This document shows positions 1-51,812 of a DNA stretch of 51,812 bases, in pieces. The position numbers were made by a program, and so were the translations under genes. The notes beneath the pieces were generated by a model. The model worked only from the letters and a program-made list of their open reading frames with translations, had not been told where the DNA came from and did not search any database. The stretch spans positions 1-51,812 of the IMG/VR virus record IMGVR_UViG_3300027847_002828; one strand, written 5' to 3'. The DNA comes from a virus. Taxonomy: Duplodnaviria > Caudoviricetes. Each line of letters opens with the position of its first letter. Position 1 is the first letter of the stretch.

Positions 1-160
1 GGGTCCGCCACCGGGCATTCCACCGCCGGGTCCGCCACCGGGCATTCCACCGCCGGGTCCGCCACCGGGCTGTCCGCCACCGGGTCCGCCACCGGGCTGT
101 CCGCCACCGGGCATTCCACCACCGGGCATTCCACCACCGGGCATTCCACCACCGGGAAGC
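1..160. repeat. Short tandem repeats of 12-15 bp encoding PGGG(M/Q) units
   Basis: Repeated ccaccgggcattcca / ccgccaccgggt units. Confidence 0.9.
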
Positions 161-981
161 CCAATTGGTGGCTGCATAGGTGGCTGTCCGCCACTTCCAG
201 GTCCTCCTCCAGATGGGAACCCACCTGATTGAGGCGGCGGGAAGTTGCCACCCGGAGTCCCGCCTGGAAATACCGGCTGGACGGGGTACACGGGCATTCC
301 ACCACCTGTGTTACTAGTGTCACCCGGCATGAATACTGGTGGCTGCGGAAGCTGCGGCCAGCCCGGTGGGTATTGGGGTGGGTATTGGTATCCACCTCCG
401 GGTTGGCCGGGGCTGTTCGGTACCGGAGTGTTGGGGTCTACGCCTCCGGGTGTCTCACTGCCGGGAGGTGGCAGTTGGGGATAATCCGGGTTCGTGGTCC
501 CGCCAGGATTTGTGTACGGATCATACGGGCCAAGGTCGCCAGTTGTTGCAGGGTCTGCCGGGACACCTCCAGGCTGAGACGGATCAACCGGAACCTGTGG
601 CCACTGTGGCTGACCCTGGCCCGGACCCGATGGGATCGGGTCCCATCCACCCGGGACACCTCCAGGCTGAGACGGATCAACCGGAACCTGTGGCCACTGT
701 GGCTGACCCTGGCCCGGTAGGACCGGGTCCCATCCACCCGGGGAGGTCGGCCCAGAGTTCCACGGGCCTCCGGGACTAGAGGGTAAAGGCGCAGTGACGC
801 CTGGCCCAGCCGGGATCGGGTTCCATGGTGGCGGGGCCTGACCCTGACCCATGCCTGGTGATGTGGATCCTGGAGGCTGCATGGACATCTGCTGCGCACC
901 GCTGTTCTGGGCGTTACCGTTCATCGACTGATTGGTAATGCCGTTCTGTCTAGCACGCTGCGTGGGCGGGATATACACCAT
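1..981 (-). CDS. Pro/Gly-rich low-complexity virion-module protein (runs off left edge; not in ORF track)
   Basis: ATG at 981, 3 nt after the GT stop (SD GAGG); open to position 1: MVYIPPTQRARQNGITNQSMNG...PGQGQPQWPQVPVDPSQPGGVP...PGGGMPGGGMPGGGP. Confidence 0.8.
   Translation of the reverse strand, partial: MVYIPPTQRARQNGITNQSMNGNAQNSGAQQMSMQPPGSTSPGMGQGQAPPPWNPIPAGPGVTAPLPSSPGGPWNSGPTSPGGWDPVLPGQGQPQWPQVPVDPSQPGGVPGGWDPIPSGPGQGQPQWPQVPVDPSQPGGVPADPATTGDLGPYDPYTNPGGTTNPDYPQLPPPGSETPGGVDPNTPVPNSPGQPGGGYQYPPQYPPGWPQLPQPPVFMPGDTSNTGGGMPVYPVQPVFPGGTPGGNFPPPQSGGFPSGGGPGSGGQPPMQPPIGLPGGGMPGGGMPGGGMPGGGQPGGGPGGGQPGGGPGGGMPGGGPGGGMPGGGP
558..742. repeat. Tandem duplication with about 93-bp period (31-aa coding repeat)
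   Basis: Identical 67-bp block at 558-624 and 651-717; cgggtcccatccacccggg at 637 and 724. Confidence 0.9.
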
Positions 982-984
982 TGT

Positions 985-2436
985 TCACCTCATTTCGAGG
1001 AGCTTACCAGAAGCATCCACTTCGTTCCAGATGTCCTCGATGTGATCGGCCTCACAAGACCAGTCTACTAGGAACCTATAGCCAGTGTCATCGCTCAATC
1101 GCTTGTAGATCGCTGAGTCCACCCAGCCTTTGCAGTACGACGTGTCTGCTGAAAGAACCTCATTCGCAAGGCACGACCGGCGGAAGATCGTGCAGCCGAA
1201 GCCGTTTCCACCAACGCGGACAACGCCCTCTCCCTGTTGCCTACACAGCTCGCGGTTTTTGTCCCAATGGCAATAGGCGTCGGTATACCTCTGCCTGTAT
1301 GGGGCAGCGACAGACGCAACCCGAGAGGAAAACGATTTCATCAGTCGTAACCCCGTGTCCAAATGAGGGATTACGTCGTCCTCAAGTATCCACACGAACT
1401 CGGTTGTGACGTCTCGCATCATCTGATTGTAGATTTTGCCAACCTCAAGCGTCACCTCGTCTTGAACGTCCTTCTCTCGCCTGTCCATGTCAGCCAGTCC
1501 GGCGCGGCTGGCCTTTCTCTTGACGTAGCGGAAATCCGGGTAGTCGGACTGGTGCAGCCACTCCCTGACTTCTTCGCCAAATGCGACATCGTCACTGCCG
1601 TCGTACATCAGCAGTTTGATCTGATCCTTTGGCCACGTCTGCTCCTCAAGGAACTCACGCATGCGTGGCCATGCCCAGTCCCTGCCTGACAGCGGGATGA
1701 ACAGGGTCAGGTCTTCCATCTCCAGGCTGGCAGACTTGTAGTAGGGCACGCTTCCGTTGTTCAGATGCTCGTTTTTTCCGTGCATCCGGTACAGCAGCAT
1801 GGACGCCTGCTTCCCCACAGTCCAACCGGCACGCAGAACCGCCCTCCAGATGTACCAGTCTGCCATGGGTGCATACCCGATGGCGTCCTTCTCGAAGGCT
1901 TCGGTCAGATTCAGTGCGTGCCTGCGGACAAGAGCACTGCAATGGATGTAGTTGTCCCTCTCCATCATGTCACGGTTGAACGACGGATAGTGCTTTGTCT
2001 CGTACCTGTTGCCTATGGTGTGCAGGTCTGACGTGACAATCCCCACCCTGTAATCAGCGAACAGGGGCATGCCCCCGGCCAGGTAGTCACGCTCCATCAT
2101 GTCGTCGGCGTCAACGAAACAGACTATGTCGCTCTTGGTGTTCCTAAACCCGAACCCCCGTGACAGGTACACGTCCCGGTATGCCACTTTCTCGTACCTG
2201 ACCCCGTCATTCTGGTAGTCTTTGGCCACCTGTGCCGTGTTGTCTGACGAGGAGTCGTCAACAACCAGTATCTCCCGTGGACGCTTGGTCTGATCCACAA
2301 CGCTCCGGATGCACTCCCCCAGGAATCTGCCGTAGTTGTGAGACACGATGACCACCGACACCGTGTTCGCACCCGGCGTGCCCTTGGCAAGCATGCTGCG
2401 AATCTTGCCGCCCATCTTTCTTTTCTTGCGATTCAT
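985..2436 (-). CDS. Glycosyltransferase family 2, two GT-A-like domains
   Basis: VSVVIVSHNYGRFLGECIRSV, VVDDSSSD, FVDADD; second domain WILEDDV...GGNGFGCTIF; start chosen at the ATGA overlap (2436). Confidence 0.88.
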   Translation of the reverse strand: MNRKKRKMGGKIRSMLAKGTPGANTVSVVIVSHNYGRFLGECIRSVVDQTKRPREILVVDDSSSDNTAQVAKDYQNDGVRYEKVAYRDVYLSRGFGFRNTKSDIVCFVDADDMMERDYLAGGMPLFADYRVGIVTSDLHTIGNRYETKHYPSFNRDMMERDNYIHCSALVRRHALNLTEAFEKDAIGYAPMADWYIWRAVLRAGWTVGKQASMLLYRMHGKNEHLNNGSVPYYKSASLEMEDLTLFIPLSGRDWAWPRMREFLEEQTWPKDQIKLLMYDGSDDVAFGEEVREWLHQSDYPDFRYVKRKASRAGLADMDRREKDVQDEVTLEVGKIYNQMMRDVTTEFVWILEDDVIPHLDTGLRLMKSFSSRVASVAAPYRQRYTDAYCHWDKNRELCRQQGEGVVRVGGNGFGCTIFRRSCLANEVLSADTSYCKGWVDSAIYKRLSDDTGYRFLVDWSCEADHIEDIWNEVDASGKLLEMR

Positions 2437-3494
2437 GATGCCACCCATGCTCTGGCATCCACGTTCAGGTCTATGTAGCACACGGGACTGCCACCAGTGT
2501 CCGTCACGCCCGTCCCGTTACTGACCCAACGGATATAGATTTCTGACCCATCGACATACACTGTCTCCACGTCATACGGGGGATCAACCGTCTGCGACTC
2601 GCTGACACCTCCTGCTGTAGCAGTACGAGCCTGACTGTCATCCTCTACGTCTGTGTAGGAGTTGCCGCTAATGGTCTCACCATCGTAATAACTCGTCCTC
2701 AAGACTGGAGGTTTGGCCACGGTGACCGTGTCTCCGATGATCTCCCGTTTCACCTCCAGGTACTCCTCGTAGACGGCAGTCACTTCGCCACGGTTGACAG
2801 CCCACCCGTGCAGGTTCTTGATCCACCACAGGGGGTTCCCGTTGAGGGTCAACTGGTGTGCTGTATCAGGCGGGTGGCTACCTTGCAGCGTCGAAGAATC
2901 AGAGCAGTTGACACGGGACGACTTCTGCAAGCTGGACAGCATCTGGCCGTAACCGGCTATTACCACGAACGTCGGTGGGTCTATGCCCACCAGTCCGGGT
3001 ATGCCAGTTCCGCTGTTCCCGGTGTTGTATCCGCTCTTGAGATCAGCCCCTCCCTGAGTCTTCTTGTTCACTCCTGGTCCAGCAGGCGAGCCGCTAGGGT
3101 TGTCTGTGCTGTCCGGGGTAAGTGTCGTGTATCCCCCGTGACCACCTACCGACGAGTATTTCTGATGCACCAAGTCCGGGTCCAGGGCGTAGTTTATCAG
3201 AGGGATGATTTCGTTGGCCACGATCCCCTCTGACCCCATCCCCACGCCTAGTGTTGATTGCTCACCCTTGTCGTTGATGACAGACAGTCCGCTGTGGTTC
3301 GTGTCCCCCACGTTGTTGATGCGGATAGCGGGACCGTTCGTCTTGTTGTTCAGGACCAGAGGCTCCTCCAGAGTGATCCCATCTGAAGATGACAACGCAG
3401 CCACCAACGCCTCGGAAAACTCCTGTACCTCAGGAGACCACTCCCTCTGGGACAGGTTTGCGATTACTCCACCAAACAAGGACTTCAAGCTCAC
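2433..3494 (-). CDS. Putative tail/virion structural protein
   Basis: 353 aa, Gly/Thr/Ser-rich, translationally coupled within the tail module. Confidence 0.6.
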   Translation of the reverse strand: MSLKSLFGGVIANLSQREWSPEVQEFSEALVAALSSSDGITLEEPLVLNNKTNGPAIRINNVGDTNHSGLSVINDKGEQSTLGVGMGSEGIVANEIIPLINYALDPDLVHQKYSSVGGHGGYTTLTPDSTDNPSGSPAGPGVNKKTQGGADLKSGYNTGNSGTGIPGLVGIDPPTFVVIAGYGQMLSSLQKSSRVNCSDSSTLQGSHPPDTAHQLTLNGNPLWWIKNLHGWAVNRGEVTAVYEEYLEVKREIIGDTVTVAKPPVLRTSYYDGETISGNSYTDVEDDSQARTATAGGVSESQTVDPPYDVETVYVDGSEIYIRWVSNGTGVTDTGGSPVCYIDLNVDARAWVAS

Positions 3495-5779
3495 TGCTGC
3501 ACTCCATGGACGGATATCTCGAACACCTTCTGCCTCTCAGTGGAGGGCACGCCTTCCACCTCGATACGCACATACATTGGTGACTTTGTCCGTCCCTGAC
3601 GCACCCCATCAAAGAAGTGCTCTACAACACCAGTGGTCTCTGTTGTGTCTACTACGATATCAGATGAACCCTTCTCAGTAGCTGACCCGTCCCCCTCTGA
3701 CTGGGCACGGTCGTACTGCATCGGGTCCGCCTCTGTCGAATGATCCAGGTAACGCCTCACGGATAGACGTGAGCCTTTATCGGGCTGGAACACCAGCTCA
3801 AATCCACGCACGTCGTTGCTGTCCGTCCAGACCCAGCGTAGCATTCCGCTTTTCCAGATCCAGCGTATTCCACCGAGCTGGTACTTGCTCGTGTTGTCCG
3901 GCCTCACCAGCCATGGCCGGTCAATAGTAAGCCTCTCTCCGCTCGCTGCTACCACAAGCCTCTGCTGCCCCTTTCCCCGTCCACCTGTGATCTGGATGGG
4001 AGTGCCAACCACGGCACTGCTGAACGAAGCCGAGGGGTCACTGGATGTCACCTGGGTGGATGTACCCAATGTTCCCGATATCTTTCCGTCCGTCGTCCCT
4101 AACCCGTCCAGGGAGCCGGTGTTTGACGCAACGACCTGACGACCGTCCATTCCGAGGTACATCTGCCTGCCACCCTGCAATTCACCCACCGTGGACGACG
4201 TGACAGGTCGGCTGTATTCCTCTACCCACCAGCGTGAGTGGATGTAGTGGTAACACAGAGCGTGCCTCGGATACCTCATCCCCGACAGGCAGACAAACCA
4301 CTTGATGGTCTGCTCACTGGGGTAGTGTGCAGCGTGGAAGTTGTCTGCATTCTTCCAGTTGATCGCCAGCTCACCCCTGCCTGAGAACATCGGTTGCAGG
4401 TCTGATGCCAGCTCCTGGGCCTGCCTGCCGTCGTAGGCGTATATCCCCTTTCGGTCAAGCAGGTAGGCATTGCCTTCCACAGTGACCCAGCATTTCTGGT
4501 TGACACAGCCTCTCCATGTGCCAAGGAACACCCTGCCGTCGTCCTTGGGGCTGGTGACGTATTCCAGTCGGTACAGCCGGTGCTCGAACAGTACGAACAG
4601 GGAGCTGGACAGCGGCATCAGGCCTGTCATTTCTCCAGCCTGCGGGTCCTCGGTGATCGTCAGGTAGTCACCGTCCGCCTCCTCCTTGTTCCATGAATCA
4701 GGGAAATCCACCTTGCTATAGAAGACACGCAGTGCACTCTGCCCGCCTGGAGCGATGGCGTAGTCCGCAAAGGGTGACGTTGTCCCGTCGTATTCTGCTG
4801 ACAACGTCAGCGTCTGGTTCGTGGTGTCAACTGATGCAATCGCGTAGCTCTTGGTGTTTCCCGACACGTTCGGATACAACACTCTCCCGGCCAGGTTTGA
4901 CGTCCACCCGGTTCCAATCCCTGTGACGGTCGTCGAGCTGTTCGTCAACACGACGCTGCCCTCCGTGTACGTCATGTCCACGGCTGCCCACAGGCGGCTG
5001 TAATGGGAGATCAACACCTGCTTCAGTCCGGGCGGCTCGCCATGAACAGACACGGAAAAGTCATTTCCGTTGTCGTCCATCAGGGTCACCTCCTCTAGAG
5101 CACCCAGGTCGTCGTCCGTGTTGGTTGAACTGAAGCTCGTGTCCGTCAGGTCTGTGTCAGTGACGTCTATGTAAAAGACGTTGACTGATCCGTCCTTTGA
5201 TCTGAGGATCTGTCTCGTTGTGACACGGCTGTCCGTGGGGACTTCGACATTCGTGTAGTTGATCGTCGAGGCCCCGCCTGACCACTCGCCGCCGCTGGTG
5301 TAGTCTCCCGTGCCCTCCGATTCATCCAGTGTAAATGTCGTTGTGCCCACCACGGTAATTGCCCAGCGTCCATTTGCGCCGTAGTTCCCCCTCACTCCAC
5401 TGATCTTCACCGATGCTCCAGTGGACAGCCCGTGAGATGCCGCCGTCGTTATCTTGATTGGGCTGGCATTTAAGGCATTACTGACCGCCCCGCTACTGAC
5501 AGCTATGCTGTACGAGGAGGACAATGGAGACAAGTTGCTCAGGCGACCATCGGCATCCAGAAACCTCAGATAGGCGTAGATCGTACCCACGATTGGACCC
5601 GTCCCCGACGCTGCCAAGGTGACCGCCGTGCCAGGTGCCGGAACCCCCGCGTCCACAAAGTCTGAGGCCAACCCGTCCCACCGCTTCACAGGCTGGTCAC
5701 CACGGGCCATATAGATGTTCCCGTCCGCCGTCTTGGTGAACGTCGGGACTGGAACCCTGGCTGTGAAACTGTCACTCAT
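3491..5779 (-). CDS. Tail nozzle / stabilisation protein (P22 gp10/T7 gp12-like) with FCCH-like beta-barrel insert
   Basis: 762 aa; propeller-like motifs (VFYSKVDFPDSW, LFVLFEHRLY, GCVNQK, YLLDRKGIYAYDG); ASPIKITTAASHGLSTG...YTSGG insert. Confidence 0.7.
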   Translation of the reverse strand: MSDSFTARVPVPTFTKTADGNIYMARGDQPVKRWDGLASDFVDAGVPAPGTAVTLAASGTGPIVGTIYAYLRFLDADGRLSNLSPLSSSYSIAVSSGAVSNALNASPIKITTAASHGLSTGASVKISGVRGNYGANGRWAITVVGTTTFTLDESEGTGDYTSGGEWSGGASTINYTNVEVPTDSRVTTRQILRSKDGSVNVFYIDVTDTDLTDTSFSSTNTDDDLGALEEVTLMDDNGNDFSVSVHGEPPGLKQVLISHYSRLWAAVDMTYTEGSVVLTNSSTTVTGIGTGWTSNLAGRVLYPNVSGNTKSYAIASVDTTNQTLTLSAEYDGTTSPFADYAIAPGGQSALRVFYSKVDFPDSWNKEEADGDYLTITEDPQAGEMTGLMPLSSSLFVLFEHRLYRLEYVTSPKDDGRVFLGTWRGCVNQKCWVTVEGNAYLLDRKGIYAYDGRQAQELASDLQPMFSGRGELAINWKNADNFHAAHYPSEQTIKWFVCLSGMRYPRHALCYHYIHSRWWVEEYSRPVTSSTVGELQGGRQMYLGMDGRQVVASNTGSLDGLGTTDGKISGTLGTSTQVTSSDPSASFSSAVVGTPIQITGGRGKGQQRLVVAASGERLTIDRPWLVRPDNTSKYQLGGIRWIWKSGMLRWVWTDSNDVRGFELVFQPDKGSRLSVRRYLDHSTEADPMQYDRAQSEGDGSATEKGSSDIVVDTTETTGVVEHFFDGVRQGRTKSPMYVRIEVEGVPSTERQKVFEISVHGVQQ

Positions 5780-6201
5780 TAGCTTGTCCTCGGATTCTTC
5801 CTGAATTCAAGAACACCGGAGTCCAGATGTCCGACAATGTGGCTGGCCTGTGGGCGCTTGTAATGCTGCACTGCCGTGTACGCCCCATCCTGGTGACCAC
5901 CACCCACCACCCTGAACCGCTTCAGATCCGCCCCGTTGTGGGTTCCTGCCGACCACTCGAACAGAGCGTGATGCACGCCCTCGCTGAACCCTGACGCCAG
6001 CCTGCCCTCGATCTCGAACATCCCTGTCCTGTTGCTGACATCCTTTGCAGGGATGGACTTTCCGCTGACAACGGACGCGAAGTCCCCGTCGTATACCGTC
6101 ACAGTGGGAGCACTGTCCGGAGCGACAGCGTCACCGTTTGCATCAGTGCATTGCACGGACAACGGAACCCACTCACCCAGCTTATAGCGTCCCAGATACA
6201 T
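5779..6201 (-). CDS. Small beta-rich virion protein, paralog of 8155-8475
   Basis: MYLGRYKLGEWVPLSVQCTDANGDAVAPDSAPTVTVY aligns with FIGFIDLDDTLPVAIQCRNSSGVVTAPSSAPTYTVY. Confidence 0.7.
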   Translation of the reverse strand: MYLGRYKLGEWVPLSVQCTDANGDAVAPDSAPTVTVYDGDFASVVSGKSIPAKDVSNRTGMFEIEGRLASGFSEGVHHALFEWSAGTHNGADLKRFRVVGGGHQDGAYTAVQHYKRPQASHIVGHLDSGVLEFRKNPRTS

Positions 6202-8155
6202 CGAGTTCTTCTTCCTCTCCATCTAACATATGCCTGCCCACCCTGAGAGAAGGCGGGATAACCGGTGCGATGTATGGCATGGCCTTTCCGTACATCCCCG
6301 GATCCAGCCCAGCTACCGATGCTCTGGTTCTGGCCCGGTGTCCGGTCACTGTGGTGAGCGGGTCCCAGATCATGTCCTCTATCATCTCCGTGAACTTTTT
6401 GCCGATTGGCCTGTTGCTTGTGATATCGACGACAGTCGGCTCATGCCATCCACTGCCCCCTCTGCCGGCTTCTTCCAGTGCCAGGTCATACTCTCCAATC
6501 TCCCTAAAGACCGGCGAACTGGTGGGCGAGCCGTGGGTGGTCTTAATATTCTTCTGCCTGATTGCACCTGGGTCATTGGTGACTGCCCGTCCGGTATCCG
6601 GGTCCAGCATCAGGTTGTGCATTTTCCTGCCTGATCCCATGTCCTTGACGTCCCATGGATTGAGGCCCTGCCTTTCTACTTGGTCCTTCCATGCGTAGAA
6701 TTCTTGATTGTGTATTTGTTTATTTCCCAGGTCTTCTCCTCCTTGAACCACGGCTTGCCGTCTCACATACGCCGCCTTCTCGGCATCGTCCATCGCATTT
6801 ATGATGTCCGACCCTTGCCCAGCGGTTAGCTGCCCGCCGGGGATCTCCTCCAGCATGGGGGAATGCGTGATCTGGATAGCCTCGTGGCCTGGGGTTGGAG
6901 TTGCTAGCTTCCTCTTCGCGTCATGAAAATTAATCATGGCACGTTGCATCTCCTCATGGGTTGCCCCAAGAGAATCTTGAATGTCAGAAACGCCTCGGCC
7001 TGTCGCCAGACGAGCGTCCCCTTTCCCTTGCGCATCTAAAAGCGGAGCAATTATCCGCTGGTCCTCAACATCCAAATGACGCAAGACGACTTCATCCGTA
7101 GCAGGCGTTTCTGGCCAGTTACCCCGCCTAAGACGCGACCTAACTCCGTGACGGCCTGCTTCTGCCGACGCAGCCCCAGAAGATGGAGCGGGAGAAAAGT
7201 CTGATGTATGCGGACCAGTCCAGACAGATGGCGTTGTTCCCTCCTGCGCTCGCAACCAGGAAGAACGAGGACTAGGAGAATGCAAGCTAGACAGTGCCTC
7301 CTCTCCAGACCCCCGCAGGGAGACGCCCCCCCAACCACCACCCCGCAGCCGTCTATTGATGTCACTCGTGTTGGTTGGCGGTCGGCTCGGGTGCTGGTGT
7401 AAGCTCCGGCCAGGTGCCCGCCAGTTGATGGCAGCGGCGGGAGTGGGCGGCGTCAGGCCAAGAGCGGGGAATACTTCACCAGTTTCCGGGTGTCGCGTCT
7501 GTATCGAGGGAGTGGCAGTATCAGACCTGATAACCGCATGTCTCCTGATCGGGACCATTTGCTCTACGTCCGGAATCCTCATGCTTTCTACAATCGCTGA
7601 TTCAGGCATATCAGTCGGATGTATGTTCCCCCCGCCTAGAGGAGATCGGGATACCCGAACCACTCCGCCCTGGGGTGTTTCCAAGGCCATGGCTTCAACG
7701 CCCTCATCAAGACGCCTACTTCCCGGAGGTATTTCCCGCAGAAGTTCTCGCTCCACCGGATCGGACGGTGGAAGAATCCTCCTCTCGTCGGTAACCCTGA
7801 TACTTCCGGCATCGTCCAGGTTTTCAATACGCTTCCTGAACGTCGTGCGGTAACGGGGACCGAGCTTGGCGGACATCTTAGCACCCTTGAGGGCACCCAG
7901 ACCTCCGACGAGCATCATGGGGTCCAGCAGCATCTCCACGCCCATGCCGGCCATCATTCCGGGGTCTTCCATCCCCCAGTGTTTCAGGACATCAGCGCCC
8001 GTAGCCCTGTTCTTGGAACTGACCCAGGCTTCAGGTCCCTCAAGCTGGTCCAGTGGGTTCTCCCACGCAAACGCATCCCTGACCATTGACCCCGGCAGGT
8101 CAAACAGGTTCATCAGCCCGAGGCCGAAGTCCTTCCAGAAGTCACTCATCGACAT
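6182..8155 (-). CDS. Putative ejected virion protein with shared N-terminal domain and degenerate kinase-like motifs
   Basis: N-terminus homologous to that of 44163-48224; LDEGVEAMALETPQGGVVRV and WDVKD...HNLMLDPDTGRAVTNDPG. Confidence 0.6.
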   Translation of the reverse strand: MSMSDFWKDFGLGLMNLFDLPGSMVRDAFAWENPLDQLEGPEAWVSSKNRATGADVLKHWGMEDPGMMAGMGVEMLLDPMMLVGGLGALKGAKMSAKLGPRYRTTFRKRIENLDDAGSIRVTDERRILPPSDPVERELLREIPPGSRRLDEGVEAMALETPQGGVVRVSRSPLGGGNIHPTDMPESAIVESMRIPDVEQMVPIRRHAVIRSDTATPSIQTRHPETGEVFPALGLTPPTPAAAINWRAPGRSLHQHPSRPPTNTSDINRRLRGGGWGGVSLRGSGEEALSSLHSPSPRSSWLRAQEGTTPSVWTGPHTSDFSPAPSSGAASAEAGRHGVRSRLRRGNWPETPATDEVVLRHLDVEDQRIIAPLLDAQGKGDARLATGRGVSDIQDSLGATHEEMQRAMINFHDAKRKLATPTPGHEAIQITHSPMLEEIPGGQLTAGQGSDIINAMDDAEKAAYVRRQAVVQGGEDLGNKQIHNQEFYAWKDQVERQGLNPWDVKDMGSGRKMHNLMLDPDTGRAVTNDPGAIRQKNIKTTHGSPTSSPVFREIGEYDLALEEAGRGGSGWHEPTVVDITSNRPIGKKFTEMIEDMIWDPLTTVTGHRARTRASVAGLDPGMYGKAMPYIAPVIPPSLRVGRHMLDGEEEELDVSGTL

Positions 8156-8475
8156 CAGGTCACCATGAACGTGCCAATTGCCGCCCTGTTTTGGCTGTCA
8201 GCCGTGTATTCGTAGATCACAGTGTAGAGCTTGTTGGTCTCATACCCCGTTGACGACGTTGTCGCGATGCTGCCCGTCCGGAACCCTACCTTCGAGTCCT
8301 TGTCGCTGGCATCCAGTGACCCCGTGGCGATGTATACCGAGAACCCCGGCGGGTACACCGTGTAGGTCGGTGCGGAGGACGGTGCTGTCACTACACCTGA
8401 CGAGTTGCGGCACTGGATCGCCACAGGCAGCGTGTCGTCCAGATCAATGAAGCCTATGAATCCAATATCGTCCAT
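8155..8475 (-). CDS. Small beta-rich virion protein, paralog of 5779-6201
   Basis: Shared P-x-x-(V/I)-Q-C...AP-x-SAPT-x-TVY motif; TAATG and TGATG coupling. Confidence 0.7.
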   Translation of the reverse strand: MDDIGFIGFIDLDDTLPVAIQCRNSSGVVTAPSSAPTYTVYPPGFSVYIATGSLDASDKDSKVGFRTGSIATTSSTGYETNKLYTVIYEYTADSQNRAAIGTFMVT

Positions 8476-8654
8476 TACTCACCCTCGAATTTCACAACCG
8501 CGTACCCGGTGCGGGACTGTAGAACGCCCACGTCCTCGCACACGGCATTGATCTGCTTGTCTGATGCACCGGGGGGCAGATCCCTGACATCCGTCTCTCT
8601 CTTGAGGCCCGGAAAGTCCTTGATAACGATACTTGTTGTTGGTGCGGCTGCCAT
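8475..8654 (-). CDS. 59-aa protein resembling the N-terminal segment of tail stabilisation proteins (not in ORF track)
   Basis: MAAAPTTSIVIKDFPGLKRETDVRDLPPGASDKQINAVCEDVGVLQSRTGYAVVKFEGE; TAATG overlaps at both ends. Confidence 0.75.
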   Translation of the reverse strand: MAAAPTTSIVIKDFPGLKRETDVRDLPPGASDKQINAVCEDVGVLQSRTGYAVVKFEGE

Positions 8655-10054
8655 TATTCCGGATCATCCACTCGGGGCCTGAGGGTGTCTTCCTGGTCCG
8701 CCCTCTCTGGTATGTAAAGACCACCCTTTCCGTCGATGGACGGCTCTGCTGTCGGAGGAACAACAGTATCATCTCCGCCTCCAGTGACAGCCGATGGGCT
8801 GGCGACAGAGGGATTAGTCGTAGGCACAGATGGGTCGCCGCTGGCAGAGTCCCTGTCCATTCCATAAGCCCAGTACGCTTTCTCTCCAGCACCCTTGCGA
8901 GGCATGACAGGCTCAGACGCCTGCAACCACCAATCACTCACGTCAGGATATATGTTCCTGTCTTCCTGACTGTAGAAGCGGTATGGTGCTCGCCTGTGTT
9001 CCAGTGGCAACACTGGGACCTCGGGAGGTGAAGCCCAGTCGGTGACGTCCGGCACATCCAGAAACTTGTCGTTGAGGAATCCGGACCACGAGTAATCGTA
9101 TTGCACGAAGACCGGGTTGGTACGCTCCGGGGTGAGGTGTCTGCGGTGCAAGGTTTCCAATGAGCCGGTTGATTTCCAGTCCAGGTCTGATCCATTAGCT
9201 TCCACCCACGGGTACTGTATACCGAACCCAAAATTCCATAGCTGCTCGACCTCGCCCATCGTCAAGGCCCGCTTCCAGATCGCCACCTCGTCCAGGCCGC
9301 CCTCAAGGAAGTTGGCAGCCCCGGTGGATGTACCGAATCTCAGTGCATTGGACCCAGCGCCAGGCGCAGATTCCAACCTAGTATTTAGAGAATTGAGTCG
9401 TCTCCCTGGAGACCAAGCCCCACTCGCCGCAGTCCCGTGCGCATAATGTGACTGCATCCCCGGACCTGGCTCCCACTCTGAATACATCATGATATTGGCT
9501 TCTGAGCCATCGGGATTTGGGTTCGGAATGGAGCTGTCGTATACCGCACACCCAAAATAGTATTCTTGAGACGGACCATGTCCTGTAAATATATAACCGC
9601 CATCCGCTCCGCTATCAAACTGTCCATCTGTTGTAGAGTAGTCAATAAAACCAAGAGGTGACCCTACGCTACGCTGGGTGTCAGTTCCGGCTGATAATCG
9701 CCAGTACCCTCCTGATGACGATTGTATGAAGGAAACCGTGTATTCGTTTCCTGCCTCGTGTAGAGTCCCCGTTCCGCTTCTCTTGGCGACCAGGCACGCT
9801 GACGCCAGGTCCGCTACGCGCGCTCTCCACATGATCGTGTAAGACGTTCCGTTCAGTTGCAGGTCTGAATGGTTTGTAACCGATAGGGATTCACTGGCTG
9901 ACGCATCAAACAGGGCCGACCTACCGACCTTCCCGGATTCATAGAGAACCGTGTTGTTGTCTGCCAGGTCGTGGTTGTTAGCCGTGGAGTCCAGACGGGT
10001 GCCCCCCGTCTCGTCGAGGCTCCAGTGCGACATTAGACTGTCTGTCAGCGGCAT
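8654..10054 (-). CDS. LamG/concanavalin-like lectin-domain protein (putative tail/receptor-binding)
   Basis: SHWSLDETGGTRLD...GKVGRSALF and FLEGGLDEVAIWKRALTMGEVEQLWN. Confidence 0.8.
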   Translation of the reverse strand: MPLTDSLMSHWSLDETGGTRLDSTANNHDLADNNTVLYESGKVGRSALFDASASESLSVTNHSDLQLNGTSYTIMWRARVADLASACLVAKRSGTGTLHEAGNEYTVSFIQSSSGGYWRLSAGTDTQRSVGSPLGFIDYSTTDGQFDSGADGGYIFTGHGPSQEYYFGCAVYDSSIPNPNPDGSEANIMMYSEWEPGPGMQSHYAHGTAASGAWSPGRRLNSLNTRLESAPGAGSNALRFGTSTGAANFLEGGLDEVAIWKRALTMGEVEQLWNFGFGIQYPWVEANGSDLDWKSTGSLETLHRRHLTPERTNPVFVQYDYSWSGFLNDKFLDVPDVTDWASPPEVPVLPLEHRRAPYRFYSQEDRNIYPDVSDWWLQASEPVMPRKGAGEKAYWAYGMDRDSASGDPSVPTTNPSVASPSAVTGGGDDTVVPPTAEPSIDGKGGLYIPERADQEDTLRPRVDDPE

Positions 10055-10056
10055 GA

Positions 10057-10344
10057 CTAACTTCCAGGTGTCCAGATCACTGACGTAGATACCTCGGTCC
10101 CGTTACTGGAACCTTCCATGATCTCAAGCTGCCGTTCCATGGGCACACACTCAGAACACTGTGGTCCGCAGACTGGGCCGTTACAACGCGAGCAGAACCC
10201 TCGCAGCTTTCCGCTGCCGGGCTGTACCTGCCAGTGACATCCACAGTGAACACACTGTAGTGTGTCGGCCTCGATCACCCCGTCAGGACCCGACAGTATT
10301 GACGTTCCCTTTGGTCGGAGTGCTGTCCACTTCTTGTCGGACAT
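10057..10344 (-). CDS. Small Cys-rich (putative Zn-binding) protein
   Basis: CVHCGCH...CSRCNGPVCGPQCSEC. Confidence 0.7.
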   Translation of the reverse strand: MSDKKWTALRPKGTSILSGPDGVIEADTLQCVHCGCHWQVQPGSGKLRGFCSRCNGPVCGPQCSECVPMERQLEIMEGSSNGTEVSTSVIWTPGS

Positions 10345-10346
10345 CC

Positions 10347-10799
10347 TTACTCCTCATGGAACATCACCACTTCATAGGCTGTGGTCCCCGTGCTGACGGA
10401 CACAGTCTTGCAACCCAGGCCATTGCTTGCCGTGGCCGGAGCTACCATCTCGCCACCAGGAGCGGCAACCCAGCGGAAGGTGTTACGCTGGTTCATAGAA
10501 ATCTGGAGCAGCACAGCGTTCGACGTGTAGGTCGGCTCGCTGGAGTGAGCCACCGCGTAGTCCGCCAAGGACGCCGGGTCACCAGGGTCGAGAGCAATCG
10601 GGGTGAACCCGCTGCCCTCGGTTCCAACAGCCGTGGTCCTCGCGACGTGCCACTTGACAGCAGCGTCAGCCGGTGTAGCAACGCTGCCGATGACAAGATC
10701 GTAGAGCGCCGGACGAATCGTCGCTGCCGAGATCAAGTTGAGGCAGGTCTTGTTGGCACCACTCGCTGCGGTTCCGTTACCTGTGTATCGTCTACCCAT
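10347..10799 (-). CDS. Putative structural protein
   Basis: 150 aa, Ala/Thr-rich, SD AGGAG, in virion operon. Confidence 0.6.
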   Translation of the reverse strand: MGRRYTGNGTAASGANKTCLNLISAATIRPALYDLVIGSVATPADAAVKWHVARTTAVGTEGSGFTPIALDPGDPASLADYAVAHSSEPTYTSNAVLLQISMNQRNTFRWVAAPGGEMVAPATASNGLGCKTVSVSTGTTAYEVVMFHEE

Positions 10800-10813
10800 C
10801 GAATTGTCTCCTA

Positions 10814-11974
10814 CTAATTCGGTGTAACTGTCGCGAAGTCCCGCAGGTGGTGGACGGAATAGTTTGCCGAGCCGTCCTGTCCACTGAAGTCCCTGTTGTC
10901 AGCCTGCATCGCCAACCGTAACGCTCCGGCGTAGATGCCCTGTTTCATACCCACATCATCCGACTTGGTCAGGATCGACAGCCGTGCCTCGGCAAGTGCC
11001 AGGAACGCCTCGAACATCGCACCCTGCTCAATGTCCAGGGGGTCAGAGATCCTGTATTTTATATTAGTGTGTCCGTTGTCCAGTACCTGGTCTACCGTGA
11101 TGGACGTCGCGCTGTTGACCGCTGTGACGACCCTCTCCTCCTGATAGGGATTCAATCCGTCGATGCCGTCCGGGTAGTCTTCAAGGGTTCCCATTCTGAC
11201 GATGGAGCCAAGCATGCTCTGGGTCCACGTTGTGCCTTTGCCCGTGAGAGTCGCCACCCCAGCCGTGCCGGTCAGCGTGCCAGCCTTGTAGTCCGTGATC
11301 CGGACGGGGTGCGGAGTCCGCTGGTACACGAAGTCGAAGCTGTTGGCACTGGACGGGGGCGGGTAGAAGAACACCGCCATGGCCCCGAGGTAATCCGGGT
11401 CAGCCATGTAGGTGTAAATCCTCGGATCATTGGCGGCTTCCTTGCTCTCGTGGTGTGCCAGCCACTCGCCGGGAGCAACGTATGTGGGCCACTGCCAATT
11501 CTTGTCAGCGTTCCTGAGCTGGTTGGCTGACTGGAAGTCCAGAGGCAGCGTGTACGAGTCCCTGGCGAGGGTGTACGACGAGGCTGTCGTGACGTCCTCG
11601 CCGGGATTGTTATTGATACCCAACACTACCGCCGTGTCACTGATACGCTTGGACACTGCGTAGTCGATATTGTTGATCCGGATGATTCCTCTGGCGGCCC
11701 ACGACGGGAATGTTCCGGATGCCAGCGTCACCTCACGATTGTTGCTGCCCCCGGCATGGTCGTATGTCACGGTCCCGGTGGCATAGGACGCCACGGTCGT
11801 CACGCGACCACGCTTGTAGTAGTACGACCAGTTGGTAGCAGTCGAGAGGTTCCGGTAGGCGGACAGGATGGATCGCTTGGACATACGGACGTTCCGCCCC
11901 TCGCTCGTCCCGCCCATGTGGTCGAGCAAGTGGTCGATGACGTCAGAGAATGTCCAGATTACCTGTGTCGTCAT
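10814..11974 (-). CDS. Head-tail adaptor / tail tubular protein A-like
   Basis: TFSDVIDHL...NWSYY, YTLPLDF, FFYPPP...FVYQR motifs typical of podovirus adaptors, with beta-rich inserts. Confidence 0.65.
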   Translation of the reverse strand: MTTQVIWTFSDVIDHLLDHMGGTSEGRNVRMSKRSILSAYRNLSTATNWSYYYKRGRVTTVASYATGTVTYDHAGGSNNREVTLASGTFPSWAARGIIRINNIDYAVSKRISDTAVVLGINNNPGEDVTTASSYTLARDSYTLPLDFQSANQLRNADKNWQWPTYVAPGEWLAHHESKEAANDPRIYTYMADPDYLGAMAVFFYPPPSSANSFDFVYQRTPHPVRITDYKAGTLTGTAGVATLTGKGTTWTQSMLGSIVRMGTLEDYPDGIDGLNPYQEERVVTAVNSATSITVDQVLDNGHTNIKYRISDPLDIEQGAMFEAFLALAEARLSILTKSDDVGMKQGIYAGALRLAMQADNRDFSGQDGSANYSVHHLRDFATVTPN

Positions 11975-11978
11975 GTTA

Positions 11979-12329
11979 TCAGTGCAAGAAGTAACTCAAA
12001 TGGCCGCCTACAGCATTGCTGCCACAGGTGACAACCAGGGCCTCGCCGGACAGGCTCTCTAAATGCCCATCTGGGTTCCAGCCACACGACAACCCACTGC
12101 TGGCAGAACCCTTGACTGTCATCGTCCCGGTCAGATCGGTGTATGTGGAAGCACCGTCAAAGCTCTTCAACACCCATGTAGTGTTTCCAGACGAGGAGGC
12201 ATAGTACGACACCACGCAAATCTTCTTGCCTGTCACTGCTGCAACAAGTGACGTGGTCGCTGATCCTCCTGCGACGATCTTTGCGAACTTGACGTCCTGA
12301 CGTGACAAGTCCCTCAAGCCTACTGGCAT
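11979..12329 (-). CDS. Putative structural protein
   Basis: LVAAVTGKKICVVSY..., beta-rich, coupled. Confidence 0.55.
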   Translation of the reverse strand: MPVGLRDLSRQDVKFAKIVAGGSATTSLVAAVTGKKICVVSYYASSSGNTTWVLKSFDGASTYTDLTGTMTVKGSASSGLSCGWNPDGHLESLSGEALVVTCGSNAVGGHLSYFLH

Positions 12330-12631
12330 CAGTATCTCCTCCGAATGTTCTTTATCTGTCCGGGAAACTGACCCTGTGGTGGCCTGTTGAACTGCCTGAA
12401 ATCTCGTTGGAACCTGTCGGACATGGACTGCTGTCTCAACTGCCGAAACAGTTGGTTCATCATCTCCGTCTGCATCAGGCTCCTGGCATTCACACCCGCT
12501 GGCACAGACTGGAGCGGCTGCTGCTGTAGACCCGGCGGACGAACCCCCGGATGGTTTCCGGCAAACTCACCGCCGTGAACCACCGCTGACAGGTTCGATG
12601 GCATCTGTGGTGACAGGCGGGGCTGATACAT
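12329..12631 (-). CDS. Gln/Pro/Arg-rich hypothetical protein
   Basis: 100 aa, TAATG/TGATG coupling on both sides. Confidence 0.6.
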   Translation of the reverse strand: MYQPRLSPQMPSNLSAVVHGGEFAGNHPGVRPPGLQQQPLQSVPAGVNARSLMQTEMMNQLFRQLRQQSMSDRFQRDFRQFNRPPQGQFPGQIKNIRRRY

Positions 12632-13170
12632 TATTTCCCACCATGCTTGTCCGTGACCTCGTCCTTCAGGTCCCTCATGTTCATGCGAGCCTTATCAGGA
12701 TCATTCCTGATCGCCTGCTGCATCTTCCTCTGTGTCAGGTCCTTGCCTAGCTTCTCCCGGTCTTCCCGTGGGTCCGTCTCTGGCTGACGATGCTTCACGT
12801 TCACAGAGCCTGAGCACTCCCAGCCCCTACGTTCACAGAGGTCCTGGATCTGTCCCCGTCCTCCGCTGCCAGAAATGAAAGCCTCCGGGTCTCCGGGAAA
12901 CTTCGCCAGCCCTCCGATGTACACGTCGTTGTAATTCGGAGTAAACCCCTTGGCCCGAGCGTTCGCAACGAGAGTATCCAGTGCTCGCTCGTCTCCCTCG
13001 AACTGCTTGGCAAGAGTCCCCTGCCCCTCGAAGAATTCCCTGTCCGTCAGGGACCGGGGACCCTCACGGAACGCCATCATCTCAGCCATCCGATGGCCGT
13101 TGCCTTTATCTCGCAGCCACTCGTAATCCGACTGGATTCCTTCGTTGCTGCTAACTGTCTGGTATGCCAT
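12631..13170 (-). CDS. Hypothetical protein
   Basis: Start moved to MAYQTVSSN (13170) to avoid overlap with the upstream gene. Confidence 0.65.
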   Translation of the reverse strand: MAYQTVSSNEGIQSDYEWLRDKGNGHRMAEMMAFREGPRSLTDREFFEGQGTLAKQFEGDERALDTLVANARAKGFTPNYNDVYIGGLAKFPGDPEAFISGSGGRGQIQDLCERRGWECSGSVNVKHRQPETDPREDREKLGKDLTQRKMQQAIRNDPDKARMNMRDLKDEVTDKHGGK

Positions 13171-13196
13171 GCCTAGCCCTGTTTCAAGTTTTACTA

Positions 13197-13736
13197 CTAT
13201 GCGAACGGCGAGGCCGAAGTTCCAACACCAGCAAGGGTTCCAGAAGCCACCAGCATGTTTGCGGCGGCGATCTCGACCCGGACATATCCACCCTGAACCC
13301 ACCCCTTGGTGGCACCAGTAATAGCCAGCTTGTAGTGGCTGGACTGGTTTGGTAGCTGAATCGCCTTGACTCCTGCCGTGCCGGTGTTGTCCTGCGAGAT
13401 GAAGACGTGTCCGTAGTAGAGATCGGCTGAACGACTGCCGTCGATGCTGAACCCTGCTGACGCTGCTGTTGTCTTGATGAGAAAGTCGCAGTACCAGCCC
13501 ACGTTGTCTGCGTTGGCCTCGGGCAACGTCACAACTATGCCGTCATTCTTGTCGAGAACGACGAGAGAACCGCTCTGGGCGGCAGTCAGCGTCTTGGTGG
13601 CGTCTGTGACCGTGATGATGGGACGATGGGCGACCTTGCTTCCATCAAGAAGGTCACGAACCTCGTCGTTCGTCGTGTTATCTGCCACCGCAACCGCCAA
13701 CTGGTTGAGCGCCTTTGAGCTAAGTGTAGTAGTCAT
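13197..13736 (-). CDS. Putative head decoration/minor capsid protein
   Basis: TLTAAQSGSLVVLD...VVTLPEA...GWYCDF pattern common in phage head-associated proteins; SD GGAGG. Confidence 0.55.
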   Translation of the reverse strand: MTTTLSSKALNQLAVAVADNTTNDEVRDLLDGSKVAHRPIITVTDATKTLTAAQSGSLVVLDKNDGIVVTLPEANADNVGWYCDFLIKTTAASAGFSIDGSRSADLYYGHVFISQDNTGTAGVKAIQLPNQSSHYKLAITGATKGWVQGGYVRVEIAAANMLVASGTLAGVGTSASPFA

Positions 13737-13805
13737 CGGGACCTCCGTGTGTACCTGACAGTTGCTGTTAGACTATACTCTCTCGCCCATCTATGGGAAA
13801 GATCA

Positions 13806-16595
13806 CTATTTTTCGTCCTTGTCCTTCTCGTCCTTGCCATTTGTCTTGGCCGCAGCCTGCTTGAGACGGGAGCGTTCTCGCTGCTCAGCCTGCTTTATCA
13901 GGAGCTTCTGGGCAGCCTCACGCTTACGGATTTTCTGCTCCGTCTGGTGGACGTCAGCCTTCTGCCCAAGGTTCTGCTGGTGCGATGTCTGGCTGAACAT
14001 GATGTCCTGTAGCTGCTTGGCCCTGCCAGCCATGAATTCCTGCTGTCCCTGCTGGGCGTCCTGCACAGCCTGTGCCTGGTCCACCTGCTGGCCCATGGCT
14101 GCTGCCTGCATGGCCTGCTGCGTCTTGGCGGCATCCAACTGCATGCTCTGCTCGCCCTGAGCAGCACCCAGTTGCATATCTGTCTGCGCCTTCATCATCT
14201 CAAGCTGCATCAACTGCTGCTTGAGTTGGGCTTCCATGGCAGCCATCTGCTGTTGCTGCTGCATCTTCATCATTTCAGCCTGGGTCTTGACCTGCATGCC
14301 CTGCTGCTTCATCGCTTCGGTCTGAACCTTCTGCTGCGATTCCTGGGCGGACATCTGCATCTTCTGCATTTCCATCTGCTGCTCCTGCTGCTTCTCCTGC
14401 TGCTGTGCTTCCTGCTGTTGCTGCTGGCCCTGCTGCTGTTGCTGGGCCTGCTGTTTCTGGAATTCAGGCTGGAATTGCAGCGGCAGACGCTTGTCAAGCT
14501 GCAACTTGGTGACATCCATGTCGATGGCCCGGCCCCACATCTGGATCAGGGCATTGATAGGGTTGGTGTCGGTCGTGGCGTCCGCGTGCTTGGAAAGCTC
14601 CGGGAACAGTGCAGGCATCACTGTGTTGATATTGGTCGTGTCCAGTGCGCGGTTGGGCTTTCTGGCACTTCCAGCTTCCACCGTGGCGTCGATCTGCCTC
14701 ACCACCAGCTCCGGGTCCTGCTTGGAAACGAGCTGCTCCCAAAGCATGGAGCCAGCCTTGCCGATCAGAGGCTCTACATCCTTCCCCTTGATGAAGAACC
14801 GGCAGCACATCTTTTCCATCTGTGCCACCTCGGCCTGCCACTTCTCCACCTTGGAGGCCATGTGGTCTGGCCGAATGTTCATCTGCTCCCGCTTTGTCGC
14901 AACATCCTCGGCGCTACGGGATTGCGTTGCCGTAATCCCTGACATCAGCTCCGTCAGGCCTGTCCGACGCTCGAACAGTTGCATGACGTGATCAAGGATT
15001 TTCCAGACATCGTAGTTCGTCTGCGGCTGCTGGAGGAACTGCACCACTTGGTTGATATCGCTATGCACCTCGTTCAGCGGGATGATAGCCTGATCTTCGC
15101 CGCTCTTGAGGACCCTCTCGACTTCCTTCTCTGCCGACTTGAGGACAGCAATGAAGTCCCGGCTGCTGCTCCAAATCCTGTTTGCCAGGTGGGATATGAT
15201 CACGTTCATGAACACCAGTTCGCCCAGTCCTGGGGCGATTGGTGCGATTGGCCACGCGCTGCCGGGACGCGGGTAGAAGTCCAGTATGGCTACCGGCCAG
15301 CGGGCATCACGCCAGTACGGAGTCGGCCACGAGAACATCTCGGCAACTTCTTCATCCTTGGCACTCTTGACCGTAGGTCCTGGCTCCTCAAGGACGCTTG
15401 AGTCCATGGGAGCGTTGAGCGGGAACGGGACGTCTGGACTGACCACGATGTAGGCATAATCTCCCACGACCTTGTCAAACGCATCCTTCAGCGGGGTCTT
15501 GACATCTGTCATCCGTGCCCCGACACCACCCTTGCTCCATATCTTGTAGTACACCACTAGGTCAAACGTCTTGCCCTGCTTGCGGTGCATGCTGCTCGTG
15601 TCGCTACCGAGCGACTCGCCCTGTGACTCGGCACTCTCCATGGACCCGGACAGGGTCCCCTTCTTCAGTCCGAAATCCCTCTCCACTTGCCATACCGGAT
15701 GGACGTGCTTGCGGGCTATCCACTTGGCGTCATGAATGCTCTCGGCGTCAGGATCAATAATCAGGTTCTCAACCTTGTCGTAGAACGACCCGGTCAGTGT
15801 CTGATCAGATCCGGGCATCTGGTAGGGTTCCACCCACAGACATCCCCTACCCTTTACCAAGGCTTCGGTAATCGCCATTTCCGCGTGGTAGGCCAGCCCG
15901 CCACCCGGCTGCTCACCCGGTGTGTAGTTCAGGTATGACTCCACGAGGTTGGCACGAGCCTCGTCCTTGATGCTCGTAGCCTTCTGGTCCATCATCGCTT
16001 CGTTGTAGAGGTTCTGTGCCTCCTGTACCTCCTGGACTTTCGGCTCAATCTCCTGCATCTGCTGCTGGAGCTGCTGCAACTGCTGCTGGGCCTGCTGCAT
16101 CTGCTGCTGCTGCTGCATCTGCTGCTGCTGGGCCGCCATGGGGTCCTGTTGCTGCTCCTGCATCTGCTGCTGCTGCTGCTGTTGCATCTGCTGCATCTGC
16201 TGCTGAGCCTGCTGCATCTGCTGCTGCAACTGCTGCTGCTGCTGCTGTGTCTCCTCCATATCATCCGGGCCAAACAGCTCCGGACGCAGAAGAATCTTCT
16301 TCCTCGGCCTGACGGTCCTCTGGGGGTTGCGCCAGTACAGGACAGGACCAAACAGTGCCACCAGCTCAAACGCCTTGGACATCGTCATCCGGAAGCGTGG
16401 GCTGGTGTTCGTCTTCAGGTACTTGTTCTTGAACTTCGGGTCCCACATGAACCCGCTGGACGCGCTGAAGAACGCCATGCACTGGTCAGAGATATCCTGG
16501 AACCAACTCTTGTGCTGGATGCCCAGCTCGATCTTGCCGAGCCATCCAGTAACGAGTGGCCGCAGGTAGTCTTCGGTCCTACCTTCTGGCAGCAT
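13806..16595 (-). CDS. Portal protein with poly-Gln insertions
   Basis: 929 aa downstream of TerL; IIDPDAESIHDAKWIARK, TGLTELMSG...SRSAED motifs; coiled-coil C-terminus. Confidence 0.85.
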   Translation of the reverse strand: MLPEGRTEDYLRPLVTGWLGKIELGIQHKSWFQDISDQCMAFFSASSGFMWDPKFKNKYLKTNTSPRFRMTMSKAFELVALFGPVLYWRNPQRTVRPRKKILLRPELFGPDDMEETQQQQQQLQQQMQQAQQQMQQMQQQQQQQMQEQQQDPMAAQQQQMQQQQQMQQAQQQLQQLQQQMQEIEPKVQEVQEAQNLYNEAMMDQKATSIKDEARANLVESYLNYTPGEQPGGGLAYHAEMAITEALVKGRGCLWVEPYQMPGSDQTLTGSFYDKVENLIIDPDAESIHDAKWIARKHVHPVWQVERDFGLKKGTLSGSMESAESQGESLGSDTSSMHRKQGKTFDLVVYYKIWSKGGVGARMTDVKTPLKDAFDKVVGDYAYIVVSPDVPFPLNAPMDSSVLEEPGPTVKSAKDEEVAEMFSWPTPYWRDARWPVAILDFYPRPGSAWPIAPIAPGLGELVFMNVIISHLANRIWSSSRDFIAVLKSAEKEVERVLKSGEDQAIIPLNEVHSDINQVVQFLQQPQTNYDVWKILDHVMQLFERRTGLTELMSGITATQSRSAEDVATKREQMNIRPDHMASKVEKWQAEVAQMEKMCCRFFIKGKDVEPLIGKAGSMLWEQLVSKQDPELVVRQIDATVEAGSARKPNRALDTTNINTVMPALFPELSKHADATTDTNPINALIQMWGRAIDMDVTKLQLDKRLPLQFQPEFQKQQAQQQQQGQQQQQEAQQQEKQQEQQMEMQKMQMSAQESQQKVQTEAMKQQGMQVKTQAEMMKMQQQQQMAAMEAQLKQQLMQLEMMKAQTDMQLGAAQGEQSMQLDAAKTQQAMQAAAMGQQVDQAQAVQDAQQGQQEFMAGRAKQLQDIMFSQTSHQQNLGQKADVHQTEQKIRKREAAQKLLIKQAEQRERSRLKQAAAKTNGKDEKDKDEK
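16015..16255 (-). repeat. CAG/ATG trinucleotide-rich tract (poly-Q/M insertion in portal)
   Basis: Long runs of ctg on the plus strand; QQQQQQLQQQMQQAQQQMQQMQQQQQQQM. Confidence 0.9.
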
Positions 16596-17077
16596 CAGAT
16601 TCTGGCCTCAACTGGTTTGTCTAGGACTGCACGGACTTTAGCAACAGTCCATCCAGAACCCATGTCGCTAGTAATCTCGGCGTGAGTCAGACCCTTGTCA
16701 TAGAGAGTCCACACCCGCTCCTCAAGACGAAGCTCCTTGGCAAGCGCCTCGTCCTTGTCACGCTTATCCTTGTCCACCTTTCTCAGCTCGGACGCACGAT
16801 CCCGCGCCTTCTCCATGACAACCTTGCGTCTGCCAGCAGCGTTCTCAATGGTGTCCCAGCCTCCGTAGTTGGTCGCCATCCCCGTCTTTTCCTTCAGGAT
16901 TTGCGAATCAACATGATGGACGTTCCTGTGGAGTGACGAAATGCCTCCGCCACGAGGGAAACAGGTCAGGTAGAGAACACCCATCCCATTTGTCCCAACG
17001 ACGACAGACGCTTCCGGCTCCTTTGTCTTGTCAGCCTGCGAGTAATACACACAATTCGTGCCCACTTCCAAATCCAT
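16595..17077 (-). CDS. Hypothetical protein with C-terminal HTH-like segment
   Basis: VWTLYDKGLTHAEITSDMGSGWTVAKVRAVL; between TerL and portal. Confidence 0.65.
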   Translation of the reverse strand: MDLEVGTNCVYYSQADKTKEPEASVVVGTNGMGVLYLTCFPRGGGISSLHRNVHHVDSQILKEKTGMATNYGGWDTIENAAGRRKVVMEKARDRASELRKVDKDKRDKDEALAKELRLEERVWTLYDKGLTHAEITSDMGSGWTVAKVRAVLDKPVEARI

Positions 17078-17095
17078 GCCGTGTCTCCCTGTTGT

Positions 17096-18781
17096 CTAGC
17101 CCCTACCGGGTCCCATGTGAACGAACTCGTTTTCTTCTTCGCCGTTTTCGGCTTCCTGCCACTTCTGAAACGCTTTCCAGGCCGGTGACGGGTGTGCCTT
17201 TCCCGGTGTTGGCCTAGCATACTCGATATTGTGGGCTGCGAGGTATCTCAAACAGTCCATCAGGTGATTGTTGCGGTCAACAGGTTCCTCTTTTGCCTCT
17301 GAACCCACCACACGCTTGTGGTATCTGTAGAATTCCCGCTTCAAGTTGGGCGTTCTGTTGATGATGACCTTCATCTTGATCGTTCCGTCCGTCCTGACAG
17401 ACATCCACTCCCTCACAAGGCCTATGCCAGCCTGGATGTTGTCACTGCCTGGAACAAAATTGTTCGATGTCATCTCGCTTCGGACGTTGTAGCGACCGAA
17501 TGCGTCAGCATACTGCTGCTTGACCGTCCTGTTGAATCCCATCGGGGTCTGGCGACCGGCGCGGTTGTCGATGATGAACGTCTGAAAGGTTTTCCCGCCC
17601 ACCTTGGCAGCAACCATCCTCGCTGTTTCAGCCGCATCACACCGTCGAAGATACAGCTCGTCGTACAGGACGACATGATCCCCCAGGGATGGCGGGGGAA
17701 CGGCAACAAACAGGATGGCACAGACGACATGGCCAGGGTCGAGAGCGAGATACCGACACCAGTCGTCCGGGGGAACCCCATTGTTCTTCCTGATTGCCTC
17801 GTCAACCTTGTCCTCAAGCTCGACCGTTTTCTTTGGGGTCCCGTGAAGTTCCTCTGAGAAACTCGGGTACACCAGAACTGTGTCCGTGATGAATTCACCG
17901 AGGTCTCTGGACCGAACTTCTTCCGGGCTTCGCTTCGACCACGCCTCAATACGCTTCCGCTTCTCGTTCTTGTCAATGAAGGGGTTGTCACTGTATCTGA
18001 GCGTGACCTCGAAGACGTCGGGGTCCTTCCGCTTCTTCTGTTCCGAGGCCCGCTCACTCATCTCGATAAGGGCATCGTTCTTGGAGTGAGGCCACACCGA
18101 CCAGATCATTCGCCCTTTGCGGTCAGACAACCGTGCCTGGTACTCAGGGATGTGACGGGGATATTCGATGTCCTCGTCGATGTGAATGAGGTCAACCGGA
18201 TCGCCCTGCTTAGGCTCACCATGAGAACTGAAGGCGTGTATTTCCGTGCCATTCAGAAGCCTGCAAACAGTGAATACACGCTCTCCTTTGTTCTCCCAAG
18301 CCCACCCCTTTGGCTCGATCAGACGCGGGGGGATGAGTGGCGGAGCTTCCTTGGACTTTTCCTCGTGGGCAGCGTCATATTCGTTCCATGGACAGAACGG
18401 TCGCCACTCCGTCGTGATCTCATCCTTGATGATCCGGAATGCACCCGGTCGGAACAGCATTCTGTGGATAGTTCCGCCGATATGACGTTGATCGTACCCC
18501 ACCACCCAGATGAGCAAACCCCTGTCCCTGGGGTACTTGAAGGGCATTGGCCCGTCGTCTGTGTATATCGGCATACCCGTGGCTGCGGACGCTGTTTCAG
18601 CAAACGCCGACATCGACTTTCCTGATCGGTTTCCGCCCCGGACTATGCGCTCACTGGCCATCGACAGATGGAACGGAATCTGGCTCTTCAGAGGCCTATA
18701 GATACGCAACGCCTCCGACCTGCGACGATGCTTCTCAGCCGCAGCCTTTCCGATGCGTTCCATCGCCTCTTTAGTTGTCAC
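17096..18781 (-). CDS. terL: Terminase large subunit
   Basis: Walker A RGGNRSGKS, Walker B LIHIDE, nuclease LALDPG and NHLMDCLRY. Confidence 0.95.
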   Translation of the reverse strand: MTTKEAMERIGKAAAEKHRRRSEALRIYRPLKSQIPFHLSMASERIVRGGNRSGKSMSAFAETASAATGMPIYTDDGPMPFKYPRDRGLLIWVVGYDQRHIGGTIHRMLFRPGAFRIIKDEITTEWRPFCPWNEYDAAHEEKSKEAPPLIPPRLIEPKGWAWENKGERVFTVCRLLNGTEIHAFSSHGEPKQGDPVDLIHIDEDIEYPRHIPEYQARLSDRKGRMIWSVWPHSKNDALIEMSERASEQKKRKDPDVFEVTLRYSDNPFIDKNEKRKRIEAWSKRSPEEVRSRDLGEFITDTVLVYPSFSEELHGTPKKTVELEDKVDEAIRKNNGVPPDDWCRYLALDPGHVVCAILFVAVPPPSLGDHVVLYDELYLRRCDAAETARMVAAKVGGKTFQTFIIDNRAGRQTPMGFNRTVKQQYADAFGRYNVRSEMTSNNFVPGSDNIQAGIGLVREWMSVRTDGTIKMKVIINRTPNLKREFYRYHKRVVGSEAKEEPVDRNNHLMDCLRYLAAHNIEYARPTPGKAHPSPAWKAFQKWQEAENGEEENEFVHMGPGRG

Positions 18782-19347
18782 GCAGTCTCCATTTCCGATT
18801 CAGCCGGGTCATGGATTTTCAGCCCATGCTTGTTGGCCAACTCGTTGATAAGCTCGGGACGGTTGTCGAGAAGACCGGCGACCATTTTGCCTATCTCCTC
18901 CTCAAGCTCATCGTCAGTCAGTGACGCCAAGTCGGGGGCGCTCTGGCGATGGTCGGCTGACAGGGAAGTTAGCCGGATTCCGACCGCGTAGAAGGCGTCC
19001 AGGACCAGCTTGCTGCCCGGCCTGTCGGTGGCGGCATCGTTGATGTGACGCATCCACTCGGCACAGAAAGCCTTGAGTCCGCCGAACTGCTCGTACATCT
19101 CTGCGGCGACTTCTGTCGGGTGCGGCACCTCGATCCTGTCACCACGGATGTCTGCAACCAGCTCCTTGAACATATCCTGCCGACCCTTCTTGCGTTCGTC
19201 GGCAGTTTTCTTCTTCCGGTCAGACTCCTGGCACGACTTGCACCAGCTTGACTGCCCGTTGGTTTTCTTACCTTTGTGAGCGTAGAAATCAGAGAGCTTC
19301 TTGGTCTTTCCACAGAAGCTGCATGGCTTGGTTCGTACCCCTACCAT
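18778..19347 (-). CDS. Putative terminase small subunit with N-terminal Zn-binding motif
   Basis: Directly upstream of and overlapping TerL; CSFC...WCKSC; DLASLTDDELEEEI tail; start at MVGVRTK. Confidence 0.55.
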   Translation of the reverse strand: MVGVRTKPCSFCGKTKKLSDFYAHKGKKTNGQSSWCKSCQESDRKKKTADERKKGRQDMFKELVADIRGDRIEVPHPTEVAAEMYEQFGGLKAFCAEWMRHINDAATDRPGSKLVLDAFYAVGIRLTSLSADHRQSAPDLASLTDDELEEEIGKMVAGLLDNRPELINELANKHGLKIHDPAESEMETA

Positions 19348-19357
19348 GTCACCACCC

Positions 19358-20260
19358 CTATCTAGGAACCTTGAATGGACGCTGCGGGACATCCCAGGAC
19401 CTGTCCAGCCCTGATGTGAAATCGACGTGTTTCCGCTTTTCGTTTTCCGGAAGTCTCGTCGGCGCTATTTTCAACAGCCTGTCACTGACCATGGACGGGG
19501 TCACAAGCTGGGGTTTTCCTACAACCTTGGGCTTCCAGTGTCCTGCCCAGGCGTCCCAGTTCACACACACCGGGTTGTATCCCCATTCACACTCTCCCTT
19601 GAGGCTTAGGTCTCTGGTCGCAGTCACATCCTCGGTTGAGCACTTCTGTGACTCGTAGACGTCCTCGTACTCATAGTAAAACCACGGGTTGTCGCCCTTT
19701 TCTTTTGGCTCAGTCAGGTCAAACACCGACACGTCACAGAGAATAAGACCTGTCGGAAGGGCGGCAACGTGTTCAATACCACCTCTCTCGAAAGCCTCCT
19801 CCCGTGTGAATTGACCCAGCTTCATATCAACCTCATCCGGAGTATCCGACTCCATTCCTCTCCAACGGAACACATAAATATTTTCTTCCGGAGGTGGGCC
19901 ACAGTAGGGAGCCGCGACAACAAGAGGCTTACCATATTCGATCATGTAGTCCAGGGACGATGACCAGAACGGCTTGGCTTCCAGGTCCTGCCCAAGGAGA
20001 AGGTCGGGAGCCATATCGCTGTCAAGCATCAACAGCAGGTCGTAGTTTTCCTCTCTGGCTAAACGAACTGCGCGGTTGCGGGTCATGGTGATCGGCGTGT
20101 CCGCCATGTCCACCAGGTTAACCCTGCCAATCCGAGAGTCCGCTTTCATCTCCGGAATGGATCTCAGGAGCCAGTCACGCACGTCAGGATGTTCAGACTT
20201 CATCCCCCCGTTGCCACCGTAACTAAATGTGCATATCAGTACGTCATGCTTCATCGGCAT
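19358..20260 (-). CDS. GT-A fold glycosyltransferase-like protein
   Basis: ITMTRNRAV, LLMLDSDM (DxD), ALPTGLIL, STED motifs. Confidence 0.75.
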   Translation of the reverse strand: MPMKHDVLICTFSYGGNGGMKSEHPDVRDWLLRSIPEMKADSRIGRVNLVDMADTPITMTRNRAVRLAREENYDLLLMLDSDMAPDLLLGQDLEAKPFWSSSLDYMIEYGKPLVVAAPYCGPPPEENIYVFRWRGMESDTPDEVDMKLGQFTREEAFERGGIEHVAALPTGLILCDVSVFDLTEPKEKGDNPWFYYEYEDVYESQKCSTEDVTATRDLSLKGECEWGYNPVCVNWDAWAGHWKPKVVGKPQLVTPSMVSDRLLKIAPTRLPENEKRKHVDFTSGLDRSWDVPQRPFKVPR

Positions 20261-20330
20261 TGTTGTCTCTCTTGTTGTGCGCCAAACTGAAACTCAAGCC
20301 TCCCATGCCACCACTACCGCCATGCTCTCT

Positions 20331-20375
20331 ACAAACGAATAGCCGCTGCTCGGTCGTGGCACCGAACAGCGGCTA
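20331..20375 (-). terminator. Intrinsic terminator-like hairpin after the capsid/cement genes
   Basis: tagccgctg...cagcggcta stem followed on the minus strand by ttcgtttgt. Confidence 0.55.
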
Positions 20376-20396
20376 CCGTCTCGGTGCCGGCAGTCT

Positions 20397-21011
20397 CTAT
20401 CTGATTGACAGGTCAATCAGCGTGTCTGTGTTAGTATCACCGGCTGTTCGTGCCGTGATAGCCGTGCCAATGGCATTCTGGCTGACTAGCAATGCATCAG
20501 CACCTGTCGCTGCCGCTGCGGCATTTCTGTCAAACCTACCACTCTCAGTCGCCCCGGCTGTGCTGGCGGCGGCTGTCTTGGCATGAACGGGATCATTGAT
20601 CGCGGCGGCCAAACCCAGGGTGGTATACGACGACTTGACCAGGCACGGACCCTTGACAATGATCCAGCAAATGTCGTCATCAAGGCAGCCAGCGGCGGGG
20701 AGGTGGTCGTCTACCACGCCCGCAACTTTCTGACTGTACGAATTTGCATTTCCGTCCACTTCCTTGCCAATTGCATCAGTCTTGAACTGGACAATTGTCT
20801 TAGGCAGCAGGGCAACCCCGCTGACGTTCCGAACGGCGATAGCGACCACGTCACCGTTGCTACGGTGCTTGGTTTCGTCTGACGGGTCCGTGTCCTGAAA
20901 GACGTGAACCTGTCCGAGAATTGAGGTCCCTGGCAAGTCTGACGAATCAACCGTCTTCCCGTGAAAGAACGTCCGCCCTCTGGCGAAAGGTGCTACTGCT
21001 CGGTCTGGCAT
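20397..21011 (-). CDS. Capsid cement/decoration protein
   Basis: Directly after the MCP; GVVDDHLPAAG...WIIVKGP, Ala-rich. Confidence 0.65.
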   Translation of the reverse strand: MPDRAVAPFARGRTFFHGKTVDSSDLPGTSILGQVHVFQDTDPSDETKHRSNGDVVAIAVRNVSGVALLPKTIVQFKTDAIGKEVDGNANSYSQKVAGVVDDHLPAAGCLDDDICWIIVKGPCLVKSSYTTLGLAAAINDPVHAKTAAASTAGATESGRFDRNAAAAATGADALLVSQNAIGTAITARTAGDTNTDTLIDLSIR

Positions 21012-21069
21012 CTCGTATCCTCCGTGAGGCTCTCTATTTTATTGTGTCCAAGTGCGTAACGTCTCTTTG

Positions 21070-22170
21070 CTAGGCAATTGCTGCCAGCTTCGCGAAGTGC
21101 TTGGGATTGTAACGCACGTTGCCGAAGAACCCTACGAGGAACAACCAGGCGTCCGTCTTGATGTCGTACTCGGGGCCACGGGAGGAGAACAGCACACTGT
21201 CGAGGCTGCCTAGCTCCATCTGATCCACGTTCAGTCCGTATCCAACATCGGCGGGAACGTCGAAGTCGGTGTCGATCATCACTCCGTCCTGATTCAACAC
21301 GTCGTCGAATCCTAGGTCCTGAGCACCCTTGTGCGGAACCATGATCCGCCGGAGGGATTCGATCTTGTTCTTGTATCCGTAGAACAAGTTACCGGCCAGA
21401 AGATAGATATCAGGCCGCCCGTCCTTGCCGGAAGTCTGAGTCAGCCAGATCGTTGACTGCCGGAGAACCCGCTCGCAGTTGTTGTCCCAGGATGTCGAGG
21501 ACGTTCCCCAACCTGAGCTGCTGTAGTTGATGATCTTCGGAGAGATGTAGTCATACTCCGGGTCGCCGTTGCCGTCCGGCCAGTCCGTCGCAGCATTGGC
21601 GTTCGGACTGGTTGTCAGGTCGGTACTCCACGAGCCACCCTCGTTGGCCAACGCCGTGGACTTGCCACCGTAGGTATCACTCGGCTGTGCGATACGGTCG
21701 GCGGCGACAGTCGTGCCCGTTCCGAAGAAACTCTCCAGTCCGTGCAGACGGTTCTCGTTGCCGGTCGCGTAACCGTCAATGAAAAACTCTCCGCAGAACT
21801 TGTTGCGGAGAGACTTGGTCAGCGTCGGCATGATCCGGTCGTAGCGTTTGACAATGGCGATGTCGCCCTTGTTCTCCAAACGCTCTTTCTCCGTCATCAT
21901 GTCCGTGGCTTTGTAGCCACGCCAGTCGATCTTGAGCTGACGCAGAAGATCGTGCCGGGAGAAGTCAATAGTTCCGCCGTCGCCGTAGGCGCTGACGGGC
22001 TGCTCTGCGTATTCGACATCCCAGTTGCACTCGTGGGATGACTCGTTGAACGTGATCCGGCCCTTCTGGCGGACCATCGTCAGGATGAGCCTGTTCCGTA
22101 TCGTGTTGTCAGCAGCTCCCGAGAGATACTTCGGAGCCGTGCTATGAATAATCCCAATCCACTCTGCCAT
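21070..22170 (-). CDS. Major capsid protein
   Basis: 366 aa after scaffold; DGYATGNENRLHGLES, LGFDDVLNQDGVMIDTD; strong SD and biased codons. Confidence 0.85.
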   Translation of the reverse strand: MAEWIGIIHSTAPKYLSGAADNTIRNRLILTMVRQKGRITFNESSHECNWDVEYAEQPVSAYGDGGTIDFSRHDLLRQLKIDWRGYKATDMMTEKERLENKGDIAIVKRYDRIMPTLTKSLRNKFCGEFFIDGYATGNENRLHGLESFFGTGTTVAADRIAQPSDTYGGKSTALANEGGSWSTDLTTSPNANAATDWPDGNGDPEYDYISPKIINYSSSGWGTSSTSWDNNCERVLRQSTIWLTQTSGKDGRPDIYLLAGNLFYGYKNKIESLRRIMVPHKGAQDLGFDDVLNQDGVMIDTDFDVPADVGYGLNVDQMELGSLDSVLFSSRGPEYDIKTDAWLFLVGFFGNVRYNPKHFAKLAAIA

Positions 22171-22184
22171 CTGTCAGTCTCCTA

Positions 22185-23309
22185 TCAGCCGTTTTGCGGA
22201 AGCAACCCTCGTTCTCGCATTTCTAATTCAGCGAGCTGAAGGAATGACGAATCGCCATTTTGCGGGATGCCACTCCGCTCTGAACTGTCGATTGTGCCCG
22301 ACTGGTTGGGTTGGTGATAAGCACCCTGCAATCCACGCTCTAGGAATGTCTGGTTTTGTTCCGGCTCTGTCAACCCCGGTTCTTGGTACTCTGGCTGGGC
22401 CTGTTGTTGATATTGCTGTTGCGCAAGAGATTGTTGCTGGTACTGCTGGTTAGCGTACCCCATTCCTGTCTCAAGCATATCCCTCTGCAACAGTCCTGAC
22501 GCAAGGTCCCTGATCTCTTTCGCGTCAGTTACTCCGGACGACCTGAGACGCCTTGCGTACTCCTGCATCTTGTGACCGGCAGGAGTCAGCATCTCTCCTC
22601 CAGAATCGTCAACCAGCCGGTTTCCCTGGTTGTCCAACTGAAAGAAAATCGACTTGTTCTCGTCGAGGAAATCTCGTGCAGTTGACCTTTCCCTAATCCC
22701 GTCTACTGCGTCCCTGACCCGGCTCTCGACCATGTTTTCGACACGATCATTGAGTCCCTCCCACATGAAGTCATGCGGGTTCTCCCAGAACCTCTGTCCC
22801 TCCTTGCGGAGGTATTCCCGATACTCGTTCGCCTTCTGAGCGACAATCGGATTGACGTGCTGATAACGCGGAACGAACTGCCCACTATCCGGATCCAGCT
22901 TCACCAGAGCGTCCCAGTCCTGGTCGTACTCCGGAGGGTTCCACGAGCTGGCAGGAGCTGATTCCGGTGTCGGAGGATAGTACGGTTCATCGTACTGGGC
23001 CGAACGATCCTGCTGCTGCTGGGCCAGCCAGGCGTTCTGCATCTCGCTCATCTGCCCCTGCATCTGGGGGATGGTCGCTAGACCCTGCTCCAAAGCCTGC
23101 ACGAACGTCGCGTCGTCCTCGAACTGGCTAACGTCGTAACCCCGTTCCGCGAACGCCTGCCTCGCTGACGACTCAGTGGCCGCTGGGGGTGCGTTGTACT
23201 GCTGGTTGATCTCCTCCAACCCCTGCTCAAATGTCGGCTCGGGTGTCGGTGCCTGCTCTGGAGTGGGCTGCTGGGGGACGCCTGGTTGCTCGGAGTAGCC
23301 AGTTGACAT
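22185..23309 (-). CDS. Scaffold protein (putative)
   Basis: Acidic, Q/P/E-rich, helical, directly upstream of the MCP; first gene of the operon. Confidence 0.7.
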   Translation of the reverse strand: MSTGYSEQPGVPQQPTPEQAPTPEPTFEQGLEEINQQYNAPPAATESSARQAFAERGYDVSQFEDDATFVQALEQGLATIPQMQGQMSEMQNAWLAQQQQDRSAQYDEPYYPPTPESAPASSWNPPEYDQDWDALVKLDPDSGQFVPRYQHVNPIVAQKANEYREYLRKEGQRFWENPHDFMWEGLNDRVENMVESRVRDAVDGIRERSTARDFLDENKSIFFQLDNQGNRLVDDSGGEMLTPAGHKMQEYARRLRSSGVTDAKEIRDLASGLLQRDMLETGMGYANQQYQQQSLAQQQYQQQAQPEYQEPGLTEPEQNQTFLERGLQGAYHQPNQSGTIDSSERSGIPQNGDSSFLQLAELEMRERGLLPQNG

Positions 23310-23339
23310 CAGTCACCTCTCATGCTGGTTGACACCAAA

Positions 23340-23368
23340 GTTGTACACGGCCCGGTTTTCTTTTGCAA
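23340..23368 (-). promoter_or_regulatory. Sigma70-like promoter for the virion operon
   Basis: TTGCAA-N17-TACAAC on the minus strand, upstream of SD GAGAGG and ATG 23309. Confidence 0.5.
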
Positions 23369-23384
23369 TTGACAATTTTGTCGC

Positions 23385-23413
23385 TTGACATCGGTTTGCG
23401 TTTTTTGTAAATT
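23385..23413 (+). promoter_or_regulatory. Sigma70-like divergent promoter
   Basis: TTGACA-N17-TAAATT upstream of SD GGAG and ATG 23432. Confidence 0.6.
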
Positions 23414-23431
23414 TTGAAAGTCTTGGAGAAA

Positions 23432-23716
23432 ATGACAATGACGCTCAAAATCACAGACGACAAACTTATTCCAGTTTCTGCTGTTTCCAAAATCCTGCCG
23501 CACGTCAGCTACGGGACGGTCAGGAACTGGTACATGAAGGGCTGCGTTTCCCACGCTACGGGAGAGCGGGTCACCCTGGATGTTATCCAGATCGGACACC
23601 GCTTCTTCACCAGCCGAGAGTCGGTTGACGAGTTTATAAAGAGGCTCAATGGTGGGGACGAGGACCGCTCTGTCAGAACGGCTGACACGAATACTGGAGT
23701 AACCTTCTGTGAGTGA
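23432..23716 (+). CDS. DUF1580-like winged HTH (excisionase/MerR-like) DNA-binding protein
   Basis: VSYGTVRNWYMKG...LDVIQIGHRFFTSRESVDEFI. Confidence 0.7.
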   Translation: MTMTLKITDDKLIPVSAVSKILPHVSYGTVRNWYMKGCVSHATGERVTLDVIQIGHRFFTSRESVDEFIKRLNGGDEDRSVRTADTNTGVTFCE

Positions 23717-24062
23717 AGGTGACGCCATCCGCAGAGCTGACGAACTGGAAACAGAACTTCGTGAAATCAAGGAGGAGAACTACAAACTCAAAAAGCGTGT
23801 TGAGAGGCTACTTGCTCCCGAGACTATGCTGACTGCTGACGGGTTCATCGAGGCGATCACGGGCATCTCGTATCGCTTCGGCCTGCCCCCGGTCGTTGCC
23901 TACGACTACGAACAATGTGTCGAGATCCTGAAAGACCGAGATGGCATGGACCATGGTCAGGCTGTCGATTTCATGGAGTTCAATGTCCTGGGAGCCTACG
24001 TTGGAGAACGCACACCCTGTTTCATAGACAAATCGTGGAGACCAGAAGATCATGGACACTAA
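23709..24062 (+). CDS. Conserved phage hypothetical protein
   Basis: ADGFIEAITG...VAYDY...AVDFMEFNVLGAYVGERTP, a pattern I recall from aquatic phages. Confidence 0.7.
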   Translation: MSEGDAIRRADELETELREIKEENYKLKKRVERLLAPETMLTADGFIEAITGISYRFGLPPVVAYDYEQCVEILKDRDGMDHGQAVDFMEFNVLGAYVGERTPCFIDKSWRPEDHGH

Positions 24063-24417
24063 CGAAGTCCGGCTGAGTGGAATTGTTGACAAGGCTACGA
24101 CCCGTAACGTGGGTCAGAAGAACACCCGGCTGCTTGAAGTGGACCTCAGACAGGAAGTCCCAGCTTGGAATGGAGAGCTGGAGAGCCAGGTGATTCGCTG
24201 CCAGTGCCTTGGACGGCAAGCAGAGGAGATTGGCGAGAAGGTTCAGGAGGGGCAGAAAATCCGCATCACCGGCAAGCTGGATGGCCGTGAGTGGAACGAC
24301 AAAATATTCATCAACTGCTCCATTCAGAGCGTTGAGGTCTTGACGGTCAACGAGCAAATGCAGGACCATCGAGTCAACGAACAGCCTAGAGTAGACGATA
24401 TGGAGGTCCCGTTCTGA
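24052..24417 (+). CDS. ssb: Single-stranded DNA-binding protein
   Basis: NEVRLSG...GQKIRITGKLDGREW; acidic C-terminal DDMEVPF. Confidence 0.8.
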   Translation: MDTNEVRLSGIVDKATTRNVGQKNTRLLEVDLRQEVPAWNGELESQVIRCQCLGRQAEEIGEKVQEGQKIRITGKLDGREWNDKIFINCSIQSVEVLTVNEQMQDHRVNEQPRVDDMEVPF

Positions 24418-24441
24418 TCCTACTCATCAACGGAGGGAGCC

Positions 24442-24687
24442 GTGTCCAGAGACGACAACTCACTGCTTGGAGACATGATAACTACGCAAACGAAGCCGCT
24501 GAAAAACGTGATATCCAAGTATCGCAAGAGCGGCCCTGGCTCAGAGATGTCTTCGTCTCTAGCCGGGAAGCCACAGACAGTTATCGACACTGTCAACGGC
24601 AGGGTAGACGTCATGAGAATCAGGTACGAACAAGGGCTTGACCTGTGGACAGGAGAGCCTCTGGAGAAAACGAAAGGAACCAAATGA
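24442..24687 (+). CDS. Hypothetical protein
   Basis: SD GGAGG, GTG start; RVDVMRIRYEQGLDLW. Confidence 0.55.
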   Translation: MSRDDNSLLGDMITTQTKPLKNVISKYRKSGPGSEMSSSLAGKPQTVIDTVNGRVDVMRIRYEQGLDLWTGEPLEKTKGTK

Positions 24688-24953
24688 GCAAGTTTACGGA
24701 CGATCCCGAAAACGCCGAGGTGGGCGATCTCACAGGACTGAGCAAGAACCAGTGCTTCTTGGACGGCGTTGAGTTCGGTATTTTCGTGCACGCAAACAGC
24801 GTAGCTGTGCTTCAGGGAGCAACTGAAAGGCACGAGATGGGGTCGCGTCATCGTGGGCGATTGGAGATGTTTTTCGAGGTCAACGGCGGAACTGTGGCAG
24901 ACATCAAGTGGATCAATGACGATTTAGTATCAGTGGAGATAGGCCATGCCTGA
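24684..24953 (+). CDS. Hypothetical protein
   Basis: ATGA overlap with the previous gene, SD AAGGA. Confidence 0.6.
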   Translation: MSKFTDDPENAEVGDLTGLSKNQCFLDGVEFGIFVHANSVAVLQGATERHEMGSRHRGRLEMFFEVNGGTVADIKWINDDLVSVEIGHA

Positions 24954-25212
24954 CGGACAACAATGCGACAATTGCATATTCTGGACATCACACCAGAGCG
25001 GACAGGCTGGCGAGTGCTCGGCCATGTCCAACACCGACCCGGGCAACATCGTCAGGATGATCCTGATCCGGATGAATCCCGAGACAGGAGACTGGCAGCC
25101 GAACTTCGACCGTAACGTCTCCGTTGCGGTTGGCACATCGCCCACGTTCTTTTGCTCCATGCACCAGCCTGCCCAAACCCCTGACCAGGCACCTGCTGTT
25201 CAACAGGAGTAA
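24946..25212 (+). CDS. Small Cys-containing hypothetical protein
   Basis: CDNCIFW...GEC...FFC. Confidence 0.6.
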   Translation: MPDGQQCDNCIFWTSHQSGQAGECSAMSNTDPGNIVRMILIRMNPETGDWQPNFDRNVSVAVGTSPTFFCSMHQPAQTPDQAPAVQQE

Positions 25213-25214
25213 CG

Positions 25215-26219
25215 ATGCTCTATGTGTCCCTTTTCTCCGGTGTTGGGGGGATTGATCTCGGGCTGGACCGTGCAGGAATGACCTGCGCCTACCAGGTTGA
25301 GATCGACCCCTACTGCCGGAAGGTTCTGGCCAAGCATTGGCCCGATGTGCCCAAGTGGGATGACATCAAAACCTTCCCTGGGACACATGCAATGAGTTTG
25401 CTTGGTAATGTGGACTTGGTGGCTGGAGGCTTTCCGTGCCAGCCTGTATCAAAAGCAGGAAAAATGAGAGGCGCTGCCGATGAAAGATTCCTATGGCCGG
25501 AAATGTACCGAGTTTGCAAGAAGCTCCGGCCCAGATACGTCCTGGTCGAAAACGTCACTGGGCTGCTCTCAGCTCCTGATAGGCTGGGAAGACGAGGAGG
25601 CCTGTTCGGAGGAATTCTGCGAGACCTGGCCTCGCTCGGGTATTGTGTCGAATGGCATTGCATACCGGCTTCCTCGATTAACGCGCTCCACAGGAGAGAC
25701 AGAGTCTGGATCGTGGCCTACGCCGAACACGATGGACCATCTGAAGCCTCGGGACGAGGAAACCATCGAGGAATACAACAACAGCAGGGACGGGCGGAAG
25801 AATCGGAAAGCCCTGAGCAATCTTCGACAGGCTGTGACCAGCCCGCACTATTCCAAGATGTTCCCGACACCTACCAGCAGGGACTGGAAGGATACCAGGG
25901 GGATGGCACAGACAGGAATCAATCCGGACGGGTCATCGAGGGATCGGCTGGACCAGTTACCCAGAGTCGTCTACGCAGGTTTGCCAACAGGGAAGGATCG
26001 GCCCAGTGGGGGCTTGAACCCGACGTGGGTAGAGTGGCTGATGGGGTTCCCGCTAGGATGGACCGACTTAGATCACTCGGAAACGCCGTAGTTCCACAGG
26101 TTGTCGAGTTTCTAGGACGATGCATAATGGACAGGGAAGATGTCAGAAAATCTCGGCCCAGTATACAACTGCCCAGAGTGCGGGGAGTTTCCCACTCTTG
26201 TAGAGACGACGATAGATGA
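25215..26219 (+). CDS. C5-cytosine DNA methyltransferase (main polypeptide)
   Basis: Motif I LFSGVGG, IV GGFPCQ, VI ENV, VIII HRRDRVWIV, X LGNAVVPQV. Confidence 0.92.
   Translation: MLYVSLFSGVGGIDLGLDRAGMTCAYQVEIDPYCRKVLAKHWPDVPKWDDIKTFPGTHAMSLLGNVDLVAGGFPCQPVSKAGKMRGAADERFLWPEMYRVCKKLRPRYVLVENVTGLLSAPDRLGRRGGLFGGILRDLASLGYCVEWHCIPASSINALHRRDRVWIVAYAEHDGPSEASGRGNHRGIQQQQGRAEESESPEQSSTGCDQPALFQDVPDTYQQGLEGYQGDGTDRNQSGRVIEGSAGPVTQSRLRRFANREGSAQWGLEPDVGRVADGVPARMDRLRSLGNAVVPQVVEFLGRCIMDREDVRKSRPSIQLPRVRGVSHSCRDDDR
25480..26091 (+). CDS. Nested +1-frame ORF: candidate second MTase polypeptide (motif IX and PTP repeats)
   Basis: SD GAGAGG 8 nt before ATG; WPTPNTMD, FPTPTSRDWKD, LNPTWVEWLMGFPLGWTD. 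Confidence 0.7.
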   Translation: MKDSYGRKCTEFARSSGPDTSWSKTSLGCSQLLIGWEDEEACSEEFCETWPRSGIVSNGIAYRLPRLTRSTGETESGSWPTPNTMDHLKPRDEETIEEYNNSRDGRKNRKALSNLRQAVTSPHYSKMFPTPTSRDWKDTRGMAQTGINPDGSSRDRLDQLPRVVYAGLPTGKDRPSGGLNPTWVEWLMGFPLGWTDLDHSETP

Positions 26220-26337
26220 CTCTGGAGGCTCCATCGGAGCCGTCGCGTGTCGCGAATGCAGGCTTATCGCCACTGCATCAACCACACAAGACGCCATTCT
26301 CCTCTGGAATGGAATAGAAAAAGAGGATGATGACTGA
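26140..26337 (+). CDS. Lar-like restriction alleviation protein
   Basis: CPECG...VACRECR...DAILLWN pattern. Confidence 0.65.
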   Translation: MSENLGPVYNCPECGEFPTLVETTIDDSGGSIGAVACRECRLIATASTTQDAILLWNGIEKEDDD

Positions 26338-26968
26338 CCAGGGATTTGAAGACATTCACCAGTCGAAATACAGCCTCATTGACATGGGACTACCGTCCGA
26401 TCTCGTCATAGACTTCGGACCCAGCTTTCGACCACAGTATCTCAACCACGCTGCGAACAATGGGGCAAAACACGCTCTTGCCGTAGACGCAATCAGGAGA
26501 GAACTTGATGAAGGCATAGATTTCCACAGGGCTGACTTCAGCAGAGACGCCATCACACCCTGGATAGAAGCCTACAGGGACAGATACCCAGGAAAATGCC
26601 TCGGAATCATGTTTGACACACTGCTGCACCAGTATGCACCCATCCGCGTGCTCCAAAACCTCCTCAGCGTGCTGGACAGAGCCTGCATAGGGTGCCCTGT
26701 CATCAAGAAAGAGTCCCCAAACTGCACCTTTCTGCCGTCTGTGCCAGAACACGAGCAGGATGACCTGTTCCCAAGCTCCTGGATACCAGGAGAAAACAGG
26801 TTCGCTGATGAATCCAGGTACTCCTGGGCAAACTGGCTGTGGGGAATACCGCCCAATCTGCTCAAAACGTGGATACAACGCGAGAATTTCGACATCGTAG
26901 CCGAACAAACCGTCAAAAGACCCAACGCCTGGGACTGGTGGGGATGCTACGCCGTCAGAAAGCCGTGA
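26327..26968 (+). CDS. Class I SAM-dependent methyltransferase-like protein
   Basis: LVIDFG, LAVD, FHRADF, MFDTLLHQYAP, W...ENF. Confidence 0.6.
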   Translation: MMTDQGFEDIHQSKYSLIDMGLPSDLVIDFGPSFRPQYLNHAANNGAKHALAVDAIRRELDEGIDFHRADFSRDAITPWIEAYRDRYPGKCLGIMFDTLLHQYAPIRVLQNLLSVLDRACIGCPVIKKESPNCTFLPSVPEHEQDDLFPSSWIPGENRFADESRYSWANWLWGIPPNLLKTWIQRENFDIVAEQTVKRPNAWDWWGCYAVRKP

Positions 26969-27638
26969 AATCCGGCTACATGGGATGCTTTTTGAGGTCC
27001 CACCCCCCCCTATATACTTAACTCCATATGCTTAAAAGCGGCTCGCCCTTTAAGTCTTTGGCCTTAAGTATATTAAGACGCAGTTCTTGTGCCCAAAATG
27101 CGGAAAATGGGCCTAAATACGGGGAAATAGCGGGGAAAACCCGGATTATTCCCCAGGTATAGAACAAATTTGTTCTATCTGCCCGTTTTTACGCCGAAAC
27201 AGGGGCAATTACGCCCCATTTGGGGGTATACCGGGGGTCTTTTAGGGGGTTTTAGAGCAAAAATTCCCCGAGATGTAGGTATAAGTATCAGCGAGCCGCT
27301 GGGGGCCTGCGGCCCTTCCGTCGTCGTAAGTCCTTTGATAGCCACAGGTTGGCTCCACGTCCCGCCACCGACGGACGCGATTCCTCTACCCGGTGCCTGA
27401 TTGGCAAAGTATCTACTATACCTAGTCAGTAGGAATCGACCCGTATCATTTTGCTGCATCATTTTGCAACACCAGGGGCAGAATGATACACCCATCGGAA
27501 TCCGTTGATATGACGTAAGTCGTTTCATACCAACGGTTTACGTTTTTTTGAGACGTTTGGCACGGGTTGTGCATCTTGTTTTCTCGTCGCCGTTCCGACT
27601 ACCGGACGGGTCATCCACTGACTAGGGAAGCAAGTACA
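26969..27638. other. Non-coding, relatively AT-rich gap: candidate packaging/terminus or origin region
   Basis: No credible ORF; homopolymer G/C/T runs and imperfect palindromes; separates two plus-strand blocks. Confidence 0.45.
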
Positions 27639-28163
27639 ATGGCACTCACAATCACAACCGAGAATGCTGCGGACCTGCTCATCGCTTCAACCATCAGCAA
27701 GGAACAATTCGAGGCGTTCTTTGCTGCCACATTGGCCGACAAGGTCAAGGTGGTCCGGCAGGATACCACCAACGTCAAGCATACTGACAAGGGCGGGTTG
27801 TGGATACGGACCCCTGACATGGTCTGTCCAGTCAAGCCCGAATCCTACGCCAAGAAATTGGCCGATGGCAAGGCGGCGAAGGCAACCTACAACGCAGCCG
27901 TCAACATGCTGGATGGCCAGTGGCAAGCCTTCTTCACCTGTGATGATCGGGCGGGTTTGGCCGAAGCTTGTCGAGAGCATGGGGCTGGTTGCTTGGCCAG
28001 CGTCCTAGATTTCATCGACGGGCTTGGCGACGATGCCACCGTCGATACGGCCAGAATTGAGGCCGTCAGCATGAGCCGGATCGACGCCCATGCCAAGGCC
28101 GTCAAGGCTGCTGAGAAGGACGATGAGACAGACGCCGAGTATGCTGCCCGATCTGGCAAGTGA
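27639..28163 (+). CDS. Hypothetical early protein
   Basis: Start MALTITTE; Ala-rich, biased codons; followed by a terminator. Confidence 0.7.
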   Translation: MALTITTENAADLLIASTISKEQFEAFFAATLADKVKVVRQDTTNVKHTDKGGLWIRTPDMVCPVKPESYAKKLADGKAAKATYNAAVNMLDGQWQAFFTCDDRAGLAEACREHGAGCLASVLDFIDGLGDDATVDTARIEAVSMSRIDAHAKAVKAAEKDDETDAEYAARSGK

Positions 28164-28184
28164 GGCCGATACGGACCCGCTGCC

Positions 28185-28217
28185 AAGCCCCGCTGGACTA
28201 CGGTTCAGCGGGGCTTT
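28185..28217 (+). terminator. Intrinsic terminator with cUACGg tetraloop
   Basis: aagccccgctggac-tacg-gttcagcggggcttt. Confidence 0.7.
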
Positions 28218-28661
28218 CTGCGTTAACTCCGGAGCCTAGTCCGGGGCGGATCGAAAACGCCGAGGATCGTCTGTGCGGACTCGCAATCTTCGATCCGACA
28301 CATCCTACGCACAACCGATCCGGGTCGATTCTGAGCGATTCTGAGGACTCTGGAGCGTTATCGTGGCCAACGGGACCGACGAGATTTTGACCGATCCGAT
28401 CCAGATACCACCCACCCACTATGCCACAGTAGGTGCCAGGCACCCACGTTGTCTAGATACCGCCAGTAGCCTTGCCACTCCACTCAGTACGTTGGCCATG
28501 CCACTCCCTGGTACGTCAACAGACTGCCAGAACGACATCCTGTCAGGCCTGGCCTGGCGAGTGGCTAGCGAAGAGTGCCAGTGGCATCATAGTACAAATG
28601 GAAGCGACTCGTCATGTAGCACGGTCGCGTATGTTGTTGTTGTGTTAGCAGAGGAAAGATC

Positions 28662-28958
28662 ATGGCTATGGAATACACAGTTGCACAGTTGCAGAGTACG
28701 GAGGCTAGCAGCCTGGCGGACGATCTTGCATGGTTGCAAGGTAACCGGGTTACCCACTTTATCGAAGAGGATGGTGAGTTGGTATCCTGCCACGGTGAGT
28801 TTGTTGGTGATGAGCCTAGCCTTTGGCCAAGCGGTCTTGGTACGGAACAACACGTTGACCACCATGCCCAGTGGTACGTTGATGCTGTTGGTATCTCTCT
28901 TGTCAGCCGTACTGCTGGCAAGGTTTACATGCCTACCTTGGGTATCCCGATTGGCTAG
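28662..28958 (+). CDS. Hypothetical protein
   Basis: SD GAGGA; acidic 98 aa. Confidence 0.5.
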   Translation: MAMEYTVAQLQSTEASSLADDLAWLQGNRVTHFIEEDGELVSCHGEFVGDEPSLWPSGLGTEQHVDHHAQWYVDAVGISLVSRTAGKVYMPTLGIPIG

Positions 28959-29111
28959 CAGGATAGCCTGGGACGCTTGTTACCGACCCACCACCACCAT
29001 GGTCAGAAGCACACCTAGTGTTCCTGGCCATGGTAGGGAGGCGGGGATGTCTGGCTTGGGCTACTTGAGTATGCCGCCAGAGCAACCTAAGCCGCCAGAA
29101 AGAGAGCAACC

Positions 29112-29378
29112 ATGACTCAAATACTCTGGACTGCCGCCAATTTAGCAGCGATGGCACTGTTCGTATGGATGACCCTGAGACCCAAGCAGAAAGGAGAACT
29201 GGACTACACGATCACGGCTAGTCCTCCAGAGAGTGAGGCTGGTGGGTTCGATCTTGAGCCGCCAATGGCTAGTCGCTTGCACGGCAACCCAGGCTGCACA
29301 AAGGGCCATCTGCCTGCTGAGTACGCTGAGAAACTGGGTAAGAAATTACACATTGTCTACGGTTCACACAAAGACTAA
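29112..29378 (+). CDS. Hypothetical protein with N-terminal TM helix
   Basis: ILWTAANLAAMALFVWM followed by RPKQK. Confidence 0.5.
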   Translation: MTQILWTAANLAAMALFVWMTLRPKQKGELDYTITASPPESEAGGFDLEPPMASRLHGNPGCTKGHLPAEYAEKLGKKLHIVYGSHKD

Positions 29379-29395
29379 CGAGAAGGAAAGCAACG

Positions 29396-30262
29396 ATGAA
29401 TGAAGCACAACGCTACCCACTGACTGGTCAACAAGTCTTCTGGGACAACGCACCCACACCCCGTGAGGATCTTCGGAAGGTTCTCGATGCCCACAATCTG
29501 TCTGCTCTGCTGCCAGACGAGGTGACTAATGAGAAGGCTCTGAGACAGGCACTCTCTGGGTTCACCAGTGAGGTGCCAGCACCAAAGGGGCATGTCTGGC
29601 TGATCCGTGGACTGAAGAACCTCAAGCAGAATGGGTACGAGGTCAAGCTGGAGCGGAAGGACGAGACTGAGAACGACGCTAGTCAGGCGTTCCGTGTCAA
29701 GATCTTCAACCGCTTCGTCGTCATTGAGAATGACAATCAGTCGTTCTCTGCCATCCCCATGGTGCAGGTGGACAAGGAGCAGAGGATTCAGGAACTCTAC
29801 GATGAAGCCAAGGCTACCGTTCCTGGCTGTGACGTGGGAGCCATCCTGACAAGGATCTTGAAGACCTATCGTCCGATGGTCGTATCGTTACGTCCGATGG
29901 GCGGACTGTACTGGATCCCGGACGTACACAAGGTTGCGTTCGAGTCCTTCTGCGATGACCTGTTGGCTGCGTGTCCCGGTAACGTCGTCACTCCCATGAA
30001 CTGGGAGATGACTCCCAAGGGACTGAGCCGTGTCAAGGACTCCATGCTCAAGGAGATGCAGAAGGAATGCCAGTCACTGCTGGTTGATGTCCTCGATCCC
30101 ACCCTTGGACACGAGGCTATGGACAACAGGCTGAGACGGTGCATCGAACTTCAGGATGAAGTGACCCACTCTGACGAGATACTCGGTGAGTTCAGCGAGA
30201 CTCTCAATGCGATTCTTGCTTCAGCCAGACAAGCTGCCACACACGGACTGCTGAATTCCTAG
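29396..30262 (+). CDS. DUF6744/DUF3150-like protein
   Basis: VSLRPMGGLYWIP motif with C-terminal coiled coil; directly upstream of the AAA-vWA pair. Confidence 0.6.
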   Translation: MNEAQRYPLTGQQVFWDNAPTPREDLRKVLDAHNLSALLPDEVTNEKALRQALSGFTSEVPAPKGHVWLIRGLKNLKQNGYEVKLERKDETENDASQAFRVKIFNRFVVIENDNQSFSAIPMVQVDKEQRIQELYDEAKATVPGCDVGAILTRILKTYRPMVVSLRPMGGLYWIPDVHKVAFESFCDDLLAACPGNVVTPMNWEMTPKGLSRVKDSMLKEMQKECQSLLVDVLDPTLGHEAMDNRLRRCIELQDEVTHSDEILGEFSETLNAILASARQAATHGLLNS

Positions 30263-30302
30263 TAAGTCACCACAAGGACGCGGGCCACAAGGAGAGACTG
30301 AG

Positions 30303-31484
30303 ATGGTATCAATGGCTAATGCTACTGGCTGGGTTACAGCCCAAGTTGGCGAGACTCCCCTGTTCTCTGGGTCGCCTGGCTCAGTGAAGACTGAGGTTGC
30401 CAAGGCTTTCGTTCGCTGGGCTGGGAGGCAACCCTTCTGCCTCATTGGGTCGATCATCGACGCACCTGACGTAGGTGGCTACCCCGGCATCGTGGAGGTG
30501 GATGGTAAGAGGCATTGTGAGATGATGCCCCTTGACTGGGCGATGAAGACACATGATCAGCCCTCTGCCCTGATCATCGACGAGCTGACTACCAGCCCAC
30601 CACCTGTGCAGGCTGCCATGCTCCGCATCATCTGTGAGCGGAAGATTGGCAACTATGACCTGCCAGATGACCTGTGGATCATCTCCATGTGCAACCCTCC
30701 TGGCTGTGCAGCTAACGGGTTCGAGCTTGAGCCTCCGATGGCCAACAGGCTGGGTCACTACAAATGGAAGACTCCGTGGGACACGGTAATGGCTGGATGG
30801 AGAAACGGACTGAACTTCCCTGACGCTGATTACCCTGAGGTCCCTGACAACTGGATGGAGTACCAGCCAGCCATTGGGAATCTCTGTGCAGCCTTTCGTG
30901 AGCGGAAGCCTGAGTTGTTCGAGCCTGCTACCGACAGTGCTGGCAACATGAAGCTCTCTGACTCGGAGCAGGGTGGTGCATACGGGACTGCCCGTAGTTG
31001 GACTGCCCTACAGAAAGTCTGGGCTGGCCTTGAGTCAGTCGGTCTTGGTGACGAGGAGAAGTTTGAGGCTGGCGTAGCCTATGTCGGTGTCGATGCTGCT
31101 GCTGAGTTCGTCACCTACTGCAAGGAACTGGACCTGCCTGATCCTGAAGAGTGGCTGACTGCCTTCCATGACAACCCTTCTGCCGACTTCACTCCGCTAG
31201 ACAGGCCTGACCTGACGATTGCTTTCCTTGGCAGCTTGGAATACGCCGTCAAGAAAGACAACACCAAGGAACGGTGGGAAGCAGCGATGGCTCTTCTCAA
31301 CAGCCTTGTCACCAAGCAGGGACAGAAGGTGTTTGTCGTCGAGACTGGACAGGCACTCCACGGCAAGGACAGTGACGGTGTCAGCTATGCGAAGCACAAC
31401 TATACCCTGCCTGCAACACTCGGTGTGGAGCTTCAGTCCATGCTGCGTGCCAGGCTCAACGCCAGTGACAGAAGGAGTGCATGA
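30303..31484 (+). CDS. MoxR-type AAA+ ATPase
   Basis: GSPGSVKT (variant Walker A), LIIDEL, PPMANRL, TARSW. Confidence 0.85.
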   Translation: MVSMANATGWVTAQVGETPLFSGSPGSVKTEVAKAFVRWAGRQPFCLIGSIIDAPDVGGYPGIVEVDGKRHCEMMPLDWAMKTHDQPSALIIDELTTSPPPVQAAMLRIICERKIGNYDLPDDLWIISMCNPPGCAANGFELEPPMANRLGHYKWKTPWDTVMAGWRNGLNFPDADYPEVPDNWMEYQPAIGNLCAAFRERKPELFEPATDSAGNMKLSDSEQGGAYGTARSWTALQKVWAGLESVGLGDEEKFEAGVAYVGVDAAAEFVTYCKELDLPDPEEWLTAFHDNPSADFTPLDRPDLTIAFLGSLEYAVKKDNTKERWEAAMALLNSLVTKQGQKVFVVETGQALHGKDSDGVSYAKHNYTLPATLGVELQSMLRARLNASDRRSA

Positions 31485-32701
31485 TGGGTCAGAAGTTTGG
31501 AATCGACGAGAGTAGGTTCGTAGTTTATCAACAACTCCCTTATCTACAGAGGCACATCAATTCCCTTATCCCGGTAGAGTCACCGGGTCTGGGTACATGC
31601 GCCATGGACCAGCATGGTCGTCTATACTACGACCCTGACGTGTTCACTAATTGGACACTGAAAGAGTGCGGTGGGGTATGCCTCCACGAGCTACTCCATG
31701 ACGTGCTCAACCACTGTAGCAGGGCTAAGGACCTGTTTGGGGACCATCCCTCACAGGAACAGCTTGAGAAGTGGAACATTGCCTGCGACATCGTGATCAA
31801 CCCCATAGTCAGGGATGCTAACTTCAACCTGCCAGAAGGCTGCGTCTGGCCCTCTGACTACGGGTTCGACGAAGGCCTGACGGAGCTGGAATACTACCAA
31901 GCTCTGCCAGACAAGCCTGAGCGACCGGGACGTAAGACTCCTGGTGACGGTGACGGAGGTGATCCTAGCGACTCACCTGAAGGTGGCTCCTGCTCTGACG
32001 GGCAGGAAAGGGATTGGGAGCTTGGCCCACCCACCAAGGGTAACCCCGGCATGAACGGGGTGGACAAGAAGATTCTTCAGGCGCAGACAGCCAAGTCTGC
32101 TGAAGAACACTCGAAGACCAAGGGTTCGCTGCCGGGTGCTATCTCCCGTCTGTGCGACGATATCCTTCGCCCGACTGTTGACCCGAGGAAGCTGCTCCAA
32201 TCGGCTGTAAGGTATGCTGTTGCCTCTGTGAGGGGTCACCAGAACCTGAACTGGAAGCGTCCGTCACGACGACAGGTTGCCGGGTGCGGTATGCTGCCGT
32301 CTCGACAGGATCCTCTTCCCAAGGTTGCGATACTGGCTGACACGTCAGCTAGTATGAACAAGAAGGACCTAGAGATGGCACTCGGTGTCATCGACAAGGT
32401 TCTGACCGCACACCAGACCAGCATCACGGTCTACGCTGGTGATGCTTCACTGGGTGTGGCTCAGGACGTCTTCAACGTGAAGAAGGTTCAGTTTGATCAG
32501 GCTGGTGGAGGTACTGACATGGGTGGCCTGGCCACTGAGATTCAGGAACTCTCCGACCCTGATGTGATCATCATCTGTACCGATGGAGAGACTGACTGGC
32601 CGACTGAGAAGCTGAGGGCCAAGACGGTGGCTTGCGTCACCCGTGAGTCGAACTACTACCCAGTTCCTGACTGGATGACGAAGGTCCAGCTTGAAGTATG
32701 A
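31481..32701 (+). CDS. Metallopeptidase-like plus vWA domain protein (DUF2201-like)
   Basis: HELLH (HExxH), WNIACDIVIN; MIDAS DTSASM, GGGTD, TDG. Confidence 0.88.
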   Translation: MMGQKFGIDESRFVVYQQLPYLQRHINSLIPVESPGLGTCAMDQHGRLYYDPDVFTNWTLKECGGVCLHELLHDVLNHCSRAKDLFGDHPSQEQLEKWNIACDIVINPIVRDANFNLPEGCVWPSDYGFDEGLTELEYYQALPDKPERPGRKTPGDGDGGDPSDSPEGGSCSDGQERDWELGPPTKGNPGMNGVDKKILQAQTAKSAEEHSKTKGSLPGAISRLCDDILRPTVDPRKLLQSAVRYAVASVRGHQNLNWKRPSRRQVAGCGMLPSRQDPLPKVAILADTSASMNKKDLEMALGVIDKVLTAHQTSITVYAGDASLGVAQDVFNVKKVQFDQAGGGTDMGGLATEIQELSDPDVIIICTDGETDWPTEKLRAKTVACVTRESNYYPVPDWMTKVQLEV

Positions 32702-32718
32702 CCACAAGCTGCTGCCGA

Positions 32719-32767
32719 TAGCAGGGTGGCGGCGGGCGGAGAGTTCCGCTTGCCGTCGCCACTGCTA
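32719..32767 (+). promoter_or_regulatory. Long GC-rich hairpin (processing site or terminator)
   Basis: tagcag..gtggcggcgggcgga / tccgcttgccgtcgccactgcta, no U-tract. Confidence 0.5.
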
Positions 32768-32816
32768 AGGCACGCCGACACCGTACACCTACACCACTAA
32801 ACATAAGACGACAACC

Positions 32817-33281
32817 ATGAGCTATAAAGAACGCCGGATGGCCGAACAATATCTGAAGACTGACCTTAGTGAGATACTAGACAAACTTGAGGAATCTTCC
32901 GAAAGGCCTATAGGCCGACGTAACGCTAGGAGTGTTGCTGCCGGGTTTGTAGTAAATCTACAGAACCACATTCAGAACAATTACCCCCCGATAAGTAAGC
33001 CTAAAAGCGACACGGCGAGAGCAACGCACATAACGTGTCCTGATTGTCATGCTATACGTTGCTCTAGTTTCACTCTGGTACAACACATCATGAGCATGCA
33101 CTCCCGCATGATAGGCATTGATTACAACTCACCTAAACACGGCCTGCGCTGCGTATGTGGAAAGACCTTCAAGGGTAAGACGGGGCTAGCTGCACACCTG
33201 TCTTACCAGCACCGAATTGGTACACTAGAGTCTCACTGGGCAACCGGCACCACAACCATGTTCTTGGAAGGAAAGCTATGA
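32817..33281 (+). CDS. Protein with two C2H2-type zinc fingers
   Basis: CPDC-x9-LVQHIMSMH and CVCGKTFKGKTGLAAHLSYQH. Confidence 0.7.
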   Translation: MSYKERRMAEQYLKTDLSEILDKLEESSERPIGRRNARSVAAGFVVNLQNHIQNNYPPISKPKSDTARATHITCPDCHAIRCSSFTLVQHIMSMHSRMIGIDYNSPKHGLRCVCGKTFKGKTGLAAHLSYQHRIGTLESHWATGTTTMFLEGKL

Positions 33282-33895
33282 CCAAACCAGTATTGACAGA
33301 GGGACACATCCATAGACAGACATCTAGGGATGAGAACGGGAACCACAAACATCTAAAAGGTAAGTGTTGCCCAGTGTGTAAGCAGGGAGCCAACTTCAGA
33401 ATCGACGTGATGCTCCAGGGTTATCTCACTGATGAGGGGCTAGTGGTCTCGAAAGGACAGGAAGACAGCATAGCAGACTACTCCAAAGTCTCCTGTGCTA
33501 ACCGTAACATGGCGGTCGAGGGTGACTGCAAATGGTACGGGTACTACCGTGATATGGAAGTCATGGACACAGAGACGTGGCCTGAGTTCAAGGAGGGAGA
33601 CAGAGTCATCAGTTTCGGATCAAGACAGAACTCTGGCTGGAAACAGACATGGGAGTGTGCTGTCTACGTTGCAAAGCAGAGGCGCAGGGATGGAGTGGTG
33701 ACATGGAGACGTGATGGAGAGCCATTCCTAAGCACCACTAATGTTTCCGTTGCACATAAATACTGTAGTAAGAAGCAGAGGGAGATCGAAGAAGCCGATG
33801 GGGTCAAGCTGAGGATTATGCAGGGCATCAAGCGTGGTACTGTGATTCTCAATTCCGACACCGCTACCGACCACCTGATGAGAGGGGGAGCGTAA
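33278..33895 (+). CDS. Hypothetical protein (Zn-ribbon-like Cys pairs)
   Basis: CPVC...C...C; coupled ATGA. Confidence 0.6.
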   Translation: MTKPVLTEGHIHRQTSRDENGNHKHLKGKCCPVCKQGANFRIDVMLQGYLTDEGLVVSKGQEDSIADYSKVSCANRNMAVEGDCKWYGYYRDMEVMDTETWPEFKEGDRVISFGSRQNSGWKQTWECAVYVAKQRRRDGVVTWRRDGEPFLSTTNVSVAHKYCSKKQREIEEADGVKLRIMQGIKRGTVILNSDTATDHLMRGGA

Positions 33896-33900
33896 GAGAT

Positions 33901-34090
33901 AGGGTGATCCCGCCCTTAACGGCGATAACCCTGTGTCCATCAAGATGCACAGGGTGCGTAGCCAGGGGATCGGTATGCTCAGAGAGCCGTGGGAAGAACC
34001 TTCTGCTAAGGAGCCAGAGGGTCGCGTCATTGAAACAGTGGCGTGCTTTCCGAGACTGACACCACCACAGTCTGCCTGATCCTGAGCGGT
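33901..34090 (+). ncRNA. Candidate structured intergenic RNA
   Basis: Multiple stems: accctgtg/cacagggt, ggatcgg/ctgatcc, gcgtcattg/cagtggcgt, agactg/cagtct. Confidence 0.35.
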
Positions 34091-34122
34091 GGATTTTATA
34101 CACAATATTCTAAGGACGACTG

Positions 34123-34479
34123 ATGTATCACACTGAAATGCAAGCGTGCCAACACAGCCTTCTATGTGCAGCTCAGTTAGCAAGGGATCATATTGCCATG
34201 CATGTAGGCCTCACTCGGCCTGACCTGCCAGACATGGAGGTTCTGAAAGTACTCGGCAAGCTGGACACTGCCATCCAGAACATGACTATGCCCGGTCTGC
34301 GGCCAGAGGAGATGCAGCACTGGGATGAGTATGAGGAGTTCCCTGTAGCAGACTGGAGGGAGGAGGTTGTGAACGACAATACCCGCATGGGGTATCACGA
34401 GTGGGCTGACTGCGCTGAGGCAGTCCGTGACGAGGAGGAGTATGACAAGGAACAGACTACAACAGAGGAGGAGGTCTAA
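34123..34479 (+). CDS. Acidic hypothetical protein
   Basis: FPVADWREEVVNDNTRMGYHEW; SD AAGGA. Confidence 0.65.
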   Translation: MYHTEMQACQHSLLCAAQLARDHIAMHVGLTRPDLPDMEVLKVLGKLDTAIQNMTMPGLRPEEMQHWDEYEEFPVADWREEVVNDNTRMGYHEWADCAEAVRDEEEYDKEQTTTEEEV

Positions 34480-34481
34480 GT

Positions 34482-34709
34482 ATGAGAGGCACACAACCAA
34501 AGCACCCGGATGTCTACGTCCCACTGAATGGTGAGGACGGCAACGCCTTTGCAATACTGGGTCGGGTCACTCAAGCCTTGAAGAGTGCTGGTGTATCCCG
34601 TGAGGAGATCAAAGCGTTCCGCCTGGAGGCAACGTCTGGTGACTACAACAACCTGCTGCAAGTTGTCCTGTCATGGATCAACGAGGGCGGCGAAGAGGAG
34701 GACGAGTGA
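34482..34709 (+). CDS. Conserved small phage protein
   Basis: LNGEDGNAFAILGRV...ALKSAG...EATSGDYNNLL. Confidence 0.75.
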   Translation: MRGTQPKHPDVYVPLNGEDGNAFAILGRVTQALKSAGVSREEIKAFRLEATSGDYNNLLQVVLSWINEGGEEEDE

Positions 34710-35491
34710 TGCCGAAGGTTTGTGCCTACCTGCGTGTCAGCAAGGACGAACAGAGCCTCAACGGCGAGTCTCTGGATGATCAGGCTGCAAGGTCTACGGC
34801 ATACTTCGATCTTCTCAAGACCATGCCCACTTCAGACTCCGGTCTGGAGTGGGGAGGGTTCTTCTTTGAGAAGGGAGAGAGTGCGTGGAAGACTAGGCTC
34901 GTTGATCGTGAGGAGGGACGTCGGCTCAACAAGATCCTTGAGCGTGACGATCACATTGTATTCCTTCGGATGGACAGAGCCTTCCGATCAGTGCAGGACT
35001 TCACGACAACGCTCCCGATGTGGGAGCAGCGTGGGATTACGATTCACTTCATCGACCAGTCCGTGAACCTGTCCACGCCGAACGGAAAGTTCTTCGCAAA
35101 CGTACTCGTTGCTGTGGCACAGTGGGAGAGCGACATCAAGAGTCTGCGTAACAGGGAGGCTGCCGCCAAGCGTAAGTCCGAGGGAAGGATGAACACACGT
35201 CAGCCGCCAATAGGTTACATGGCAGTAGGGAAGCGTAACGTACTGGTCAAAGACCCTGCCCAGATAGCCATCATGCGTCTCATATTCTTCATGAGGACCA
35301 AGAATGGCTACAGCTACGACCTCATCAGTGACAAGGTTGAGGAACTACTGTCCCAACGGGACGGCAGAGTCTTCCGCCGACGCAACGGGTTCGATGGCTC
35401 ACGTCCTTGGCCAAGAGACAGGGTGCGCAAGGCGTACCACAGGTACGAGAAGATCGTTGCGTCCGACGAGCCTGTCTACACGGAGAGGTAG
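34709..35491 (+). CDS. Serine recombinase (resolvase domain plus short C-terminal domain)
   Basis: AYLRVSKDEQ (catalytic Ser), RMDRAFRS, STPNGK, PPIGY; start at the TGATG overlap. Confidence 0.9.
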   Translation: MPKVCAYLRVSKDEQSLNGESLDDQAARSTAYFDLLKTMPTSDSGLEWGGFFFEKGESAWKTRLVDREEGRRLNKILERDDHIVFLRMDRAFRSVQDFTTTLPMWEQRGITIHFIDQSVNLSTPNGKFFANVLVAVAQWESDIKSLRNREAAAKRKSEGRMNTRQPPIGYMAVGKRNVLVKDPAQIAIMRLIFFMRTKNGYSYDLISDKVEELLSQRDGRVFRRRNGFDGSRPWPRDRVRKAYHRYEKIVASDEPVYTER

Positions 35492-35865
35492 TCTTCGGCA
35501 TGACCGAGGGCTACCATCTCCTGGTTCAGGTTGACCAGTGTGCCGTCAGGCTTACGCTTGCCGATGATCTCTATAAGCCAGCGACCATACTTGCCAGAAG
35601 CGTCCATATCGTTTTTGGAACTCTGCTTGTGAGTCTTCACCGAGTGTGACCACATCTCTGTGGACAGTGAATACTTGTTCAGCAGATTCGTCAACGCTAT
35701 CTTGGCCCGCTTGCCCTCATCGGTCTTCATCTCCTGTGCGTTGATCGCATAGAGCCTTGCCTTCATGCGGAAGGCTATGCCAAAGCCGCAGTCAACGATG
35801 ACCTCCACGCTGTCTCCGTCGATCACTCTCATGATCTGAGCGTTGTAGACGTATCGTGTTTTCAT
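35476..35865 (-). CDS. Thermonuclease (SNase-like)
   Basis: RVIDGDS, RLYAINAQE, KYGRWL, NLNQEMVALGHA. Confidence 0.88.
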   Translation of the reverse strand: MKTRYVYNAQIMRVIDGDSVEVIVDCGFGIAFRMKARLYAINAQEMKTDEGKRAKIALTNLLNKYSLSTEMWSHSVKTHKQSSKNDMDASGKYGRWLIEIIGKRKPDGTLVNLNQEMVALGHAEDYLSV

Positions 35866-36341
35866 GGCTCCACCGTAGCCTTGATCTGGCCTTCGACTGA
35901 TTCGATCAGCAAATCGAACTCTATCGGCGTGACTTTTGTATCACCAGGGGCCAGGGGTTTGGACGACTCCACGTTTCCAGGAGGAGGTGGGGTTTGGACG
36001 ACGTTGTTTACAGCCCCTCCGGTGGATGCGTCAGCGAGCATCTGCATCCCCACAGTTCCAAGTCCACCGGCTCCGAGCAAACTTGCGGCCAACAGTGCGC
36101 CCTTGAGCAGGCCGCCGTTGTTATGAACGACGGTGTTGCTGGCTGGATGAGATGGATATGTTCCCACGTCTATATCTCCCAGACCCATGGCCATCGCTTC
36201 CGACTTCCTTCTTATCTTCAGTCGGTGTTCAACGTCATGTGTCCAAAGATTCGACAGCAGCGACCGAGCTTCGCGTGCTGATGATGCCGTCTTCGTCACT
36301 TCCGCTATGCAGTCGTGGTGTGGTGGGCTGCTCTCCGTCAT
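35862..36341 (-). CDS. Hypothetical single-pass membrane protein
   Basis: LLKGALLAASLLGAGGLGTVG; SD GAGGAG. Confidence 0.65.
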   Translation of the reverse strand: MTESSPPHHDCIAEVTKTASSAREARSLLSNLWTHDVEHRLKIRRKSEAMAMGLGDIDVGTYPSHPASNTVVHNNGGLLKGALLAASLLGAGGLGTVGMQMLADASTGGAVNNVVQTPPPPGNVESSKPLAPGDTKVTPIEFDLLIESVEGQIKATVEP

Positions 36342-36513
36342 TGGTGTCTCCTCTCACCCAGTCCACCATGGCCATATCCAGCGCGTGGAGGCTTTCCATC
36401 GTGCGACTGCTCTGCTCACCGACGCGCAGGCATGCCGTCACCGCTTCGATCAAAAGACCACGGTCGTCAAGATCGACTAACCGCTCTGCCTCCACACGCA
36501 ACTCATCATCCAT
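36235..36513 (-). CDS. Hypothetical protein
   Basis: Fills the operon gap; overlaps the next gene by about 100 nt. Confidence 0.5.
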   Translation of the reverse strand: MDDELRVEAERLVDLDDRGLLIEAVTACLRVGEQSSRTMESLHALDMAMVDWVRGDTNDGEQPTTPRLHSGSDEDGIISTRSSVAAVESLDT

Positions 36514-36550
36514 GCCCTAACCCCTGCCTGGCAAAACAGTCTAGGGCAGA

Positions 36551-36751
36551 CTAACCGGCGTTGATGGGTGCTTCACGGTGCATGATCTGCCGGATGGCTG
36601 CTGCCTGTACCGGATCAGTCTCGGCGTGCAGCTTGAGCATCACGCGATCAAGGATCGCCATGAAGTTCGTACTGGCGTCCGACTGGCGTGCCAGACGTTC
36701 GCCACTTGCTGCCGTCAACAACTCTTGCAGGTTCACATTTCCTTCGGCCAT
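36551..36751 (-). CDS. Small helical hypothetical protein
   Basis: TAATG-coupled to the protease gene, SD GGAG. Confidence 0.65.
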   Translation of the reverse strand: MAEGNVNLQELLTAASGERLARQSDASTNFMAILDRVMLKLHAETDPVQAAAIRQIMHREAPINAG

Positions 36752-37722
36752 TACTTAGTCTCCCGTGGAACCAGACGCAGGCGTACCCGCGCCTTGAAGC
36801 TGGATGTCCAATCTTCAAGATGAGACAGCCGTCTAGTGATGTCAGTCGTGTTGGCATCGGCTCCATCCTTGCCGCCTTTTCCAGCCGGACCAGCAGGCCC
36901 GACCAGCTTATCTTTGTTCAGCTCAAAAAGTTTGAGAAAATCCAGCTCAGGTGTTACGTCGCCCTTAACCCTGGTGCCCGGCAGCCCTTCGAGCACGGCG
37001 ATGCGTGCCTGCATGGCCTCGACAGTTTTCTCAAGCCTCTCGATAGCCTCAGCCATCTTGTTGTCGCTGCCCAGCCTGTCTGGACGGTCGTAACCTTTCA
37101 GGAACTTGGCCAGTTGGCTTGGTGTGGAGGCGTATGCCTCCGTGTCCTTGTCGCTACCATGGGAGATGACACCCACCAGTTCACCGGCCTTGTTGAATAC
37201 CCCGCCACCACTGTCACCGTTCCCGAACTTCCCCTCCTTCACGGAGTAGTGGGCACGGAGAACCTTGAGGTTGCTGGGAGTGGTGGTCCCGAGATAGCTA
37301 AAAATCTTGGGACGAAGCGTCTTACCCGCCCGGAACCCGTAAGCCCTGACGGACACCTCTTTCCGGGGTAACGACGACCCAACCCCCCCAGGAGCCGACG
37401 ACAAATTTGTAACTTTGGGTGACGGATCTGTCACCACGAACAACGCCATGTCGAGATGCTTGTCAACGCGGACCCACTTGGCTGCGTACTGTGTGCCATG
37501 TCGGTCATAGACATCGACGGTCTTTCCGACCTCTGCTCCACCGTGTGCCACGCTGAGTCCGACCGTCGCGTCACCCACGCGGACAATCGTGCCGGAACAA
37601 CCAGCCACCCGAACACTGGCGTTCTCTGCCCTTACCCCAGCCAGGCACCAGGGGGTTTCGGCAGTGGCCAAAGCCACGCAGATAGCCAGTGCTGCCAAGG
37701 TTTTCCGTTTCCGTACCACCAT
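36751..37722 (-). CDS. Exported trypsin-like serine protease with coiled coil and short collagen-like repeat
   Basis: Signal peptide; triad SVAHG / LDMAL / GDSGGG; GPAGPAGKGGKDGAD. Confidence 0.85.
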   Translation of the reverse strand: MVVRKRKTLAALAICVALATAETPWCLAGVRAENASVRVAGCSGTIVRVGDATVGLSVAHGGAEVGKTVDVYDRHGTQYAAKWVRVDKHLDMALFVVTDPSPKVTNLSSAPGGVGSSLPRKEVSVRAYGFRAGKTLRPKIFSYLGTTTPSNLKVLRAHYSVKEGKFGNGDSGGGVFNKAGELVGVISHGSDKDTEAYASTPSQLAKFLKGYDRPDRLGSDNKMAEAIERLEKTVEAMQARIAVLEGLPGTRVKGDVTPELDFLKLFELNKDKLVGPAGPAGKGGKDGADANTTDITRRLSHLEDWTSSFKARVRLRLVPRETK

Positions 37723-37755
37723 GACCCACAGTCTAGTACTACCCTAGACCGTGTG

Positions 37756-37953
37756 TCAACTCTTGTCCTTTCCGTTCGCAAGTTTCCGTTTGACGACCTC
37801 GAATCCCCCGGCCAGAAGCATAAGTTCGACGATGGTCTTGACCTCTGTCTCGTCAAAGGCATTGGAGTTGAGGTAGAGAAAGATCGTGATCCCGGCGAAC
37901 ACTACGATCAGCCGGACGATTGACCAGATGGGGTGTTCTGTGTCGCGTGGCAT
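37756..37953 (-). CDS. Small two-TM membrane protein (holin-like)
   Basis: 65 aa, two hydrophobic segments, basic C-tail KRKLANGKDKS; SD AAGGAG. Confidence 0.55.
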   Translation of the reverse strand: MPRDTEHPIWSIVRLIVVFAGITIFLYLNSNAFDETEVKTIVELMLLAGGFEVVKRKLANGKDKS

Positions 37954-37963
37954 GATAACTCCT

Positions 37964-38098
37964 TGCTACAATGGATGCACTCCCAGACATCAGAGGGATC
38001 TCACGGTCTGGGACAGGCGAGCCACGGACGGCTCGCTGATTTTTTATAACAGACGGCGTGATGACGCAACTCGCCAGGGACCTGGTGAGTAACGTCGT
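37964..38098 (+). ncRNA. Candidate CsrA-binding sRNA (GGA-loop hairpins) with extended -10 promoter
   Basis: TGcTACAAT at 37964-72; hairpins with AGGGA (37994), ACGGA (38024) and AGGGA (38076); T-run 38040-45. Confidence 0.5.
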
Positions 38099-38152
38099 CC
38101 AAAAGTGACCGCCACGACAGGGGTTTGGGCGACGAAATTCTCCACTTTTTTT

Positions 38153-38359
38153 TCACGAAGTCTTCCACACGCTCTCTTGTGCCAGGTCTGTGATAAAGTC
38201 TTCTGCCCAGCAGTTGAGTTCCCACAATTCATTCTTCGTCACCGAACGACCTTCAAACTTGGCCGAGTCGATACAAGCTGAGATAAACGTCGGGGCCTCT
38301 GCTGGTACAACGTCGATAAGCTCGATGTCGGTGAGCTTACTTGGCTCTAGCATCTTCAT
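38153..38359 (-). CDS. Hypothetical protein
   Basis: TFISACIDSAKFEGRSVTKNELWELN; SD AAGGA. Confidence 0.55.
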   Translation of the reverse strand: MKMLEPSKLTDIELIDVVPAEAPTFISACIDSAKFEGRSVTKNELWELNCWAEDFITDLAQESVWKTS

Positions 38360-38392
38360 TGTACGTTTCCTTGCGTGTGTTACGGTACGGTT

Positions 38393-38692
38393 TTATCGGA
38401 AATACGCGAGGCAAACGCCAGCCTGAATCAGACCGACTGCTAGCCACACGACCCTCCAGCCCTTGATATTGCGACGTTCGATCTCAAACATCGCGGTCAA
38501 CGCGACACCAAGACCGGCAGCCTTTGTTGCAACCAGCCCCTCGACGCCTGCAAGATCTATGATTGCAACGCAGAGTGGGTTCAGTTCCACGTCACGCAGA
38601 AACTCTGCATCCTGCACGCAGAAGTAACTGTCTGCTGACGTTCCGATTATTACCAAGGCTATTGGCCAGAGCCTTTTGATTCTGTTGAGCAT
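38393..38692 (-). CDS. DUF5658-like membrane protein
   Basis: D...ELNPL...K motif with three hydrophobic helices. Confidence 0.6.
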   Translation of the reverse strand: MLNRIKRLWPIALVIIGTSADSYFCVQDAEFLRDVELNPLCVAIIDLAGVEGLVATKAAGLGVALTAMFEIERRNIKGWRVVWLAVGLIQAGVCLAYFR

Positions 38693-39048
38693 GAGACTTT
38701 CTCCACGGTTAGCACAACCCTCGGATCAGTCTTGCTGACGCTGAACTCAACAGGCAAGTAGGTAACCTTGTTGTCGTCGCTGAGTATTCCCGCATCGACA
38801 AGACCGTCGATGGCTGATTTGAGGCTTCACAACCCGTTGTCAGGATCACGACGACGCTTATCTTTGTGGAAGAATTCTATGCGCACCATGGCTGCGGACC
38901 AAGGTTCATCTGGAGCAACCATCCTGCCCATCTCCCCGGACAGGGAGCGGTATCCTCTGACGGCAGACGCCTTCTGCATGTAATGCACCCTTGCGTTAGG
39001 GGAACATTCCCCTGGTGGCAACGGTAGCACTACGCGAACCCTGTCCAT
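38659..39048 (-). pseudogene. rusA: RusA-like Holliday junction resolvase interrupted by in-frame TGA (pseudogene or readthrough)
   Basis: LPLPPGECSPN...RRRDPDNGL*SLKSAIDGLVDAGILSDD...PRVVLTV; TGA at 38827-29, frame stays open to TAG 38659. Confidence 0.8.
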
Positions 39049-39097
39049 GTCTAAACCCCTCAGAATACTGTCTTCGGGTGGCCCATTATACCAGCGA

Positions 39098-40849
39098 TCA
39101 CTGGTCTGGTGAACCCGAGTGTACCCCGAGGTGGTGCTGGAACTCCTCGTTGCTTATGGCGTCCTGCGCCCACTCAAGGTACTGGGAAGGCATGTCCTTG
39201 ATCTTCATGCCACGGTACTTGCCGAACCGCATAACGAACTCTGATCCAGACTGAGTCTTCAGCTTGCTGATGATCGCGCCTGCCTGAGCCTTGCTACACT
39301 GGACGGCAAGCTGCCTGTCCACCCCAAGGTCAAGCATGTAGGACACCTGTTTGTCACTGGCTCCGCCTACCAACTTCCCCATGTGCCTGATAGCCCGTGA
39401 CTGATCCCCGAATGGGTCAACCCAATCCGTCGAGTAGCGTGCCGTAGCCCTTATCTTGGCACGCTTGGCACGTTCCGAACGCCTATCCTCCGCCAGCTTC
39501 TCAAGTCGCAACCGTGCTTCTTCGAGAGAATCTGCCGTGGTGGAAGGCTTCTTCTTCTTCCGCATGGTCTTGACGGCCTCAGCGATCACCTCGTCACTGT
39601 AGCTGCTGCCAAGCACGTTGGCTGATGACACGAGCTTGTGCCTGCCGGAGTTGCCCACGAAATCAAGCACCGTAACCCTGGGCTTAGCACTATCAGCGAT
39701 TGCCTTCACCCTGTCGGCGGCATGGGGTATGGGGTCCACAACCCCAGCCAGGGTCCTCGTCCCACGCCCGATGCACTGGCAATAAAGTGACAGAGACTTC
39801 GTGGGTCGGGCCATGGCAATCACCGCACAGGCGGGTGCGTCGAAGCCTTCGGTGAAGACACCAACACCCACTAGCATCTGCAAGCGACCTTGCTGGAAGT
39901 CTCTCACCGCACGCTTGCGGTCGTCGTCCCGCGTCTCGGCCAGTATGCACTGTGCTGTCACCCCGTCATGCCTGTTCAGCACGTCGGTAAGCCTGCGTGC
40001 GTGGTGCTTGTTCACTGCGAACACTAGGGTCGGCCTGCCGTTAGCCTCCTTCACCGTGGGGTCAGCGATGGCGTGAAGCATCTTCTCCTGCTTCTGTAGC
40101 AGGTGAAGTTCTCCAGCACCCATGCCCATGGCAGCGGCCAAGTCCTGTTCGTTGAAGTCGCCAGACTTGGTACGGACCTTGCTGAAGTCGAGTGACTCGA
40201 TGACGACGTACCGTTGCTCGATGTCAACCAGCCACCCCTCACTGATCCCCTGCCGTATGTCCATCTGGTAGGCGACAGTACCAAAGGTAGCACCAAGGCC
40301 ACGCTTGTCGTGCCTGTTGGGGGTAGCCGTTACACCTAGTAACTTCGTGTCACTACCCTGACTGAAGTATTCGATAACCTTCTGGTAGCTGTTACTAGGT
40401 GCGTGGTGTGCCTCGTCAACTATGATGCAGTCGAACTCGGAAGGATCAAACCGCTCCCGCCTAGCCTTGCGTGCAAGAGTCTGGACCGATGCTATCACAG
40501 CGTTGCTCTTAGCCATCAGGCCGTGACGACTGGCTCGCCGTTCACCCATCTCTACGTTGGGTACGGAGCCTGTATGCAACCCGGTCTTGTCCCGTGCCTG
40601 GTCAACCAGTTCCTTACGGTGTGCCAAGATGAGGACTCGCCCAGTACCCTGCTCCCACCTACGGACAACCTCTGAAAAGATCACCGTTTTTCCCAACCCC
40701 GTCGCCATCACCAGCAGGGTACTTGGAGAGCGAGTCCACTCATCGAAGATGGCATCAACCGCTTCCTGTTGGTATGGACGCAGCCGGAATGCTCCGGATA
40801 CGGATGGCGGTTCCACAACGACAGAATCAAACAGTCCTAGTTGAGACAC
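39098..40849 (-). CDS. SF2 DEAD/DEAH-box helicase (ResIII/Irc3-like) with C-terminal DUF3820-like domain
   Basis: LRPYQ, ATGLGKT, DEAHH, TAT, TEGFD, QCIGRGTR; FGKYRGMKIKDMPSQYLEW. Confidence 0.92.
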   Translation of the reverse strand: MSQLGLFDSVVVEPPSVSGAFRLRPYQQEAVDAIFDEWTRSPSTLLVMATGLGKTVIFSEVVRRWEQGTGRVLILAHRKELVDQARDKTGLHTGSVPNVEMGERRASRHGLMAKSNAVIASVQTLARKARRERFDPSEFDCIIVDEAHHAPSNSYQKVIEYFSQGSDTKLLGVTATPNRHDKRGLGATFGTVAYQMDIRQGISEGWLVDIEQRYVVIESLDFSKVRTKSGDFNEQDLAAAMGMGAGELHLLQKQEKMLHAIADPTVKEANGRPTLVFAVNKHHARRLTDVLNRHDGVTAQCILAETRDDDRKRAVRDFQQGRLQMLVGVGVFTEGFDAPACAVIAMARPTKSLSLYCQCIGRGTRTLAGVVDPIPHAADRVKAIADSAKPRVTVLDFVGNSGRHKLVSSANVLGSSYSDEVIAEAVKTMRKKKKPSTTADSLEEARLRLEKLAEDRRSERAKRAKIRATARYSTDWVDPFGDQSRAIRHMGKLVGGASDKQVSYMLDLGVDRQLAVQCSKAQAGAIISKLKTQSGSEFVMRFGKYRGMKIKDMPSQYLEWAQDAISNEEFQHHLGVHSGSPDQ

Positions 40850-41673
40850 TCCCTGTCCTCATCACTAAGTCGGTTGTAGGTCCCTCTGACAATCCAGCCA
40901 CAGCCGTTGCACAGGTCACAGTCGTTGGCACAGGACTCTGCACCGACACCATGTGGGCACTCGGTGTAGTACATGCCGTGAGTGATTTCTTCCTGAGCCT
41001 GCTTCATGGCACGCTCGAACTCTGACAGGTCGATGCACTCACCACCCGGCTTACCCGCCATTCCCCTGACCTCAGCCATGACGCTGCCCAGGCTGAACAC
41101 TACACGCCGCAGGTTCGCAACTGAACCCTGAGTTTCCAGAAGGTGTTCCGGCACTTTGTGACCAAGCTCATCCACCGCACCCTTGACCACCTTCTTCTTC
41201 GGCGGAGCCTTGAGATACTTCTTGACCACCTTGGTTACAGCAGAGGCCGTCACCTTCTTGCTACCACCAGGTGCATCGGGAGCGTTCTCGACAACCTCAG
41301 CCCACACCTTGTCCCGCTTGACGGCTGGGACCTTGAGCAGTTCACGCATCTGCCCCTCGTTTTGTGGCAGGAAGGACAACTGGCCCATGTTGAGCTTGGA
41401 GTATGCGTCAGACGCGGCCATCAACTGGTTCGCACGCCTATGCTCCATGCCCCACTGTTCCTTGAGGAAGACTCCCATCGACTTGCAGCCGCAAGACTCG
41501 TAGAGCTTCTTGGTGCTGATCTCTGTCAGTATCTCACCACACCTGATGAAACCTGACATGACCGACGCGGACACCGTACCGTACTCGTCCACGAGTGACT
41601 GGAGTTCCTCCCTCCTGATCTTGCGAATTACCATGTCGTTCTGTGCAATCGACCCCTCGTCTAGCTTCATCAT
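40837..41673 (-). CDS. Hypothetical DNA-associated protein (DUF3102-like N-terminus, C-terminal Cys cluster)
   Basis: GEILTEI...KLY, LPQNEGQMREL; CPH...CDLCNGCG. Confidence 0.55.
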   Translation of the reverse strand: MMKLDEGSIAQNDMVIRKIRREELQSLVDEYGTVSASVMSGFIRCGEILTEISTKKLYESCGCKSMGVFLKEQWGMEHRRANQLMAASDAYSKLNMGQLSFLPQNEGQMRELLKVPAVKRDKVWAEVVENAPDAPGGSKKVTASAVTKVVKKYLKAPPKKKVVKGAVDELGHKVPEHLLETQGSVANLRRVVFSLGSVMAEVRGMAGKPGGECIDLSEFERAMKQAQEEITHGMYYTECPHGVGAESCANDCDLCNGCGWIVRGTYNRLSDEDRECLN

Positions 41674-42167
41674 CGTATCCTTAGATGTGTGGTCTGCCTG
41701 ATCTCCGTGCCAGGAACATCGCGTTCCTCTTTGAGGGCGTCGAGAACCCTTCTCTTGTCCAGCACTGGCGCAGGCGTGTTGAAATATTCCTCAGGTATAT
41801 CCTTGGGCGTAACAATCTCAACGCTTGGCGGACCCTTGGAAACCCTAGCGTCAAAGACGCCAGCCATCATGTGTTCAATGCCAAGCCGAGTCATGTTGTC
41901 GTAGACGTAATCCTTCATCCAGTCAGCCTTGCGCTTGGCTGAGGCGGCCAGCTTCTTGAGACGGTCAGCCTCCTCCTTGCACCTGCGACTGTCTGCCATG
42001 TATTCAGCGTGAATCTTCAGACAGCCTTCGACCTTGATCTTGATGTCAGTCTGTATCGTCTCAAGGTGTACGGCAATCTCCTGCGGATCGTCGTCATCCT
42101 CCAGGTTGTCCAGCTTAGAAAGGATGTCCTCGAAAGCCTCCGCCAGCTCGTAGAGTTTAGACGCCAT
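41670..42167 (-). CDS. Siphovirus Gp157 family protein
   Basis: KLYEL...EADRL...IPEEY...LDKRRVLDALK...VPG...LRIR. Confidence 0.85.
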   Translation of the reverse strand: MASKLYELAEAFEDILSKLDNLEDDDDPQEIAVHLETIQTDIKIKVEGCLKIHAEYMADSRRCKEEADRLKKLAASAKRKADWMKDYVYDNMTRLGIEHMMAGVFDARVSKGPPSVEIVTPKDIPEEYFNTPAPVLDKRRVLDALKEERDVPGTEIRQTTHLRIR

Positions 42168-42184
42168 AGCCAGTCCTTGCCCCC

Positions 42185-43048
42185 TTATCCTGCTATGTAT
42201 TCTGTTGCAGAGACCATCATCGTCGGGTAGTCAGCACCCGCTGAGTGGCGACGTATCAGCTCCACCACCACGTCCTCTGCACAGTCACGACGTGCCTCGT
42301 CCACAGTGGAAACCGTTCCGTTGCTTGCCCAGAAGACTACCGAGTTAGCAGACTGTGAGTCCGTGCAACCAATGTCATGCTGAAGGATGATCTCTAGCTG
42401 CTTGACCCACTCGTCTGGAGTGGCCAGAGGTTCTTCCTCCAAGGCAGACATGAACTCACCGACCTCATCTTCCGCGTCTTCCACAACTGTCACAACTTCC
42501 GTTTCCGGTGTCGTAACCCCCGACACGTTTTGCCCAGAGGGCACGGCCCAAGCTGGCAAGGCTGGTGGATGCCACCAGAACCAGACGTCCCCTGTCTGGG
42601 AGCCTGAGTTCTTACCCTTCGCCTTGAACCATCCATCCCCAGGCTTCTGCCCAGTACGGCACTCGGCAAAGTTGGTGTCAAGGCTGTATAGATACCTACC
42701 GACACCCCAGAGGACAGCCGCACGCTTCATGGAATCCGAAAGTCCGCCCTTCACTGACTCGAACTCAGTGTTCTCTGCGCCGTCCCACTTGGATATCCAC
42801 TCACCCTCCACTCGGAGAGAGAGGCCACAGAGCACTCCGCCCTGTGGCCCCTTCCGAAAGCGGTTGTACCAGTTCTCTGGCCCCACGACGGAATCCAGTC
42901 TGGTTTGGATAGCCCTGTTGGTGATGTATGCCAGGCACATTGCCCATGGCACACCATCCTTAGCACCACTCTTGCCAACACGCCACCCAATGTCCTGCTC
43001 CGGGAACGGCTCCCTGAGCAACTCAAACACATCAACCGCTTCAGTCAT
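42185..43048 (-). CDS. Rad52/Rad22 (Sak-like) single-strand annealing protein
   Basis: LREPF...IGWRV, YITNRAIQTRLDSVVGPENW, KGGLSDSMKRAAVLWGVGRYLY. Confidence 0.9.
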   Translation of the reverse strand: MTEAVDVFELLREPFPEQDIGWRVGKSGAKDGVPWAMCLAYITNRAIQTRLDSVVGPENWYNRFRKGPQGGVLCGLSLRVEGEWISKWDGAENTEFESVKGGLSDSMKRAAVLWGVGRYLYSLDTNFAECRTGQKPGDGWFKAKGKNSGSQTGDVWFWWHPPALPAWAVPSGQNVSGVTTPETEVVTVVEDAEDEVGEFMSALEEEPLATPDEWVKQLEIILQHDIGCTDSQSANSVVFWASNGTVSTVDEARRDCAEDVVVELIRRHSAGADYPTMMVSATEYIAG

Positions 43049-43050
43049 CG

Positions 43051-43242
43051 CTACCTCGCTTGTTGCTCACCATGTTGCATTTTGGCAGCGACCTCTCCTC
43101 GCAGGATTGAAACATCCTCAGGGAAGTCGAACCCCAGCTTGGCCTTGCCGTCGAAGGTCCGTATCAGGATCACCGTGGATACCCGACCCTGCTCATCGGT
43201 CAGGTTCACACGACCCTCCTCACGCACCGTCAGAACTAGCAT
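43051..43242 (-). CDS. csrA: Carbon storage regulator CsrA/RsmA homolog
   Basis: MLVLTVREEGRV...AKLGFDFPEDVSILRGEV (retains the conserved Arg of the I-x-R-x-E motif). Confidence 0.85.
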   Translation of the reverse strand: MLVLTVREEGRVNLTDEQGRVSTVILIRTFDGKAKLGFDFPEDVSILRGEVAAKMQHGEQQAR

Positions 43243-43525
43243 GGCTGCCCTCCTTGAGTCCGTTACTGCTAGAGAACTTGACCACCCGACGCATCAGTGC
43301 ATGCGCTGTACGCATGTCACCACCGAGACGGCCGTAGGTTTCGAGTGCTGCCTGTGCAGCCTCGGTACCGCCCATCATGTGGACATACTCACTCGTCTTG
43401 GCAAGCCTGTTGAGTACCACGTTTACGTCAATCGTAGACTCCGCCTTGCCCTTCGCCCGCTTCTTACGCCACGCCGCCCTCAATTTTCGAGAGTGGGCTT
43501 TTCTGCGTTCTTCAGTCCATGCCAT
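43220..43525 (-). CDS. Basic hypothetical protein
   Basis: MAWTEERRKAHSRKLRAAWRKKR; first gene after the promoter. Confidence 0.65.
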   Translation of the reverse strand: MAWTEERRKAHSRKLRAAWRKKRAKGKAESTIDVNVVLNRLAKTSEYVHMMGGTEAAQAALETYGRLGGDMRTAHALMRRVVKFSSSNGLKEGSHASSDGA

Positions 43526-43590
43526 GTCGTGTGCCTCAAAAAAAGTGGCACGAGGCTCAGGCCCCGCGAAATTTCCATGCCCGCAATTTA

Positions 43591-43631
43591 TTTATAGCCG
43601 CGCCAATTCGAGTCGTCAAGACCGACGGTCT
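43591..43631 (-). promoter_or_regulatory. Sigma70 promoter with abutting palindromic operator candidate
   Basis: TTGACG-N17-TATAAA (43619-43591); AGACCG-A-CGGTCT at 43619-43631. Confidence 0.6.
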
Positions 43632-43660
43632 AAAACATTTCCGAAATTGAAAAATAAAAT

Positions 43661-43879
43661 TCAATCCAGAAGATCGGCGGGACGTATCTCGACGGCTGTC
43701 GCAATTCTCTGCAACGCCGGGATTGAGGGCCAACGCTCTCCACGTTCGTACTTGTACCAGGAGTCGCCGTGGAGGTCGGCCTTGTATGCGGCTTCAACAA
43801 CACTCAGTCCGATTCGCACCCTGTGCGAGCGGAGCCTTTTGCCAAACCGTTTTTGGCTATTAGTGTGTTCTCTTGTCAT
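43661..43879 (-). CDS. Cro/C1-type HTH repressor
   Basis: FGKRLRSHRVRIGLSVVEAA...WYKYERGERWPSIPALQRIATAVEIRPADLLD. Confidence 0.85.
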   Translation of the reverse strand: MTREHTNSQKRFGKRLRSHRVRIGLSVVEAAYKADLHGDSWYKYERGERWPSIPALQRIATAVEIRPADLLD

Positions 43880-43886
43880 TAGACGT

Positions 43887-43915
43887 GTTGTATAATGTCG
43901 TAGGCGAAAAGTCAA
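43887..43915 (-). promoter_or_regulatory. Promoter giving a probably leaderless repressor mRNA
   Basis: TTGACT-N17-TACAAC, 7 nt before ATG 43879, no SD. Confidence 0.55.
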
Positions 43916-44012
43916 CTACCCAAACGACACAACCCCGGCTGGCTAGACCAGGGTTGTGTCCATCGTGGGGCACACAACTCACACGATGGCATGGTTCGCC
44001 GGACACTGCGCC

Positions 44013-44147
44013 CTAGTAGCCGCTGGACTTCTTCTTGCCGCTCTTTTTGCCCATCTCGGCCTTGCCCTTGACGTTCTTGACGTACTTGCCGAACTTCGGC
44101 TTGGATGCACTGGATTCGGAGTAACCGCCACTCTTTTTCTTGGCCAT
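44013..44147 (-). CDS. 44-aa Lys-rich basic microprotein (not in ORF track)
   Basis: SD GAGGTG; MAKKKSGGYSESSASKPKFGKYVKNVKGKAEMGKKSGKKKSSGY. Confidence 0.7.
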   Translation of the reverse strand: MAKKKSGGYSESSASKPKFGKYVKNVKGKAEMGKKSGKKKSSGY

Positions 44148-44162
44148 GTCATCACCTCATTC

Positions 44163-47100
44163 TTAGTATTGTGCTCTGCGAGCCTCCTCGGCCCGCTCCC
44201 TGGCTCGCTTGGCAAGCATACGCTTCAGGTTCATGAGACGCTCCGCGTGCTCCCTCTCACCCGGGGCCATTGTAGCAATCACTTCCTCTGGCAGGTAGAC
44301 GTTCCTGAATGTTTTGCCGCCCGGTATCTCTAGGATGGATTCCTCAGCAGCCTCTCGAAGCAAAGCCTCCTGCGTCCTGGGAGGAATATCGCTCACCCGG
44401 AAGCCTGTGCCCAGGTTCGCAGCCGTGCCAAGCACACCCTTCCGTGGGTCGGTCAGCGTTCTTGCTGTCGTCAGGAACCTGGAGAAGGGACTGTTGAGCA
44501 TCAGGTGCTCGAAGGTCTGGCTGCCCAGAGGCTCAACCCTCCCAGTACTCTCGCCCGTCATCAGGTCACTGATGTTAGACAACGTCCTGCCCATGGTCGG
44601 GTCGAGGTCAGTCAGAGGACGTCCTCCCATCGGACCCTTCTGGAAGAACGTCTGTCCCGAGAGTGCCTCAAGCGGGAACTTGAGCATGGGATTAAGACGT
44701 GATGCCATCTCCATCAAGGGGTCCGTGAGGACATCTCCGCCCGTGGTAGGCATGAAGGTGAACGGGTCCATGGACATCAGGTCCAGGGTTGTCAGGTACC
44801 TGGGATCACCTTCCGGTCCCTGCATCATTTCCGGCAGCTCAACAGCCATGGTCTGTTGTAGGTGCTCTGGGAGAGGACGTGTCTGGTCACCCTTCAGACT
44901 CCGGGTGCCACGCATCACCTTCGCCAGCCGTCCGCCGGGTCGTTCCGCCAGCTCCTTGATTACGAAGGGCATCTGCCTGCTGGAGAACTTGTAGAAGGGG
45001 AACAGCCTCTGTGCCGCATTCCTCTCGAACGACGTGTACGCCTTGGACGAGTAGTCCACCTGCGCTGCATTGATCCGCTTCATGGCTGCCGCCGGGTCAA
45101 TGCCACGCCGCAACGACTCGATGAACGGGGTCAGTCGGTTCAGATCCTCAACGTACTGGCCCAGCATTTCACCAGCAGCCGATGGACCGTACCCGGACAC
45201 AGCCCTGCCGCTGACACCACGCTGCTCCGTCAGCATGGACCTGACATTCAGGGGACTACTGGCTTCCGGAACCCTGTTGCCGCGACCGAACCACGTCGCG
45301 ATAGTTTCGGAAATCGTCGCAGGAGTGTCCCTGAGAGCCGACTCCGGTCCACCAACGCCACCGACGTATCTGCCGCCAACCCCTTCCGTCAACAACTCGC
45401 CAGTCACATCGTCTACGTTCGAGACAGCACCAGCCCGCTCGAACACCTCGCCCATCTGACGCTTGGGAGACTGGATGTAATACATCTCGCGGACCAGGTC
45501 TGTGGCCACCTCGTCGTTCAAGGCTCTGGTTTCCACTCCCCTCACAACCCTGTCCGCGTGCATCCTCCGCACAGCGGGAAGATTGGATGCGCCATCCATC
45601 ACCCCGCCCTTGGCAACGCTCCTCGCCGTTAGTAATGCTGGCCCCATACGGTCCATGTCCACCAGGCCAGCCACCCAGTTTCTGATCTGTCCGGAGACGC
45701 CGTTGCGTGTATGGAACGCCAGCCACGGTGCGGTCAGCATCCCCTTTATCATATTGGTAGCACTATCAAACTGCTTGGCAATCTCGCTAACGACCTCGGG
45801 ACTCCTGAACGACTGGTGGAACCGGGTGAGATCGTCCGCCATGCCTGCGGGGATGTGCATCCCTGCTATTTCCCCGATGACCGTCTTCATTTCCTCCGGG
45901 TCATCGACGTGCCTGCCCATCAGCTTGGCTATCTTCTGGTAAACCTCAGCACCTTCCCCTGTCTCTGAGACGAACCGGGTAGACTTCAGATTCAGACCAG
46001 CAACCAGCTCGCTAACCGTCTTGCTCCCCTCGCTTCTTACCGGGGTAGCCTTGGCGGCGAGGGTCCTGACGGCTGCCTTGGTGCTCTCGATGTAGTCGTT
46101 GAACGTACTGACACGCCGGGTCAGGGCGCTGACCGGGTCAACATAGATGCCAGCCTGTATCGCGTCCGGGTCCATCCCCTTCAGCCATTTCGCCAGCGCC
46201 TCCCACCTGTTTGCCTGGGTGGCCCCAGTCGCTACGTCAACGATCTTCTGTCCCGTCGCCGGATCAGTCAGGTATGTGAGGGACTTAGTGTCCTCAAACA
46301 TCTCGTCAGCCAGATGGCCCCAGCGATCACCCAGATGCTGTGCCGCGCCCTTCATGTTGCCAGTCTCAAGGAGATGGGACAGGCGTGGGTCCTGCGTCAT
46401 CTCCCTGACTGCACCTGTGCCAGACTCGGTGAACCCTCGCGTGGATGCCTCTCTCCCTGCTAAGTGTGGGTCCGTCGCATACAGGGGGCCACGACTGCCA
46501 GCAGACTCAGCGCCTTCCCGAGCAGCCAGCCTGGCAAAGTAGTTTTCAGGAGGCACGAACTCGTCAGGTATCTCCTTCAAGGCTCGCTTGGCATCCTCAA
46601 TGGCCTGCCACTTGATCAACCCCTCCTCGTCAAAAGGCAACAACCCTTCTCTCGTCCCGGCGTGATCCCGAATCACTCCCGGCAGTTCCATGGCTTCTGC
46701 CAGAGCCTTCTCGGCCTCTGTTCTACGCGCTGCATGGAGGGCGTATTCAGGACCGTACAGCTCCATGAAGTTAGCGCCCCACTCGTCCGCCTCACCCTTC
46801 ATTGAGCCGAGAGTTCTGCGGACGCTTTCCACCATGTGGAAAGTTTCATCGCTGACGCCTTTCGTCCGCAGCAAATCACTGGGCATTTCCATCAGCTTGT
46901 ATGTCGCTGTGACCACGTCCGGGTGCGACATCAACGCCTTGTCGGTGTCCCTCTTGAGAGTTTTCAGGGCGTCCTTGCCATAGCCCTTGGTCACCAACTT
47001 GCCAGTATCAGGGTCGGTGTACCTGACCCATGCCTGGCCAGTGTCCTCGATCTTCAGGACCTTGGCGTTGACGGGAAGGTCGATGCCTGACACCCAGTCA

Positions 47101-48224
47101 CCCTCGATGGGCAAGCCCTCATCCAGCCCTGCCCTGACCTCATGGAGAGGACGTTCAAAATTATGAACCCGCTCAAGGTCTTCCAGGTTCCTGCCAAGCA
47201 CCGTCTCCATCTCACTACCGGCTTCCCTGCCGAGCGCCTCTGCCTGGATCTTCTTGTCATACAGTGCCTGAGCGGTTTTCTGTCCGGCTTCCGTTGTCGT
47301 GTCCATCACGCTGGGCCTGAACAGTCTGCTCACAGCCCGGCCACCAGCCGTCTTGTATTTCAGGTGATGGCCGACCGCATCCAACGCCGCGTCAGCCCTC
47401 TTCCCTGTAAACGGTATGGTTGGAGCACCCATGTGCAGGCCGGGTAGACCGGGAGCCTTCCACCGGGCGAAGCTGCCTACTGGCTCGAACAGGATGTCGT
47501 CAAGTTTCTGCCCTACGTCGGTGGCGGCTTCCGAGAACAGATGACGCTGCCCAATCGCGACGTCCGCCTGTCTCGCCACGTCCGAACCGGCGTCCATCAT
47601 CTCGTCGGAATACTTGATCATGTCAAAAGGAGTCACCTCGCTGCGTGCCTGGCTGGCACCGACACGGGTGACGTCATCAAATGCTTCCGAGACAGTCTTG
47701 CCACCTTTCTCAGCAGCATCTCTCGCTGTCCACGCTGCTGCCTCCATAGCCGCCTCATCCATTCCGGCCAATGATTTCCTGGTGGCGACCTTTGCCAGAT
47801 CGTCCCACTTGCCCATGTGCTTCACCACCTTGCCCGCCTTGGTGGCTGCTGATGCACCAAGGGTCAGGTAGGTTAGCGGGTCAAGCAGAACCTCGGCTGC
47901 GAAGCCAGTCAGCCCCGGCGTCCATCCGGATTCGTCCCTGCCAAATCCGACCAGCTCCTGGCCGCGTGTCCTGCCCTCCTGGCTGGTCCAGTTCCACGGC
48001 AGTAGCTGGTCAAAGGGGTTCTCAGCATGAAGGACGTCACGAACCATGGACCCCGGAATGTCCAGTATGTTCGCTGCACCTGTCAGCCCACTGATGCCAC
48101 GCTGCACCAGTGACCTGTTGACCTCCTCCTCCTCTTGGGGAGTGAGATCACGGTTCAGGTGTCTGGCACTTCGTCCACCAAGAGGAGCCAGACTGGCGAG
48201 CGGGGGCAGTCTTGGAAGCGGCAT
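44163..48224 (-). CDS. Large internal virion/ejection protein (C-terminal LPD38-like region)
   Basis: 1353 aa helical; AFHTRN, DYSSKAYTSFER...FPFYKF, LNPMLKFPLE..SG. Confidence 0.7.
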   Translation of the reverse strand: MPLPRLPPLASLAPLGGRSARHLNRDLTPQEEEEVNRSLVQRGISGLTGAANILDIPGSMVRDVLHAENPFDQLLPWNWTSQEGRTRGQELVGFGRDESGWTPGLTGFAAEVLLDPLTYLTLGASAATKAGKVVKHMGKWDDLAKVATRKSLAGMDEAAMEAAAWTARDAAEKGGKTVSEAFDDVTRVGASQARSEVTPFDMIKYSDEMMDAGSDVARQADVAIGQRHLFSEAATDVGQKLDDILFEPVGSFARWKAPGLPGLHMGAPTIPFTGKRADAALDAVGHHLKYKTAGGRAVSRLFRPSVMDTTTEAGQKTAQALYDKKIQAEALGREAGSEMETVLGRNLEDLERVHNFERPLHEVRAGLDEGLPIEGDWVSGIDLPVNAKVLKIEDTGQAWVRYTDPDTGKLVTKGYGKDALKTLKRDTDKALMSHPDVVTATYKLMEMPSDLLRTKGVSDETFHMVESVRRTLGSMKGEADEWGANFMELYGPEYALHAARRTEAEKALAEAMELPGVIRDHAGTREGLLPFDEEGLIKWQAIEDAKRALKEIPDEFVPPENYFARLAAREGAESAGSRGPLYATDPHLAGREASTRGFTESGTGAVREMTQDPRLSHLLETGNMKGAAQHLGDRWGHLADEMFEDTKSLTYLTDPATGQKIVDVATGATQANRWEALAKWLKGMDPDAIQAGIYVDPVSALTRRVSTFNDYIESTKAAVRTLAAKATPVRSEGSKTVSELVAGLNLKSTRFVSETGEGAEVYQKIAKLMGRHVDDPEEMKTVIGEIAGMHIPAGMADDLTRFHQSFRSPEVVSEIAKQFDSATNMIKGMLTAPWLAFHTRNGVSGQIRNWVAGLVDMDRMGPALLTARSVAKGGVMDGASNLPAVRRMHADRVVRGVETRALNDEVATDLVREMYYIQSPKRQMGEVFERAGAVSNVDDVTGELLTEGVGGRYVGGVGGPESALRDTPATISETIATWFGRGNRVPEASSPLNVRSMLTEQRGVSGRAVSGYGPSAAGEMLGQYVEDLNRLTPFIESLRRGIDPAAAMKRINAAQVDYSSKAYTSFERNAAQRLFPFYKFSSRQMPFVIKELAERPGGRLAKVMRGTRSLKGDQTRPLPEHLQQTMAVELPEMMQGPEGDPRYLTTLDLMSMDPFTFMPTTGGDVLTDPLMEMASRLNPMLKFPLEALSGQTFFQKGPMGGRPLTDLDPTMGRTLSNISDLMTGESTGRVEPLGSQTFEHLMLNSPFSRFLTTARTLTDPRKGVLGTAANLGTGFRVSDIPPRTQEALLREAAEESILEIPGGKTFRNVYLPEEVIATMAPGEREHAERLMNLKRMLAKRARERAEEARRAQY

Positions 48225-48230
48225 GACTGA

Positions 48231-50819
48231 TCAGTTCTCCAGACGATACTGCTCCAGCTCAGGAACCCATGTCCCCAGCTCTCCTCCGCCCCACATGCTC
48301 GGATGCGTTTCAAAAGGAGTACCAGGAATTCCAATAGTCAGTGTATCCGGCATGCCTGGGTCTGCCTGGTAAAACCCTTCGTGCCAGTCATACGGCTCGG
48401 AGGATCCGTCAGGAGACTCTTGTGCGTAGAATTCCCTTGCCATTCCGTAGGTGAGCCGACCACGGTATTTAGGCTGTTTCACCACCCACGCAGCCCAGTC
48501 GTCTGCGTCTGCGAATTCCAGGTTGTCGCCATACGACAAATTCTTTTCGTGGCTTATTCCACCCCAGTCTAAAGGATTCCAACTTGTGTCCGAATCAAGG
48601 CCCTTCCTTGTGCGCCACGACAAGCTGTGCAGATCCCTTAGCAGCAGGCTGTCAAGACCTTCTGACCCATCGGGACGATTTGCCTTCACGTCAACGATAA
48701 GTTGCCTGTCCAGTAAATTTCCCTGTTGCGCCATGTAGTCAACATCGTCTTCTTTCCACATCGCAGGTTGTCCCGAGGTGCTCATTGGGGACCGAGTGTT
48801 AGCATGGCTAGGCAGACTGTGCTCCCTGCTTAGGCCCCCCCTGTTTCCGGGAGCAGCAGCGCCAGGTGCTGCGTCCATCCGGCGCTGGAAATCAGTAAAC
48901 GTCTCCCCCGCGTTTCGGTTTTCGATATATTCTGCGGACTCCGCCTGCTGCCTGGGATTGACGCCTTGGCCACCCTTGGCCCTTTCGACATGCACCTGGT
49001 AATCTTGACCGGCTGTCGCAGTTCTAGTTTCTTCGTCTCTGATTTCCTGCTCTTGCTCCGGAGTCTTCGGCTTAGGACTAAGGTCTCTTTGCAGGCTTCT
49101 GTCTTCTCCCTTCTCCCTAATAATGTCTTTGTGTTGCCTTTCTTTCGCAGCATCCGAGCTTGACCTGGCAGTAATGGTCTCCTCGTGCTGCTGTTTTTGC
49201 GTTAGAAGCCTTTCCTCATGACGCCTACTCGCAGCGGCTTCTTCCCTATTCCCCCTACGTTCTGCGGCAGCGGCCTGCCGACGAGCCTGGTCTATTGACG
49301 CATCAAGTTTCCTGATCTCAAGACTATGCTTGGCACTGTCGAGTCCTCGGCCTCCGAGGCTGTCCTCCAGGCTGGGGTCCCTGCGGAGAGCTTCAGCGTT
49401 CCATGCCTGCCTACGCGCCTCTCGTTGGTCCGCATCCCGGAGACCACGAGCACCACCCCGTGCCCTGCGAACAGTTATCCGGTCTCGCTGCGCAGGCGTC
49501 ATGTCGTCTATTAGTCCCTGCTCAGGCCCACTGATCTCTATGCCACCGGGACGTAGCCTCTCCCTGCCTTCCAGTGACTGCGCCAGGCTGCGTGCGTTTC
49601 TGGAACGTCGCGTGTTGGACCGCTGCCGTTCACTGTCGGCTGCCTGGGCACTACGGATTCCTTCCGCCTTGGCCCGAAGAGATCCCGCCCCCTCCATGTC
49701 CCCCTCGGACTCACGGACCCCCGCCTCTGACAGAAGGTCTTCCAACTGACCCTGCCGCCTGCCGACAACCCTGGTAGCGCCGGGAATGTCCCGGCTCTCC
49801 TGATACCTGACCCCGGTAGGACTCTCTGTTCCAAGCTTGGCAAAGCCAAGATTGCTTCGGTCAAACTGACCCGTGGCAATCGCGTGATCAATTAGTTTTT
49901 CATCAGCTACACCCTGACCAAGCTGAGACCTCTCCCTAGCCGTCAACCGCCTGGGTTCCGGCTCCTCAGGAGCGAGGCCCAGCATCCGACCCTCCAGACC
50001 TGTCGGGTCACTAGGGCCGTAGGTCCCATGTGCTATCTTGCGTTCTTCAGAGGTGCGAAGACGAGGAAGACCCAGGCGTTCCGATTCGAGATTCATAATC
50101 TCTCTAGCACGAGCCGGGTCCTGCTCCGCCCCACGCTCCGCCAGCGTCCTGATATTCTGCTGGTGGTGACCCTTTGTCAGGGCCATCCTGGCATCACGAG
50201 CGTCCTCGGCAAGTTTCTCACGCTGATCCGGCCCTTTCTCAATAATCTGGTTTGCCTCATTTATCCGGCGGACACTATCGTCTGCCGACGCTTGCTCACG
50301 GAGCCTCTCCCCGGACCACTCTCCTGGAAACCCCACAAGATCGTCCATGAGACCTGAGCCTGGGGTCGGGAGGTCGGGGCCAAACGAGAACCTGTCTAAC
50401 GCTCGGGGGTCAGGATTCCTCGCCCTCCACTCTGCTTCCACTTGGTCACTGGTCAGAAGTTCCGGGCGTCTAAGTGTCCGTCCAGCACCAACCGGGTCAT
50501 GAGACACATTCTGTCTTGCTTCCCTGATTATGTCTTCACTCGTTGGCTCGCGACGTGGTAGCGGAGGGGCAGGTGGGTCGTCTGGTCCAATCGTTTCCTC
50601 TAGTGTGGGACGAGCCTTCCTCTTGGGAGGAGCCTTCTGGTTGTTGTCGTTGCGTGCTATGGCAGCCCTTTCGGCGGCCGCCCTCTTTCGCGAACTCTGG
50701 ATATGTGCAGGGGCAGAGGCTCTCTCCGCTGCCTCCATCTCCATCAGTTCGCGACGGGCTTTCTTGTCGCCCTTCTCTGCCAAACGCAGCAGGAGTTTCC
50801 TTAACCGAGGATCTGCCAT
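48231..50819 (-). CDS. Charged coiled-coil protein, putative ejection protein
   Basis: 862 aa, R/E/A-rich, upstream of the large internal protein. Confidence 0.6.
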   Translation of the reverse strand: MADPRLRKLLLRLAEKGDKKARRELMEMEAAERASAPAHIQSSRKRAAAERAAIARNDNNQKAPPKRKARPTLEETIGPDDPPAPPLPRREPTSEDIIREARQNVSHDPVGAGRTLRRPELLTSDQVEAEWRARNPDPRALDRFSFGPDLPTPGSGLMDDLVGFPGEWSGERLREQASADDSVRRINEANQIIEKGPDQREKLAEDARDARMALTKGHHQQNIRTLAERGAEQDPARAREIMNLESERLGLPRLRTSEERKIAHGTYGPSDPTGLEGRMLGLAPEEPEPRRLTARERSQLGQGVADEKLIDHAIATGQFDRSNLGFAKLGTESPTGVRYQESRDIPGATRVVGRRQGQLEDLLSEAGVRESEGDMEGAGSLRAKAEGIRSAQAADSERQRSNTRRSRNARSLAQSLEGRERLRPGGIEISGPEQGLIDDMTPAQRDRITVRRARGGARGLRDADQREARRQAWNAEALRRDPSLEDSLGGRGLDSAKHSLEIRKLDASIDQARRQAAAAERRGNREEAAASRRHEERLLTQKQQHEETITARSSSDAAKERQHKDIIREKGEDRSLQRDLSPKPKTPEQEQEIRDEETRTATAGQDYQVHVERAKGGQGVNPRQQAESAEYIENRNAGETFTDFQRRMDAAPGAAAPGNRGGLSREHSLPSHANTRSPMSTSGQPAMWKEDDVDYMAQQGNLLDRQLIVDVKANRPDGSEGLDSLLLRDLHSLSWRTRKGLDSDTSWNPLDWGGISHEKNLSYGDNLEFADADDWAAWVVKQPKYRGRLTYGMAREFYAQESPDGSSEPYDWHEGFYQADPGMPDTLTIGIPGTPFETHPSMWGGGELGTWVPELEQYRLEN

Positions 50820-50820
50820 G

Positions 50821-51270
50821 CTATACCACCTGTCCGAGCCACCCCAACGACTGGCCGCGTCCAGTCAGCGAGGCTTCGATGCCCTTCTGGATCGCCTGCG
50901 ACCTAGCGCCGCTGTAGGAGTTAGATACGTCTTGCGATGCCCTCTGTTGTGCCCCTGCATGGGCCAACGACATCAGATTGCTGGGCTGTCCCTGTATCCC
51001 TCTGCGAGCCTGGGACTGCGAGAGGTTTTGATTCGCCTTGGCGAAGTCGCCGGAGATGGAACCACGCAGACGCTGCCCCTCACGCCTCTCAGCCGTGGGA
51101 GACAGGTGACGGAACAACGAATCTTCAAAAACCTCTGTGCCGGGAATCCCCGGTCTTGAAAGCCCCCCGGTATTCGAGGCTACATCATTCCCGGGAGACC
51201 CTGAAAAGGGGACGATGGCAATGTCGGGGCCTGTGGCCTGTCGGGGAACTGGTGCTGGGTCTGCTCCCAC
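50821..51270 (-). CDS. Putative DNA-transfer protein segment (likely -1 frameshift extension of 51180-51812)
   Basis: Weak GTG start; overlaps the upstream ORF in the -1 frame; NLSQSQARRGIQG, helical Q/A/S-rich. Confidence 0.55.
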   Translation of the reverse strand: MGADPAPVPRQATGPDIAIVPFSGSPGNDVASNTGGLSRPGIPGTEVFEDSLFRHLSPTAERREGQRLRGSISGDFAKANQNLSQSQARRGIQGQPSNLMSLAHAGAQQRASQDVSNSYSGARSQAIQKGIEASLTGRGQSLGWLGQVV

Positions 51271-51812
51271 TGCGGAGTTTCCATCCCGGGGTTCCCGAAG
51301 CCCGCGCTTCCTTTGAAGTAGTCACCCATGGAACCGAACACAGCCGGGAAGGATTTGTCGAACCTCTGCTGGGCCAGTAGGGCAGGCGTCTGGGCGATCT
51401 CAGCCAGCACGGGAGACATCGCCGTGTTGTAGAGGTTGCCAAGGAACCCGGCCTGTGTCCCGTAGTTCTGCGCTCCCGTCCCCATCATCTGGTTCAGAAT
51501 AGCGGAGATGGCATTCATCTGGTGGCCATAGGCCCCAGTGTCATCCCCTTCCCGCATCTCGAACTGGCCGGTGATCGGGTTGAAGCTGTATCCACCACCC
51601 GATGAGCCTGTCCAGCCTGGCAGGCCACCAAGCATCCCGGCCATGTTTCCGCCGCCCTGGAACCCAGCGGGTCCTCCCATGGCTCCAGCCGGACCCGCGC
51701 TGCCCATGGGGTTGATCGACCCTGGAGGCGTAAAGGTTCTCTGAACCTGCGGAGGGGCCATGTTGGTGGTGGTGGACGGACCCCTGATAACCTGCTGCTG
51801 TGGACTTGTCAT
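51180..51812 (-). CDS. Gly/Met/Pro/Gln-rich virion-module protein (may be the continuation of 1-981)
   Basis: Open from the window edge; in frame with 1-981 if the ends are joined. Confidence 0.7.
   Translation of the reverse strand: MTSPQQQVIRGPSTTTNMAPPQVQRTFTPPGSINPMGSAGPAGAMGGPAGFQGGGNMAGMLGGLPGWTGSSGGGYSFNPITGQFEMREGDDTGAYGHQMNAISAILNQMMGTGAQNYGTQAGFLGNLYNTAMSPVLAEIAQTPALLAQQRFDKSFPAVFGSMGDYFKGSAGFGNPGMETPQWEQTQHQFPDRPQAPTLPSSPFQGLPGMM

Follow-up and report, generated by a model that had tools for sequence, protein, structure and literature searches.

The intergenic gap and its surroundings

The stretch of DNA analysed here (hereafter the window) is an entire IMG/VR provirus record of 51,812 bases with an estimated completeness of 91%. 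It belongs to a phage that occurs in marine and seawater sequencing runs and has a G+C content of about 53-61%. Cultured phages include no close relative: searches among them gave neither a DNA match to the gap described below nor a tblastn match to the phage CsrA. The genes are arranged in three blocks (Table 1), the last of which also holds two giant ORFs to which no family was assigned. Within this minus-strand block there is, as the first-pass annotation had reported, an intergenic gap. It spans 199 nt (37954-38152) and is bordered by ORFs for a 68-aa and a 65-aa protein, both on the minus strand. The 68-aa ORF is found in the window only; in the other two clades of relatives the gap directly follows a 99-aa gene, which identifies the ORF as an insertion specific to the window. 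In the relatives the gap is 200-234 nt long and has been kept non-coding. The candidate promoter at 39113-39085 likely drives the minus-strand operon through the gap, in which our scan found no convincing minus-strand promoter or terminator.

Table 1 Coordinates of the gene blocks, of the genes discussed and of the features in the gap
Feature	Position	Strand	Description and basis
Gene block 1	1-23,770	minus	Portal and terminase (weak matches), glycosyltransferase
Gene block 2	~24,000-35,500	plus	C5 methylase, DUF2201, serine recombinase
Gene block 3	35,476 to end	minus	Nuclease, trypsin-like peptidase, helicase, Gp157-like, Rad52-like, csrA, XRE HTH
Trypsin-like peptidase gene	36751-37722	minus-strand block	Pfam match; next after the 65-aa gene
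65-aa protein gene	37756-37953	minus	ORF; 71% identity in relatives; leader complementary to the predicted RNA
Extended -10	37964-37972	plus	TGCTACAAT; predicted promoter element; invariant in 6/6 distinct homologues
H1	37981-38013	plus	8-bp stem (37981-37988/38006-38013), 17-nt interior ATCAGAGGGATCTCACG; fold prediction
H2 and T6	38016-38045	plus	GGCGAGCC-ACGGAC-GGCTCGCT (38016-38037), GA, T6 (38040-38045); terminator scan
H3	38069-38090	plus	ACTCGCCAG-GGAC-CTGGTGAGT; downstream of the putative terminator, outside the conserved unit
H4	38094-38133	plus	Long stem, variable interior; fold prediction
68-aa ORF	38153-38359	minus	Directly upstream of the gap; window only
Candidate operon promoter	39085-39113	minus	TTCACC-17-TATAAT with TG; promoter scan; conserved in relatives
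csrA	43051-43242	minus	63-aa protein; Pfam CsrA (PF02599), E 1e-7, 32.2 bits versus a cut-off of 27

On the plus strand of the gap, the extended -10 element noticed in the first-pass annotation is indeed present. It adjoins the complement of the Shine-Dalgarno (SD) sequence of the 65-aa gene (CTCCTT, 37959-37964). The underlying pattern TGNTANAAT has three matches in the window compared to 1.9 expected, which is not above chance; all three are kept at syntenic positions in the relatives. No recognisable -35 was found at this predicted promoter. CTCCTTGCTACAAT is invariant among the homologues, and the next 8 nt are variable. The region where a -35 would lie coincides with the first five codons of the 65-aa gene, which are invariant at the nucleotide level (4/4 degenerate codons compared to 17/39 over the whole gene), a weak hint of a -35 region.

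Downstream of the -10 element follow two hairpins, H1 and H2. H1 had been described as an 8-bp stem closing a five-base AGGGA loop; the stem is as described, whereas the interior comprises 17 nt and folds into a small apical hairpin, which exposes a GGA at 37996-37998. This apex is readable as G[AGGGAU]C, the variant among the homologues being G[ACGGAU]C. H2, its ACGGAC hexaloop (38024-38029, with the GGA at 38026-38028) and the six-base T-run behind it were present as claimed, and our terminator scan listed this hairpin on the plus strand. Modelling a transcript from 7 nt past the -10 through the end of the T-run gave a predicted plus-strand RNA of 64-67 nt, which would start at ~37979, end at ~38045 and run opposite to the surrounding operon. 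Over 2.5 kb upstream of the unit the plus strand has no other coding sequence, and the adjacent -10 is the only plausible source of a transcript reaching the putative terminator H2.

Conservation and strand preference of the hairpins

Protein and pattern scans yielded relatives in five IMG/VR contigs and four metagenome stretches; one of the latter stretches (L022) repeats the sequence of an IMG/VR contig, its record having the same length of 22,381 bases. Including the window, we found 18 copies of the gap, which reduce to six distinct sequences in three clades (the window; L003; L004, L006, L024 and L023), the homologues being 73-80% identical to the window over the gap region. The -10 element, both hairpins and the T-run are kept in all six, which supports the proposal of a conserved promoter-to-terminator unit on the plus strand of a minus-strand gene block. 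The covariance model of the RNA unit (R1) detected a single copy in each related genome and no copy in L018. A scan with a helicase alignment recovered the same phage family at 84-91% identity and then 58 loci at 35% identity or less, with no intermediate relatives between these two ranges. Neither the covariance model nor an HMM of the lineage-specific CsrA had any match in these 58 distant loci (544,002 bases searched with the covariance model). Likewise, a profile search of genome contigs with the CsrA alignment and the alignment of the 65-aa protein revealed no distant relatives, and a viral scan with the latter returned only the five known IMG/VR contigs.

The substitutions among the six sequences preserve pairing on the plus strand. 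In H2, eight pairs are kept through a double change (A-U to G-C) and two wobble changes; the stem of H1 differs between the clades, yet its pairing is kept, and L023 re-registers the stem. Over the 16 pairs of the two hairpins, two of which carry double changes, all 96 of 96 cells are standard pairs on the plus strand. Eleven of these cells are G-U or U-G pairs, which become A-C on the minus strand, so that 85/96 cells are paired there, and folds of the minus strand of the relatives show A-C mismatches in H2. The covariation score was matched by 4 of 500 shuffles, a control that is lenient with six related sequences. This pattern indicates that both hairpins are under RNA-level selection on the plus strand. 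In addition, all six sequences have a T-run of 6-8 behind H2, while on the minus strand CCUGUCCC stands there instead. We take H2 to be a plus-strand intrinsic terminator because the wobble pairs, the minus-strand mismatches and the kept T-run all favour this strand. The alternative raised in the first-pass annotation, that the hairpins only terminate minus-strand transcription, does not agree with a T-run that follows H2 on the plus strand only.

The folding energies are less one-sided. The plus strand of the gap folds at -76.4 kcal/mol (z -4.57; 0/200 shuffles as good), and the 69-nt unit of H1 and H2 gave a z of -5.31. The minus strand also folds better than its shuffles, at -70.6 kcal/mol and a z of -3.52, which is less pronounced than on the plus strand. 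It is thus conceivable that no separate small RNA exists and that the hairpins are structural parts of the minus-strand polycistronic mRNA, for instance a stabiliser, a processing site or a translation-tuning leader, with the plus-strand T-run and the -10-like box as by-products of an A-run and of the sequence adjoining the SD. Such an mRNA would agree with the excess folding of the minus strand, with the chance frequency of TGNTANAAT, with contigs from RNA libraries that span the gap (see below) and with a minus-strand H1 that precedes a U-rich run in clade C (L017, 15427-15443). The -10 adjoining the SD, together with the invariance of the first five codons, would fit a conserved translation-initiation region as well. 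We nevertheless regard an mRNA element of this kind as unlikely: all 11 wobble cells favour the plus strand, H2 acquires A-C mismatches on the minus strand of relatives, the gap is without a convincing minus-strand promoter or terminator, and the T-run of 6-8, directly behind a G+C-rich 8-bp stem in all six sequences, has no minus-strand role. From the -10, the hairpins and their strand preference we infer plus-strand transcription, and consider it probable that the gap holds a real plus-strand small RNA gene.

The third hairpin of the first-pass annotation, H3, is present too. Its use as a CsrA site was ruled out: it lies past the T-run, beyond the putative terminator, and its plus-strand loop, GGAC in the window, reads TTCC, GTCC or GCCC in the relatives. 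A fourth hairpin, H4, was absent from that first reading. Its interior has opposite orientations in L023 and L006, one being the reverse complement of the other, and the orientation of its loop is therefore not constrained. Judged from the alignment, H3 and H4 appear to be constrained only as inverted repeats, and the GGA of H3 to be fortuitous.

With four inverted repeats in 200 bp beside replication and recombination genes, and with the interiors of H3 and H4 flipped between relatives as recombination of repeat arms would produce, the gap might also act as a DNA-level element such as a set of repressor operators, or a portion of an origin of replication or of a recombination site. This is very improbable, as the loops of H1 and H2 keep their orientation, the wobble pattern and the T-run belong to the RNA level, positions 37850-38250 contain no iterons or direct-repeat families, and the serine recombinase gene is 2.5 kb away.

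The exposed GGA loops and the phage CsrA

Both hairpins of the predicted RNA present a GGA in their apical loops. These two triplets are unpaired with a probability of about 1.0 in 5/5 homologues and are spaced by 28-30 nt, a distance that can be bridged by one CsrA dimer. The H1 loop occurs as AGGGAU or ACGGAU and the H2 loop as ACGGAC or ACGGAA (ACGGA(C/A) in 6/6 sequences), and the substitutions inside both hexaloops fall on the N positions of A-N-G-G-A-N. The exposed and conserved GGA in this context therefore holds for two loops, while the third loop of the first-pass annotation, that of H3, is not kept in the relatives. The difference of H1 between the clades is best read, from the alignment, as a 2-nt indel and not as a re-invention of the GGA. 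Since 50 of the 87 alignment columns are invariant anyway among only three clades, the keeping of the six GGA bases goes only weakly beyond background. An additional GGA in the window and in L003 is buried in the stem of H1. With two exposed conserved sites per predicted RNA, the term 'sponge' that had been applied to this RNA does not fit in the sense of CsrB or RsmZ.

The CsrA/RsmE-type consensus is WCANGGANGW, and the SELEX ligand of CsrA is RUACARGGAUGU. Compared with this ligand and the RsmE-hcnA site, H2 with CCACGGA(C/A)GG fits the CANGGANG core, and H1 with AGA(G/C)GGAUCU is in the same frame, with the closing C-G swapped to G-C. The phage loops differ in that they are flanked by G-C pairs of long stems and not by short A/U-closed stems.

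To judge how unusual the two loops are, we counted GGA in simple hairpin loops of the window and found it in about 9% of them (85/1002 on the plus strand, 96/1009 on the minus strand). Among strong terminator-like hairpins, one of the six in the window has a GGA loop, which is H2 itself, compared to 0/35 in the 58 csrA-negative phage loci (544 kb) and 0/22 in four other csrA-positive phages (F116, phi297, PSTCR8lys and Dartukuta; 127,313 bases). The latter comparison drew on 5 of 51 matching records, of which one, a bacterial chromosome, was left out; nothing resembling the two-hairpin unit was found in the four phages. Two exposed GGA loops out of two are unlikely to arise by chance in a given unit, and as the unit was picked for its GGA hairpins, some chance cases are to be expected. 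A loose search for clusters of GGA hairpins gave dozens of matches per genome inside coding regions and was uninformative.

The csrA gene named in the first-pass annotation is real, its protein matching PF02599 above the curated cut-off over residues 1-56 (30.6 bits in the genome-wide search). A profile alignment placed the phage protein end to end with the E. coli CsrA chain 1y00. A PDB profile search gave weak CsrA matches (E 0.012-0.18), and a PDB search with the single protein none. Among 62 relatives drawn from 217 matches, M1, L2 and R48 are invariant; an N-terminal MLxLT strand is a hallmark of the CsrA family. R48, matched in the alignment to the arginine in VHREE of 1y00, is what we take to be the key RNA-binding arginine of the last strand (R44 in E. 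coli numbering); V6 stands in the place of R6. The closest clusters in the Atlas consist of viral CsrA, and a word-based protein search found only eight close homologues. The start of csrA is overlapped by the gene for a 101-aa protein (43220-43525), a conceivable protein antagonist. Co-occurrence with csrA was borne out in so far as csrA is present in 4/4 related records searched (L007 is not among them); this is not independent support because these records are syntenic relatives by common descent.

The predicted RNA shares with CsrB/CsrC and RsmX/RsmY/RsmZ a predicted promoter of its own and a Rho-independent terminator, ANGGA in apical loops and a csrA gene in the same genome. In contrast to the Csr/Rsm RNAs, which have about 5 to 22 sites and are about 110-370 nt long, it has two conserved sites in 64-67 nt, is phage-encoded and lies antisense inside an operon. 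Rfam gave no match in the whole window at the gathering threshold, and in E-value mode (up to 10) only two unrelated matches in 37900-38200 (E 4.9 and 8.7). A GacA/UvrY box, a gammaproteobacterial motif that may not apply to the host of this phage, was not found within 600 nt upstream of the -10; with up to three mismatches it has 12 matches compared to 10.8 expected. Lacking homology and having only two sites, the phage RNA falls outside the CsrB/Rsm families, but it may function as a minimal RNA of this type would.

Antisense arrangement and possible modes of action

The predicted RNA lies wholly in the leader and intercistronic gap in front of the 65-aa gene and is convergent with the operon. 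The 65-aa protein has no Pfam or PHROG match; its hydropathy profile shows a strongly hydrophobic stretch at residues ~9-30 and another that is weaker. The predicted RNA is perfectly complementary to the leader of this gene and ends 17 nt from the GGA of the SD. With its start at ~37979, it begins 15-17 nt upstream of the SD (37959-37964) and covers neither the ribosome binding site (RBS) nor the start codon. The hairpins of the leader would be the place of antisense control, if there is any such site.

The stretch is contained in 20 sequencing runs, of which five are RNA libraries, and we compared contigs of four metatranscriptome runs with the window. Their coverage is scattered and low, they carry no strand or end information, and parts without coverage are uninformative. 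Contigs at 37882-38127 and 38025-38232 cross both predicted ends of the small RNA, which fits a longer transcript, probably the minus-strand operon mRNA, or DNA carry-over. As assembly of such libraries would miss an RNA of 65 nt, these contigs neither support nor refute the small RNA.

Given a real small RNA, we rate binding by CsrA and plain antisense action as roughly equal in likelihood; the two are not mutually exclusive. Phage antisense RNAs such as lambda OOP and P22 sar, and the type I antitoxin RNAs Sok, IstR-1 and OrzO, are short, structured RNAs of ~65-77 nt. The predicted RNA would share with them a promoter and terminator of its own, a position opposite a phage mRNA and a small hydrophobic neighbour as candidate target. 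A plain cis-antisense RNA of this kind would pair with the operon mRNA in the leader of the 65-aa gene and control this gene and the following protease gene through cleavage by RNase III, a changed fold of the leader or interference with transcription; the GGA loops would then be incidental G+C-rich kissing loops. The convergent position wholly within the leader speaks for this, as does the candidate target, a small hydrophobic protein as type I toxins and holins are. The conserved plus-strand promoter, hairpins and terminator agree with it, and the RNA-library contigs that span the gap make a longer transcript across it probable. However, the RBS and start codon remain uncovered, unlike with sar or Sok, and the lack of this overlap sets the RNA apart from the whole group. 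Neither the GGA in both loops (a chance of ~9% per loop, and 0/57 among other terminators) nor the avoidance of GGA by the loop changes would be explained. Plain antisense action as the whole answer is the main rival reading, possible yet on the doubtful side; it would also not exclude CsrA binding.

We tentatively favour a phage small RNA that is bound by CsrA and acts as a one-dimer decoy or as a guide, a possibility with real weight that falls short of being the probable one. CsrA binding was chosen as the best mechanism because no other reading accounts jointly for the two loops and the csrA gene; the binding and its regulatory outcome are what we infer from these sequence features. The extended -10 would drive the plus-strand RNA of 64-67 nt from ~37979 to the H2 terminator at ~38045, which would fold into two hairpins whose apical loops each offer an unpaired GGA in A-N-G-G-A-N. 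CsrA, either the 63-aa phage protein or that of the host, would then bind with one dimer per RNA. As a decoy, the RNA would lower the level of free CsrA; as a guide, it would pair with the leader and bring CsrA to the GGA-containing SD of the 65-aa gene. Among the points against binding by CsrA are that the GGA of H3, which was part of the original case, is not conserved, and that the antisense position has a ready explanation of its own.

A guiding function is described in a preprint on PasE, a small RNA of enteropathogenic E. coli with two GGA sites and CsrA-dependent stability; PasE pairs with mRNAs upstream of an RBS that contains GGA and thereby directs CsrA to them (10.64898/2026.08.12.744399). 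The same preprint names PasD2, a prophage-encoded small RNA in CsrA complexes, as well as McaS, GadY and Spf as small RNAs with one or two CsrA sites (10.64898/2026.08.12.744399). As far as PasE is described there, the predicted RNA resembles it in its two GGA sites and in its complementarity upstream of a GGA-containing RBS, with 17 nt between the end of the duplex and the GGA of the SD. It differs in being cis-encoded and fully complementary, compared to the short seed of PasE, and in that the phage brings its own CsrA; moreover, full pairing would bury the GGA loops of the phage RNA itself.

Extending the CsrA-bound RNA to a self-contained phage Csr module, in which CsrA and a dedicated two-site partner RNA time or guide the expression of a cassette of a membrane protein and a secreted protease, is more speculative still, and we hold it to be improbable. 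In such a module the RNA would carry a CsrA dimer to the leader in a PasE-like manner, where the free subunit would clamp the SD GGA 17 nt away. Alternatively, the RNA would titrate CsrA as read-through of the operon falls, thereby timing translation of the cassette, which is possibly a lysis or envelope-remodelling module.

CsrA homologues of phages and plasmids are thought to hijack the post-transcriptional control of the host, and RsmQ is reportedly such a homologue on plasmid pQBR103. How a mobile element restrains or aims its own CsrA is the question that a phage pair of CsrA and RNA would address. Homologues of csrA were reported in 30 of 2517 phage genomes (PMC7366521), and many phage csrA genes in GenBank and IMG/VR, for which host manipulation including repression of CRISPR-Cas was proposed (PMC8450108). 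The available parts of both papers describe the CsrA protein only, without a partner RNA on the phage (PMC7366521, PMC8450108). Likewise, full-text searches of the literature, which covered main texts, found no report of a phage with both csrA and a partner RNA. If true, the proposed pair would be the smallest complete Csr circuit known, with a 63-aa protein and a 65-nt RNA, and an example from nature of a protein that moves together with its RNA partner; parts this small make it easy to test. If the RNA were only an antisense regulator, it would still be a new conserved small RNA of an uncultured family of marine phages, a finding of modest interest.

Finally, the first-pass annotation had pointed to ANGGA motifs overlapping the SDs of phage genes. 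The strings in front of 21011, 13736 and 30303 are present; as evidence of regulation they do not hold, being ordinary SDs. ANGGA occurs within 30 nt upstream of 16 of the 63 heuristic gene starts, which is unremarkable here because the SDs are of the GGAG type, and ANGGA at SDs was thus ruled out as evidence for a regulon. The full consensus WCANGGANGW has 21 matches in the window compared to 9.45 expected; control cores reach similar counts (GGT 20, GGC 19, AGA 15), and the excess therefore reflects composition and codon usage. A CsrA-consensus SD, UCACGGAGGA, precedes csrA itself in the relatives and two late genes of the window, which would fit their belonging to the same regulon if CsrA and the RNA do form a module.

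Possible leader of the csrA operon and Shine-Dalgarno site of csrA

A promoter-like site, TTGACG-17-TATAAA, lies directly ahead of the 101-aa gene, which in turn overlaps the start of csrA in the window, and it is followed within about 20 nt by a G+C-rich hairpin with a run of seven T residues (see the table). The hairpin shows covariation in relatives, where the T-run is degraded, and the GGCATGGAAATT stretch ahead of it is retained in all three clades. This region may act as a promoter-proximal terminator or as a regulated leader of the csrA operon.

The Shine-Dalgarno sequence of csrA in both other clades (L014, ~5955-5982; L017, ~9976-10003) is UCACGGAGGA, which fully matches the 10-nt CsrA/RsmE consensus. 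Autoregulation by CsrA is possible. The same sequence precedes two structural-block genes on the minus strand of the window (21018-21027 and 13741-13750), but all of these sites are also simply good Shine-Dalgarno sequences.

Coordinates of features in the window and in related or comparison records
Feature	Position	Strand	Record or location
Promoter-like site TTGACG-17-TATAAA	within 43540-43618	-	window, directly before 101-aa gene
G+C-rich hairpin with T7	43568-43549	-	window
65-aa hydrophobic protein gene, then trypsin-like peptidase gene	36751-37953	-	window
Very large ORFs of 1353 aa and 862 aa	44163-50819	-	window
44-aa lysine-rich ORF (MAKKKSGGY...)	44013-44147	-	window, just past 1353-aa gene
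XRE-type HTH gene	43661-43915	-	window
Two CsrA-like genes	3032-3238; 20001-20372		phage F116 (L093)
Two CsrA-like genes	4821-5015; 20001-20174		phage Dartukuta (L096)
Minus-strand form of H1, then UUUUAUUGU	15427-15443	+ (minus sense of the window)	L017, clade C

CsrA-like genes of other phages, and further ORFs of the window

The cultured phages F116 and Dartukuta each carry one CsrA-like gene that lies close to the repressor, in the early region, and a second, annotated as "CsrA-like regulator", between structural genes. L097, labelled Acinetobacter phage MD-2021a, was rejected as a phage csrA locus, as its csrA is surrounded by alaS, thrA, rnhB, purA and clpB, an ordinary bacterial chromosome.

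In the window, neither of the two very large ORFs matched a Pfam family, and comparison of both with PHROG gave a single weak match, to the 1353-aa ORF. After the lysine-rich ORF come a TTGACT-17-TATACA site and the XRE-type HTH gene.

A hydrophobic protein and a trypsin-like peptidase

The peptidase matches Trypsin_2 (E 1.6e-8), and its N-terminus, judged by eye, is hydrophobic and signal-peptide-like. Because none of the 40 larger ORFs scanned against Pfam matched an endolysin family, the peptidase and the 65-aa protein might form a lysis or envelope module.

Variation in the intergenic gap

Within the gap predicted to encode the plus-strand sRNA, the loop of hairpin H3 and the interior of H4 (38069-38133; homologues in L003, L006 and L023) have opposite orientations in relatives such as L006 and L023, a pattern resembling flip-flop of the sequence that the inverted-repeat arms enclose. 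The 68-aa ORF beside the gap (38153-38359, minus strand) occurs in the window only; in both other clades, a 99-aa membrane-protein gene directly precedes the gap. Only in clade C does UUUUAUUGU follow the minus-strand form of H1, the first hairpin of the predicted sRNA, just before the Shine-Dalgarno sequence of the 65-aa gene, and together they could constitute a lineage-specific attenuator.
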